From contig JBBCAV010000107.1 of the NCBI GenBank assembly GCA_051382305.1, positions 1 through 49,382 on the forward strand: a stretch of DNA of 49,382 bases, in the 5' to 3' direction. The notes under the pieces are model-generated. The model had not been told where the DNA came from. It saw only the letters and a list, made by a program, of their open reading frames with translations, and made no database searches. Origin of the DNA: Bdellovibrionota bacterium FG-2 (GTDB lineage: Bacteria > Bdellovibrionota > UBA1018). Shown here piece after piece: positions 1-49,382 of this stretch (within the stretch, counting starts at the first letter, position 1; each line of letters opens with the position of its first letter). The position numbers were made by a program, and so were the translations under genes.

Positions 1-95
1 CGAAGGAGGACTGGTTCGGTGAGTTTATTAAACAGCCTTAGTGTAAAATACCATCTTATTTTATGTTAATTTTTGTCTAGACAATGGGGTCCACT

Positions 96-1334
96 TTACT
101 CGCCCAAGGTGCTCGAGAGAGAGATTTCGCCTAGATGCTGCTTAATAATCATGAAAACAATATTCATTCCCAACCCCGTGCCTTTGCCGACCGGTTTAGT
201 CGTGAAAAAGGGATCGAAAATTCGGTTTTGCACTTCTTGGGTCATTCCCCCGGCGTTATCACTATAGATAATTCGGGTTCCAGCTTCATCGGTTTTAGCA
301 TCAAGCGAGATCTGTTTTTTTCGCCCATTCGTCACGGATTCGAAGGCGTCTCTTGAATTGCCAATAAGGTTTTGAAAAACGCTCTCGAGTTTAACTCGAT
401 CCCCCCAGCAAAGCATGGGGTTAGCGTCCGCAAAGCTAAGGTTAATAGCTATGTTTTCCTCCCTTAATCGCTGCTCAAACAGAGCGTGGGCTTGCAAGAT
501 GGACTCTCGAATGTCGGTATAATCAAAATGTGCGGATTCGCGGGAAAAACTCAAAAGATGGGTAATAATTCCTTTCATGCGCTCAGCGGTTTTTACAATT
601 TTTTCGGCGTAAAGTGTGGTTTTTGGACCCTCAGGCTTCTCCACGATCAAACCGGCGTAAGTCATGATAGAAAAAAGGGGATTATTGAGTTCGTGGGCAA
701 TGCCGGCACTCATGGTCCCGATGGATGCGAGTTTTCCGTTTTGAATCAAGCGAGCTTCAATTTCCTTCTTTTCTTTTTCGATTTCGAGGCTCGAAACGAA
801 TCCGCCAAGGTACGGCCCCAAAACGCTCAAAAGCATATCCAGGCTATTGGAAAGGGTGCGCAGGGCTCCAATAGAATTGGGCGAAAGATAAAACATAAAA
901 ACACCTGAAACTTTGCCGTGCTCGAGATGGGTTACTATGGTGCTGATGGGATGCGTTTGTTCAAAGAACTCATTTTGATCGAAACGCTCATCACTGCAAA
1001 GTTCCTTCACAATGAGAAACGATTTGATTTCTTGCGCACACCAGGCAAGCGAATCTGGAGTCCGCTTGGGCTCTTTGAACTTGAAGCCTTCGTCGAACCC
1101 AGAGCTCGCCAAAACCCGGTATTCGTCACTTTTTTGAATTACGAACAGACTTTTATCAAATTTGAAGTGGTTATTGAGAATGGTCAGGACACCCTCAAAC
1201 ATGCTCACGAGATTCTTAGCTGAGCTGATATTGGCGAGAATTTCAATCAAAGTACTGAAAGATCGAGCAGTTTCATTGAGTTCGAATTTTAAAACCTCAT
1301 TTTCATCTGATAAAGCTTTTGTGAGCGCGTCCAT
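96..1334 (-). CDS. GAF-containing sensor histidine kinase (NtrB-like), C-terminus apparently truncated
   Basis: H-box AGIAHELNNPL, N-box NLIGNSRDA, DNAGG, FDPFFTTKPVGKGTGLG. Ends at SSTLGE* without the usual final GTxFxxxLP strand. Confidence 0.85.
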   Translation of the reverse strand: MDALTKALSDENEVLKFELNETARSFSTLIEILANISSAKNLVSMFEGVLTILNNHFKFDKSLFVIQKSDEYRVLASSGFDEGFKFKEPKRTPDSLAWCAQEIKSFLIVKELCSDERFDQNEFFEQTHPISTIVTHLEHGKVSGVFMFYLSPNSIGALRTLSNSLDMLLSVLGPYLGGFVSSLEIEKEKKEIEARLIQNGKLASIGTMSAGIAHELNNPLFSIMTYAGLIVEKPEGPKTTLYAEKIVKTAERMKGIITHLLSFSRESAHFDYTDIRESILQAHALFEQRLREENIAINLSFADANPMLCWGDRVKLESVFQNLIGNSRDAFESVTNGRKKQISLDAKTDEAGTRIIYSDNAGGMTQEVQNRIFDPFFTTKPVGKGTGLGMNIVFMIIKQHLGEISLSSTLGE

Positions 1335-1336
1335 TT

Positions 1337-2329
1337 TTAAAAGTTCTCCAGAATCATTCTGATCATTCGTTTGTCGTAATTTTGGATCTGACTTTGCTCT
1401 TGTTTCTTGAGGATCTGCAAAAGGATATTTTTTAGGCTCAAGTCGTCACTACCGATGTTTTTGGCGATTGCTAGGGCGACTTTATCCGCGAGTGAAACTA
1501 TTTTTGGAACATAGGAGAGTTTGCTCCAAATCAGTTTTTGAGGAAAACCTGTGCCAGACATGTTTTCGTGATGTTCGAGGATCACTTTGATAATATTTTC
1601 AGTAATGATTTTGGAGTGAGTGAGCTTTTCAATCATTTTTAATCCCATCGCAGGATGAGTCTGCAGGAGAAGGGTTTCCTCGGGGGTCATTTCTTTGCCG
1701 GCCAGGTATTTAGCGGTGATGTCCAGAGGGAGTGCACTGAGTCCGATGTCGTGGATGAGGCCACCGTAGGCCACTTCGGTGAAGGTTTTAGGTGCGTAGT
1801 TGCCGAGCGACATAGCCATAAATACGCCTAACGAGCTAACCATGAGCGAGTGGTTTGATAGCGAAGGAGTGCCTGACATGAATTCGAGAACGGTAGAATA
1901 GGCATCACTGATGTTTGAATGAGTGAGTTCGTCAGCTACGGATTTGGCCACTTCGACGCAGTTGTTGCTATAAGTAATGAGGTCGAGTTCGCTGCCTACC
2001 ATGTCTAGGGAGTTCATCACAAGTTTTGCAGAGGCTTTAATCGCCATGATCCTAAGGTTCTTGTCCTCATTATTGAGCAGGTTTCGAATGTTGGACTTAA
2101 TGAAAGAATTGTATTTTTCGGCATCATCACATCGAATGTGCATAAACATGGTCTTTTTGAATTTTAACTGCTGTAATTGCTCTTCTCTCATGCGATCACC
2201 AGCGGCAACATATTTAATGTGCTTATTATTGGCAGGCAAAAAGAGGTAGAGGTCAAAATTTAGAATTTGATTGGGTAGAATATTGAGAATTTGAACTTGC
2301 TGATATTCTAACTCATCGGGCTTGGTCAT
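1337..2329 (-). CDS. HD-GYP-type phosphohydrolase
   Basis: Motifs NHS, LIHDIG, HHENMSGTGFP (GYP variant) and SLAD. Confidence 0.85.
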   Translation of the reverse strand: MTKPDELEYQQVQILNILPNQILNFDLYLFLPANNKHIKYVAAGDRMREEQLQQLKFKKTMFMHIRCDDAEKYNSFIKSNIRNLLNNEDKNLRIMAIKASAKLVMNSLDMVGSELDLITYSNNCVEVAKSVADELTHSNISDAYSTVLEFMSGTPSLSNHSLMVSSLGVFMAMSLGNYAPKTFTEVAYGGLIHDIGLSALPLDITAKYLAGKEMTPEETLLLQTHPAMGLKMIEKLTHSKIITENIIKVILEHHENMSGTGFPQKLIWSKLSYVPKIVSLADKVALAIAKNIGSDDLSLKNILLQILKKQEQSQIQNYDKRMIRMILENF

Positions 2330-2338
2330 AAGGGGGTA

Positions 2339-2728
2339 TTAGTTTTTAGGGCTCGCCGAGTATCGCTCAAGTTCCTCTTTGACGATCTTTTTTAGTGTCG
2401 CGATGTTAAGCGGTTTTGATTCGTAGCGCTGTATTTTGCCTGCATTGACCGCAGCCTTGGCTGCTTCGAGATCCGCGTAGCCGGTGAGAAGAATTTTGGG
2501 AATTCGCTCGTCTTTTTTGACCACGGCTTTCAATACGTCGTAGCCTTGAATGCCCGGCATGCGCATATCGCAGATTATGAGATCAAAATGCTCTTCCATC
2601 TTTTGGAGCGCTTCCTCGCCTGAAAGAGCCGAGATGACGTTGTAATCATCTGAAAGGGCGTCCGTTAGTCCTTCGATAATATCGGCTTCGTCATCGACGA
2701 TCATTATGGTGTATTTTTTTTCGGTCAT
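2339..2728 (-). CDS. single-domain response regulator
   Basis: Receiver motifs IVDDE, ICDMRMP, LTGY, SKP. Confidence 0.9.
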   Translation of the reverse strand: MTEKKYTIMIVDDEADIIEGLTDALSDDYNVISALSGEEALQKMEEHFDLIICDMRMPGIQGYDVLKAVVKKDERIPKILLTGYADLEAAKAAVNAGKIQRYESKPLNIATLKKIVKEELERYSASPKN

Positions 2729-2985
2729 TGGCGTTCTCCTTTTGGCTTAGGCTTTACGGATAGTCGTTTTTGAGGGAGGTCTTCATCACAAAAACGATCA
2801 TAGTCGCTTGAAGGGGTGGATAGTTGGATTTTAATGGGAAGGTTGGGCGAGGATGTTCTTCGTGCTTGTTGAGCAAGTTGAGCTTGCTCGGTTTCAAGAA
2901 AAAGGTGGTCAAAAAAAATCCCACAAAACCGACCCGCAGATTTTGCGATTAAACAAAAAATGTCCTCGAATTCGCTATTATTCAT
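2725..2985 (-). CDS. hypothetical protein
   Basis: 4-nt overlaps with both neighbours in the operon. No motif recognised. Confidence 0.5.
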   Translation of the reverse strand: MNNSEFEDIFCLIAKSAGRFCGIFFDHLFLETEQAQLAQQARRTSSPNLPIKIQLSTPSSDYDRFCDEDLPQKRLSVKPKPKGERQ

Positions 2986-3518
2986 TCAGATCTCCTAATC
3001 GCAAGCTTTTTGATCACGATATCGGTAGCCGGACGATCGTAAAGCCCCATGGGAGCGTCTGTCATGCTTTGCACCACTTCAAGTCCCTTGGTTATCTTTC
3101 CAAAAACAGTATAACGTCCATCAAGCTGTTTTTGGGGGGCAAGAATGATAAAGAATTGAGACCCATTGGTGTTGGGGCCTGCATTAGCCATCGAAACGAC
3201 TCCTGGCGCATCGTGGGTGAGTTCGGGGCGGGTTTCGTTGTTAAAATAATATCCCGGGGTCCCTGTTCCTGTGCCATCAGGGCATCCCCCCTGGATCATG
3301 AAATTCTTTATGACCCGATGAAAGGTGAGTCCGTCGTAAAAATTCCCTCTCCTAACGCTTTGTTGCCTTCCCTCGGCCAGATTGACAAAGTTCCATACCG
3401 TGATCGGGCATTCTTTGGCGTACAGGAGGACCTCAAATGTTCCCACCGTGGTTTCAAAGCAAGCGGTGAGGCGTTCGAGATTTTCCTTGTATTCAGTCAT
3501 GTCAAAAAGTTTTAACAT
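2982..3518 (-). CDS. cyclophilin-type peptidyl-prolyl cis-trans isomerase
   Basis: FYDGLTFHRVIKNFMIQGG, SMANAGPNTNGSQFFI, YTVFG. Confidence 0.95.
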   Translation of the reverse strand: MLKLFDMTEYKENLERLTACFETTVGTFEVLLYAKECPITVWNFVNLAEGRQQSVRRGNFYDGLTFHRVIKNFMIQGGCPDGTGTGTPGYYFNNETRPELTHDAPGVVSMANAGPNTNGSQFFIILAPQKQLDGRYTVFGKITKGLEVVQSMTDAPMGLYDRPATDIVIKKLAIRRSE

Positions 3519-5734
3519 ATTGCTCCTTGTGTGGGAGTATTTGCATTGGGTCTATTGACCTTATGTCCAATCATGGAGAGCCACCTGCGCCTGCTCATGA
3601 TTGTGTGGGTCGAATGGATCATTTGGGGATTATAGGCTTCGGCGATGAATGAGAGTGCCATTTTCCAGGCGATTGCGAGTTTATTCAAATCAGCGGTGCC
3701 CGATGTCAGATAGTGTTCAGCTTTTGTTTTTTGAGTTTCTAGTTCCAAAGTCGTATTGGATAATTGCGTGCGAATCTGCTGAAGCTTCTTCTCCAAGGTT
3801 TCTCTTCGCATTTTTCCGTAATCAAAGAGTGCGTTTATCTCTCCTTTAACGCCACACTGAATGAGCTTTTGTGAAAGGTTTTGCTCCTCCTTGGTAAGGC
3901 GCTTTAAGCGCCGTTTCGTCTTAAAGAAGGCGTAAAAAGACGACGTTTCGGATGCTTCAGAGAGTTCCTCTGTTCGCTTCAGGACTCGGTTGAGAATTTG
4001 TTGTTGTTCCCCTTGAATTCTGCGGTCGATCTCGGCGAAGGTAAAATCGGATTGCCTAAGTATATCGTCGAGTTTTGGAAAGATAATCTCGAGATAGCGA
4101 TTCAGGCAGAACTCTGGATTGTTGATCAGCCCTTGAATGGCAACAATTCTCTCGTTGTACTCATTTGCCGCCTGGGTATGGTGGCCACGAAAATCGCTTT
4201 TGAAGTAATCCAACAATAAAGTGCTGATGGGTTTATCAAGTGGGTCGATGACCCGGGGGTTGATTTCTTCAAGTAATTGGTAAAATGAGTCCATCAGCAG
4301 GACGCCCTTCGAAGGGATCAGGCGGTTATAGACTTGAGCGATCTCGTCGTCATAAAGAAAAATGTAGACCTGCTTGAGAAACTTCTCTTCCCAGTCATTA
4401 AGCTCCTCTTGTTTCGTCGCGATGATTTCTGCTTCTTTTCGGCCGCGAGCCGCTAGCGAGGGGCCTAAGAAAACGAGGTCGGCAAGATCAATGAGCCCCG
4501 ACAACGTCAAGATGGGGGCGACGACAACTTGAGCCCAGACCACTCCATATTTGCTCCTAAGTAATTGGGTGAGTTCAACGAAGGATAGATATTTAACCTT
4601 CGGGAGGCCCTGGGTCAGCGCGGCTACCGCCTCCGTGTTCATGGGCGGAAAAGAGATGGAGACCTTATAAATTCTTGCCTTGGCGTTACCGGCACGATCG
4701 ATTTGCGTCAATACATGAATGTGTTTTGCAATCATGGTTTCAAGTTGGGCAATGGTGTCGTTATAGTGTTCTGCGGTTGCCGAAAACCCAACGCTCATTT
4801 TTTTTACGATCCGATCCAGGTCGTAATACTCCACAAAAGCCAAAGCCAAAAAATGGGGCAAGAGACTGTGCTCACTTCTAATAATGCCATCGAGTTCGAC
4901 GAGGTAATTCTTGGTCTGCTGATCTTGCGACTTCACGAATGATTCATACTCAGCAACGATCTTACTAATTTTTTCCTCAACTGAAAGGGTGAGATCGAGC
5001 CCGCTTGCTTGGATGACGTCATTGACTTCTTTTGCCACCCGATCGTGTCCAGTGGGGGCTGAGCTTTTGATGGCTTTATAATCGCCCGTGATCACATACG
5101 ACTTCCCCCAGAAACGTGAGCCCTGGCCCGCGAAGCCGCTTGATGCGCTCCCGGTGGCCTCATCAGAAGGAAAGGTCTTGAACTGCGCGGCAATAAGCTT
5201 GCCGCTTTCTTTCAAGGAGGTGACGGATTGATGAAATGAGGTGATTGCCGACTTCTCGCCAATCATGACAGGAGCAAACGCCGTGTCGGCTCGAGCGTGA
5301 ATCAGTCGATATTGCTCGGTCATGTATTCGGATTTAGAAAGAAAAGCCACGCCGCCATCGTAATTGGTCTTAAGAGATACAAAGACCATCAGAGTAGCAA
5401 GCAGAACTCGAAAAGGACTGCTGATATAGACTGATCGGATACCCTTGAAGACTTTGCCTTCGGACAGGACTCCGCGAAAGAGTGAAATCTTAAAGTGCAA
5501 AATAATGTAGGAAAGAATGCATCCGCAAATAAAGGAGACGAAGACGCGAGGGGCTGCGCCCTTTTCTCCGTAAAATGGGGATAAAATGGCAAGGCTGCTG
5601 TCTTGAAGGATGTGATTGACGCCATACCCTGTCGTGAAGGCGGAAACGGCAAAGCACAAGATGCCTAAGATCGTAAGCCCCCAAAAGTCGACGTGTTCGA
5701 TTTTTTTTGGGCTGTAGCTGCAGAGTTGCTGCAT
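3512..5734 (-). CDS. hypothetical membrane protein with C-terminal coiled coil
   Basis: 740-aa ORF with several N-terminal hydrophobic segments, one central hydrophobic segment and a helical C-terminus. Confidence 0.7.
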   Translation of the reverse strand: MQQLCSYSPKKIEHVDFWGLTILGILCFAVSAFTTGYGVNHILQDSSLAILSPFYGEKGAAPRVFVSFICGCILSYIILHFKISLFRGVLSEGKVFKGIRSVYISSPFRVLLATLMVFVSLKTNYDGGVAFLSKSEYMTEQYRLIHARADTAFAPVMIGEKSAITSFHQSVTSLKESGKLIAAQFKTFPSDEATGSASSGFAGQGSRFWGKSYVITGDYKAIKSSAPTGHDRVAKEVNDVIQASGLDLTLSVEEKISKIVAEYESFVKSQDQQTKNYLVELDGIIRSEHSLLPHFLALAFVEYYDLDRIVKKMSVGFSATAEHYNDTIAQLETMIAKHIHVLTQIDRAGNAKARIYKVSISFPPMNTEAVAALTQGLPKVKYLSFVELTQLLRSKYGVVWAQVVVAPILTLSGLIDLADLVFLGPSLAARGRKEAEIIATKQEELNDWEEKFLKQVYIFLYDDEIAQVYNRLIPSKGVLLMDSFYQLLEEINPRVIDPLDKPISTLLLDYFKSDFRGHHTQAANEYNERIVAIQGLINNPEFCLNRYLEIIFPKLDDILRQSDFTFAEIDRRIQGEQQQILNRVLKRTEELSEASETSSFYAFFKTKRRLKRLTKEEQNLSQKLIQCGVKGEINALFDYGKMRRETLEKKLQQIRTQLSNTTLELETQKTKAEHYLTSGTADLNKLAIAWKMALSFIAEAYNPQMIHSTHTIMSRRRWLSMIGHKVNRPNANTPTQGAIC

Positions 5735-5862
5735 CGAACTCTTAAAGTATTTCTTAGAAGCATGATGAAAGCAGATGAGGAGATGTTGCGAGAATTTGTA
5801 GAAAGGGTTTCTCTTGTAGAGCTGTTCGTGATCCTTGAGTTGCGTAATATGCGTGAAGTCTT

Positions 5863-6087
5863 TTAGGTCGGGCCTGAGGGGGCTCTTCGTAATTCATCTT
5901 TTAAGGCCTTTGCTCTTTCCAAAAGTTCTGCAACTTCTTCGGATTTGTCAAAGGTGAGGAGTTGGGATTCTTTTTTGTCTGTGCTCAGGAGCTGATGAAG
6001 ATTGGCTGTGGATTGTTTAAAAAGTTTATCAATAAAGAAGATATAGTTACTGAAGAGGAAATTGCGATGGTCTTCATTTTCTTCCAT
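5863..6087 (-). CDS. hypothetical protein
   Basis: 74-aa ORF with a GGAG RBS upstream of the ATG. Confidence 0.45.
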   Translation of the reverse strand: MEENEDHRNFLFSNYIFFIDKLFKQSTANLHQLLSTDKKESQLLTFDKSEEVAELLERAKALKDELRRAPSGPT

Positions 6088-6344
6088 AAAAATGCTCCGG
6101 ATCTCTACTGGGTAGTCTGTCTTTCATGATAGACGCTCTAGGGTCAAAAAACACGAGAATTGATGATTTGATCAAAAACTGTCTATACTTTAGGCAGAAA
6201 TTGCCATCTCCTGTTTTAGGTTGGAGCGAAAAGACTGGGGTTTGTTGGCGGTCGCTCGCCTGATTTAGTTGAGCGAAGAAAGCAGTAGGTTTTCAGGATT
6301 TCAATGTATAATCTTAAATATAACCACCTCGGAGCAAAAATATC

Positions 6345-7496
6345 ATGGCGATAATGCGGCCCGCGAACCAATCGAATTCGTTGTTTCAGTGTTCACTTTC
6401 ATGGTCTACTTGCACAATTCGCGCGGGATTTGCGCTCTCGTTGTTGGCAGTACTGATCTCAGGATGGTGCGTGAGTGTCTACCAAAGACGGGCACATGAG
6501 GCTGCGCTTCGGGACCGAGTGGGCAGCTTGGCAAAAGTGGTCGCGGCCATGGGCAGTGCAGAGAATTTGAAGAAACTGGTTTTTCCTCGCGCTGGTACCG
6601 CACCTGATTCTGCCCTTTTGGATTATCATAAGCGATTGACGAAGCTCGCTGGCGCAATCTGCGATGCTGACGCAAACATTCTCCGAGTTCGTTTTTTTGC
6701 GAAACCCCCGCAAGGGGAGATTCTTATTATTCTGGATGCGAGCTCGAGCCGTCAAACGAATGACGGAGTCAAGATAGGCGCTCCTTATCCTGACGCGCCC
6801 ATGGAGCTTCAGCAGGCTTTTGGTGAAGGTAAAGTTAAAACGACTGCCTCACTTAAGGGAGGGGCGAGAGTTTCAGGCTTTGCTCCTTTAATGGCGGCTA
6901 GTGCGCCCACTGGAGTCGTTGTTGGAGTTGAAGTCGATGCGACGGCTTGGCAGCGTGGGGCGCATGTAGCGCGCTGGATTTCGAAGGGCGTGACGGCCTT
7001 TTTTGCTCTGATGCTGGTGGCATTATTCTGGATCGTGCAGAGATCCAAACGTGGCGTGCAACCTGAACCTCCCGTGGCAGCGGTAAAAGAACCTTTAACG
7101 GAGAAGTTCCAGGAGAACGTAGATGAACAGATCATTGCCGGCGCCCGATTTGAAACCCCGGAGCCTGTGAGTGCACCGGAGCCCATTGAGGAGGGGCTTC
7201 TCGTCATCAGTGCCAAAGGGGAGATCGTTGAATGCAACCCTGAATTTGTAGCCTTGTGGAGTATCCCGCAAGATCTGCTCGCACAGAAGCAATACGCGCC
7301 TGTGCTAAAATTGATCACCGCTCAGATGGCGGAGCCTGAAGCGTTTTTGAAGCAGATCGAATTCGGGGGCTCGGAAATGAGTATTGATGACTATAGTAAA
7401 GTGACTCTAAAAGACGGGCGGTTGCTGGAGTATCGCTCTTCTTTGGAAAAGTCCGAGGCGGGAACGTCGTGGATTTTAAACTTCAGGAAATGCTAG
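6345..7496 (+). CDS. membrane sensor-like protein (TM, periplasmic domain, TM, PAS) without an output domain
   Basis: Two TM segments flank a Cache-like region. C-terminal PAS-like EGLLVISAKGEIVECNPEFVALW...WILNFR. Confidence 0.65.
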   Translation: MAIMRPANQSNSLFQCSLSWSTCTIRAGFALSLLAVLISGWCVSVYQRRAHEAALRDRVGSLAKVVAAMGSAENLKKLVFPRAGTAPDSALLDYHKRLTKLAGAICDADANILRVRFFAKPPQGEILIILDASSSRQTNDGVKIGAPYPDAPMELQQAFGEGKVKTTASLKGGARVSGFAPLMAASAPTGVVVGVEVDATAWQRGAHVARWISKGVTAFFALMLVALFWIVQRSKRGVQPEPPVAAVKEPLTEKFQENVDEQIIAGARFETPEPVSAPEPIEEGLLVISAKGEIVECNPEFVALWSIPQDLLAQKQYAPVLKLITAQMAEPEAFLKQIEFGGSEMSIDDYSKVTLKDGRLLEYRSSLEKSEAGTSWILNFRKC

Positions 7497-7503
7497 CCGT
7501 TAA

Positions 7504-7659
7504 TCAGGGGTGAATCTTAACCCAGATTTCTTTTAACTTTTTATTAAAAGATTCAGGCGTGGGCGGATTTACAACAAGTTGTTCAAGCAAGTTCCTTGAG
7601 CGACGACGCTCTGTGGTCATGTCATCGACCAATAAGATGCGGGTCGTGCTTGGGAACAT
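7504..7659 (-). pseudogene. internally deleted CheY-like receiver (51 aa)
   Basis: Hand translation MFPSTTRILLVDDMTTERRRSRNLLEQLVVNPPTPESFNKKLKEIWVKIHP joins a receiver beta1-alpha1 to beta5-alpha5. Not in the supplied ORF track. Confidence 0.6.
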
Positions 7660-7807
7660 GCTCTTTTGATGATAGCTCTCGCGCTACCAGGTAATTCAAC
7701 CAAAACTGCGCACCGCATCTAAGTAACAGATATTTTGAGGCAATTCGCTCGCCCATTTGAAAGTAATAGCATTTGTCAGCCGTGGCATGTCAGGGTTACA
7801 ATAGGTC

Positions 7808-9199
7808 ATGGAACTTAAGCCCCCCGATATTAAAGATGCCGCACCAGGCGACGAGATTTCAAATCTGCTTGCGCAAATCATGGCAAACCGCAAGGCAAAG
7901 GCCTCTCGGGGCGTTAAAGTCTTAAGCCAAAAGCAGGCGGCCGCCATGAACAAAAACCTGTTCGGCGGGATCGTGGGGAATGTCCTTGAGTGGTTTGACT
8001 TCGCGGTTTTTGGTTTCTTCGCTCCGATCATTGGAGAAAAGTTTTTTCCTTCAGATGATCCTCTGGATTCCCTGCTGAGCGCGTTCAGCGTTTTTGCCGC
8101 CGCGTTTCTCGTGCGCCCGATCGGGGGGATAATTTTTGGCTACATCGGGGATCAATTGGGGCGTCAGAAGGCGCTTCAGATCTCGGTGATGATGATGGCG
8201 ATTCCGACTTTTCTCATCGGTTGTTTGCCCACTCATGCGGATATCGGTTCGCTGGCGCCTGTTTTGCTCATCTTGCTTAGAATTTTGCAGGGACTTTCGG
8301 TGGGCGGAGAATTGATAGGCTCTATCGCCTATGTTGCTGAAACTGCGCCGGCCGGGCAGCGAGGATATTTCAGCAGTTGGACATTTGCGAGCTGCTACAC
8401 GGGGATCATGTTGGGCTCACTGGGTGCCGTGGCATTAGGCGCGATACTTGGGCCTCAAGAGTTGGCGGACTGGGGTTGGCGACTGCCGTTTCTGTTCGGA
8501 CTCGTTATTGGGTTCGTGGGCATTTGGATGCGTAAGGAGCTTGACGAAACACCGGTTTTTGAAAAGATGAAGGCCGAGGGAAAATTGGGCGGCAATCCCT
8601 TGCGTGATGCACTGGAGCTTGCGCCCGGCGGGATTTTTCACGCTTCGATGCTCGTCATTCTTGTGGGCGGTGGGTTTTACTTGCTGTTTGTCTGGTGGCC
8701 GACGCTTCTGAGTCGCTACGTTCATCCGCATGTGCCTTACGCGATGGCGCTCAATACCTTTTCGATGATGCTTCTCATTCTCATGATCCCTCTCACGGGG
8801 CGGCTCTCGGATAAACTTGGGCGAAAGCAACTTTTGGTGCTCAGCAGTGCTGCGATGGCGCTGCTCACTTTGCCTCTTTTTATGCTCGTGGATCAGGGAG
8901 GGTTTCTCCCTGTGCTGATCGCCCAATTGTGCTTTACGGTGATGATGGCGTTCTTCTTAGGGCCGATTCCTGCGACTTTGGTTGAGATGTTTCCTGCACG
9001 CATTCGTTATAGTGCGATCGGGCTGGGCTACAATATTTCGCTATGTATTTTTGGGGGGACGGCGCCCCTGTTTGCGACATGGCTTGTCAAAACTTATCAT
9101 ACCGTTTACGCACCTGCGCTCTATCTGGTTTTGCTCTCTGGACTCAATCTTTTGGCTGCTTTGAAGCTACCGGAGAACACGCATAAGCGTTCCTTATAA
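7808..9199 (+). CDS. MFS transporter, MHS (ProP-like) family; start may be ATG 7946
   Basis: GNVLEWFDF, RPIGGIIFGYIGDQLGR, LRILQGLSVGGE, EMFPARIR, GGTAP. Confidence 0.9.
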   Translation: MELKPPDIKDAAPGDEISNLLAQIMANRKAKASRGVKVLSQKQAAAMNKNLFGGIVGNVLEWFDFAVFGFFAPIIGEKFFPSDDPLDSLLSAFSVFAAAFLVRPIGGIIFGYIGDQLGRQKALQISVMMMAIPTFLIGCLPTHADIGSLAPVLLILLRILQGLSVGGELIGSIAYVAETAPAGQRGYFSSWTFASCYTGIMLGSLGAVALGAILGPQELADWGWRLPFLFGLVIGFVGIWMRKELDETPVFEKMKAEGKLGGNPLRDALELAPGGIFHASMLVILVGGGFYLLFVWWPTLLSRYVHPHVPYAMALNTFSMMLLILMIPLTGRLSDKLGRKQLLVLSSAAMALLTLPLFMLVDQGGFLPVLIAQLCFTVMMAFFLGPIPATLVEMFPARIRYSAIGLGYNISLCIFGGTAPLFATWLVKTYHTVYAPALYLVLLSGLNLLAALKLPENTHKRSL

Positions 9200-9246
9200 T
9201 TTCTGTGGGTAATCTTTGCGTGTAATTTTGGCGCGTTAATAGTAAG

Positions 9247-9423
9247 TCAATGCCCAGAGAGAAAGAGGGGCATCATGGGAGTTGGAGTTTTGGTCGTATT
9301 TGCGTGTGCGATACCTGCGAAGATTTTAGCCAATAAGAATAAGGCAAAAAAGAATAAGCCTTTGGTTACCCTCACCAAAGCAGCGGTTAAAGGCCGCCGA
9401 ACGCTTCCGCGAAGACGCTCCAT
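9247..9423 (-). CDS. small (58 aa) signal-peptide-like ORF
   Basis: Hand translation MERLRGSVRRPLTAALVRVTKGLFFFALFLLAKIFAGIAHANTTKTPTPMMPLFLSGH. Directly follows the DjlA-like gene. Confidence 0.3.
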   Translation of the reverse strand: MERLRGSVRRPLTAALVRVTKGLFFFALFLLAKIFAGIAHANTTKTPTPMMPLFLSGH

Positions 9424-9441
9424 GATGGTGGGCCCGATCTG

Positions 9442-10257
9442 TTAGGTTTTCAGGCGGCGAAACGCTTTATTGATTTCGATGAAGTGATTATGCGCCTTCT
9501 GCTGGACTTCAGCCGTTTGAGTCGCATATCTGTCCGGATGATAAAGACCTGCCATTTTGCGATAGGCTTTGTGGATTTGCTCTGACGTCGCTGATTTATC
9601 GATGCCTAGAATTTCGTAAAAACTGTTTTTGTCTATAATGCATGCGTTTGGCGCAATCGTGCTAAACAGTCGGTCAAAGGCCTGTGGAGTGACCCCCATT
9701 TGGGCCGCAATCCAACGAAGTCCTGCTATCTCATCACGCTCAATCACTCCGTCGACATGGAAAAAGACGATGAGTAATTTTAACAACTCCTGCTTCCCTT
9801 CTAAGGGGAGCGTGCGACGTACGAGTTTGCACATCTGTTCAATTTGCTGAGCTTGCAGCGCATCTGAAAGCCGTTTTTGGCTCGTGATGATCTCAGAGAG
9901 TTTATCGGCGATGTCTTCGGGGAGCACGTTTTTAAATCGTCTTTTGATTTTTTCAGGGCTCGGTAGCGTGTGGTCCGGTGTACTTAGCCGCAGGAGATAG
10001 ACACTGAACGTGAGAAAACAATAAAAAACTAAACCTTGGGTGAGGGCTCCGGCGAGTGTTTTTCGGATCTTTCCCAGTTGATCGGCCGCGCGTTTTCCGT
10101 GCCCAATCATGCGCCCGGAGCGATGGGCGATTTCGTAAAAGATTCCTTTTAAAAGTTCGGTTTTTTTTGTCATTGCCATGGTTTGGATTCCAGCTTTAGC
10201 AGGAGGTGTGGCGCTTGAGAATGGTGAAATGAGCCGAGAAGAGAACTTTCTATTCAT
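9442..10257 (-). CDS. DjlA-like protein (TerB-like domain plus C-terminal J domain)
   Basis: HVDGVIERDE TerB-like motif. J domain FYEILGI...KAYRKMAGLYHPDR...EINKAF. Confidence 0.85.
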   Translation of the reverse strand: MNRKFSSRLISPFSSATPPAKAGIQTMAMTKKTELLKGIFYEIAHRSGRMIGHGKRAADQLGKIRKTLAGALTQGLVFYCFLTFSVYLLRLSTPDHTLPSPEKIKRRFKNVLPEDIADKLSEIITSQKRLSDALQAQQIEQMCKLVRRTLPLEGKQELLKLLIVFFHVDGVIERDEIAGLRWIAAQMGVTPQAFDRLFSTIAPNACIIDKNSFYEILGIDKSATSEQIHKAYRKMAGLYHPDRYATQTAEVQQKAHNHFIEINKAFRRLKT

Positions 10258-10348
10258 TCGATAGTCTCCCGAATTGAAGAATATATCGTATGCGAGATTA
10301 TGTAGGAAAGTAGGTTAAGCTCCCGCCGAAATCCCCGGCCTATATCGC

Positions 10349-12391
10349 CTAACACCACGGAGCAACCTTATCCCTTATCCCCTTGACCCACGGCACTTCG
10401 CCCAAGCTTTCGGCATCGGTTCCTGTGCAAATATGGAGCTCAGTGAAGCCTCGGTCGTGAAGGATCTTCGAAACGGTAAGTCCTGACGCTCCATCGGCAA
10501 GCCACAGATCCACGAAGACCGGGGTTGAACGATCAAGCACTGCTGCGATGCTTTCGAATTGTTCAAGCGAGTCAAAGCTCCTGAACTCCTTTTTGTTTGT
10601 AACGGCGCTAAATCTCCAAGCGTCCCGAATAACCTCATCGTCGTCGATCAAAATGGCGTCAAAATAGCCTCCCAGTGCGACATCGCGAGCCGGGGCCTCC
10701 GAAATAACCGGGACTACTCCCGAGAGCCCCTTAGGGATCATCCGGACGCCAAGCTCCTGAGCACGGGCCAAAATGGATGGTTCATCGAAGCGACTTGTGA
10801 CCAAAATGGCGCTATCTGCAATCCCAAGACGTTTGATGCAATCGAGCCCATTCTCGTCGTGTCCGAGAAATTCATAATCAACAAGATATAGTGCGCCATC
10901 TATTGAGTCGGTAACTTCTTGAGGCGAAGAATAATGAAGCAGGTTTATCCCCGTGGTTTCCAGCTCTGGAACCTTGAATCGCCCATTCCAAACGTGATGG
11001 ATACTCAAATCATCATCCAATATGACAATGCACTGATTGGGTTTTAGTTCGATCTTGGGGACAAACCAAGCCGGAGCGCTGGCGCGTGGGATGCGCAGGG
11101 TGATCGAAGTGCCATGCCCTTCTTTTCCGCTATCTGAAACTTGAGAAATAATCTCCAGTGACCCTCCCCAGGATTCAATCGTACGCTGCGCATGATAAAG
11201 TCCGAGCCCTGAGCCGCCCTCTTTGTCGTAAGTTTCGCCGCGTTGGCCTAAACGCGCAAGAACTTGGGGGGGGATCCCTTTTCCGTTATCTCGTACTTCA
11301 ATCATGACCTGCGATGAAGAGGCGGTAAGAAAAATTTCGACTTTACCCGCATCGATTATTGACTCAACGCTGTTGTTAATGAGGTTTGAAAGAACGCGCC
11401 TAAATTCAGTCGGCTGAATATCTGCAAATGCTCCATAGCTACCAGAGCAAAAAGAAGATTGGCTGTCGATTTCGACATTGAGGCGGGGACGGTATTGATT
11501 TCTCTTTTCTGCCACTAATTCGTCAACCAGAGTTGAAAGCAACTGCACTGATTTTGACTCGCCCTCTATTTCAACCATTTGAATGGTTCTCAAGGCTACG
11601 GGGCGTTTGAGATCATGGGCGATATCGCGAATCCTCGTAACGGCACGACGAAGGGAAAGTCGCTTCTCCTCTGCGATCTCAGGCACCGTGTTGAGAATCA
11701 TATCAATAGCAGTGATTGGCGAGCGAATGTCATGGGCCACTTGTTGCCCTCGGTGAATCACCGCTTGCGAGATCGCTTCACTCGTTTTCGTTCGTTGCGC
11801 TTCAGCAAACGCTTGACGATGCTCTTCGAACTCTTGAATATGAAGGGGGGAGTTAGAGAGCATACCTTCTGTTAGCGGCTGCAAGATCTCATTGCGGAGG
11901 CTTCCCTCGATTCTGCGAATCAATACGAATAGTCCCGTTATGGGCGCCGCTGAAAAAAGGATCAAGCCTAAGAGTGAACCCTTTCCGTGGAACCAAGGAA
12001 CTCCTAACCGCATCTCATAATCTGCAAAACCTGAGATTGGTGCGCGGATGATTTCGTCTGAAAATATAAGGCCTTTTCTGGGCGATGCGGAGGGGCATTC
12101 CATATTTGAAAGTCGAGATGATACGGTGATCCTTTTCTTAAAACACAGCGCAGCGCACGAGCTACCGATCTGCCATTCGCTGGCATTTAGGGTCGATTCA
12201 ATGAGGGTGCGATTGTTTTGTTTTAAAGCAATACCGGCGACTTCAGTCATGTGGCGCAGAGCCTTGGCGCGATATTCGCCAGCCTCTTGCCTTAGCCGAA
12301 AAAGCTGCACAGACGCCAATGCAATGACTATCGCAGCGATAGCAAAAAGCGGCAGCCTCGTTTTTCGGTAAAACCAGTGTTTAAGCCTCAT
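10349..12391 (-). CDS. membrane hybrid histidine kinase with two C-terminal receiver domains
   Basis: Two TM segments, QVAHDIRSPI, NLINNSVES, DNGKG, GSGLGL. Receivers VILDDD...LVDYEF...VTSR...IPK and LIDDD...FVDLWL...CTG...RDK. Confidence 0.88.
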   Translation of the reverse strand: MRLKHWFYRKTRLPLFAIAAIVIALASVQLFRLRQEAGEYRAKALRHMTEVAGIALKQNNRTLIESTLNASEWQIGSSCAALCFKKRITVSSRLSNMECPSASPRKGLIFSDEIIRAPISGFADYEMRLGVPWFHGKGSLLGLILFSAAPITGLFVLIRRIEGSLRNEILQPLTEGMLSNSPLHIQEFEEHRQAFAEAQRTKTSEAISQAVIHRGQQVAHDIRSPITAIDMILNTVPEIAEEKRLSLRRAVTRIRDIAHDLKRPVALRTIQMVEIEGESKSVQLLSTLVDELVAEKRNQYRPRLNVEIDSQSSFCSGSYGAFADIQPTEFRRVLSNLINNSVESIIDAGKVEIFLTASSSQVMIEVRDNGKGIPPQVLARLGQRGETYDKEGGSGLGLYHAQRTIESWGGSLEIISQVSDSGKEGHGTSITLRIPRASAPAWFVPKIELKPNQCIVILDDDLSIHHVWNGRFKVPELETTGINLLHYSSPQEVTDSIDGALYLVDYEFLGHDENGLDCIKRLGIADSAILVTSRFDEPSILARAQELGVRMIPKGLSGVVPVISEAPARDVALGGYFDAILIDDDEVIRDAWRFSAVTNKKEFRSFDSLEQFESIAAVLDRSTPVFVDLWLADGASGLTVSKILHDRGFTELHICTGTDAESLGEVPWVKGIRDKVAPWC

Positions 12392-12409
12392 GAGGCAGAA
12401 GTCTCCCGC

Positions 12410-13945
12410 TCATTTTAATTCAAAAATATCGACGTGACCGTAGTTGCGGGTCACCAACTGAGCCGAAACTTTTACCCGATCCTGTTTAATGATTGCAACC
12501 GCCCTGCTAAAACCCATATGAACAAAGGGTACCTGTTCTAGTGCGGCCCTGGAAACCTTTTTATAGTGAGCACTGAGTTCGTCGGGTTGCAAAATATTGC
12601 GTCCCTCTTCTAAAAGGTCTCCTACCTCTTCGCGAAAGGTAATGGGGGAGAGGATTGATCCGCGTTTGCCCAAGGCATGATAAATTCCGTCAGGATCCCC
12701 ATTCATCACGCTAAACGTGGTGCCGATGAGATCATAATCAGATTTTTGGTAAACGGTGTGGGCATACTCAGTTGCGGGAATGCTGCGCGATTTGTCCGAA
12801 ACTGCGATTCCGTATTTTTTGAACTCCTCGCGTATCCAAGCGCCTACGGCATCATTGATCAAAACAATGGGTTGTTTCTGGGATGCGGCGGCCAGCTCCG
12901 GAATAAATTTCTCACCCTCTTTTATGATTTGCAGCGCCTCTTCGTCACTGATTCGCCCTCCTTGGATAGGAAGAAAAATTTGAGGGTCAGGCGTAAAATA
13001 CTCTTTGGCTCCGATTAGGTTGGGCTCGCTGGCCATGCGCTGGTACAAAATCGCCTGTAGCGCACGTCGTAGCCTTGGGTTTGCAAATAGATGTCCTGAA
13101 TTGCCGTTAACGTTGAGAATAATGTGGATTGCCTCAGGCCCAGGAAGAACTTGGAGGTCTGGGTTTTTAGAAATATCCGAAAGCACTCGGGATCCCATGG
13201 TGTATGCCACTGCGTCTAAGCGATCTTCTGCGAGACTTTGCTTCAATTCACTAGAGGGGACAAAGGACAATTCGACAATAGAGAGTTTGCTCGTTTCAGC
13301 GTGTTGAGGGTTGGGAAGAAAACGCAATTTGTGAGGAGAGATTTCCTCAATGACATATTTTCCAGTGCCGATCAAGTGATCCCCTGAGTGTCGGAAGGCA
13401 GCTAATCTCGCGCCATAAAAATACTCGAGTGCCATTCGAAAGGGCTTCTTAAATCGAACGAGCAGGGTTTCTTCATCTACAACCAGAATTCCGGAAATTG
13501 TTCCCGCCTTCTCAAAATCTTCGAAGCCTTCGATTTGGTAAAGGACATCCAATAGGCTGCTGTTGGCGGATTTGGGTTCTAGCCGGTAGGACTCCTCCCA
13601 TGAGCGCTTGAAGTCTTCAGCTTTTAACGTGCTTCCATCCGAAAACCGCTTCGCAGTGTCGATTTTGAAGGTGAAGAGTTTATAATCTACAGAGGTGTCC
13701 CAAGACTTGGCTCCTCCGGGCTGTAAAATACCCTGGTCATCAACGCCGACAAGCGTATCAAATTGATTAGAGAGAACCAAGCCCGCCCAAAGTGTGTGTT
13801 GGAGTCCGGGGTGTAGAGATTTCCACTCGCCACCGATTCCGATGCGGATTGGCCCAGTGGGGGGAGTGGGCTTATTTAAAATGATTGCCATAGTAATGCC
13901 TCCAACCGCTAAAAGAAGAAGCGGCATCCAGCGGTTTAGTTTCAT
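12410..13945 (-). CDS. family-5 (OppA/DppA-like) substrate-binding protein, N-terminally anchored
   Basis: FDTLV...PGGAKSW...FTFKI...RFSDGSTLKAEDFKRSW, IGTGKY and EQVPFV are typical of SBP family 5. Start taken at MKLNRW (13945). Confidence 0.85.
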   Translation of the reverse strand: MKLNRWMPLLLLAVGGITMAIILNKPTPPTGPIRIGIGGEWKSLHPGLQHTLWAGLVLSNQFDTLVGVDDQGILQPGGAKSWDTSVDYKLFTFKIDTAKRFSDGSTLKAEDFKRSWEESYRLEPKSANSSLLDVLYQIEGFEDFEKAGTISGILVVDEETLLVRFKKPFRMALEYFYGARLAAFRHSGDHLIGTGKYVIEEISPHKLRFLPNPQHAETSKLSIVELSFVPSSELKQSLAEDRLDAVAYTMGSRVLSDISKNPDLQVLPGPEAIHIILNVNGNSGHLFANPRLRRALQAILYQRMASEPNLIGAKEYFTPDPQIFLPIQGGRISDEEALQIIKEGEKFIPELAAASQKQPIVLINDAVGAWIREEFKKYGIAVSDKSRSIPATEYAHTVYQKSDYDLIGTTFSVMNGDPDGIYHALGKRGSILSPITFREEVGDLLEEGRNILQPDELSAHYKKVSRAALEQVPFVHMGFSRAVAIIKQDRVKVSAQLVTRNYGHVDIFELK

Positions 13946-13964
13946 AAATTGCCTGCGTTTTGAG

Positions 13965-14321
13965 CTAGCCCCATCCGCCGCCACCGCCGCTTGCAATGTG
14001 TGAGCTGAGGTTTTTATCATTCATCTGAAGAAGCCCGTTTTTCATTAGGGTTTGTATTGCCTGATTGAACTTTGCGTTTAGCTCGTCTTCATTCTTGATC
14101 GCGCTGGCATCGCGGAAGCGAGCAATGGCGTTGTCAATCGTGGTTTCGGTCTCAAAATCATTAAAAAGCTGTCCTTTGATTTTGAGGGCGTCGCCTAAGA
14201 GGATTCCATTTTGGACTTCACCTTCCATGGATGAGAGTTCTGAGGTCGCAGCAAGCGAAACCGAAGCAATCGGCATCACGGCTAATGCCGTCAAAATCAA
14301 TTTACGAAATCGCAGTTTCAT
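13965..14321 (-). CDS. secreted PqqD/RRE-like protein with a Gly/Trp tail; candidate RiPP precursor
   Basis: Sec signal MKLRFRKLILTALAVMPIASVSLA. PqqD-like helices TTIDNAIARF...ELNAKFNQAIQTLMKNGLLQ. Tail SSHIASGGGGGWG. AGGAG RBS 7 nt before ATG 14321. Confidence 0.6.
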   Translation of the reverse strand: MKLRFRKLILTALAVMPIASVSLAATSELSSMEGEVQNGILLGDALKIKGQLFNDFETETTIDNAIARFRDASAIKNEDELNAKFNQAIQTLMKNGLLQMNDKNLSSHIASGGGGGWG

Positions 14322-15417
14322 ACGCATACTCCTTTTGGGGTTTTGGTTGGGATTTGGGGTGGGTTTTAATGTTAGAGACTAGCCAACAGCCTGGATCGGC
14401 GGCCAGATAATCTCCTGTTTCGGCATAAGCCGCATTGCGATCCCCGCCGCAGCGATCAAAATGGGGGCATTCCCCACAGACTTTGATTTTACCTCGGCGA
14501 AGAGCCACAAAAATAGGATGATTGAAGAAAAGTGTTTCAAGTTTACCGTCTGGGACACTTCCCAGTTTCAAGCGGGAACGACTAGACGCGAGAAGTTGGC
14601 CCTGATAATCGATGACAAGTCCTTCCCAAAATCTACCACTTCTTCCTAAACCCGGGTGCAGAAGTGTATAGAGGGGGTGATTCGTGTGGGTCCTGACTCC
14701 GGTTCGTGCCGACTCGATTAGGATGGACTGGTAGGCACTTTTTAAAGCAAGTGGAGTAAGAGGTGCGGGTGAATTTGGGCGAGGTTGGTCTTTTTGAATA
14801 AGCCGAGTGAAGCTCATGTGACTCACTCCGACTTTCTTAGCTAAGTCAAAAAATGCGGGAATTTTGGAGGCACTGTTTTGAGCGAGAATGGCTTGAAAAT
14901 AAGCACTAATCCCATGGCTCATTAGAAATTTCGCGCAGGCAGTGGCTTTATCGAAGCTCCCCACCCCTCGAATAAGGTCATGAGATCCAGCGTCCGGTGC
15001 ATCTAAGCTAATTTGAACTGAGACTTCGGAGAAGCGCTTGAGCAAATCGGTACTGAGGCGCTCAGGCAAGGTGCCGTTTGTGAGAATCACGATGCGGGAC
15101 TTCGAGTTCTTCTTATGAATCCAATCTAAGAGGGGGCGAAAATGAGGACTCAGTGCGGGCTCGCCGCCACAAAGGAGAATCATGGGGCGGAACCGCAGCC
15201 TCGTAATCATCACAAAATACTGATTAAGAATGTTGATCCATTCGGGCAGATCGATGGCACCATCGTTTACATGGTTGGGGTGATAACAGTGAGCGCATCG
15301 CAAGTTACAAAGGTTTGTAATGTCGAGCTGAATGGGTAGATACCGATCAACATCGATCCAGGCCAGAAGCTCGTTTTCAATGCCCCTGAAAAGGCGAGGC
15401 AAAAGGGAGAGTGTCAC
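14302..15417 (-). CDS. radical SAM/SPASM domain protein
   Basis: CNLRCAHC (CxxxCxxC), GGEP, ILTNG, QISLD...HDLIRG. C-terminal CGECPHFDRCGGDR...DPGCW. Confidence 0.92.
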   Translation of the reverse strand: MTLSLLPRLFRGIENELLAWIDVDRYLPIQLDITNLCNLRCAHCYHPNHVNDGAIDLPEWINILNQYFVMITRLRFRPMILLCGGEPALSPHFRPLLDWIHKKNSKSRIVILTNGTLPERLSTDLLKRFSEVSVQISLDAPDAGSHDLIRGVGSFDKATACAKFLMSHGISAYFQAILAQNSASKIPAFFDLAKKVGVSHMSFTRLIQKDQPRPNSPAPLTPLALKSAYQSILIESARTGVRTHTNHPLYTLLHPGLGRSGRFWEGLVIDYQGQLLASSRSRLKLGSVPDGKLETLFFNHPIFVALRRGKIKVCGECPHFDRCGGDRNAAYAETGDYLAADPGCWLVSNIKTHPKSQPKPQKEYAYETAIS

Positions 15418-15641
15418 ATTCTTGCTCCTGGCGCAGCGCCAGCCTTTACAGCCTCTTTCATGACTCGAAGGTGATCGAGACTTGCATGGATACGCTTTAG
15501 GGCCGTCTGGTATAAGGGGGCACCACTGTTCGGGTCATTTGCTTTGCCAAACGATGCATCGCAAATCGTTTGAAGCGCGCCTATGTTTCCCCGGAGGTCG
15601 TGATAGATCTTTTCAAGTTCTGCCAGTGAAATCGTTGTCAT
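15414..15641 (-). CDS. stand-alone HisKA/DHp-like small protein
   Basis: H-box-like IYHDLRGNIGAL followed by a second helix (YQTALKRIHASLDHL). No ATPase domain. Confidence 0.55.
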   Translation of the reverse strand: MTTISLAELEKIYHDLRGNIGALQTICDASFGKANDPNSGAPLYQTALKRIHASLDHLRVMKEAVKAGAAPGARM

Positions 15642-17277
15642 CGTGTGGCTCCTGTCTTTTAGGTTTTGCGTTTTTTCTATCTTGTTTTTCTTGTGCTTTT
15701 TGTTTTCGCCCTAAAACGCTTTTGCTCTCTTGGCGAATATGGGCGGTTTTTAAGCGCATACTGAGGCCGCCTTGAGAAATCTTTAGAACTTGAGCCAAGT
15801 CCTTGCCTTTGGGGTATTTTTTGCTTCCGTTTTCAATGATTTTGTCGCTCAAGATCTCAAGCAAAGGGCCAAGTCCTGTAAATCCTGGGCCTACGACGTC
15901 GAGTTCGGCCTTCAGGAGTTGTTTTAAGGTAATTACGTTATCGGTGTCACCTCTAGAAGGCGCGTTCTTCCTGCCCGTGAAGATTTGCGGAATCGATTGC
16001 CAGTTACTGAAATCAGGCTTGCGGTCTCGGTCGCGGGGAGAGAGAGCAAAAAGTCGGCCCAAGAGGTGGTTGATGCCGCGCACGTTGCCATCAGGCGGAT
16101 TATCTATTACCGCTTGAATGAAGTTTTGAGGGAGATCCTCAAAGGCGACGATCGCTCCAGCTTCTCTTGCCATCGCCGGAACGCGGGAGCGAATGAGCTC
16201 TGGAATATCAACTTCTCTTTCGGAAAGACTCGGCATTCTAACGACGAATGAGGAGATTCGCATGAAGAGATCTTCGCGAAATTCGCCTTCCTGTACCATC
16301 GTCTCAAGATCTCGATTGGTCGCGCAAATGAGTTTAAAATTGGATGTTATGATCGTGTTGCCGCCGACCCGTGTGAAGGTGCCTTCTTCGATGACCTTGA
16401 GGAGTTTGACTTGGAGGTCAAGTGAAGCTTCACCGATTTCATCTAAGAAAATCGTTCCGCCATTTCCGAGTTCAAAAATACCGGATCGGGCTTTCATCGC
16501 TCCTGTGTAGGCTCCTGCATCGTGCCCGAAAAGTTCGCTTTCAACAAGGTTGGGGGCCATGGCTCCCATGTTTTTTTCGATAAAGGGTCGCTCTGATTGA
16601 TTGAGGTAAGCGCGTCTAAGTTCGTTTACAATTTTAGCGTAGGTTGATTTTCCGGTCCCCGTCTCACCCAAAATCAAAAGTGGGTAATTGCTTTGTGCAA
16701 ACAGGGGGGCTTGTTGTCTGAGTTGTCTAATCGGAAGAGAAATTCCGGCTAATTCTGGTGTTTCAGGTTTTGAAGCCTTTGTAGAAGAAGCCTGACCCAA
16801 TTCAGCAAGCGAGCGCTCCTTTACCAATTTGCTGTGATGAATGGCGGCCTTGATTTGCTCGCGCAATAAATCGTCTGAGGTTCCTTTTACGTAATAGCCA
16901 AAGGCGCCAAGCTTAATTGCCCTTACCGTGTCTTGATGGTCAGTGCTCCCCGTTACAACCAGGATTTGAAGGCGGGGCTGAAGCTGAAGAAATTTACCGA
17001 TGAAATTGATTCCATTTGATTCTGGATCAGGGTTCTCAACAGAGTCACTCAAGTTCTTGTCGAGTATCATGATTTGAATGGGGGTTTCTGAGAGGATTCG
17101 CAGGGCCTCTTGTGCATTTGAGCAGTAGAGAGCGCGAAGATTTTTTGTATCTTCGTCTTCTTTTAAAATGAGCTTCATTTGCTCGTGCATGAACTCGTCG
17201 TCATCCAGCATGAGGATGGTGGCCTCATGTTTGAAGTCAGGGGGAAGGGACTTATAGTTTTGGGACTTGAGAATCAT
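15613..17277 (-). CDS. NtrC-family sigma-54-dependent response regulator (REC-AAA+-HTH)
   Basis: REC LDDD...ILDKNL...VTG...VK. Walker A GETGTGKS, ESELFGHDAGAYTGA, FLDEIGE, ATNRDL, FREDLF. HTH KDLAQVLKISQGGLSMRLK. Confidence 0.93.
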   Translation of the reverse strand: MILKSQNYKSLPPDFKHEATILMLDDDEFMHEQMKLILKEDEDTKNLRALYCSNAQEALRILSETPIQIMILDKNLSDSVENPDPESNGINFIGKFLQLQPRLQILVVTGSTDHQDTVRAIKLGAFGYYVKGTSDDLLREQIKAAIHHSKLVKERSLAELGQASSTKASKPETPELAGISLPIRQLRQQAPLFAQSNYPLLILGETGTGKSTYAKIVNELRRAYLNQSERPFIEKNMGAMAPNLVESELFGHDAGAYTGAMKARSGIFELGNGGTIFLDEIGEASLDLQVKLLKVIEEGTFTRVGGNTIITSNFKLICATNRDLETMVQEGEFREDLFMRISSFVVRMPSLSEREVDIPELIRSRVPAMAREAGAIVAFEDLPQNFIQAVIDNPPDGNVRGINHLLGRLFALSPRDRDRKPDFSNWQSIPQIFTGRKNAPSRGDTDNVITLKQLLKAELDVVGPGFTGLGPLLEILSDKIIENGSKKYPKGKDLAQVLKISQGGLSMRLKTAHIRQESKSVLGRKQKAQEKQDRKNAKPKRQEPHDDNDFTGRT

Positions 17278-17336
17278 TAGGGCACCTCACCTGGGGTGTG
17301 CTTATAGCTCAGTGCGGCAATGGATGCAAATCTTAA

Positions 17337-17434
17337 TTCAAATTTTTGAAAATCTGGTTTTTCAAGTTTCCGGGGCTTGAGGGCATAAAATATTCAATTT
17401 TTTGAACTTTTCGTTCAAAATTCTAAATTTTGAA
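17337..17434. promoter_or_regulatory. repeated TTCA-N6-TGAA palindromes, candidate enhancer (UAS) sites
   Basis: TTCAAATTTTTGAA (17337-17350), TTCAATTTTTTGAA (17393-17406) and TTCTAAATTTTGAA (17421-17434), about 100-200 bp upstream of the -24/-12 site. Confidence 0.55.
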
Positions 17435-17536
17435 TTTTTTCGGATTGTCCTTGATGTCGTTTTTTGTGGGTCGGAAACATTTTTTTAATGAGTACTAACG
17501 AGGTGTTGTGCCGAGTTTTTCGCCTTTTTTGCGCGG

Positions 17537-17551
17537 TGGCACAGATCATGC
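17537..17551 (+). promoter_or_regulatory. sigma-54 (-24/-12) promoter of the T4SS operon
   Basis: TGGCACAGATCATGC = TGGCAC with exact GG-N10-GC spacing, ending 53 nt before the first ATG (17605). Confidence 0.75.
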
Positions 17552-17604
17552 CTTATGGGTTCCCGTTCGGCACAACTTTTCCCGAACAGAAAGAGCAGTA
17601 AAAT

Positions 17605-17892
17605 ATGGATCATGATTCAAATAGACGAATTAAGCTAACGAAACTTCCCTCGGAAGTCTTCAAAGAATGTCCACGGTGCGAGAGCCCTAAGCTCCTTAGG
17701 TTTGAAGGAGAGGTCTTCTGTCTTTGTTGCGATTGGGACAGCATCAAGCTTCACATGGATTGCCAGATGTCTGGCTATCACCTGCTGAATCCAAGGTGGC
17801 CACTTCCGGGGCTTAGGACAAAGGCACTAGCGCAAGCTGAAGCCGATGGGCCATCCGACGACGTAATCGAAGACGCAATCGAAATTGTCTAA
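17605..17892 (+). CDS. small Zn-ribbon protein
   Basis: CPRC...CLCC spacing. First gene after the sigma-54 promoter. Confidence 0.6.
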   Translation: MDHDSNRRIKLTKLPSEVFKECPRCESPKLLRFEGEVFCLCCDWDSIKLHMDCQMSGYHLLNPRWPLPGLRTKALAQAEADGPSDDVIEDAIEIV

Positions 17893-17922
17893 TCAACACT
17901 AATTATAAAGGGGGATTAAAAA

Positions 17923-18141
17923 ATGAACTCAATAACTGTTTCCGAAATAAAACAAACGCTCGATGTGGTCCGGCTTTGTCAAGTCGTGGCCCAAAGTTTC
18001 AAGGGGCTGTTCCGAAAGACGTGGCAGCGCTTTGATACCATGAACCGTGATTCTGCCGAGATTCAGCGCAGGATTGAACTAAGCAAAACGAATTGGGACT
18101 CGGCTAACGGGTACTATTCTTATCTTCGTGATTTTCGATAA
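17923..18141 (+). CDS. hypothetical protein
   Basis: AAGGGGGA RBS; in the operon. Confidence 0.55.
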   Translation: MNSITVSEIKQTLDVVRLCQVVAQSFKGLFRKTWQRFDTMNRDSAEIQRRIELSKTNWDSANGYYSYLRDFR

Positions 18142-18155
18142 CAAAGGGGGAAAAC

Positions 18156-18350
18156 GTGAAAAATAGATATTCAGATAAATCAAAAATGGGACGGGACTGT
18201 CAGGGCTGGCAGGACTGTGAAGGAACGCTTGATCACCTGCAGGATCTTTTTCGAGAGTGGTGTGGGCTTTTATCGGTTGATGAACTTGTCGAAAACGAAC
18301 CTCTGACGGCTGTAATTGAGCGTCTAAGTCGAATGCTTGAAGCCGCTTGA
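18156..18350 (+). CDS. hypothetical protein
   Basis: AAAGGGGG RBS before the GTG start. Confidence 0.5.
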   Translation: MKNRYSDKSKMGRDCQGWQDCEGTLDHLQDLFREWCGLLSVDELVENEPLTAVIERLSRMLEAA

Positions 18351-18372
18351 ATGAGAAACTATAAAGGAGAAA

Positions 18373-18609
18373 TTGTATATGGTCGAAGTAAAAAATGAAC
18401 TACGAAAGTTTTCTGATGAAGATATTTTTTTAGAGGCAAGCCAGAGGTTGAGATCTCGGTTTCGCACAATCATGGGAATCGATTTTCATTACGGCTGTTT
18501 TGAATTTATTTTTCATGATGGCCGTTTTAAGGGCATCGGTGTCAAACATAAGTGGAAATTCTTTATTAATCCGACATCCCTCACCGGCGTCAAACCCCAA
18601 TTGCACTAA
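18373..18609 (+). CDS. small protein, weakly YezD/DUF2292-like
   Basis: AAGGAG RBS. YGCFEFIFHDGR resembles the GxxxxxxHDG motif. Confidence 0.5.
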   Translation: MYMVEVKNELRKFSDEDIFLEASQRLRSRFRTIMGIDFHYGCFEFIFHDGRFKGIGVKHKWKFFINPTSLTGVKPQLH

Positions 18610-18622
18610 GAAAGGACTTTTT

Positions 18623-18802
18623 ATGATGATTCCAATTGAAACTGAATTTGATCGAATGTTCAAACTTGTAACGAAGGCTGAGCGAAGCCAAAATGAGCGC
18701 TTAATCCGAAAGATGAAGCAGATCCGAAATACGCTTTATGCGCTCAAGTTTTCGATGGAGAGACAAAAGGCTTTGAGATCTCGCGCTCGAGCAGGTTCAT
18801 GA
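18623..18802 (+). CDS. small basic helical protein
   Basis: AAAGGA RBS before ATG 18623. ATGA overlap with traU. Confidence 0.5.
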   Translation: MMIPIETEFDRMFKLVTKAERSQNERLIRKMKQIRNTLYALKFSMERQKALRSRARAGS

Positions 18803-19815
18803 AGAAGTTGTTCCTCTGCCTTCTCCCTCTGGTCACGCTGATTCCGAGTGGCGCGGCTGCTTTTCCAAACGTGTGCACGGTGGTCAAAACGCCTGAGTTT
18901 AGATCGTGCCTGGATTTTAAGGTCGGAAGCTGCATGTGCGGGTTTCCGGTTCCCAGGCCTTGTGCACATTTTAGTTACTATGTGCCCGAAACGTTTGTTG
19001 AGGCGATGCCAAATCCGAAAGAAACGTATTTCTCCTCCTTGCCAGGGACGGCAACGCAGCTTTCGACGCTTACGGGAGGTAAAACCCCTTACGGCGCCGA
19101 AAGCGACGATGATACGCAGTCGTTTCATGCCCACGTTCTTCAAGTGCCGTTGACTACGATTCCGTTTTCATTGCTTCCGTGCAGTATCTCTCCGGTGGAT
19201 CTTACTTGCTTTGAGGGAATGAGCGAGCAGTTGGGGCAGCTATGGAATACTGGGAGTGCGGATCAGTGGCAACCTGGGTATCTGGCGTGGAGCCTTTCGC
19301 CTAAGGCGTGCATGCTCAAGGGTGCGGCCACTTCGATTACGGGGGAGCCTGATCCAAGTGCATATCCTGCTCCTCACGCTTGTAGTGTTCCAATGAGTTT
19401 TATGGCGAGATTTCCGCCATCGACCCATTCGGCATGCAACGGCTGGGGGACGTTTTATCCGCGCTACGGGAGTTACAATGGCTCTAGTCCCACGATTGGG
19501 GCACTGATGATTGCCTCACGGATGAAGAGCCTTGCGACCGAAGTGTTTCACGCGAATCCTTCTTATGTGGACGAAAAATGGCAGATGATTACTCCTCAAT
19601 CGTCTTCGTGTTTTAAGGAAGGGCAAAACATTGGAGCGCTAGAGACGATCAAGGGTGTTAGAGAGACGGGGCGGTTTGCCTCTGGAAAAATGAAGGGCTA
19701 CCTCTTTACGAATTGGCGCCAGGTGACTTGTTGCCGAGATTTGCCCTTGGTGCCGGAGGCGTATATTGCGATCGAAACTCTGAATTCGGTTTGCCAGGGG
19801 GCGGGTGATTTGTGA
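18799..19815 (+). CDS. traU: TraU-family periplasmic conjugation protein
   Basis: Signal peptide, Cys-rich, with GWGTFYPRYG, KWQMITPQSSSC and WRQVTCC. Confidence 0.75.
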   Translation: MKKLFLCLLPLVTLIPSGAAAFPNVCTVVKTPEFRSCLDFKVGSCMCGFPVPRPCAHFSYYVPETFVEAMPNPKETYFSSLPGTATQLSTLTGGKTPYGAESDDDTQSFHAHVLQVPLTTIPFSLLPCSISPVDLTCFEGMSEQLGQLWNTGSADQWQPGYLAWSLSPKACMLKGAATSITGEPDPSAYPAPHACSVPMSFMARFPPSTHSACNGWGTFYPRYGSYNGSSPTIGALMIASRMKSLATEVFHANPSYVDEKWQMITPQSSSCFKEGQNIGALETIKGVRETGRFASGKMKGYLFTNWRQVTCCRDLPLVPEAYIAIETLNSVCQGAGDL

Positions 19816-20909
19816 CCAGTAGTGCTTTTGAAGACTGTTTTCATGACATGATCGTCTCTGCGTGTAAAGCGGACGCAAGTGACATTCACATTGAGCCCAA
19901 GGCGGATGCGCTTAAGATCAGGTTTCGCATTGATGGGGATTTGGTGAGCTGGAAAAGTTTTCCAGCAGAGTTTCGAAGGGGGCTTATTTTTGAAATCAAG
20001 CGCAAGACACGGCTGTCAATCGGCGTAAGCCATCGCGATCTCGATGGCAGGGTGTCCCTGCCTGAGTACGGGGTTGATTTGAGATCAAGCTCCGCCCCAA
20101 CTTTGTTTGGAGAGAAGATTGTTCTTCGGATTTTGAGTCAGAAAAAGTCTTTTAGGCTGCTTGATCAGGGTTTTACCGAAAAGACGGCAGGACATTTGAA
20201 GGGCGCATTAGAGCACGAAAATGGGCTGATTCTGATATCGGGTGCGACGGGGAGTGGAAAAACTACAACCCTTTATTCACTCTTGCGTGAGGCCGACACG
20301 GAGAAGCTTAACATTGTGACGATCGAGGATCCGGTGGAATATCTTTTGGCTGGGATTACCCAGATAAATGTGACGCCTAAGTTCTCTTTTGCGCAGGTCC
20401 TGCGAGCAATTCTCCGCCAGGATCCCGACGTTATTTTAGTGGGGGAGGTGAGGGACGCGGAAACTGCGGATCTTTGTCTAAAAGCTGCGGCCACCGGCCA
20501 TCTCGTTATATCGACGATCCACGCCAACGGAGCGATTGAGGTGATTGGGCGGTTGTTGAATTTGGGGGTCGATGCGGACCTTGTAAAATCGTGTCTTAGG
20601 TTTTCAGGAGCGCAGCGGTTGGTGAGACGGCTTTGCCCTTTTTGCTCAAAGCCTTCGAATGCGCTCGGCGGCGGTCAAAGCAGGGTTCGAGCTCAGAATC
20701 TAGAGGGCTGCTCTAAATGCCTTGGAGGTACAAAGGGGCGGGTTCCGGTATTGGAGTATCTCACCTCGGATGAACTCGTGAAATACTTTGGTGAGGGGGG
20801 TGGTCTTGCGCGGCTTACTCAATCGTTTTCTGAGTCGTATCGGGATCATGTGGAAGCGGGAGTGGTTGCGACGGCTGACTCTCAAAAAATGGGTGGTCAG
20901 ACGTCCTGA
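19812..20909 (+). CDS. GspE/PilB-family secretion ATPase
   Basis: ASDIHIEP, RFRIDG, GATGSGKTTTLY, TIEDPVEY, LRQDPDVILVGEVRD, TGHLVISTIH, Zn-finger CPFC...CSKC. Confidence 0.92.
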   Translation: MTSSAFEDCFHDMIVSACKADASDIHIEPKADALKIRFRIDGDLVSWKSFPAEFRRGLIFEIKRKTRLSIGVSHRDLDGRVSLPEYGVDLRSSSAPTLFGEKIVLRILSQKKSFRLLDQGFTEKTAGHLKGALEHENGLILISGATGSGKTTTLYSLLREADTEKLNIVTIEDPVEYLLAGITQINVTPKFSFAQVLRAILRQDPDVILVGEVRDAETADLCLKAAATGHLVISTIHANGAIEVIGRLLNLGVDADLVKSCLRFSGAQRLVRRLCPFCSKPSNALGGGQSRVRAQNLEGCSKCLGGTKGRVPVLEYLTSDELVKYFGEGGGLARLTQSFSESYRDHVEAGVVATADSQKMGGQTS

Positions 20910-21094
20910 CACATTGAACGCAACTGGGCCATGCCCTTCAAGGCCAATTGTGACCCCGTCTATGTTTTGTCTGCCTTTTGTTTCATCGCCTTCCCCTCAG
21001 CATGAAGGCCCACAATATTCAAAACCTGCCTAGTAAGTTGCCAGTCGAAATTTAATTTTTTTCCAAACCTCAAACCAACATCGGAGACAAACTC

Positions 21095-21892
21095 ATGATC
21101 GGAATTGTTCTTTTCCTCATCGCTTATTCCGCGCGTGTTGCCAAAGCGGCGACGGACTTCAATTATTTTAGCGGCGCAATCGACTACTGGAATGAGCCGG
21201 TGAAACCCATCCGTCCTCAAACCTCCACGCCGGTTTCACGAACAATCGCGACGCCCACCTCGGTGCCTGAGACAAAACCCGACACCAAAGAAGAACCCTT
21301 CTCTTGGTCCAAGCACCTCGACCCCAAAAACAAGGAGTTTTTCAAAGAGGGGGATTACACACCGCCCGAACCCTTCTTAGAAGTCATTCGTAACCCTAAT
21401 GACGAAAACATCAAAAACTGGTTTGCTTACATCGACAAGAAAAATGAACTGGCCAGACGTCTTCAGGAACGCTTCAAAGAGTACCTGGGAAAAAAATCCG
21501 GAATTCCCCCCGAAAGAAAAGCTGAGATCACCGCGACGATCCAAGCAAAGATTGAAAAAGTTTCCAACGTCAATCCCGAGGCCAAACGCTATCGGTTCAG
21601 ACTCTACTTTGACTCTCATTGCCCCCATTGCCAACACATGCTTCAGACGATGACTGAACTCCAGCGCAGAGGGTTTTATGTCGATGCTAGACAAATCGAT
21701 ACGGACACGAAGGGGCTTGAAGGCTTAACTTTTCCGGTGGAGCGCGCGAAGGGCTACGAACTCACGGAAAAGAATATTAAAAGTGTCCCATACCTTTTGG
21801 TAGGCGATTTAAAACGACGGCTAATCATCCCAGTTGCTGGCTATGAGTCAGTGGATGGGGTGTTACAGAAACTTTCTACCGAAAAAGAGTAA
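21095..21892 (+). CDS. exported thioredoxin-fold protein (TraF/TrbB-like)
   Basis: Signal peptide, LYFDSHCPHC and a cis-Pro-like SVPYL, in T4SS context. Confidence 0.65.
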   Translation: MIGIVLFLIAYSARVAKAATDFNYFSGAIDYWNEPVKPIRPQTSTPVSRTIATPTSVPETKPDTKEEPFSWSKHLDPKNKEFFKEGDYTPPEPFLEVIRNPNDENIKNWFAYIDKKNELARRLQERFKEYLGKKSGIPPERKAEITATIQAKIEKVSNVNPEAKRYRFRLYFDSHCPHCQHMLQTMTELQRRGFYVDARQIDTDTKGLEGLTFPVERAKGYELTEKNIKSVPYLLVGDLKRRLIIPVAGYESVDGVLQKLSTEKE

Positions 21893-22012
21893 TCGAAAAA
21901 ATACAGTTCTTTTCTATCGCCTACGGACACTCATCCGCGGCGCTCCCTTAACAACAAACACAAAGCCCTCCACCGCCACAGGCGAGAGCTTTCAAATACA
22001 AAGGACTAATTT

Positions 22013-22555
22013 ATGATTGATGATAACCTTATTCTACAAGCGCCCATGCCTCTTGATGATCATGCCGGGATCATTGTTCGCCCAGGTGGCCCGCGCCGCC
22101 CCGACAAAACCGAAGTGATATTGCTTGTGGTGTTTTTTCTTATCACCACGGTTATCCTCATGATCGCAGGCTCCCTAGGCGATCAGGCCGCATTAGCTGC
22201 GACATTGCCCGATACAGGGGGACCCGATGCGGCTGAAAAGCTGCAAGCCGCTTCGACACTCCTTCATATAGCGGATCTGAGCATTTTTCAGTGGGGGGCG
22301 CGAGTCTTCTCTGGTCTTTGCATCATGTCCTCGGCGTGGGCACTAAAGGAGCAGCGCTTCGGAATGGCTGGTCTCTCGCTTGCCGGAGCCATTCTCTTTG
22401 GTACGGCTCCTAAGTGGGTCAAAAACATCTTCGAAATCAGTGGCGAGCAAGGGCTTTTTACTCAACTCGAACTGCGCAATTACGACTACAGAACAGAAGT
22501 CACGAAAGCCTTTGGTTCATCAGTGGTGGCGGCATGCACGACTATCAAAGTCTAA
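22013..22555 (+). CDS. pilin-like (TraA/VirB2-like) membrane protein
   Basis: Leader plus two hydrophobic segments, located directly upstream of traL-traE-traK-traB. Confidence 0.45.
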   Translation: MIDDNLILQAPMPLDDHAGIIVRPGGPRRPDKTEVILLVVFFLITTVILMIAGSLGDQAALAATLPDTGGPDAAEKLQAASTLLHIADLSIFQWGARVFSGLCIMSSAWALKEQRFGMAGLSLAGAILFGTAPKWVKNIFEISGEQGLFTQLELRNYDYRTEVTKAFGSSVVAACTTIKV

Positions 22556-22857
22556 AGCGTCACCACGGGAACCGCGTGAGTCAGACTATTGATTCCCCAA
22601 TCATGATCTTTGATTTCTGGGAGTTGTCTGACGCCTTCGGCGCTCTCTTCATTGTGCTGATCTTTGGGGTGCTTTTTTACTCGTGGGGCACAATGTTTGT
22701 CTTGCTCCTGCTTACGATGTGTCTTGTGCCCATTATTAGAAAGCAATCCCCACGAGGAATCTTCTTCCACTGGCCGTTCCGATTCCTGGGCGTCAAGCTT
22801 CCTGGCCTCCTAAACCCTAAAGCGTACTTCGGAGCACCCGTCAAATACTCCGATTAA
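22534..22857 (+). CDS. traL: TraL-like protein
   Basis: VSQTIDSPIMIFDFWELSD, two TM segments and PRGIFFHW, in the canonical position. Confidence 0.6.
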   Translation: MHDYQSLKRHHGNRVSQTIDSPIMIFDFWELSDAFGALFIVLIFGVLFYSWGTMFVLLLLTMCLVPIIRKQSPRGIFFHWPFRFLGVKLPGLLNPKAYFGAPVKYSD

Positions 22858-22935
22858 CCCAAAATTAGAAAGGAACTGAAAAATGTCTGTAAACCAAACG
22901 TCTGTAAAACAAACCAATAACGAAAGGAACCAAGA

Positions 22936-23202
22936 ATGGAAAAATCAAACTATGAACGAAAATCAAATCTCAAACCCACCCAACAAGAAGGAGAAAGGAA
23001 ATTTGGTAAGCGCGAGCCCATCCGAGAATTCAAAGCCCAACTCTCTGAAGACGGAAGATACTGGATCTTCCGAGATGTTACGACGTGGCTTATCCCCGTT
23101 AATTATCTTTTGGCTATCACGAAGAGCAAGGCTGATCGCGAGCTTGAGCCAGTTGATGGCGAAAGTGAAACGGATCGGGATGGCGATGATCGGACCTCTT
23201 GA
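22936..23202 (+). CDS. hypothetical cytoplasmic protein
   Basis: Own GAAAGGA RBS and protein-like composition. Overlaps an unlikely N-terminal extension of the traE frame. Confidence 0.5.
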   Translation: MEKSNYERKSNLKPTQQEGERKFGKREPIREFKAQLSEDGRYWIFRDVTTWLIPVNYLLAITKSKADRELEPVDGESETDRDGDDRTS

Positions 23203-23899
23203 AAAAGGAATGGAGCAAGCCAAGGTCGTGACTCCCCCTCGGGGGACTTACGAGGGCGTGGATCTGAGAGTGCTGCCCAAATACATTGCGTTTAGGGCGG
23301 CACTCTTAAGAACGCAGCTCTCGCAGCAGTACATGATCTTGGTCTTAGCCACACTGCTTATTGGCTACTTTGCGCTTAGTCGTCAGGAAGTTTACCGACT
23401 GAATGAACGGCTCAGGCTCAAAGAGTACATCCTAGCTCCTGGGGTCGCCGATTTTACGCCGGCGGCCCCTCAGTCGGTCTCGGAGCATTATGTTGAGCAG
23501 GCGGTGTCGGACTTTGTGAGCCAATTGGGAAACGTCACTCCTGGAAGTATCGATGATCAGTATCTGGTGCTCTCGGGTTCGATGAGTCGTGAGCTTCGTG
23601 TCAAGTTTTTGGCCGAGGCAGGGGAGTGGAAATCTAAAGTCAAAGCGGATCGAATTTCTGAGCTCCTGACGATTACGGACAAATCTATCCAGTCTTCAGG
23701 GGATGGATCTTACCGAGCCGTCATTCACGCCAAGCGCGATCGGTATTTGGATAACCAATACGTAGGGCAGTCAAGCGAAGTGATCGAGATGGAGCTAAGG
23801 CTTGTACCACCGCAAAACGCAAAGCGCTGGTACTTAGAAATCCAATCTCTTTCTCGACAATCGCCTGAAGCTTTTCGCTCTAAAAAGGAGGTCAAATGA
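23180..23899 (+). CDS. traE: TraE-like protein (start uncertain, 23180 or 23210)
   Basis: Single TM followed by VSEHYVEQ...LGNVTPGSIDDQ, positioned between traL and traK. Confidence 0.65.
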   Translation: MAMIGPLEKGMEQAKVVTPPRGTYEGVDLRVLPKYIAFRAALLRTQLSQQYMILVLATLLIGYFALSRQEVYRLNERLRLKEYILAPGVADFTPAAPQSVSEHYVEQAVSDFVSQLGNVTPGSIDDQYLVLSGSMSRELRVKFLAEAGEWKSKVKADRISELLTITDKSIQSSGDGSYRAVIHAKRDRYLDNQYVGQSSEVIEMELRLVPPQNAKRWYLEIQSLSRQSPEAFRSKKEVK

Positions 23900-24699
23900 A
23901 TTTCTATCAGTCAGCGGTGTTTGTCTTGGTCATGGGTCTTTGCCTTCAGCACAAGGCGATTGCAAAGACCATTTACTATGGCAGCGAAACGGAGGTCGTA
24001 AGCTTAGTTGCGGGGGGGCCGACTTTGTTTCGGTTCCCGTCCGAGGTTAAGACTATTTCGCAATCAAAGCGATTTACGATTGCACCTGCAACTCACGATC
24101 AACCCAATTACGCGCTTTTGTCAGTCCAGCCTAGGGTTGGTTCGGGTGGCTCAAGTGTCGTGACTTTCATCTTGAGCGACGGGACCATTATCAAAGTGAA
24201 GCTCGTGGTCGTGTCGGCTGCGATTCCCGAGAAGACGGATTCGGTCTACGAATTTAAGTCTAAAGAGTCGCTGCTTCCACAATCGGGGGCAGGGAGTCCC
24301 GGATCGGGCGTTTCGGAACTTGAGCTGATGAAGGCGATGCTTCGTGGAGATGAGGTTGCGGGCTATGAGGTGAGAAATCTCACTCGAACTCTCATCCCAG
24401 GATTTAAGGGAGTGACGACGAAACTTCTTCGAGTCTACACGGGCAATCAATTTAATGGCTATATCTTCGAGTTGCACAACAAGACACGAGATCAAAGTCT
24501 ATACATCAATACGCAAAATCTCATGCTTGGCGATCCTAATCTTGCGATTCTTTCTTCAGTGGATCAAGCGGTGATTGAGCCTAAGGGTGAAACGTACTTG
24601 AGGATAGTTGCCAAGCCGACTTCTTCTTACAACCAACTGATTTTACCTGTTGAAACTATCACCGTTCGCGGCGGGGTTTCAGAAAGTGAGCGGAGGTAA
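23896..24699 (+). CDS. traK: TraK-like outer core protein
   Basis: Signal peptide, beta-rich N-domain, ELMKAMLRG...YTG...FELHN C-domain. Confidence 0.65.
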   Translation: MNFYQSAVFVLVMGLCLQHKAIAKTIYYGSETEVVSLVAGGPTLFRFPSEVKTISQSKRFTIAPATHDQPNYALLSVQPRVGSGGSSVVTFILSDGTIIKVKLVVVSAAIPEKTDSVYEFKSKESLLPQSGAGSPGSGVSELELMKAMLRGDEVAGYEVRNLTRTLIPGFKGVTTKLLRVYTGNQFNGYIFELHNKTRDQSLYINTQNLMLGDPNLAILSSVDQAVIEPKGETYLRIVAKPTSSYNQLILPVETITVRGGVSESERR

Positions 24700-24704
24700 T
24701 CGCG

Positions 24705-26015
24705 ATGCCCAATATGCAAAGACTTAAACGGAATCTCAGTGCTCTATTGGCTACTCATCGTGACAAGGCTCCCTATGTTATTGGTGCGGCGTTGATCTTT
24801 TGCCTCTACGTGGTGAGCAAGGGGCGTGAAGTCGTTCACGAGATCTACCACAGTGAGAAGAAAGTCGAATTCAAAGACTCGAGGATTTTAGGAGGTCAGA
24901 TGGACTCTCTTGCTGAAGGAAAAGAGCGACTTTTTATGAAAACCATCCGTGACATCCAGACCTCGCAAGCGGAGCTCAGAGAAAGTATCGATAAAATGAA
25001 AACCGAGATTGAAAACGTGAAATCTCCGAAGCCGGGGGAGTCCACGGATCAAGGTCCTTATCCAGTTTTCCCGGTTTCAGGACCAAGCAGTGCATCGCCA
25101 CTACCAATTGCCACGGGTTCAGCAATTCCGGTGACAACTGGTTCGGGGCAGCCTGAGACTACGAAGCCGGAAGGGGAGCCAGTTAAGTTTCATTCTGGAG
25201 AGAATCTACCTGTCGGTGGACCACCGAAGCGAGGACGAAGCGTTATGGGGCTTCTTGGCAATGGTGGGGGAAATGGGAGTGAAGGCTCTCTCATTATTTC
25301 TTTTCCGGTTAAGGACAACTCTATTGAAAAGATTGAGGGGGTTGTTCTGCCTGCCGGAAGTTACGTTAAGGCCAAGCTCATGACGGGGATTGAAGCGCCG
25401 GAGGGCAAGACGTATCCCGTTCTTCTTCAGCTTGATTACGCCTATATTGCGCCAAACAAACACCGGATCGATCTTGCGGGCTGTTTTATGATCACCAAGT
25501 CCGAAGGCGATCTCTCAACGGAGCGAGTTCAAATGCAGGCGACAAAACTTTCGTGCGTGTCAAAAGACGGCAAAATGTTTGAGCGAGATGTTAATGGCTT
25601 TGTGGCCGACGATCAGGACAATAGTTTTGCGGTGATAGGCTCGGTCAACTCAAAGCAAGATCGCGTTGCTGCGATGGCGTTTCTCTCTTCAATCGTGGAG
25701 GGGGTGGGCAAGGCCGTTCAGCAGGCACAAACAAGCCAACAGACCAATGCGTTGGGCGCTGCCCAAACGATGGTGACCGGTGATCAAGCAAAATATCTTG
25801 CGGCAGGTGGCGCAAGTGGCGCGGCTTCGTTGGTTGCGCAGTGGTATCTCAAACAGGCCGAACATTTGTTGCCGACCATCAACGTGGGGTCGGGCCGTGA
25901 TGTTTGGGTGGTGATGAAGGATAGCGTCAGGCTACCGACAGACTATTTTCGCAACGGAGATACTTTGGGCGCTGGGGCGCCTGGGCAGTTCTTGTTTACG
26001 AGAGTGTTGGAGTGA
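24705..26015 (+). CDS. traB: TraB/VirB10-like protein
   Basis: TM, coiled coil, Pro-rich linker, LPAGSYVKAKLMTGIEAP, GCF...GDLSTERV...LSCV. Confidence 0.88.
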   Translation: MPNMQRLKRNLSALLATHRDKAPYVIGAALIFCLYVVSKGREVVHEIYHSEKKVEFKDSRILGGQMDSLAEGKERLFMKTIRDIQTSQAELRESIDKMKTEIENVKSPKPGESTDQGPYPVFPVSGPSSASPLPIATGSAIPVTTGSGQPETTKPEGEPVKFHSGENLPVGGPPKRGRSVMGLLGNGGGNGSEGSLIISFPVKDNSIEKIEGVVLPAGSYVKAKLMTGIEAPEGKTYPVLLQLDYAYIAPNKHRIDLAGCFMITKSEGDLSTERVQMQATKLSCVSKDGKMFERDVNGFVADDQDNSFAVIGSVNSKQDRVAAMAFLSSIVEGVGKAVQQAQTSQQTNALGAAQTMVTGDQAKYLAAGGASGAASLVAQWYLKQAEHLLPTINVGSGRDVWVVMKDSVRLPTDYFRNGDTLGAGAPGQFLFTRVLE

Positions 26016-26057
26016 GGCGGATCACTTTGATGGCCGTCAAAAGCGTGATAGGGAAGT

Positions 26058-27023
26058 TTACTGGGATGCCGATTTGCAGGGGCCAAAACAGGGGACAAAG
26101 GTGATCTCCGGAATTGATTCTGGTTCGACAAGTTGACTGGACACAATTTGATTCGGGGAAACATAATACAATAGAAACGATTCGACTTTCCGACTAGGAA
26201 ACGGAAGAATTATTCTCTTTCCCCCTTGTACCACATGAAGGTCAGTCGAAGCGCGGCTGTAAGGATATTTCATCACCTCGCTGTGGAAGGATTGGTAAAT
26301 GATATCGAGCTCTGGAACTTTTAGAGTAAAGAGGTACACTTTTTTGCCAGGGCTGGCATAACGAGAAGCTACTGCATTGGCCACATCCGGATAATCAGTA
26401 ACGGACATAAGCGGATCTAGCCAGTTCCCACCAACTTTAGTAACTCTAAGGTCCATTTCTTGGTTCAAGCTCTTCTCAAAGTAATTTGCCTGGAGTGTTT
26501 TCAAATGAGCGAGCTTGGAACCGATGCCAACTCTCTGAATGGTTTCGAACTCTTCGGGAGTCAAAGCAAGAGCACGGTAAAGCGTAGTTTCGCCCAGGAA
26601 TTGTTTGAATTTATCGCGCACGTGCCATGGATCTTCTTTAAGCAGGTTGTTTGTTTTAACGAAGGCCTCAAACTCATCCAATCGAATGGTCAATCCAGGA
26701 TCTACGATAAGCTTCCCAAAACCGGGACTAAGGGCCCTTAAGCGCTGAAGAACGTTAAGACCACCGCGCCCATATCTAGTAGAGGCAAATTGATCAAGGC
26801 TCGGTTGTAGCTGCGCAATCTTCTTCAGGAGAATGACTTTGGCATCAGCAGTCACAAATTTATCAGGTGAATGCTCATTGAGGTTCAATAAGTATTTGAG
26901 CTGTTTCGCCAGACAAGTGGTCGATTGTTCACGCGATTTAGCTGGTGCGTTGGCAGCGATTGCTGCCGTTAAGACAAAGCAAAGAATTAGAGCTCGTGCT
27001 AGGTCACGAGTTTTTTGTGCCAC
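26058..27023 (-). CDS. secreted protein with an ADP-ribosyltransferase-like (R-S-E) C-terminal domain
   Basis: Signal-like VAQKTRDLARALILCFVLTAAIAANAPA from GTG 27023. Motifs TLYRAL, LMSVTDYPDVA, VYLFTLKVP, KVESFL...VSPNQIV. Confidence 0.55.
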   Translation of the reverse strand: MAQKTRDLARALILCFVLTAAIAANAPAKSREQSTTCLAKQLKYLLNLNEHSPDKFVTADAKVILLKKIAQLQPSLDQFASTRYGRGGLNVLQRLRALSPGFGKLIVDPGLTIRLDEFEAFVKTNNLLKEDPWHVRDKFKQFLGETTLYRALALTPEEFETIQRVGIGSKLAHLKTLQANYFEKSLNQEMDLRVTKVGGNWLDPLMSVTDYPDVANAVASRYASPGKKVYLFTLKVPELDIIYQSFHSEVMKYPYSRASTDLHVVQGGKRIILPFPSRKVESFLLYYVSPNQIVSSQLVEPESIPEITFVPCFGPCKSASQ

Positions 27024-27123
27024 ATAGGCTTTTCGGGAAACGGCTAAGCTAAGTTTACCAGTATTTAGCGTCAAAAAACTAACGCCCTTAACTAACAATA
27101 AAACCATAAACCAAGGAGAACCT

Positions 27124-27564
27124 ATGTCTAAAAATATGTTTATTATCGGCACATTCGCCTTATTTTCAATTTCCGCCTGCACCAACCGGGCGCCCAGTCT
27201 TCGTATGCTCGATAGCCGCGCAGAATACGAGGGGGCCGCAGAAGTGCAAATCCCTTCTATGCGCGAAGCGGGAATCGGTGACTTCAAAAACTCCCCGGTC
27301 CCGATCCGAACAAAACCCAAGGTCGCAGCGGTCTGGGTTCATCCTCATGAGACCGCTAGCCGCGATTACTTCTGGGGTGGTTGGATGTCGATCCTTGTGG
27401 AACCTGACCAGTGGATGTTGACCAAGCCCAAAACCATGCCGGAGGCGCCTGCGATTCTGAATACAAAAACGGGTAAGCCTCCCCATCCCCCGACGCTAGA
27501 TGAGGAGCCCATGTTGCCGCGCTCGACTCGAGCTAAAGAGCGTAGTGGACGGGGGTTGAAATGA
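27124..27564 (+). CDS. traV: TraV-like lipoprotein
   Basis: Lipobox ISAC, PIRTKPKVAAVWVHP and VEPDQW. AAGGAG RBS. Confidence 0.75.
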   Translation: MSKNMFIIGTFALFSISACTNRAPSLRMLDSRAEYEGAAEVQIPSMREAGIGDFKNSPVPIRTKPKVAAVWVHPHETASRDYFWGGWMSILVEPDQWMLTKPKTMPEAPAILNTKTGKPPHPPTLDEEPMLPRSTRAKERSGRGLK

Positions 27565-30170
27565 AATCAATCCACGGTGTTCAAATTCCTGATCCCATTG
27601 CAAGATCCCTTTGGAAAAACGATCTCTATGTCGATGCCCTCTTTAAGCGCCCAGAATCGTTAGGAGCGCTTCTTCCTTATGACGAATATCTGCCAGCACA
27701 AAAGGTGTTTCGAATGAAGGATGGATCGTTAGGCGCTGTTTTCGAAGCCACACTTTTAGAGCATGAGCCTATGACGAGCGATCAAATCATTGCCGCAGTC
27801 GATGGGCTTCGCTCCTGGTTTCACGTTCCTTCCAATACGACTTTGCAAATTACGTTTGATCAGGCAGCGATTTCACCGCTTGATGCGCGGTTTCGATCTT
27901 TTAGCGAAGCCTATCGTGATCCTAATCCGGTTTCAAAATTCTTATACGATGCGCGAGTATCTGGCATTCAAGGGGCGTGTAATACCACAAGCCCCTTGGC
28001 GCCTTTTGAGAGGCGACTTTGGATTAGCCTAAGATACTTTCCAACGGTTTCGGCCTATTCGGGCAAGCGAATGCTCATGCAAAAGGGGGAGGCACTTCTT
28101 TTAAACGAAACCAAGGAGTTTGTGCGGGAACTACAATTGTTTTCCCATCTCGTTACGGATTTTGAGCATAGCTCTAAGATCAAGCTAAGACAGTGCGGAG
28201 CTCAGGATCTGTTGGATGTGTTGCGGCGGTTTTTCAATCCCAAAACGTATTACAAAAGAAGTTTTGCCACTTTCAACCCTAACGTCCCGCTTTCTGACCA
28301 GCTGATCTATAGTAGCCCAACCCTTGATTACCTCGGAATCCAGCGCGAGGGCGTTATGACTCGCACCTTAACGCTAAAGACTAGCCCACAGTTTGCCTAC
28401 CCAGGCGGCATGGCCTACTTTACGAAACTTGGGTTTCCCTTTCGCCTTTCGCTCAATTTTAAGTTCCCAACAAAATCGGAAACGAAGACCTTTTTTGATT
28501 TAAAGGAGTTCTTTCTTCAAAATACGCCATCGGCCCGTGCCAAGCGCCAGCGAGAGGAGGTCCTAGAGGTTCAAGACAAGCTTGCGCGCGATGATCGGTG
28601 CTTGCATATGACTTTTACCTTGGTTGTCGAGGGAGAAACCGAGGAGGTTTTGGATCAACGGGTGAGGGACGTCGTTAATATATTTCACAACGATCTTGAG
28701 TGCGAAACAATCGTTGAGGACAAGATTGGGCTGGGACTGTGTCTCAACTCATTGCCCCTAAATTACATCCCTAAGTCTGATCATGCGAGCCAACGCTTTA
28801 TTCGGATCCTACGCTCTGATGCAACCAAGCTTGTTCCTATCTTTGATTCTTTCCGGGGTTTGGAGCGTCCACTGCAACTTTATCTTTCTCGTGAAAATAA
28901 CCTCGTTAAGTTTTCACTGCTTGAAAATGAAACGTCTAACCATACTGTTGTTTTAGCTGACAGTGGATCGGGAAAAAGTGCTTTCATCATCGACTGCATC
29001 CAAGCAGCCAAACGCATGAGCCCCGAGCCTCTAGTTTTTGTGGTCGATAAAAAATCAAGTTATCCCATGATGTCGCATTATTTTGATGGGGAGCTCACGG
29101 CTTTTGACCGCAATCAACCCATGCCATTTACGCCGTTTCGGGGTGTGTATGATGAAGAGAAGATCGCATTCCTCACTCAACTCTTGATGGCAGCGATAAA
29201 GCTCACATCGCCTGCTTTTGGCTGGGATAGCACGAAAGGCGCGGCTCTTACTCAAGCAATCAGAAACGCTCACACCAAGCGGTCTCGAGAAATTGGGCTT
29301 GTTTATGTGGATGGCGCGCTGAAACGCGAAGTGTCCGACGCCGCCATTGAAATTACGATGGAAGAGGTGGTTGCCGAACTTTCGTCGCTTCCTTCAATGC
29401 GGGAGTTTGAAACCTTCGGTGCTATTGTCGAAGAACTGACGCAAGCGCTTTTGCCGTTTTATGGGGAGGGGATCTATGCCCACTACTTTAGGGGTGCTCC
29501 TGAAAGGGCGAATTCACGTCGGACTTCTCTCTATATCTATGACTTAGATGCGTTGGACTCCGATCCTTTGATTCAAGCTCTCATGACGATGTCTGTCTTT
29601 GAGGAAATCAGGAGGATCATTCGATTGCCAGCAAATACGGGGCGAACGGGTTTTATTGTCCTTGAGGAACTGGGGATGTTGGGGCGCGATAACCCCACGG
29701 CGAGCCGAATGATCGTCGATTTTGCTGAGACCCTTCGAAAAATGGGCTACTGGCTCATTAGTTTAACCCCCAGGCCGCAAAACTACTTTGAACTCGAAGT
29801 GGGGCGCGCGATGTGGGGCGTGGCCGATAACTTCATTTTCATGCAGATGGGCGCCGACAATGTCGATTACCTTCTGAAGCACTCGGCCCTGCTTGATGAA
29901 GCGAGCTCCGAGATCGTAAAATCACTGCGAACCAAACGGGGCTCTCATGCCGAGGTGTTTTACATGAACAAGAAAAAGACCAAGCAAGGTGCCTTCAAAT
30001 ATTTTCAGACTCCCTATGACCGATGGCTTGCGCCTACAAATTCGAAAGATATGAAGGAGGCCACTGAAGCTTTGCTTCGCTTTCCTGGCGAGAAGTGGAA
30101 AGCGCTTGAGTATTTGGCTGCGACTTATCCGCAGGGTGTGCAAGGGGTTCAAGGGGGAGGTGCGGTATGA
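27561..30170 (+). CDS. traC: TraC/VirB4 ATPase
   Basis: LLPYDEY, NHTVVLADSGSGKSA, VVDKKSSY, IVLEE...TLRK; 869 aa. Confidence 0.9.
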   Translation: MKSIHGVQIPDPIARSLWKNDLYVDALFKRPESLGALLPYDEYLPAQKVFRMKDGSLGAVFEATLLEHEPMTSDQIIAAVDGLRSWFHVPSNTTLQITFDQAAISPLDARFRSFSEAYRDPNPVSKFLYDARVSGIQGACNTTSPLAPFERRLWISLRYFPTVSAYSGKRMLMQKGEALLLNETKEFVRELQLFSHLVTDFEHSSKIKLRQCGAQDLLDVLRRFFNPKTYYKRSFATFNPNVPLSDQLIYSSPTLDYLGIQREGVMTRTLTLKTSPQFAYPGGMAYFTKLGFPFRLSLNFKFPTKSETKTFFDLKEFFLQNTPSARAKRQREEVLEVQDKLARDDRCLHMTFTLVVEGETEEVLDQRVRDVVNIFHNDLECETIVEDKIGLGLCLNSLPLNYIPKSDHASQRFIRILRSDATKLVPIFDSFRGLERPLQLYLSRENNLVKFSLLENETSNHTVVLADSGSGKSAFIIDCIQAAKRMSPEPLVFVVDKKSSYPMMSHYFDGELTAFDRNQPMPFTPFRGVYDEEKIAFLTQLLMAAIKLTSPAFGWDSTKGAALTQAIRNAHTKRSREIGLVYVDGALKREVSDAAIEITMEEVVAELSSLPSMREFETFGAIVEELTQALLPFYGEGIYAHYFRGAPERANSRRTSLYIYDLDALDSDPLIQALMTMSVFEEIRRIIRLPANTGRTGFIVLEELGMLGRDNPTASRMIVDFAETLRKMGYWLISLTPRPQNYFELEVGRAMWGVADNFIFMQMGADNVDYLLKHSALLDEASSEIVKSLRTKRGSHAEVFYMNKKKTKQGAFKYFQTPYDRWLAPTNSKDMKEATEALLRFPGEKWKALEYLAATYPQGVQGVQGGGAV

Positions 30171-31504
30171 AAATTTCCTTTATGCTTCTTTTGGCATTTG
30201 TTGCCTTTGTGTCTGCGGGCAGTGCCTGGGCTAGCAAGGACGGATCGTATTCTTCTCGTTTATCGGCTCGTATGTCTCCAAACGATTACCTCATGCGCTC
30301 TCACGGTGAGCATCGAGATCCCGTTTTTGATAAATTTAAGGTCGTGAATGTTGGCGCAACCGTCGGGGTGGGTTCGGATTGCGGCAAGATCAACTTTCAA
30401 TCCACGATCCAATCAAGCCTTCAAAACGTCTTGGACTTAAAATACTTTGGCGAGGTCGGAATGGGAATCATCGGTGCAGGCCCAATGCTTGCCACTTGCT
30501 ATCTCTCGCCGACTTGGTGCGCGATTCTAAAACACAGTCAGTTAAGCGCAAACTTTTTGTCTCAAATGAGGCTTAATCAATGCTCCATTGTCGATAAGTA
30601 CGTTGATAGCCGAGTGGAGGACTATTATCAGGAGCGCCAATCATGCGTTAAAAAGGCCATTCAAAATAAGGGCGGAAATCTTGAGAGTGCGATGGACTCC
30701 TGTAACTCAGGCGATGACTTCTCCCGTAATCTAACCAGTTGGTCAGGAGATGGGGGAGGGGGCGCATCAAACGATACCAATCGCTTGATCGGCTCCTCCG
30801 CTAAATGGGCGGGACTTGATCAGCCTGCGAACCAAGGGGCGCTGAATCTTGTAAAGTCATTTGTTGGCGATACGGTGCTTACCAAGGGCAAGGTTTCGGT
30901 AGATTTTGGGCCGCGGCAAGTCGCCCTCACTCCGAGGACCTATCTTCAGTCGCTTCAAAAGAGCTCTTATGAAGGCCTTTGTGAAAAAATCATCAAACGC
31001 ATAGAGGGGGCTGGCCCTGAGGCAAGTGTAGACCGCTTGGTTTCTGATGGAGAACTTAAGAATTTGAGTCCCAATAGTGACGAGCCTATGATTGACCGGC
31101 AAACTATTCGCGCTTTGGCCCTAATGCCTCCTAATCAGAGGCACTTGTCATGTCGGAAACTCTCCGATTCACTGGCCAATCATATGTTTTCGGCGGACGT
31201 GAATCGATCCGTTGATCTATTGACGACGCTTTCCCAAAATCCAAATCTGCCTCCCCATCGCAAAAAGGAGTTAGAAGAAAAGCGGCAAGCCCTCAAGGAT
31301 TCCGTCGAAGTGACGCTCGCCCTTCAGAAAGAGCAAAATGATCCCGTCAATCAGATCCAGGCTCAAATCATTGAGCAGGGCCAACGCTTGGAGCGCCAAG
31401 GGGTTGAGACCGTACTCGATCACGATGCGGAGGCCTCTCAAGTGGATCGTGTGAGGGCGAGGTATATGGATTGTTCTGACGAAACTTTTTGCGAAGGGAG
31501 GTGA
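30167..31504 (+). CDS. traH: TraH-like periplasmic protein
   Basis: Signal peptide, SDCGKINF, conserved Cys pattern and C-terminal coiled coil, immediately before traG. Confidence 0.55.
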   Translation: MKISFMLLLAFVAFVSAGSAWASKDGSYSSRLSARMSPNDYLMRSHGEHRDPVFDKFKVVNVGATVGVGSDCGKINFQSTIQSSLQNVLDLKYFGEVGMGIIGAGPMLATCYLSPTWCAILKHSQLSANFLSQMRLNQCSIVDKYVDSRVEDYYQERQSCVKKAIQNKGGNLESAMDSCNSGDDFSRNLTSWSGDGGGGASNDTNRLIGSSAKWAGLDQPANQGALNLVKSFVGDTVLTKGKVSVDFGPRQVALTPRTYLQSLQKSSYEGLCEKIIKRIEGAGPEASVDRLVSDGELKNLSPNSDEPMIDRQTIRALALMPPNQRHLSCRKLSDSLANHMFSADVNRSVDLLTTLSQNPNLPPHRKKELEEKRQALKDSVEVTLALQKEQNDPVNQIQAQIIEQGQRLERQGVETVLDHDAEASQVDRVRARYMDCSDETFCEGR

Positions 31505-31510
31505 TCAAAT

Positions 31511-33016
31511 ATGTTTTCAAATACAGCCTACGAGGCATTTTATCAGTACATTGGACTCTCGCTTCATGCCAAATTTATTGAGGTCATCACATCCCAGAAG
31601 GTTTTTGGGTCAGTGTTGCTCTTTATTTTTGGGGTAAGTTTCTTTTTAACCCTGATTCATTTTTTCTCGCGCTACATGCCAGGGGGGCTTCTCTCAAAAG
31701 AGAGCGTTCCGTTTTCGAAGTTCTTTCAGGTTACGGCCTGTCTCTTTCTGGGTGTGGCGCTACTTAAAGCAAATACTTCGACAAACGTTAAACATTTTAA
31801 TAACGAATCGTGGCATCAGAACGCGTACATCCAGGGGCAGCTCAGCGAGGTCAGTCCTGAGTATTAGGTGAGTTTTATCTTCGACATTCTCAGTCGCAGT
31901 GCTGAAGAAGTCACGGCCCTTATTAGTCGGGTGATCGATGGAGCACTATCGAAGAGTCACTCACAGCTTGATACTCCAAACCTGTTCTTTAAGGCGATCA
32001 TGTACGCGTCTGCTGCTACCATTGATGATCCGGGTCTTAAGCAGGGTATTCATGCTTATACCGATGAGTGCTTTGGGCGAGTGCTCCCCATGATTAAAGA
32101 GGCGAAAGAGAATCAATCGCTTGATGGTTTGTTCCGCTCTAGACCCGATTTCGACCGCAAGCTATCCGAACTTACGATCGAGACTCCTGATAAGACCCCA
32201 TATAACTGCCTAGACATGAAAAGGGAAGTGGAGGAGCGACTCCGCGCTTATGCTGTTCAAAAGGATGGAGGCCCCGGAAGTCTCATGGGTGTGCAGATGG
32301 AAAACATGCGAGGCCACATTATTAGTAAAGAGCGCTGGATGAATTTTGCAATGTCCCGCTACCTCGTGAATAATTACCATTCTGAGCGGGAGGGACGATT
32401 TGGTTTTCAAAAGGGCGCCGAATTTAAGGGCGGTGAAGCGACCTTCTGGCAGCACTTGAGCCACTTTTTTAGTTTTGATACGCTTTCCCGCGCTTTGGGC
32501 TCAGAGAATCTTCAAGGGATGGGGTTTTCGTTGAAAAAGAGTGAGGAATTTAGCGAGTTCCTGGCGCGCGCTCCTCACATAGCGGGCTTTATCAAAATGT
32601 TTTTGATTGCTTGTTTCCCGTGGCTAATTTTTCCGGTGGTGGCGGGGTATTGGCGGATATTAGCCGTGTGGTTTTTTACATATTTCTCAGTCCTTCTTTG
32701 GACCCCGATTTGGACACTCCTTTATCATGTGATGCTCGGAGTTTCATTGTCCGCAGATACCCTGCATGCCTTTGGCCAACTCGATGATGGCGTTTCACTT
32801 TATGCCTCGGAGCTTATCTCCTCGCGCATGTACAATATGTTTGCCATTTATTCCTGGCTTCAGATTCTCCTGGGCACGCTTTTTACGGGGATGACTGTGT
32901 GGTTTTTGAGTCCGATGCTAAGCGGTGGGGGGCGGAGTCAGACGCCTGAGTTTGTCAGTGACTCGGGTCAGGCGATCAGTACCGGAGTGAAGGTCGCAAG
33001 TGTGGCGGCGTTATGA
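31511..33016 (+). pseudogene. traG: TraG N-terminal-domain membrane protein interrupted by one in-frame TAG (31865-31867)
   Basis: ORFs 31511-31867 and 31868-33016 are contiguous and in frame (PEY*VSFIF). Polytopic, with YTDECF and FPW...WTPIW TraG_N-like pattern. Confidence 0.6.
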
Positions 33017-33237
33017 ATAAAGAGTTGATAAGTGATGTTCAGTCTGAATCCTCGAGTACGAAATCCCCTTGGATGACCACGCGGGAGGTAGCGGAGTATC
33101 TCCGTTCGACTCCTGGTCAGATCCGCAATTATGCCTGGCAGGGAAAACTCACAAGGTATCACCTGGGGAATCGGGATCGGTTTTTGAGATCCGATGTCGA
33201 AAAGTTCATTCAGCTAAAGGTTCCTGAAAAAGTATAA
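33013..33237 (+). CDS. excisionase-like HTH protein
   Basis: WMTTREVAEYLR...GKL...RDRFLRSDVEKFI. Confidence 0.8.
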   Translation: MNKELISDVQSESSSTKSPWMTTREVAEYLRSTPGQIRNYAWQGKLTRYHLGNRDRFLRSDVEKFIQLKVPEKV

Positions 33238-33240
33238 TAA

Positions 33241-33310
33241 ATCGCCTACCCCCTTCGGGGGCGGCTCATAATAATCTAAGCGGCTTCCACTTCAAACGGA
33301 GAAGTCGCTT
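33241..33310 (+). other. two tandem intergenic hairpins
   Basis: GCC-TA-CCCCC-TTC-GGGGG-C-GGC, then AAGCGGCTTC...GAAGTCGCTT followed by TATTT. TATAAT at 33233-33238 lies just upstream. Confidence 0.5.
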
Positions 33311-33324
33311 TATTTAGGAGTTTT

Positions 33325-33687
33325 ATGGAAACCACATCAGAAAACAAATTGGCTGAAAAGAAGGCAAAAGCGAAGAAATCTAATACCCATGCGATGATTC
33401 CCCTAAAAAGGGAGACTCAGAAACGGGTGGCCGCCGACATGGCTCGTGTCAATCGCAAGGATTACGGACGCACAGTGAGAATCGACGAATACATTGCTTT
33501 AGCCATCAGTTTGATTACTCCAGAGCATATCCGTCAGCTTCAGGAAGCATCGCTGTCGCATAAGGATCGGTTTGAGCGGGAATATCGGGAGTATGTTGCA
33601 AGTCACACTCGTATTTCTCGCGATGAGTATTTGGGGAAGCGACTTAGTGGGGAAATCCCAATTAAGGGCAGCAGTGAATGCGCTTAA
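33325..33687 (+). CDS. hypothetical basic protein, possibly DNA-binding
   Basis: TAGGAG RBS; 120 aa, Lys/Arg-rich. Confidence 0.6.
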   Translation: METTSENKLAEKKAKAKKSNTHAMIPLKRETQKRVAADMARVNRKDYGRTVRIDEYIALAISLITPEHIRQLQEASLSHKDRFEREYREYVASHTRISRDEYLGKRLSGEIPIKGSSECA

Positions 33688-33696
33688 ACTGAATTT

Positions 33697-33996
33697 TCAT
33701 TCTCCACTCCAAGGCGCTGAGTTGATCGCCTCTTTGAGTAAACGATCGAGTTGCTGTTGAAGTTTACGGTAATTTGCGATTCGCAACTCGCACTCGTAGG
33801 CGATTTCTTTGCTAATTGTTTTTGTGGTGCGTTTTCCGTTGATTGTGCCAGTCCACCTATAATAGGGCCCATGAAGGGCGTCAGAATCATAATGGCAGCG
33901 ACAACTTTGCGTGCCGCATTTTGCAACTGCCGTGGAAATCGCCCCATACAAAATCGGGCCATCAACTTCGATTTGGATTTTTATGTTTTTCGTCAC
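33697..33996 (-). CDS. DUF6788-like Zn-binding protein
   Basis: KCGTQSCRCH...HGPYYRWT...GKRTTK...IANYRKL. Confidence 0.65.
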   Translation of the reverse strand: MTKNIKIQIEVDGPILYGAISTAVAKCGTQSCRCHYDSDALHGPYYRWTGTINGKRTTKTISKEIAYECELRIANYRKLQQQLDRLLKEAINSAPWSGE

Positions 33997-34060
33997 CTAA
34001 TGTATACTGGTATTAGGTTTATCGTGAAAGTGCAAGAACAAATTCCGCAAAGGCAAACGA

Positions 34061-35128
34061 TCATGTCATGAGTTTTGTCAGTCGCTCTACCGATTCGTCA
34101 GTCATGACAAAGCCGGTGTAGTGCAATTGAACCGTTGCTACGGTGTCCCCCAGGCACAGAGCGATTTGGCTAAGGGAAGCGCCTTTTGATAAAAGGTGAA
34201 TTGCGTACGAATGACGGAGGTCGTGCGCTGAAATCTGTTTATCTTTTCGCTTAGGGAATGCCAGCCGGGAAGCACGAATGATTTGATTGATGGCAGCGTT
34301 ACGAAAGGCCTGCTTATTTTCCACCTCACACCACGCTAGGTACCCCTCTTTGGCCTTGGGCAGGAGAATCGTATGGTGAGGTGTTTCGTTCTTAATTTCT
34401 CGAATCCTACCCTGCAAGTCCATCTGAGTCGAAATGTGGATGGTCCCATTGGGCTTGAGACGACTAAATGCGGGCGAAAAGGCTTCCCCTATTCGGGCAC
34501 CCGTGCCGAACAAAGCGACCGCGAGGTTCCGGACTTCAGGGCTATGGATGTGCGGTAGGATTTTTTGAAGTTCTTCCCAGGTGACGTAGTCGGGGTAAGA
34601 GTGGGGCCGGGGTTTCTTTTCAACGCTGAAGCCGCGGCTCAAGAATTCAAGGAGCTGATTGATACGAATGCAGTGGCGACGTTGCTGATAGGCTTCACAT
34701 TTGTCGAGTGCGTCTTTAAGTTGCTGCTTTGTCGCAGTGACAAGGCTTAAGGGATCGATGGCCTTCAGTGCCCGGAGCAAATCGTTGCGGGTGGATGACT
34801 CATTTTTGAGATATCGCGTTGCATACTTCTCAGCCCAGAAGGTGGTGAATAATTTTCTGTTCTGGTCTGAGAGTTGTGCATCAATCGATTCCCTTTGTTT
34901 GACGTTTGCTTCAGACTTGAGGGTTCCCACTAATCCCTTGGTTTGGGTGTGGGCATTTTCAGCGGTTAGGAGACCACGTTGGAGGTTTAGATTGATTGCA
35001 TCAAGGCGAGAGTCGTCGACCTGAACCTGTTCCCGCTTACCGTCGAAATGAATGGTGTCCCTGATGATTGCAAAGCTGCGACGTTTGCCGGTAGGACGTT
35101 TGATTGAGAATCGTATGCTCTTTATCAT
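34061..35128 (-). CDS. tyrosine integrase
   Basis: GTGARIGE (R), HDLRHSYA (HxxR), LGD...HY (catalytic Tyr). Adjacent to the tRNA 3' end. Confidence 0.88.
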   Translation of the reverse strand: MIKSIRFSIKRPTGKRRSFAIIRDTIHFDGKREQVQVDDSRLDAINLNLQRGLLTAENAHTQTKGLVGTLKSEANVKQRESIDAQLSDQNRKLFTTFWAEKYATRYLKNESSTRNDLLRALKAIDPLSLVTATKQQLKDALDKCEAYQQRRHCIRINQLLEFLSRGFSVEKKPRPHSYPDYVTWEELQKILPHIHSPEVRNLAVALFGTGARIGEAFSPAFSRLKPNGTIHISTQMDLQGRIREIKNETPHHTILLPKAKEGYLAWCEVENKQAFRNAAINQIIRASRLAFPKRKDKQISAHDLRHSYAIHLLSKGASLSQIALCLGDTVATVQLHYTGFVMTDESVERLTKLMT

Positions 35129-35249
35129 CTATAAACGAATCCAAAAATGAGCGTAGTGGCTCGGGTTTGCCGTAGATCTTGTGGTACAGATCGGCAAATT
35201 CTCGTGCTTTCTTGAATTCGTCTAGAAAAATAACAGTGTTTTCAGCCAT
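35037..35249 (-). CDS. small hypothetical protein upstream of the integrase
   Basis: N-terminus NTVIFLDEFKKAR. Overlaps the integrase start. Confidence 0.35.
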   Translation of the reverse strand: MAENTVIFLDEFKKAREFADLYHKIYGKPEPLRSFLDSFIDDKEHTILNQTSYRQTSQLCNHQGHHSFRR

Positions 35250-35331
35250 CTACCACAAAAGCCCATCTTGCGTCTGCCAAACCGCTGTTTTGGGAGGGGT
35301 TTGAAATCGTAAATCTTTAATGATATCAAAG

Positions 35332-35416
35332 TGGTGCGGGCGACTGGACTTGAACCAGCACACCTTGCGGTATACGCCCCTCAAACGTACGTGTCTACCA
35401 ATTCCACCACGCCCGC
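35332..35416 (-). tRNA. tRNA-Leu(GAG)
   Basis: GCGGGCGTGGTGGAATTGGTAGACACGTACGTTTGAGGGGCGTATACCGCAAGGTGTGCTGGTTCAAGTCCAGTCGCCCGCACCA, with anticodon GAG, long variable arm and encoded CCA. Confidence 0.96.
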
Positions 35417-35544
35417 ATCCTAATTGATTTCTTCACAAAATCGAGGGGTTGAATGCCTATTCTAAGTGCGAGGTGGGGGGAGAGTCAAGCTTAGATTTTC
35501 ATGCCTTGAATTTTGTTGCGGCTTGAGTTAAAGCATGTAACGCT

Positions 35545-36438
35545 ATGCGACACAGATTTCTTTCGACCTTGAAACTCTTCGCTCTTTTGGCTTTCGGGGT
35601 ATTGCCCGGGTTCGCGCCGGGCTTTGCTTACGCCTTTTCAAAAGCGCCGACCGCTCCTCTTTTTTTTCGCGGAATGACGGAAAAACAAGCCAGCATTGAA
35701 TCCGTAATCCAGAGGATGGCAGGCGCCGGAAAATCTGTGATTCCGTCTTGGCGATTTTCGTATCTTGCCACAAAGAATTCAGGCTTGGATCAACTGGCCC
35801 TTCGGGAAATGTTGGATCGGGACATCGCGTTTTGGAGGCGGTCTGCAACTTTGGGAAGATTTTTGGAATGTCATTCTGATTTCTACGAATGTCGCTACCC
35901 CAAGATGAGTGTGCTGCGCGCGGAAAGTTTTCAAATGCAAATGGCGATAAATGATACTTCCGAGGATATTTCTCAACTCGGCTTTGAAAAGGCGCAAGAA
36001 CTATTCTCTCACTTCGATCCGGTGATCAGTACATCAATCTCTAAGCAAGTGGCGCAAAGTTTTGTGCGCGACAAAGAGGAGGCGAAAGGTTTCTTGCTGG
36101 CCGTCTTTGACCTCAATCATCGCAATTGTCCCGAAGCAGCGGCCGAAAGCGATAATAGCAAATGCATCATTCAAATGACCGAATATGCTGAGGAGCAAGA
36201 GTTCCCTTTTTTGGGCTACGTTTTGCCAGAAGAAATCTATAGTCTGGAGCGGCTCGGAACGTCGGTCACGCGTGTGCTCGATGTCCCAGGGACCCTAGAA
36301 ATCCAAACCACCGGTGACACAAGCTTCTGGAAATGCGGCGGAAATAAGATTCCTAAAAAGTTTTATGACCGCCTCGACCCCACGATCGCCGATGCCCTAC
36401 AACGGGTTGAGCGTCAATGCCAGGCAAACGCGGGCTAG
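35545..36438 (+). CDS. secreted ADP-ribosyltransferase-like protein (R-STS-ExE)
   Basis: Signal peptide ending AYA. Motifs LFFRGM, VISTSISKQVAQSF, EYAEEQEFPFLGYVLPEEI. Confidence 0.7.
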   Translation: MRHRFLSTLKLFALLAFGVLPGFAPGFAYAFSKAPTAPLFFRGMTEKQASIESVIQRMAGAGKSVIPSWRFSYLATKNSGLDQLALREMLDRDIAFWRRSATLGRFLECHSDFYECRYPKMSVLRAESFQMQMAINDTSEDISQLGFEKAQELFSHFDPVISTSISKQVAQSFVRDKEEAKGFLLAVFDLNHRNCPEAAAESDNSKCIIQMTEYAEEQEFPFLGYVLPEEIYSLERLGTSVTRVLDVPGTLEIQTTGDTSFWKCGGNKIPKKFYDRLDPTIADALQRVERQCQANAG

Positions 36439-37205
36439 TATTCGAATCGCAGTCCAAAGTAGAGGGATGAACCCGTCAAGTTGATGTTCGCGTCCGACCC
36501 CTTGAGGGTTCGATACTCCGCTACGAGATAGGTGCGGGTAACTCCGTTTGTGGCAAACATTTGCGCGGCGGCACTCGGTTCAAACATATTGAGCAGAAGA
36601 TAACCTCCAAAAAAGGGACCTTTGGCCATCACCCGACTCTTGACGCCGGAGACAAAACGGTAGCTCATGTACTCGGCTTCGTATCCCCCCATGGGTACGA
36701 GAATTTGCTCTCTGAAAAACCGAGCTTGATAACGGATTTGTCCGCCGCCAGACCAAATTGATAAGGTGTTCGGAGTGAGTCCGGCTTCGGCGGCAATTGG
36801 AAACAGATTTGCGGAAAGGCCTAGGCTTACCACCCCGATAGCTTGAATGAAGGGCGGCTGATACTCAAACTCCAGCGCAAGCGCCCGAGCCGGTTTTCCT
36901 TTTTGGTCGGCGTTGATATCTTTGCCGCCAAACGCTTTGAGAGATCCTGTGGCTTGAACGCCAAAACTGGGTCGAAGGGTAGTGTAAAGTGGAATCCGGG
37001 GATCGCGCTTCTCCAGGCTGGTGGCAGTGGGCGTGCTCTGGATTTCGCTCACCGCTATTGTCTCTTTGACCTCTTCTACTTTTTGCTCTTCTTCAGCACG
37101 GGCAGGACGGGCACAGGTGAGTGAAAAAATCAGAGTCCCCGTCGTAAGGAGCGTGGAAAACGTAAGGTCGCGAGTTTTTCGTCTGTATAGTGTGTTGATT
37201 CTCAT
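36435..37205 (-). CDS. outer-membrane beta-barrel protein
   Basis: Signal peptide, amphipathic strands and C-terminal LYFGLRFEY. Confidence 0.65.
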   Translation of the reverse strand: MRINTLYRRKTRDLTFSTLLTTGTLIFSLTCARPARAEEEQKVEEVKETIAVSEIQSTPTATSLEKRDPRIPLYTTLRPSFGVQATGSLKAFGGKDINADQKGKPARALALEFEYQPPFIQAIGVVSLGLSANLFPIAAEAGLTPNTLSIWSGGGQIRYQARFFREQILVPMGGYEAEYMSYRFVSGVKSRVMAKGPFFGGYLLLNMFEPSAAAQMFATNGVTRTYLVAEYRTLKGSDANINLTGSSLYFGLRFEY

Positions 37206-37208
37206 TTG

Positions 37209-37952
37209 TTAGTCCCCCAGATAAGCCTTTCTTACTTCTTCAGAATCCAAGAGCTCTTGCGCCGTTCCTCTGATGGTCACGCGCCCCGTTTCAAGTACAA
37301 TCCCGTGGCGGGCAATCTGTAAAGCCTGCAACGCGTTTTGTTCAACCAAAAGAACAGTGGTCCCTTCGTCATTGATCTTTTGAATGATCTCAAAAATTTT
37401 TTCAATAATCTGCGGTGCAAGGCCCAGGGAGGGTTCATCGAGTAACAAGAGCCTTGGCCTCCCCATGAGCGCGCGCGCAATGGCAAGCATTTGTTGCTCG
37501 CCACCCGATAGTGTGCCTGAGTTTTGTTTTCGCCGTTCCTTGAGCCGCGGAAAAAGTCCGAATACATGCTCCATGTCCTGTGCAAACGCATGTTTATCCG
37601 GCGAACTCCAGGCTCCTAGATCCAGATTTTCTTCGACCGAAAGGTTGAGAAAAATGCCGCGCCCTTCGGGGGCATGACACACGCGTTTTTGGACAATTTC
37701 GTGGGGATCGAGCTTCGTGAGTTCAAAGCCTTCAAAGCTGATTTGTCCTCCCGACGGCGGAATCAAGCCCGAGATCGCCCGCAGCACTGTGGTTTTGCCC
37801 GCTCCATTGGCCCCAATCAACGTGAGGATTTCACCTTTGTTTATCTTGAACGAAACCTCAGTGATGGCCCTGATCACCCCATAGTTCACGCTAAGATCAG
37901 AAACGTTCAGCAGAAAATCTTCGTTCTTAGATTCACTCCGGTAGGGGGTCAT
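37209..37952 (-). CDS. livF: branched-chain amino acid ABC transporter ATPase
   Basis: GANGAGKTT, PEGRGIF, LSGGEQQMLA, LLVEQNA. Confidence 0.93.
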   Translation of the reverse strand: MTPYRSESKNEDFLLNVSDLSVNYGVIRAITEVSFKINKGEILTLIGANGAGKTTVLRAISGLIPPSGGQISFEGFELTKLDPHEIVQKRVCHAPEGRGIFLNLSVEENLDLGAWSSPDKHAFAQDMEHVFGLFPRLKERRKQNSGTLSGGEQQMLAIARALMGRPRLLLLDEPSLGLAPQIIEKIFEIIQKINDEGTTVLLVEQNALQALQIARHGIVLETGRVTIRGTAQELLDSEEVRKAYLGD

Positions 37953-38773
37953 TCTTTTGCTCCCTTCGGTGTGCTCTTAGCGGTCCCAAGATAGGCCTCA
38001 ATCACTTTTGGATTTTTTTGCACCTGCGCGGGAGTTCCCTCAGCGATCTTTACGCCGTAATCTAAAACGGCAATCCGCTCACAAACTCCCATCACCAAGC
38101 GCATGTCATGCTCAATGAGCAAAACGGTCAGTTGAAAACGGTCACGAAGATGCCTCAGGGTGCTCATGAGATTTTGTGTTTCGTTGGCATTCATTCCAGC
38201 AGCAGGTTCGTCCAGTAGAAGAATTTTTGCGCCCGTAGCAAGAGCTCGCGCAATTTCCAATCTTCTTTGATCCCCGTAGGGAAGGTTCCTTGCCAAGACC
38301 TCGGCGCGTGTCTCTAACCCCAGTTCCGCAAGCAGAGCGCGGGCGCGCGCAGCGGTTTCATTCTCTCGTTTGATCAATGAAGGCGTTCTTAAGACAGAAG
38401 ACAAAAGCCCATGACGCCCAGGGGATTCTTGAGAATGATCCAGCGGAATCAAAATATTTTCAAGCACGCTCAGCTCTTTAAACAGCCTGATATTTTGAAA
38501 CGTGCGGGCGATTCCCAGTCGCGTGATCTCAAACGGCTTGCGGTTGGCAAGTTCAAAGGTCTGCTCCCCAAACCGAAAACTCATACTTCCCTTCGTGGGT
38601 TGATAAACGCCGGTGAGAAGATTGAAAACTGTCGTTTTCCCTGCTCCATTGGGACCAATGAGACCAAAAATAACGCCCGAAGGTATCTCCAGGCAAAGTT
38701 CCGAAACCGCTTTGAGCCCTCCAAATTCAATCGTGAGGTTCTCCGTCTTGAGTGAAGCTGTCTTGGCTATCAT
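37949..38773 (-). CDS. livG: branched-chain amino acid ABC transporter ATPase
   Basis: GPNGAGKTT, RTFQNIRLF, LPYGDQRRLE, LDEPAAG, IEHDM. Confidence 0.93.
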   Translation of the reverse strand: MIAKTASLKTENLTIEFGGLKAVSELCLEIPSGVIFGLIGPNGAGKTTVFNLLTGVYQPTKGSMSFRFGEQTFELANRKPFEITRLGIARTFQNIRLFKELSVLENILIPLDHSQESPGRHGLLSSVLRTPSLIKRENETAARARALLAELGLETRAEVLARNLPYGDQRRLEIARALATGAKILLLDEPAAGMNANETQNLMSTLRHLRDRFQLTVLLIEHDMRLVMGVCERIAVLDYGVKIAEGTPAQVQKNPKVIEAYLGTAKSTPKGAKE

Positions 38774-39717
38774 GAAGAAGAGCCTCGTTTCCCAAAGATG
38801 CCGTTAGGACGGGTAAGCATTAGGACAATGAGTAAAATCGAATAGATGATCATGCGGAAATCAAGGTGGGTGAGTTCCTGAAGCGGGCGAAGCGCCTCGC
38901 GCGAAATCGTAAGAAAAATCGCTGCCACCACGGAACCCGTAATGCTGCCCATCCCGCCTAAAACGACCATGATGATGATTTCAAAACTTTTGTTAAAGTC
39001 AAAGGTCTGCGGATTGAGGTAGCGCAAGGCATGCGCAAAAAGCCCGCCCGCGACCCCCGAGAAAAAAGCGCCCAAGACAAACGCGCGAACTTTGGCGCGC
39101 GTCGTGTTTACGCCCGTGGCTTCTGCCGCTATCTCGTCTTCTCGAACAGCCAAAAACTCTCGGCCATGGGACGAGCACATGATGCGGTTCGTGAAGAACA
39201 CACAGAATAATGCAACGCTAAAGACCCAGCCAAAATTTGAAAGCGCGGGGATGCCAGGCAAACCCCGGGCGCCGCCGATAAAATCAAGATTAAGTATAAG
39301 CACGCGAATGATTTCTCCGAAACCTAATGTGACGATGGCGAGGTAATCGCCCTTTAATCGGAGTGAGGGGAGGCCCACTAGGAAACCCACTCCGCTGGCC
39401 GCAAGTCCCCCGACATAAAGTGCGCCCATAAAGACGAGTGAGCTAGTAAGCGGTGATTCAAACAGTGACGGGGAGAGTTGCGAAAGCCAGATCGTGAGAA
39501 ACGCACTCGTATAGGCGCCGACACTCATGAAGCCTGCGTGTCCCATGGAAAACTGGCCTGTAAAACCATTAACGAGGTTGAGACTCACGGCCAGTGTGAT
39601 GTTGATGCCGGCATAAATAATGATGATGTAATAATAGGGATCGATTAAGTCACTGGCAAAGAACTGAACCCCCCAGATTCCACCTAAGATCAGGATCCAG
39701 CGCCAGAGTGTGCCCAT
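38770..39717 (-). CDS. livM: branched-chain amino acid ABC transporter permease
   Basis: LNLVNGFTGQFSMGHAGF, LRLKGDYLAIVTLGFGEIIR. Confidence 0.93.
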   Translation of the reverse strand: MGTLWRWILILGGIWGVQFFASDLIDPYYYIIIIYAGINITLAVSLNLVNGFTGQFSMGHAGFMSVGAYTSAFLTIWLSQLSPSLFESPLTSSLVFMGALYVGGLAASGVGFLVGLPSLRLKGDYLAIVTLGFGEIIRVLILNLDFIGGARGLPGIPALSNFGWVFSVALFCVFFTNRIMCSSHGREFLAVREDEIAAEATGVNTTRAKVRAFVLGAFFSGVAGGLFAHALRYLNPQTFDFNKSFEIIIMVVLGGMGSITGSVVAAIFLTISREALRPLQELTHLDFRMIIYSILLIVLMLTRPNGIFGKRGSSS

Positions 39718-39721
39718 GAGC

Positions 39722-40624
39722 TTAGACCTTCTCCGTGCGGTTGACACCAAACAATCCCGTGGGTCTAAACAAGAGAATCAGAATCAAAATGGCAAAGGCC
39801 AGGGCGTCGCGATAGGTCGGCGCCCAGTAACCGACTAAGAACTCTTCGGCGAGGCCCAAAATGAGTGCGCCTACGACGGCGCCCGTGATGTTACCGATTC
39901 CGCCTAAGACGGCTGCCACGAAACACTTCAGCCCCGGCATCACTCCCATTAAAGGATCAATTTTAGGATAAATCAGTCCGACCAGCACTCCCGCCGCGCC
40001 GGCAAGCGCTGAGCCGATCATGAAGGTGATGGAAATAATCTTTTGCGTAGGAATACCCATGAGGCTGGCTAAATCGTGATTGAAACTCACGGCCCGCATG
40101 GCGCGCCCTAGGCGTGTTCTGAAAACAACAAATTGCAGGAGTCCCATCAGGGCGAGTGAAATTCCCAAAACCTCCACCTGCAGGACATTGATCTTGAGTT
40201 CGCCGAACGACCAATCTCCGGTGGGGACATAGATTTGGGGGAAAAACTTGGGATCGGCGCCAAAAATGAGCTGCCCCGAGAATTGCAGCAAAAGTGAACC
40301 CCCGACCGCCGTGATGAGCAGATTGATTCGGGGCGCTTTGCGCAGCGGCCGATAGGCAAAACGTTCGATGAGAAAAGCCAAAGCCGCGCTCCCCATCATG
40401 GCGCAGGCCAGGGTGATGAAAAGCGCACTCAGTGAGGAAGTCTCGCCAAAGCCCAAGAAACGCGCACTATAGTAGCCGATAAAGGCCCCGACCATATACA
40501 CATCGCCATGGGCGAAGTTGATGAGCTTCAAAACCCCGAACACCATCGTATAGCCCAACGCAATCAGTGCGTAGATGCTCCCAAGGGAAAGGCCGTTTAC
40601 GAGGTGTTGAATGAATTCAAGCAT
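39722..40624 (-). CDS. livH: branched-chain amino acid ABC transporter permease
   Basis: GSIYALIALGYTMVFGVLKLINFAHG, AAVLGGIG. Confidence 0.93.
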   Translation of the reverse strand: MLEFIQHLVNGLSLGSIYALIALGYTMVFGVLKLINFAHGDVYMVGAFIGYYSARFLGFGETSSLSALFITLACAMMGSAALAFLIERFAYRPLRKAPRINLLITAVGGSLLLQFSGQLIFGADPKFFPQIYVPTGDWSFGELKINVLQVEVLGISLALMGLLQFVVFRTRLGRAMRAVSFNHDLASLMGIPTQKIISITFMIGSALAGAAGVLVGLIYPKIDPLMGVMPGLKCFVAAVLGGIGNITGAVVGALILGLAEEFLVGYWAPTYRDALAFAILILILLFRPTGLFGVNRTEKV

Positions 40625-40650
40625 CAGGGTTTCGCCTTCTTGGTCAATCT

Positions 40651-41832
40651 TTAGGGGTTTATGGTTTGTTGGAAGCGGGCTTCGCCATTTTCAACTTTCA
40701 ATACGACTGCCGATTTGATCGCGTTTCGCTTTTCATCGATCGTGATTTTCCCGGTCACGCCTTGATAGTTCTTAGTCGCGGCTATGGCGTCCCTGATGTC
40801 TGAAGGGTTCATTGATTTTGCGCGAGCCATGGCATCGGCTAATACCTTCAACGCGTCATAGCCCATGGCTGCCATTCCGTCAGGGACGGAATGATAGGCC
40901 TTCTTAAATTCGGTGATAAAACCTTGAACTTGAGGGGATTGATCCTCCGCCGAATAATGATTGGAGTAGTAGGTGTTGTTCATCGCCACGCCCCCAATCT
41001 CTTTGAGCTTGGGCGAATCCCAGCCATCGCCACCCATGAGCGGTACGGTGACTCCCAGCTCGCGGGCTTGCCGTGCGATAAGCCCCACTTCGGTGTAGTA
41101 ACCAGGAACAAAAATGGCTTCAGGCTTTTTCGCCCGAATCGAGGTGATTTGAGATTTAAAATCAATATCGCCTGCCGAATAGCTTTGTTCGACCAAGATC
41201 TCTCCGCCCAGTTTGATGAAGGTTTCTGTGAAGAACTTCGCCAGGCCCACTGAGTAGTCGTTCTTGACGTCTTTTAGGATCGCCACTTTTTTTACTTTCA
41301 ACGTCTCCGCCGCAAATTTGGCCATCACGGTGCCTTGAAATGGATCAATGAAGCAGACTCTGAAAATATAAGCCCCTTGTTCGGTGACGCGGGGGTTGGT
41401 TGAAGAAGGGGTGATCATCGGAATTTTATGGCCTTGCGCAATCGGGGCCATGGCGATGCTGCGGGAGCTGGCGACTTCGCCTAGGATGGCGGACACTTGG
41501 TTTTGCGTGATGAGCTTGGTGACGGCCGTAGCCGCTTCTTCGGGCTTGCCTTGGTCATCCAGCGAAATCACTTCCAGCTTTCTGCCGTTTCCTTGGCCCT
41601 TGACTCCGCCTGCCGCGTTGATTTGTTGGATAGCGAGTTCAATTCCCATGTGGGTGGAGGTCCCAAACGTCGCTTCACTGCCGGTCATGGAACCCACCTC
41701 ACCGATTCGGATCACATCAGTGGAGAGTGCCGAAGAAGCAGTGTCAGAAGGGGGTCTGGCTTTCTTGCAGCCGGAGGCGGAGAGGATGGCTGTCATAAGG
41801 ACTACGGTAAGGACTAGAATTTTTGTTTGCAT
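40651..41832 (-). CDS. livK: branched-chain amino acid ABC transporter substrate-binding lipoprotein (LivK/LivJ-like)
   Basis: Start MQTKIL, lipobox ASGC, INAAGGV, FRVCFIDPFQG, GVTGKIT. Confidence 0.88.
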   Translation of the reverse strand: MQTKILVLTVVLMTAILSASGCKKARPPSDTASSALSTDVIRIGEVGSMTGSEATFGTSTHMGIELAIQQINAAGGVKGQGNGRKLEVISLDDQGKPEEAATAVTKLITQNQVSAILGEVASSRSIAMAPIAQGHKIPMITPSSTNPRVTEQGAYIFRVCFIDPFQGTVMAKFAAETLKVKKVAILKDVKNDYSVGLAKFFTETFIKLGGEILVEQSYSAGDIDFKSQITSIRAKKPEAIFVPGYYTEVGLIARQARELGVTVPLMGGDGWDSPKLKEIGGVAMNNTYYSNHYSAEDQSPQVQGFITEFKKAYHSVPDGMAAMGYDALKVLADAMARAKSMNPSDIRDAIAATKNYQGVTGKITIDEKRNAIKSAVVLKVENGEARFQQTINP

Positions 41833-41852
41833 TACCGTAGTATCCTGCATGC

Positions 41853-42728
41853 ATGGCACAGAGTCAACCACGCCCTCACATGGGTTTTGCAGCTGCGAGC
41901 AAGAGTTTTCAGGGGCATCTAGAGGGCACCGGGAAAGCACGTCACACGATTGCCAGTTATCGACTCGATTTGAAGCGGTTTGATGCATTCTTAAGCGAGT
42001 CATTCCCAAAGGGGTTAGGGGCTGGGGTTTTTGAGAAGATGACGCCCAAGACTCTGGAATATTTTGAGCGGCATTTGGTTGCGCGAGGCCTGAAGACTAA
42101 TTCTCGTCGAAGGATTCTGCTTACCGTCCAAAAATTCTTACGTTATTTGAGTGGTCGCAAAAAAGCGCCGGTCGAGTTGCTCAAGAAAATGGGGGCGCCT
42201 GAGCGCGTGCAGAGGATTCCTAAAACGGTTGATTGGGATAAACTTCATGCGTCGCTTATGGCCATGTCTACCGGCACCCTGCTTGAAGGTAGAAATCGAG
42301 CTTTGCTTTTGACTCTTTTAGAAAGCGGCTGCCAAGTGCATGAGCTGGGGCTGCTCAAACGTGAGGACGTCGGGGGTTGCGAGCTTAATTTTCAGGGAAA
42401 ACGGGCCCGCAAATTTACGCTTTCCAAAAGTCTCGCGAAAGTCTTGGCGCGGCTTTGTAAAATGAGTGAATCGGATCCCAAATCGTCGCGGAGTTCGTGG
42501 CTTTTCTTGGGGCACAATCGTTACGGGGCTCTGGGAGGCGCGGTGAGTCCGCGAGGTGTGGAGTTGGTGCTCAAAGATCAGGGTGCGCGCTTAGGGTTTC
42601 CTAAACTCACGGCGCGGATGATTCGAAATTCCACGATGAAGTATTGGGTTTCACAAGACGTACCGCCGGCGCAGATTAAAGCGCGAATGGGCCTAAGGGG
42701 AGAGCATTGGCTTCGGATGTGGGCTTGA
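41853..42728 (+). CDS. XerC/XerD-like tyrosine recombinase homolog with degenerate catalytic residues
   Basis: HTIASYRLDL N-domain, RNRALLLTLLESGCQVHEL, TARMIRNS, MGL...LRMW. Confidence 0.75.
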   Translation: MAQSQPRPHMGFAAASKSFQGHLEGTGKARHTIASYRLDLKRFDAFLSESFPKGLGAGVFEKMTPKTLEYFERHLVARGLKTNSRRRILLTVQKFLRYLSGRKKAPVELLKKMGAPERVQRIPKTVDWDKLHASLMAMSTGTLLEGRNRALLLTLLESGCQVHELGLLKREDVGGCELNFQGKRARKFTLSKSLAKVLARLCKMSESDPKSSRSSWLFLGHNRYGALGGAVSPRGVELVLKDQGARLGFPKLTARMIRNSTMKYWVSQDVPPAQIKARMGLRGEHWLRMWA

Positions 42729-42731
42729 GGG

Positions 42732-43781
42732 CTATCTCTGATACAGCTTCGGCCCATGGCAAGCGCGCGCGCACTCGCCACCCGTGGGTTGGGCAACAAA
42801 GCTCAGGGGCATGGGGTAAGGGCCAAATGATTTATTGAGGTTGAAGGGCTGTTCGGCCCCATGAGGGTCGTGACAAACGCGGCAGGAACGTCCGAATTTG
42901 GCGCCCGTGCTCAACCCCCCGTTAGTGACATGCAGTCAATGCAAGTTCAGGGTGCCGTTCCGGAAGCCCGTTGAAGTGGGGGACTCGAGCTTGATCATGC
43001 TCGCATCATGGCACTGAAAGCAAAGCGCGTAGGTTTGCTCTGTGTAAACGTTGTGATCTGAGAGGGGATAGCTATCACTTAAGAGACGATTAAATGGACT
43101 GACGTGAGGTTGGTGGCAATCCTGGCAGTCGCCCTGCGCGCCCCGGTGCACAAACGGCATTTTTTCGATCTTTTCTCGAATGTTCGGAATTACGCGATCC
43201 TTGGCCTGGATTGTTTTGTCGTGGCAGTTAAAGCAGAGAGCGTTTCCGGTTTTGAGCAGTAGTTTGATGTTATCAGAAGAATGGGGGTTGTGGCAGCCCA
43301 CACAGCTTTGTTTGGTGTCGATGACGCCGTGGAGGGATTTGCCACTTAAGTCCAAACCAAAATGGCAGGAGAGACAAAGATCCTTCGTGTTCGTCTTCAA
43401 ATAATAGGCTTCAGCACTTCCGTGCGGGTTATGGCAATTGGAGCAGGTGCTCCACAGTTCGAGCACTTTATGGTTGGATTTCTTTTTCTCAATCGGGTCA
43501 TGACAACCGTAGCAGGCTTCTGGCTTTTTGTTCGTGACCACGGCTTTGGGATTCGAGCCATTGAGATGTTCCGGCGCGGCTTGGTGACACTCGCTGCACA
43601 TTCCATCGGCGGCTGGAGAATGGGCGCCCTTGACTCCGAAATGATCGGCGTGACAAGTAGCGCACTCGTGCACTGGGGGAGCGGAGAAGGCGAGCGGAAG
43701 CGGACTTGCAAAAAATGCCATTGCGAAAGTAACCATTGTGAAAGTACCAGGGAATAAGAACTGCTTTAGGAAATCTTTCAT
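42732..43781 (-). pseudogene. multiheme cytochrome c (paired CxxCH type) with an in-frame TGA at 42936-42938
   Basis: AAGGAG RBS, start MKDFLK and signal peptide. Nine CxxCH motifs precede NLH*LHV, then in-frame CRVCH and CARACH. Confidence 0.75.
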
Positions 43782-43794
43782 GGGCACTCCTTCG

Positions 43795-44289
43795 TTACTC
43801 ATTCCAGGGTGGGGTTGAAGGTTGAGGAGTCGCAAAGACTTTTCCCCAGTGGCAGACGGCGCATTCATTGCCTCGATAGGGAGAATTCTGGCTTTGATAG
43901 TCGTATCTAAACAAGTGCGGCGCCTCTGAGCTGTGGGGATTGTGGCAGGAAACGCAGGTGAAATTTTTGTTAGGATAAAGCGGATCTCTTGTTTTGATGA
44001 CGGGGTGGCCGCAATCGGATCCGTCGGGGGCCGCGCATTCGCCCAAAATCCTTTTTCGGTCATGGCATTGGAAACATAGTGCATCGATCTTTGCGACGAG
44101 ACCCGCGGGCTGACTGTAGCTTACGTGCGGAGTGTGGCAGGTATCGCATCCCCATAGGGCGCCTTCGTGGGGGCGAGATTTCAACAGGGGGGGGTCATGA
44201 CATTCGGTGCAGGCTTTGTCTGCCGCCAGCGCAAGAGGTGTTGTAATGATCAAACCAACAAACAATATAAGGAGAGAGGAGGTTTTCAT
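43795..44289 (-). CDS. pentaheme cytochrome c
   Basis: Signal peptide; CTECH, CDTCH, CFQCH, CVSCH, CAVCH. Confidence 0.85.
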   Translation of the reverse strand: MKTSSLLILFVGLIITTPLALAADKACTECHDPPLLKSRPHEGALWGCDTCHTPHVSYSQPAGLVAKIDALCFQCHDRKRILGECAAPDGSDCGHPVIKTRDPLYPNKNFTCVSCHNPHSSEAPHLFRYDYQSQNSPYRGNECAVCHWGKVFATPQPSTPPWNE

Positions 44290-44494
44290 CTTGCGAAAGA
44301 TTTAGCTTTTTTTGGGTATTTTCGCAGTGCGCCGTTTAGTTTCCGGACACTTATCAGCGTGGTTTCATTTTTTCTCTTCACCAGTGGGGCAAAAGGGAAC
44401 TGGTGCGAAGAGAAGTTCTGGGTGGTTTGAAACCATGTAGGGCTATCTGTCGGATTATAGAGGGTTAAATAGATTCCTTATTGTGTTTTGGGCT

Positions 44495-44510
44495 TGGCTT
44501 GGGGTTTGCA
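44495..44510 (+). promoter_or_regulatory. possible sigma-54 promoter
   Basis: TGGCTTGGGGTTTGCA with GG-N10-GC spacing, ending 53 nt before ATG 44564. Confidence 0.45.
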
Positions 44511-44563
44511 TAAGTGCCGGGAATCAGTTTAATTGTGTTCAACCCCACTGAAAAAGGAACGAT

Positions 44564-45310
44564 ATGAAAAAAATAGGTCAAGAAATTGGAATGCTGGCAA
44601 CGTTGGTTTTGGGATTGGCGGCTTTATCAGGCTGTCATAGCGGCGGTGGCGGTGGTTATGGCGATCCCTACCTTCAGCCTTGGTATGATGTGTATGGCTA
44701 TCATTGCGGCAGCGGCACCCCACAAGCGGGATGTAACTTCTACGCCAATGGTGACAAAATTTACGACGCTGAAGATCCTTACTACGGCCCAAGCAACATG
44801 ATTAAGTTCGGGACATACCTCTATACTGACTCTTATGGCTATGACCGTGTTTATACGGGTTGGGGTTGGTTAAGCTCGACGGGAATTTTGTATGATGATT
44901 ATGGTTCGGCTCTCAATGAAGAAGAATCCGGCGGAAGCCGTGACCTTGTTGAGACTGCAGCGTTGCAAGAGCAAGCCACAGTTGAAGGCGCAGGAAATCG
45001 TTTTGCTGAAACCTATGCTTTGTCGTCGGATGCCGGTGTTCGCATTGCACGCACCTTGAATGACTGGGCGACACTTGGCAAAAAACGCTCACGTACGTCG
45101 GCTGATATCGCAGATTTTAGTCAACGTCTTTTCGGAATTTCTGTAGAGAAGGCTTCAGGCGCGTTGGATGCGGCAAAGCTGGGGAATTCTGAAAAGCTTG
45201 AGAGCGTTAACTCCGATATCGCGCAGTTTTGGGGAACTTCTCCTGAAACTGCAAAGAGCATCTTAAAGGGCTGGTACAAAGATCAGCTCAACGAGATCGG
45301 TGCGAAATAG
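44564..45310 (+). CDS. hypothetical lipoprotein
   Basis: Lipobox LSGC, Gly/Tyr-rich N-half and helical C-half. Confidence 0.7.
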   Translation: MKKIGQEIGMLATLVLGLAALSGCHSGGGGGYGDPYLQPWYDVYGYHCGSGTPQAGCNFYANGDKIYDAEDPYYGPSNMIKFGTYLYTDSYGYDRVYTGWGWLSSTGILYDDYGSALNEEESGGSRDLVETAALQEQATVEGAGNRFAETYALSSDAGVRIARTLNDWATLGKKRSRTSADIADFSQRLFGISVEKASGALDAAKLGNSEKLESVNSDIAQFWGTSPETAKSILKGWYKDQLNEIGAK

Positions 45311-45320
45311 TTTTTCCATA

Positions 45321-45365
45321 GTCCGCTCCAAGATGCCCTGGTATTGCAGGGGTTGTGGGGCGGAT
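45321..45365. terminator. hairpin between convergent genes
   Basis: GTCCGCTCCA...TGGGGCGGAT outer stem with a CCCTG/CAGGG inner stem. Confidence 0.45.
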
Positions 45366-45376
45366 TTGATCAGTAT

Positions 45377-46411
45377 CTAAGACGCTCGGCGACTGGACCA
45401 GATCGCGAGACCGATGAACAGAATTCCGATGAACCCGGTTACGACCTCTGGAATCTCGTAGAGCAGGTTCAGGAACATGATGAGGGCGAGTGAGCCCACC
45501 GCATAGAAAGCTCCGTGCTCTAGGTAGCGAAACATCTCCAAGGTGCCTTTGGCGACCATCATAATGGTGAGGCTCCGCACAAAAAGAGCGCCGATCCCAA
45601 GACCGATGGCAATGATGAAAAGATTGTTCGTAATCGCGAAGGAACCGATCACTCCGTCAAAGCTGAAAGAGGCATCTAGGACTTCGAGATAGAGGAACAT
45701 CCCCAGCGAGGCACGATGGATATTGGCCACCTTGTTCTTGGCCAGCTGGCTCTCGGGAGCTTGGAGGAGCACCCCGATTCCCTCGACGGCGAGAAAAGTG
45801 AGGATTCCGGCGATTCCGGAAAGTAGCACCGGCATCGCATGTTCGGCATGAACTTTTCCGGAAAAAAACCAGAGCAAGAGGAGCACAAGCCCCACTTCGA
45901 TCGCCTCAAGTTTTCCCATTTTCACTAAAGGGGCTTCAATCACGCGGATCCAGTGGACGGTTTTCTTAACGTCGAAGAAGTACTTTAAGGCCACGAGAAG
46001 GAGAAACGTTCCACCAAAGGCTGAAACCTCGTGGTGGACCGAAAGCATGATCTCCGCATAGCGTTGGGGATCAAGTACGGCGAGCTTTAGGGCGGCGAGT
46101 GGATTCATGTGGGCGATGATTCCGACGATCAGCAGCGGAAAAATCAGACGCATTCCGAAGACCGCAATGAGCATTCCCCACGTCAGAAAACGATGCTGCC
46201 AGGTCGGGGCCATGTCCTTGAGAATCGTGGCGTTGACGACGGCGTTGTCAAATGAGATCGAAATCTCGAGAAGGCTCAGGACAAAGGCGATAAAAAGAGC
46301 TTCAAGCCCCCCGGTGAGGGTTCCCTTGTAATAAAATCCCACCCCAAAGGCCCCGGCCAGTCCGATCAGGCTCCAGACAAAAGTAGCATGAAAAAATCTC
46401 GTGTTTGACAT
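45377..46411 (-). CDS. DUF475 (TerC-related) integral membrane protein
   Basis: LEISISFDNAVVNA, FLTWG...FGMRL, FLYLEVLDASFSFDGVIG, YLEHGA. Confidence 0.9.
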   Translation of the reverse strand: MSNTRFFHATFVWSLIGLAGAFGVGFYYKGTLTGGLEALFIAFVLSLLEISISFDNAVVNATILKDMAPTWQHRFLTWGMLIAVFGMRLIFPLLIVGIIAHMNPLAALKLAVLDPQRYAEIMLSVHHEVSAFGGTFLLLVALKYFFDVKKTVHWIRVIEAPLVKMGKLEAIEVGLVLLLLWFFSGKVHAEHAMPVLLSGIAGILTFLAVEGIGVLLQAPESQLAKNKVANIHRASLGMFLYLEVLDASFSFDGVIGSFAITNNLFIIAIGLGIGALFVRSLTIMMVAKGTLEMFRYLEHGAFYAVGSLALIMFLNLLYEIPEVVTGFIGILFIGLAIWSSRRAS

Positions 46412-46484
46412 TGGCCCCGAGAGAATCGGGGATCTCCTTCTTTAGGTCAAGGATTATTCTGCTTGGCAAGTTTCTGGTGAGTTC

Positions 46485-46826
46485 TTAGACGGCCTTCTTA
46501 AGTTTCAACTCAATCAACTTGTTTAGACTCAATCCTTCAATATTAGCTCTTGATGCCAGGTTCCGATGCAATGTTGGATCGATTCGAAGGGGAATCTTGC
46601 CTGAAAATGTTTTTTCAGCAAGAGGTTTGGGAACAGGAAGTCCGCGGCGCTTCAGGCTTTCGATATACCCGTCGACAGCCTCATGGGCCATTTGTAACGC
46701 GTGTTCAGGGGTATCCCCATGGGTAACGCAACCGGGAAGCTCTGGGACACGAACAATATATGCTTCATCCTCAGTGCTCCAATTGATCTCGATCTTGTAT
46801 TTTAAATCAGTCTTCTTCTTGGTCAT
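46485..46826 (-). CDS. hicB: HicB antitoxin
   Basis: VPELPGCVTHGDT...EA and RHH-type FSGKIPLRIDPTLH...SLN. Confidence 0.92.
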   Translation of the reverse strand: MTKKKTDLKYKIEINWSTEDEAYIVRVPELPGCVTHGDTPEHALQMAHEAVDGYIESLKRRGLPVPKPLAEKTFSGKIPLRIDPTLHRNLASRANIEGLSLNKLIELKLKKAV

Positions 46827-47055
46827 AAGATCTCCCCTCTGGCAAGAGCACCGCGCGCGCTTGTTTCACCTGATATGGGTTTAGGTCTTTGGAATGAGTT
46901 GCGAAAACAAAGGTCAATGCATCTTTCTCCCAAAACTCGTGACTGCCTTTCACTCTGTCAAGCGCCCAGCCCTCCTGCTTGAGGAGTTCCCGGAGTTCTC
47001 GCGCGTCGATACTCCCGGACTTCAGCTTCGCCTTTAATTTAGTTGCTTTGGTCAC
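46807..47055 (-). CDS. hicA: HicA mRNA interferase toxin
   Basis: GWALDRVKGSHEFW...H...PYQVKQ. Start taken at GTG 47055. Confidence 0.88.
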   Translation of the reverse strand: MTKATKLKAKLKSGSIDARELRELLKQEGWALDRVKGSHEFWEKDALTFVFATHSKDLNPYQVKQARAVLLPEGRSYDQEED

Positions 47056-47075
47056 ATCACCCGCCCTAGCTATTA

Positions 47076-47095
47076 TGATATCAAATATGATATCA
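47076..47095. promoter_or_regulatory. candidate hicAB operator
   Basis: TGATATCA-AATA-TGATATCA double palindrome 20 nt upstream of hicA. Confidence 0.55.
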
Positions 47096-47765
47096 CCTTG
47101 ACAAGGCCGAACTTTCGTCGTGAGCATTATCCCAGCATTTGGGGAAGCAACCCCATTCTACGCTCAGATATAATGGAAACTGTTTTCGTCAGTTAGGTGA
47201 CGTCTCGCCACCATCTTAAGCGTATTCCTGATGGAAATAGGCGTTAATTTCGTCTTTCCCGTTTCCGATAAGAATTTTGAAGGAGGAATGAAGTTGGATA
47301 AGCAGTGATTTTCGCCCTGGGCCGACCAAACGCCTCCTTGGGCGAAGGCAAGTAGCCTTATTAAGGGCCTCGAACATCCGAAAAACAATCAGTGCGAAAA
47401 TCCGGGACTATATTTGCGTTTTGTTGAAGATTAATAGATGACGGTTTGGGCAAAGAAGGGGCGCATAGGGCGGATCAAAACCCTGCTAACTTGACCGAAG
47501 GTGTTCCAAAAGGCGGGGATTGTTGACGGCGGTTTCTGCTTCTTCCGATTGCGCGACATAGCTTAGGCGAACCCGATCGGCCTTCCCGCCTTCGAGGGCA
47601 AGTGGGACTCGGTCCTGCCCGTTTGAGTCAAGGCCAAGAAGAAGCGACTATGCCGCCAGCCCAGATGTAACCTCTTCGTATTCCACAAATGGCTGATTCA
47701 CTTCGCGCCCTGATACCTGTTCCGAACCAGCCAGGACGGAAAGAGATATACCGCGTTCGAAAATT

Positions 47766-48254
47766 TCAGCCTGACGTTCCTAATGACCTGAAGCAGTCTT
47801 GATCCAGGTGCCCTTTACTCATATTCAGGTTTCTTGTTTCCAGAGGGCCTTTGAGACTCCCATACCGTAACTCAAGAGTTTGCCATACTTCGAGATCGAC
47901 CTGCATTCGGCCACCTAGGTCGATCCGACTTGGAATTTCACTCGAATATTTCAGTTCGCGGTCATCATATCGGAGTTCGACAAAAGGAGAGGCGACATCT
48001 TTTGCGAAAAAATAATGATTAATCACTCGCGCAAAAATTTTGCCGCTCATTTGCGGGTTATACAGGTTAATCCAAATTGATTTGGCCTCGAATGACGCTC
48101 CATTGAAGTTGACTTGATAATCGACAGCTAAACTGAAATTAGGGTGGAGAGGTTCGCCGTCCACCCCGCCGATATGGCACCAATTATCCGCAAATGCAGA
48201 ATGCCCAAGTCCTAAGGTAATCATTAATATAAACAGAGTTTTTCGTAGTTTCAT
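47766..48254 (-). CDS. secreted hypothetical protein
   Basis: AAGGA RBS and signal peptide ending SAFA. Confidence 0.65.
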   Translation of the reverse strand: MKLRKTLFILMITLGLGHSAFADNWCHIGGVDGEPLHPNFSLAVDYQVNFNGASFEAKSIWINLYNPQMSGKIFARVINHYFFAKDVASPFVELRYDDRELKYSSEIPSRIDLGGRMQVDLEVWQTLELRYGSLKGPLETRNLNMSKGHLDQDCFRSLGTSG

Positions 48255-48373
48255 ATATTCCTTTGCGATTCGGATTTGAGGTGCATATCGCGACGCGTCA
48301 GTAATGGCAAGTGATTATTGGGGTCGTGCGGTGACCTACCATTTTATGGTCAAAGCATGTTACGCTCATTTGG

Positions 48374-49048
48374 ATGAACGGGTTTGGCTCTGTCTTGATC
48401 TTAATTCTCCCACTGCTCCTCGCTGTTAATTCGCATGCGAGATCAGAATCCAAGAGTTCGTTCACGCCTTCACTCGGAGTTACAAACCTTGCCTATCAAG
48501 AAACCTTTAAGACCGACTACGTGGCTCGGGTGCTGACGGCAAAACTTCAATACCAGCGCCAAATCTTTTCGCCGTCCATTGTTTTGGGAGCAAGCACCTA
48601 TGCTACCGCCCTGATCTTGAGTTCGAATCTACCCGATACGAGTGTCAGGTTTATGGGACTCAACCTTCGACTGGGCTATGCGCCCGTAAAGTCTGCGGGG
48701 TGGAGCTTTGGATTATTTGGGGGTTGGTACTACAATACTATGCAGGTTCAGGATAAGACTTTCGGAGTGAGAAACCTTTCAGGACCGCAAATTTTTCCGA
48801 CAGTAAAGCGACAGTTTGGACCTAATAGTTACGCCTCCGCCTACTTGAAATTCTCCCCCACCTTGGACAACTTATCCTTAATGCCTCTTGAGGATCGAGA
48901 ACTCGGCGCAGGTTTAGGGTGGAATTTATCCTTTGGCAAAAGCAAGCAAGCCTCCATTACGTTTGATGCCTCGAATTTGCGTGAGTATTTCGCGCCTGTT
49001 CAAGTGAATCTGACGACGTATTCGTTGAGCTTTGGACTAGGCTTTTAA
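48374..49048 (+). CDS. outer-membrane beta-barrel protein
   Basis: Signal peptide ending SHA, amphipathic strands and terminal YSLSFGLGF. Confidence 0.65.
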   Translation: MNGFGSVLILILPLLLAVNSHARSESKSSFTPSLGVTNLAYQETFKTDYVARVLTAKLQYQRQIFSPSIVLGASTYATALILSSNLPDTSVRFMGLNLRLGYAPVKSAGWSFGLFGGWYYNTMQVQDKTFGVRNLSGPQIFPTVKRQFGPNSYASAYLKFSPTLDNLSLMPLEDRELGAGLGWNLSFGKSKQASITFDASNLREYFAPVQVNLTTYSLSFGLGF

Positions 49049-49087
49049 TTAGATTCCGTTGCAACAGACACAGTCAACAGAGACGTA

Positions 49088-49315
49088 TTGACTCTTACGA
49101 TTCCAACCCCGACACTTGCTACTTCATCGAGCTCCGTCAGCGGTGCGATGAGCGTAGCGCTCGATCCGATCACGCTTTCCACTTCTGGCTTTGGCGGCAA
49201 GGTCACATTCTCCGTCAGTGCCTCTACACCCCTTCCGACGGGATTGAGTCTTGCATCAACCGGAGACACAACAGCCACCCTCTCAGGGACACCTGTTAGC
49301 GCCCACCCTTCTTGA
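49088..49315 (+). pseudogene. fragment of a putative Ig (He_PIG-like) repeat
   Basis: FSVS...LPTGLSL...ATLSGTP. No signal peptide or convincing start. Confidence 0.4.
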
Positions 49316-49382
49316 CATTCCTTTGCTCACGTTCGCTGTCATTGCCTGAGCAAAAAAAAACGGGGCTGGCATTATTGCGCGA

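Follow-up and report, generated by a model that had tools for sequence, protein, structure and literature searches.

In Vibrio, the periplasmic binder LuxP and the membrane hybrid kinase LuxQ feed a phosphorelay that leads through LuxU to LuxO, a receiver-bearing sigma-54 activator. The staphylococcal agrBDCA operon, which is auto-inducing, encodes a peptide precursor and its tailoring enzyme along with a membrane kinase and a response regulator. In the enterococcal pheromone plasmids the binders PrgZ and TraC feed the import of pheromones, which derive from lipoprotein signal peptides of the recipients and are read by an intracellular repressor, and the conjugation of Ti plasmids and of ICEMlSym is controlled by an acyl-homoserine lactone, read by a cytoplasmic receptor of the LuxR type. 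A solute-binding protein also governs the membrane kinase in ChiS, with its binder of chitin oligosaccharides, and in AioX-AioS-AioR, where AioR is a sigma-54 activator; the ligands of both systems are environmental.

In the present study we have analysed a stretch of 49,382 nucleotides from Bdellovibrionota bacterium FG-2 (the window), in which a cassette of six genes (A to F) lies divergently from T4SS genes. On balance we lean towards the reading, built on sequence comparison, that an integrative T4SS element carries, in this cassette, a self-contained unit which makes and senses a peptide signal. No description of such a circuit was found in the literature searched, nor in Pfam or NCBIfam.

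The cassette and its island

The features of the window are as follows.

10168-35331, no strand: island, delimited by loss of synteny with the same-genus genome G001
10349-12391, minus: F, two-TM hybrid histidine kinase of 680 aa, with periplasmic loop, DHp, HATPase, one clear and one weaker receiver
12410-13945, minus: E, membrane-tethered solute-binding protein of the OppA family (likely start 13945; the longest ORF starts at 14020)
13965-14327, minus: D, precursor-like protein of 120 aa, Sec-signal-like at the N-terminus, helical in the middle and variable in its C-terminal tail
14302-15417, minus: C, radical SAM enzyme of 371 aa, with a reduced SPASM-like C-terminal domain and one predicted auxiliary cluster
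15414-15641, minus: B, helical hairpin of 75 aa with invariant His14-Asp15, candidate DHp-like phosphotransfer protein
15613-17277, minus: A, first gene of the cassette, sigma-54 enhancer-binding protein of 554 aa, with receiver, AAA+ and a C-terminal HTH-like end
17387-17440, no strand: AT-rich inverted repeats lying some 100-150 nt upstream of the -24/-12 element, where the activator may bind
17537-17552, plus: sigma-54 type -24/-12 element TGGCAC-N5-ATGC in the divergent intergenic region, oriented toward the T4SS side
17605-18141, plus: first genes past the promoter, encoding a zinc-ribbon-like protein of 95 aa with four Cys and a protein of 72 aa
18799-30170, plus: F-type-like T4SS genes (Pfam) for TraU, a GspE/PilB-like ATPase, TraF, TraE, TraK, TraB/TrbI, TraV and TraC/VirB4
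34061-35416, minus: tyrosine integrase (Phage_integrase, E 1.3e-6) and tRNA-Leu(GAG), right end of the island

The six-gene operon reported in the preliminary description is real, with all six ORFs on the minus strand at the positions given there and with tight overlaps: A and B share 29 nt, B and C 4 nt and C and D 26 nt, D and E are likewise overlapping genes, and a gap of 18 nt separates E from F. A promoter of the cassette's own was looked for in the 49-kb window and not found. The genome G001 matches the left flank up to 10167 and the right flank from 35332, the sequence between having no counterpart there; a search for an att direct repeat bounding the island found none, and neither a relaxase nor a coupling protein was recognised in it. 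In NCBIfam the T4SS genes match TraC-F-type (E 6e-50) and GspE-like (E 1.5e-90) models. The source genome holds three copies of the cassette, of which those on contigs C107 and C168 adjoin two different T4SS types; it is a MAG of 85% completeness and 4.4% contamination, so that the three copies are perhaps not from one cell.

Comparison with described systems

A LuxPQ-LuxU-LuxO-like architecture had been proposed for the cassette, and both systems indeed have a periplasmic binder with a hybrid kinase and a phosphorelay that ends, here by prediction, at a receiver-bearing sigma-54 activator. Identity with the Lux system was nevertheless rejected, since E belongs to the OppA and not the LuxP family, the cassette lacks an Hpt domain, A stays under all NCBIfam equivalog cut-offs including that of the LuxO model (195 bits against 800), and no Qrr-type RNA was found at the Rfam gathering threshold. 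The cassette differs further in its putative output, which is T4SS genes, in its B protein, a small hairpin present in few loci, and in its signal, presumably a ribosomal peptide from its own operon.

With agrBDCA the cassette shares an operon of enzyme, precursor, kinase and regulator, apparent auto-induction, and the swapping of a hypervariable precursor-receptor block, as described below for L069 and L082; unlike agr, it has a radical SAM protein instead of AgrB, a signal of the Sec type for export, a solute-binding protein in addition, a sigma-54 dependent regulator and a host with two membranes. The enterococcal pheromone plasmids are likewise mobile elements with an OppA-family peptide binder, in which a peptide cue switches on conjugation genes, whereas the binder of the cassette is paired with a kinase and the element itself would encode precursor and tailoring enzyme. 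As in Ti plasmids and ICEMlSym, a T4SS element of a two-membrane host would be under density-type control, but these use a small lactone and a LuxR-type receptor, in contrast to the proposed peptide, binding protein and kinase. The ChiS and Aio systems resemble the cassette in their binder-governed kinase, AioR being a sigma-54 activator like A and the ChiS partner binder belonging to the same family as E; in contrast to the cassette, neither operon contains genes for making the ligand, and neither system is linked to mobile elements.

Activator A and the putative sigma-54 promoter region

Pfam assigns to A the domains Sigma54_activat (E 1.6e-54) and Response_reg (E 1.3e-13), confirming the sigma-54 activator noted earlier as a receiver-bearing enhancer-binding protein. 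Its translation contains the loop GAYTGA, the canonical form in sigma-54 activators being GAFTGA, and rpoN was found in the source genome.

The element at 17537-17552 is the single match to the strict pattern TGGCAC-N5-NTGC in the whole window. Together with about 40 nt downstream it is kept in the paralogous intergenic region of contig C168, and TGGCAY-N5-TTGTC elements occupy the same place in the loci L040, L043 and L107. The divergent sigma-54 promoter that had been placed at the head of the T4SS genes is thus upheld; against a promoter reading counts the -12 part, which is ATGC in the window and TTGT in the three relatives, and not TTGC. In the place matching the AT-rich repeats the paralog has a perfect 11/11 palindrome, and columns of the repeat region are partly conserved. 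The 95-aa and 72-aa proteins gave no family match; their homologs stand first on the T4SS side of the C168 paralog too, with 58-60% identity, and zinc-ribbon homologs are present in L043 and L107 and, more weakly, in L022. From these data we consider it likely that A acts on the sigma-54 promoter and through it on the T4SS side.

Among activator-linked loci, 12 of 19 carry -24/-12 elements upstream of the activator gene, compared with 0.059 per stretch of equal length in the background. Where relatives have their T4SS downstream in the same orientation, the activator gene itself is preceded by the sigma-54 promoter, an arrangement that suggests an auto-inducing loop.

Conservation, T4SS linkage and co-variation

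The six genes had been expected to be conserved together, an expectation that the neighbourhood search did not bear out: the conserved core, recurrent across Bdellovibrionota, comprises only C, D, E and F, in that order. Detection succeeded for D in 51, for E in 52 and for F in 48 of 64 orthologous loci taken from species-representative genomes, the misses being mostly due to short contigs; the activator, directly upstream of the core, is present in about one third of the loci, and B was found by profile in only four of the 64.

Linkage between the cassette and tra genes does recur in unrelated genomes. Of the 14 full-flank loci with an upstream activator, 9 have T4SS markers within 10 kb; of the 12 without it, none has (Fisher p 7e-4 on 26 loci, the kin among which are not independent). 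The remaining five activator-linked loci have no T4SS marker within 10 kb, the 12 loci without activator have unmarked neighbours, and neighbours resembling housekeeping genes were noted in an earlier locus set; thus the module is not bound to a T4SS as such. By a separate but overlapping count, a VirB4/TraC or TraU gene lies within 15 kb in 8 of 23 cassette loci, with remnant T4SS genes at a ninth (C206).

Genomes often hold two or three diverged copies of the cassette. Two copies in one other MAG, L069 and L082, have a DNA identity of 93-99% over the 3' part of the activator and the bulk of the rSAM gene, of 85-89% at the 3' end of the latter, and of 47-75% from the rSAM/D junction on, across D, E and F. 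The corresponding protein identities are 92% for the rSAM enzyme, 49% for D, 57% for the binding protein and 66% for the kinase. D therefore varies in one block with E and F, in line with the co-variation anticipated between precursor and binding protein, and the break at the start of D suggests that signal and receptor are swapped as a single module.

The precursor-like protein D

D gave no family in Pfam or NCBIfam. A profile search recovered 133 representatives, 71 of them at E<=1e-10. In the family alignment conservation peaks at the N-terminal motif, where a single Pro is invariant, and the C-terminal tails are hypervariable. In the window the tail is Gly-rich and ends in Trp-Gly. Pro-Ser occurs within the last 14 residues in 52 of 112 full-length representatives and PSx[WYFH] in 25 of the 112 (shuffle mean 0.34). 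Across 21 examined loci the rSAM gene has, immediately downstream, a small ORF with a D-like signal N-terminus, the exceptions being L002, where D is truncated at the contig end, and L030, where just a 40-aa ORF and a tblastn trace were seen; in one database representative rSAM and D are read through as a single 476-aa product. The earlier account of a secreted precursor-like protein is consequently sustained by the conserved N-terminal part, the hypervariable tail and the constant position at the 3' side of the rSAM gene, and these features support D behaving as a RiPP precursor. Counting against the model, D is rather long for a precursor, and the cassette contains no protease or exporter gene. 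A precedent for a Sec-signal precursor of like size is given by the bufferins, RiPPs whose precursors of 80-120 residues bear a Sec signal at the N-terminus and reach the periplasm after modification in the cytoplasm (PMC11626156). MNIO enzymes modify Cys residues of bufferins, which bind copper (PMC11626156), whereas D has no conserved Cys and adjoins a radical SAM enzyme and a sensor.

Modified D might instead be kept in the periplasm of its producer, the cassette then being a cell-autonomous bistable T4SS switch with positive autoregulation and no quorum signal, akin to the transfer-competent subpopulations of other integrative elements. The signal of D, which is of the Sec type only, the lack of outer-membrane export, protease or ABC exporter genes in the cassette, the tethering of E and the feedback indicated by promoters before the operon in those 12 of 19 loci would all suit such a switch. 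We nevertheless regard it as rather unlikely, as hypervariable tails and a swapped D, E, F block are expected of signal discrimination, of which a private loop needs less, and as diverged copies so often share a genome.

The probable sensor and the proposed relay

E matches SBP_bac_5 (Pfam, E 1.9e-27), its translation shows an N-terminal hydrophobic segment, and no ABC permease or ATPase genes adjoin it in the flanks by Pfam, so that its description as an orphan peptide-binding protein holds. The closest solved relatives of its family profile bind peptides; they include PrgZ, the pheromone binder of enterococci (structure 4faj, 3e-12), as well as general oligopeptide and murein-peptide binders. 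F was rightly named a membrane hybrid kinase: HATPase_c matches at E 2.4e-20, HisKA falls under the Pfam cut-off, and the receiver missed by Pfam is recovered by aligning the C-terminal domain with receiver domains in hhalign (probability 96%, E 4e-9) and by the AF2 model, whose best Foldseek matches listed are receiver domains or receiver-containing proteins (85 at E<=0.001). The second receiver reaches an hhalign probability of 41%. Probably E and F form one sensor that feeds A; that the product of D is the ligand of E seems to us an evenly balanced proposition.

Alternatively, E and F would respond to an external cue, for example peptides from prey or from the cell wall, while the rSAM enzyme and D, co-regulated with them, would do something else in the periplasm than supply their ligand, as a modulator, a carrier of a cofactor or a protective factor. 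This would agree with the oligopeptide and murein-peptide binders among the relatives of E and with T4SS-less cassettes in ordinary chromosomal contexts; it is made improbable by the order of C, D, E and F, held across the phylum, and by the joint divergence of D, E and F next to a C that remains 92% identical.

Returning to the relay of the signalling cassette, the stand-alone HisKA-like protein assigned to B stands as a 75-aa ORF whose His14 aligns to the H-box His in a comparison with the DHp region of kinases (hhalign, probability 33%, E 4.6e-4); as a family assignment it is weakly supported, with neither Pfam nor NCBIfam giving a family. Its AF2 model has two helices (pLDDT 80) and zero Foldseek matches at E<=0.001, the ESM Atlas leads to clusters of 78-aa 'Histidine kinase family protein', and His14 and Asp15 are invariant in 4/4 homologs. 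B is no more than plausibly HisKA-like. From its presence in so few loci, a relay via B would not be general, even though the activator-linked kinases are mostly of the hybrid type.

The radical SAM enzyme C

C matches Radical_SAM (Pfam, E 1.7e-14), and CX3CX2C together with C314, C317, C323 and C344 is invariant in 19/19 aligned orthologs. Its earlier designation as a radical SAM/SPASM enzyme stands for the radical SAM core and the four C-terminal Cys, and fails for the other three of the seven SPASM Cys, which are absent. The closest solved structures, PqqE (7.6e-10) and SkfB (3.7e-9), are both peptide maturases; they share with C the radical SAM core, the Cys-rich C-terminal domain and an adjoining short precursor gene, while C differs in its incomplete SPASM set, its scores far below every curated cut-off (best NCBIfam match TIGR04053, 99.9 bits against 395) and the lack of an RRE or PqqD partner. 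Indeed, neither a RiPP recognition element nor a PqqD-like domain or gene was found by Pfam and NCBIfam, which counts against the model. Taken together, it appears reasonably likely that C modifies D. That C would act on E/F or make a small non-peptide ligand, D being an unrelated secreted protein, is very improbable given the place of D directly after the rSAM gene, the read-through product and the peptide maturases nearest to C, even with the tetrapyrrole enzymes AhbD and NirJ among its top NCBIfam matches, all far under their cut-offs, and no RRE.

Proposed mechanism

We propose that C, in the cytoplasm, would modify the C-terminal tail of D, which would then be exported by Sec via its N-terminal signal-like segment. 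The membrane-tethered E would bind D or a tail-derived peptide in the periplasm and modulate the hybrid kinase F, from whose His the phosphoryl group would pass to the receiver of F and on to that of A, perhaps via B. Activated A, on the AT-rich repeats, would open the sigma-54 promoter for the zinc-ribbon gene and the T4SS genes. It is doubtful, though conceivable, that the signal acts between cells. If the model is true, DNA transfer on the island would be switched by a peptide, an apparently undescribed type of control for bacteria with two membranes.

Results

A four-gene core with a variable regulator

The cassette belongs to a draft genome (MAG) of 85% completeness, 433 contigs and 4.4% contamination. 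Its six ORFs are as follows, and none of their products reaches a curated NCBIfam cut-off.

Genes of the cassette
10349-17277, minus strand: six-ORF cassette A-F, head to tail with small overlaps
A, minus strand: receiver and sigma-54 AAA+ activator (Pfam E 1.3e-13 for the receiver, 1.6e-54 for AAA+)
B, minus strand: 75-aa protein without a Pfam or NCBIfam family
C, minus strand: radical SAM enzyme, rSAM (Radical_SAM, PF04055, E 1.7e-14)
D, minus strand: 120-aa precursor-like protein without a Pfam or NCBIfam family
E, minus strand: solute-binding protein (SBP_bac_5, PF00496, E 1.9e-27)
F, minus strand: kinase with two transmembrane segments and a HATPase domain (Pfam E 2.4e-20)

An alignment-based scan of species-representative genomes gave 286 relatives of the rSAM, a scan with the single protein having produced 181 pattern matches of which none was confirmed. 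The relatives come mostly from Bdellovibrionia, Bacteriovoracia, Oligoflexia and Silvanigrellales, with a few MAGs labelled Elusimicrobia, Paceibacterota and Bacteroidia, and the close homologues are from Bdellovibrionota. In the order and phylum genome set, which overlaps the species-representative set so that the counts are not to be summed, 8 of 116 genomes of the order have an rSAM ortholog (35-55% identity, E<=1e-30), as do 17 of 401 from a sample of the phylum. The distribution is patchy, the one other genome of the same genus lacking the cassette, and many genomes hold two or three copies. The source genome has two rSAM paralogs (81% and 79% identity). One belongs to a complete second cassette on contig C168 (L013 8334-15301), the other to a truncated and rearranged third copy on contig C206 (L015 337-4329).

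The species-representative scan supplied 64 orthologous loci for analysis. C, D, E and F keep this order throughout; D was recognised in 51 loci, E in 52 and F in 48, the misses being mostly due to short contigs or a very diverged D, and Oligoflexus tunisiensis, where the D profile found nothing, has a D-like ORF with the family N-terminal motif. The regulator varies: a sigma-54 activator lies directly upstream in 21/64 loci and downstream of the kinase (Oligoflexus type) in four, a regulator of ~210 aa with a receiver and a Fis-type HTH (typed by Pfam) accompanies five, and the remaining loci have no adjacent regulator. B was detected in only 4/64 loci, with one more B-like ORF found by eye in L071. 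Since the regulator is variable and B is rare, the six genes, taken together in the preliminary description, represent one variant of a core formed by C, D, E and F.

Several copies depart from this layout. In Oligoflexus tunisiensis Shr3 (L052 10004-16043) the rSAM, the D-like ORF, the binding protein and the kinase are followed by the activator, and the D-like protein has a Gly/Ser-rich stretch right after its signal-like segment rather than at its C-terminus. One MAG with three cassette copies has insertion-sequence-like genes breaking up the rSAM gene in one (L093 8436-10232) and the activator gene in another (L069 5892-9120), and these interruptions suggest that some copies are probably dead. 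On C206 a VirB3-like ORF runs without a change of frame into the last 227 residues of the sigma-54 activator; the joint may stem from a deletion or recombination, or else be an assembly chimera.

The predicted promoter and the T4SS genes

The intergenic region between A and the divergent plus-strand genes measures 327 bp and contains the single match to TGGCAC-N5-NTGC in the 49-kb window. This -24/-12 element points to the plus-strand genes, ~55 nt ahead of the first start codon, and together with the next ~40 nt it is the best-conserved part of the region in the C168 paralog. Inverted repeats are found 100-150 nt upstream of the element in both the window and C168, and rpoN was found in the source genome. 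The -12 part in the window, ATGC, is off consensus. With a GG-N10-GC element, candidate upstream activator sites and rpoN, the region has the constituents of a predicted sigma-54 dependent promoter, and three further species in which the genes diverge in this way have TGGCAY-N5-TTGTC at the same place. When the T4SS follows on the strand of the cassette, the -24/-12 element is located just before the activator gene; of 19 activator-linked loci with sufficient sequence, 12 have an element in that position, the background rate for a stretch of that length being 0.059. The window has no such element facing gene A, and a scan of 10100-17700 with sigma-70 and terminator consensus sequences remained at chance level, giving no promoter for the cassette itself.

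The first genes past the promoter encode a 95-aa zinc-ribbon-like protein with four Cys and a 72-aa protein (58-60% identity in C168), and zinc-ribbon genes also head the T4SS side at other loci. On C168 (L013 15469-16509) the zinc-ribbon gene and its small partner are present in tandem, as 104+72 and then 92+67 aa. In the window they are followed by TraU, a GspE/PilB-like ATPase, TraF, TraE, TraK, TraB, TraV and TraC. The match to TraC-F-type is clear (E 6e-50), with weaker Pfam matches to TraU, TraF, TraE, TraK, TrbI and TraV; a VirB4/TraC ATPase and mating-pair-formation genes are thereby present in the island. No relaxase or coupling protein was recognised among the island ORFs, several of which have no family. 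Synteny with a genome of the same genus ends at 10167 on the left and returns at 35332 on the right, at a tRNA-Leu which the integrase adjoins; no att direct repeats were found around the tRNA end and the left border.

The GspE/PilB-like ATPase between TraU and TraF (19812-20909) is short, 365 aa, and the pairing of TraU with this ATPase recurs in L031, L058, L063 and L087, where TraU forms the C-terminal part of an ORF of ~1000 aa. A 420-aa ORF without a family (26058-27320, minus strand) lies on the opposite strand within the T4SS cluster, at a local GC-skew dip. Outside the island, 96-2728 (minus strand) encodes a histidine kinase, an HD-GYP-type HD domain protein and a single-domain receiver.

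Co-occurrence of cassette and tra genes was seen in part of the loci. In the genome set a VirB4/TraC P-loop gene or TraU lies <=15 kb from the cassette in 8/23 loci, and C206 is a ninth, with remnant T4SS genes. Eight loci with usable flanks have neither VirB4/TraC nor TraU within 15 kb, and for one of them, in a complete genome of a single contig, the nearest VirB4 is at a distance of 420 kb; the other six are on contigs too short for a call. Among 26 loci of the species-representative scan with full 10-kb flanks, T4SS markers accompany 9 of the 14 with an activator directly upstream and none of the 12 without (Fisher p 7e-4, related genomes not being independent), and every T4SS-linked cassette seen here has a sigma-54 activator. 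The source genome carries the cassette beside two different T4SS types, F-type-like in the window and another on C168, where a VirB4-like ATPase, TrbI, a coupling protein and an integrase are present. The neighbours of activator-less cassettes are unmarked and, as judged from N-terminal sequences in an earlier locus set, housekeeping-looking. Such copies suggest that the module is a general signalling cassette, taken up repeatedly by T4SS elements.

The radical SAM enzyme and its putative precursor

The radical SAM motif CX3CX2C (C37, C41, C44) is invariant in 19/19 orthologs of C and has only ~30 residues ahead of it. A full SPASM motif comprises seven Cys and binds two auxiliary clusters. 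In the C-terminal domain of C, CX2CX5C and one later Cys, four Cys in all, are kept in 19/19 orthologs, whereas the upstream Cys pair and the Cys of CX3C are missing from all 19. The assignment as a SPASM enzyme is thus retained for the radical SAM motif and the four C-terminal Cys and fails for three of the seven; the domain is better described as a predicted reduced SPASM-like one, with room for one auxiliary cluster. The closest solved relatives, PqqE and SkfB, are both peptide maturases, and the top NCBIfam model scores 99.9 bits against a cut-off of 395.

D is encoded next to C and has the form of a short precursor, conserved in its recognition part and variable in its core, in agreement with what had been proposed for it. 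Its best-conserved part is the N-terminus, with basic residues, a hydrophobic stretch with an invariant Pro, and an Ala-rich end that looks like a signal-peptidase site, while the last 8-15 residues are hypervariable, and the tails resist reliable alignment across loci. A profile search of 1.84 billion representatives retrieved 133 members at E<=0.001 (71 at E<=1e-10), nearly all of 100-135 aa; the ESM Atlas gave no usable match for D. Among 112 full-length members, 52 have Pro-Ser in the last 14 residues and 25 have Pro-Ser-x-(Trp/Tyr/Phe/His), for which shuffling gives a mean of 0.34; in 14 of these 25 the aromatic is the final residue. A second group of tails is Ser-rich and ends in Ile/Val-Leu/Pro-Pro-Asp/Glu. 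In the window, the tail of D consists of Ser, a Gly run and Trp-Gly and is unlike both groups. One database representative of the family, the 476-aa P0139, has the rSAM reading through into D without a stop, through fusion of the two genes or as an artefact of gene calling.

RiPP precursors with a Sec signal and of comparable size have been described for the bufferins (PMC11626156). Against a precursor role for D counts the lack of an RRE, a protease or an exporter in the cassette; in particular, Pfam and NCBIfam found no RiPP recognition element or PqqD-like domain in C or the neighbouring proteins. That D could be a T4SS pilin was rejected because cassettes that lack T4SS genes also encode it and because its mature portion is not hydrophobic.

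The binding protein, the kinase and the small protein B

E has a hydrophobic anchor at its N-terminus and no transporter genes nearby, and the top matches of its profile in the PDB are peptide, OppA, DppE and MppA binders. We therefore assign it as an OppA-family predicted peptide-binding protein. A complex prediction of E with mature D scored 0.02; it was run without controls and counts neither for nor against binding. Two cassettes without T4SS genes or a neighbouring activator, L033 (8111-9668) and L034 (11285-12777), have the gene for the binding protein split into two ORFs, by either a frameshift or a sequencing error.

The C-terminal 236 residues of F have no match in Pfam, nor with phmmer against the PDB. 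A profile of nine orthologs for the first C-terminal sub-domain aligns to activator-family receivers in hhalign (probability 96%, E 4e-9), with the acidic pair and the phospho-Asp positions in register. The AF2 model of this region has a pLDDT of 77, rising above 90 over the first sub-domain, and gives 85 Foldseek matches at E<=0.001; the top ones listed, RR468, CheY, PleD, CKI1 and Sln1, are receivers or contain one, those in CKI1 and Sln1 being receivers of hybrid kinases. The profile alignment and the fold matches together bear out F as a hybrid kinase with a C-terminal receiver. For the second sub-domain the receiver match is weaker (hhalign probability 41%). The cytoplasmic part of F, including the receiver-like tail (10349-11059), has a dozen or more paralogs of ~40% identity, on at least 12 other contigs of the source genome, a lineage-specific expansion of this kinase type.

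B had been called HisKA-like. Its AF2 model is a two-helix hairpin (pLDDT 80), not a four-helix Hpt bundle, and His14 and Asp15 are invariant across its four known homologs. In hhalign His14 falls on the H-box His of a kinase DHp region (probability 33%, E 4.6e-4), apart from B itself, the only locus ORFs that the B profile matches are two kinases, in their DHp segments (E ~0.02), and the ESM Atlas gave as a lead clusters of ~80 aa labelled histidine kinase family. Foldseek returned no match at E<=0.001 for the model, its list below significance holding diverse helical hairpins with two kinases in the top ten, and phmmer against PDB sequences gave nothing of use. The hairpin, the invariant His14-Asp15, the weak DHp matches and the Atlas lead make a stand-alone DHp-like phosphotransfer protein plausible; the likeness to HisKA is kept at this weak level, with no family and no significant fold match. 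An Hpt protein of the LuxU type was rejected on the absence of a Pfam or NCBIfam match, the hairpin model and the weak likeness to DHp instead.

Co-variation of D, E and F

Two cassettes of one MAG, L069 and L082, are 93-99% identical in DNA from the 3' part of the activator through most of the rSAM gene. The rSAM 3' end is 85-89% identical; where D begins the value drops to 47-56%, and across the binding protein and the kinase it remains within 53-78%; the proteins are 92% (rSAM), 49% (D), 57% (binding protein) and 66% (kinase) identical. This recombination break, which is one event, falls exactly at the C/D junction, as expected if a specificity block had been swapped. On the basis of that event, D would belong functionally with E and F. 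Between the window and C168 (rSAM 79%, D 79%, binder 66%, kinase 68%) sliding identity revealed no sharp breakpoint and was somewhat lower over the binding protein and kinase. C168 and C206 have almost identical tails and binders of 92% identity.

Discussion

In the present study the genes of the cassette were confirmed as observed, with three corrections, while their interpretation as a Lux-like RiPP-pheromone circuit controlling the island T4SS was partly supported. We propose that a self-made, peptide-like signal would be perceived by the binder and the hybrid kinase, which would act on the sigma-54 activator and, through it, on the T4SS genes. This predicted circuit logic and the link to the T4SS find strong support in the comparison of loci. 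The Lux-type relay did not hold beyond architecture. What the cassette shares with Vibrio LuxPQ-LuxU-LuxO is a hybrid kinase with a receiver and a regulator of receiver-sigma-54 AAA+ architecture, which in A is the generic one in Pfam; it differs in having no LuxP-type binder, E being SBP_bac_5, no Hpt (LuxU) protein and no Qrr output. The LuxO model NF041946 scores 195.4 bits on A against a cut-off of 800 and is outscored by RtcR, NtrC and other NCBIfam models, every one below its own cut-off, and no Qrr small RNA was found in the window, where a tRNA is the sole Rfam match at the gathering threshold.

The main rival to a cell-to-cell signal is a private periplasmic switch built from the same components. 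In its fullest form, which we put forward tentatively and consider rather improbable, the pheromone reading holds that Bdellovibrionota T4SS elements carry their own system, in which an rSAM-tailored, Sec-exported peptide and a matched binder and hybrid kinase would gate sigma-54 dependent transfer by density or confinement. If this is true, the element senses the density or confinement of its carrier cells, for instance several predators in one prey cell, and its transfer genes fire only then, driven by sigma-54. Elements sharing a host would separate their channels through exchange of the precursor-binder-kinase block, which may be likened to the block swapping of the agr specificity groups.

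Peptide control of conjugation is known from Gram-positive plasmids, and to our knowledge the signal control of conjugation in two-membrane bacteria is by small lactones. The pheromone reading, if correct, would provide the first case in two-membrane bacteria of conjugation under quorum control by a peptide that the element itself encodes, and would define a new RiPP class recognisable by its C-terminal Pro-Ser-x-aromatic motif. We found no description of the module in Pfam, NCBIfam or Rfam, or in searches of full-text literature outside supplements and subscription journals. Its presence in cultured Oligoflexus tunisiensis makes these ideas directly testable.

The cassette would add to conjugation control a peptide route with its own tailoring enzyme, together with a likely new family of radical-SAM-modified, Sec-exported peptides, and would offer a clear example of a solute-binding protein that has become the receptor for a self-made signal. 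It is widespread and modular, as copies with a sigma-54 activator, copies with a short receiver-HTH regulator and copies with neither all occur, and it bears on the timing of transfer by mobile elements in predatory bacteria.
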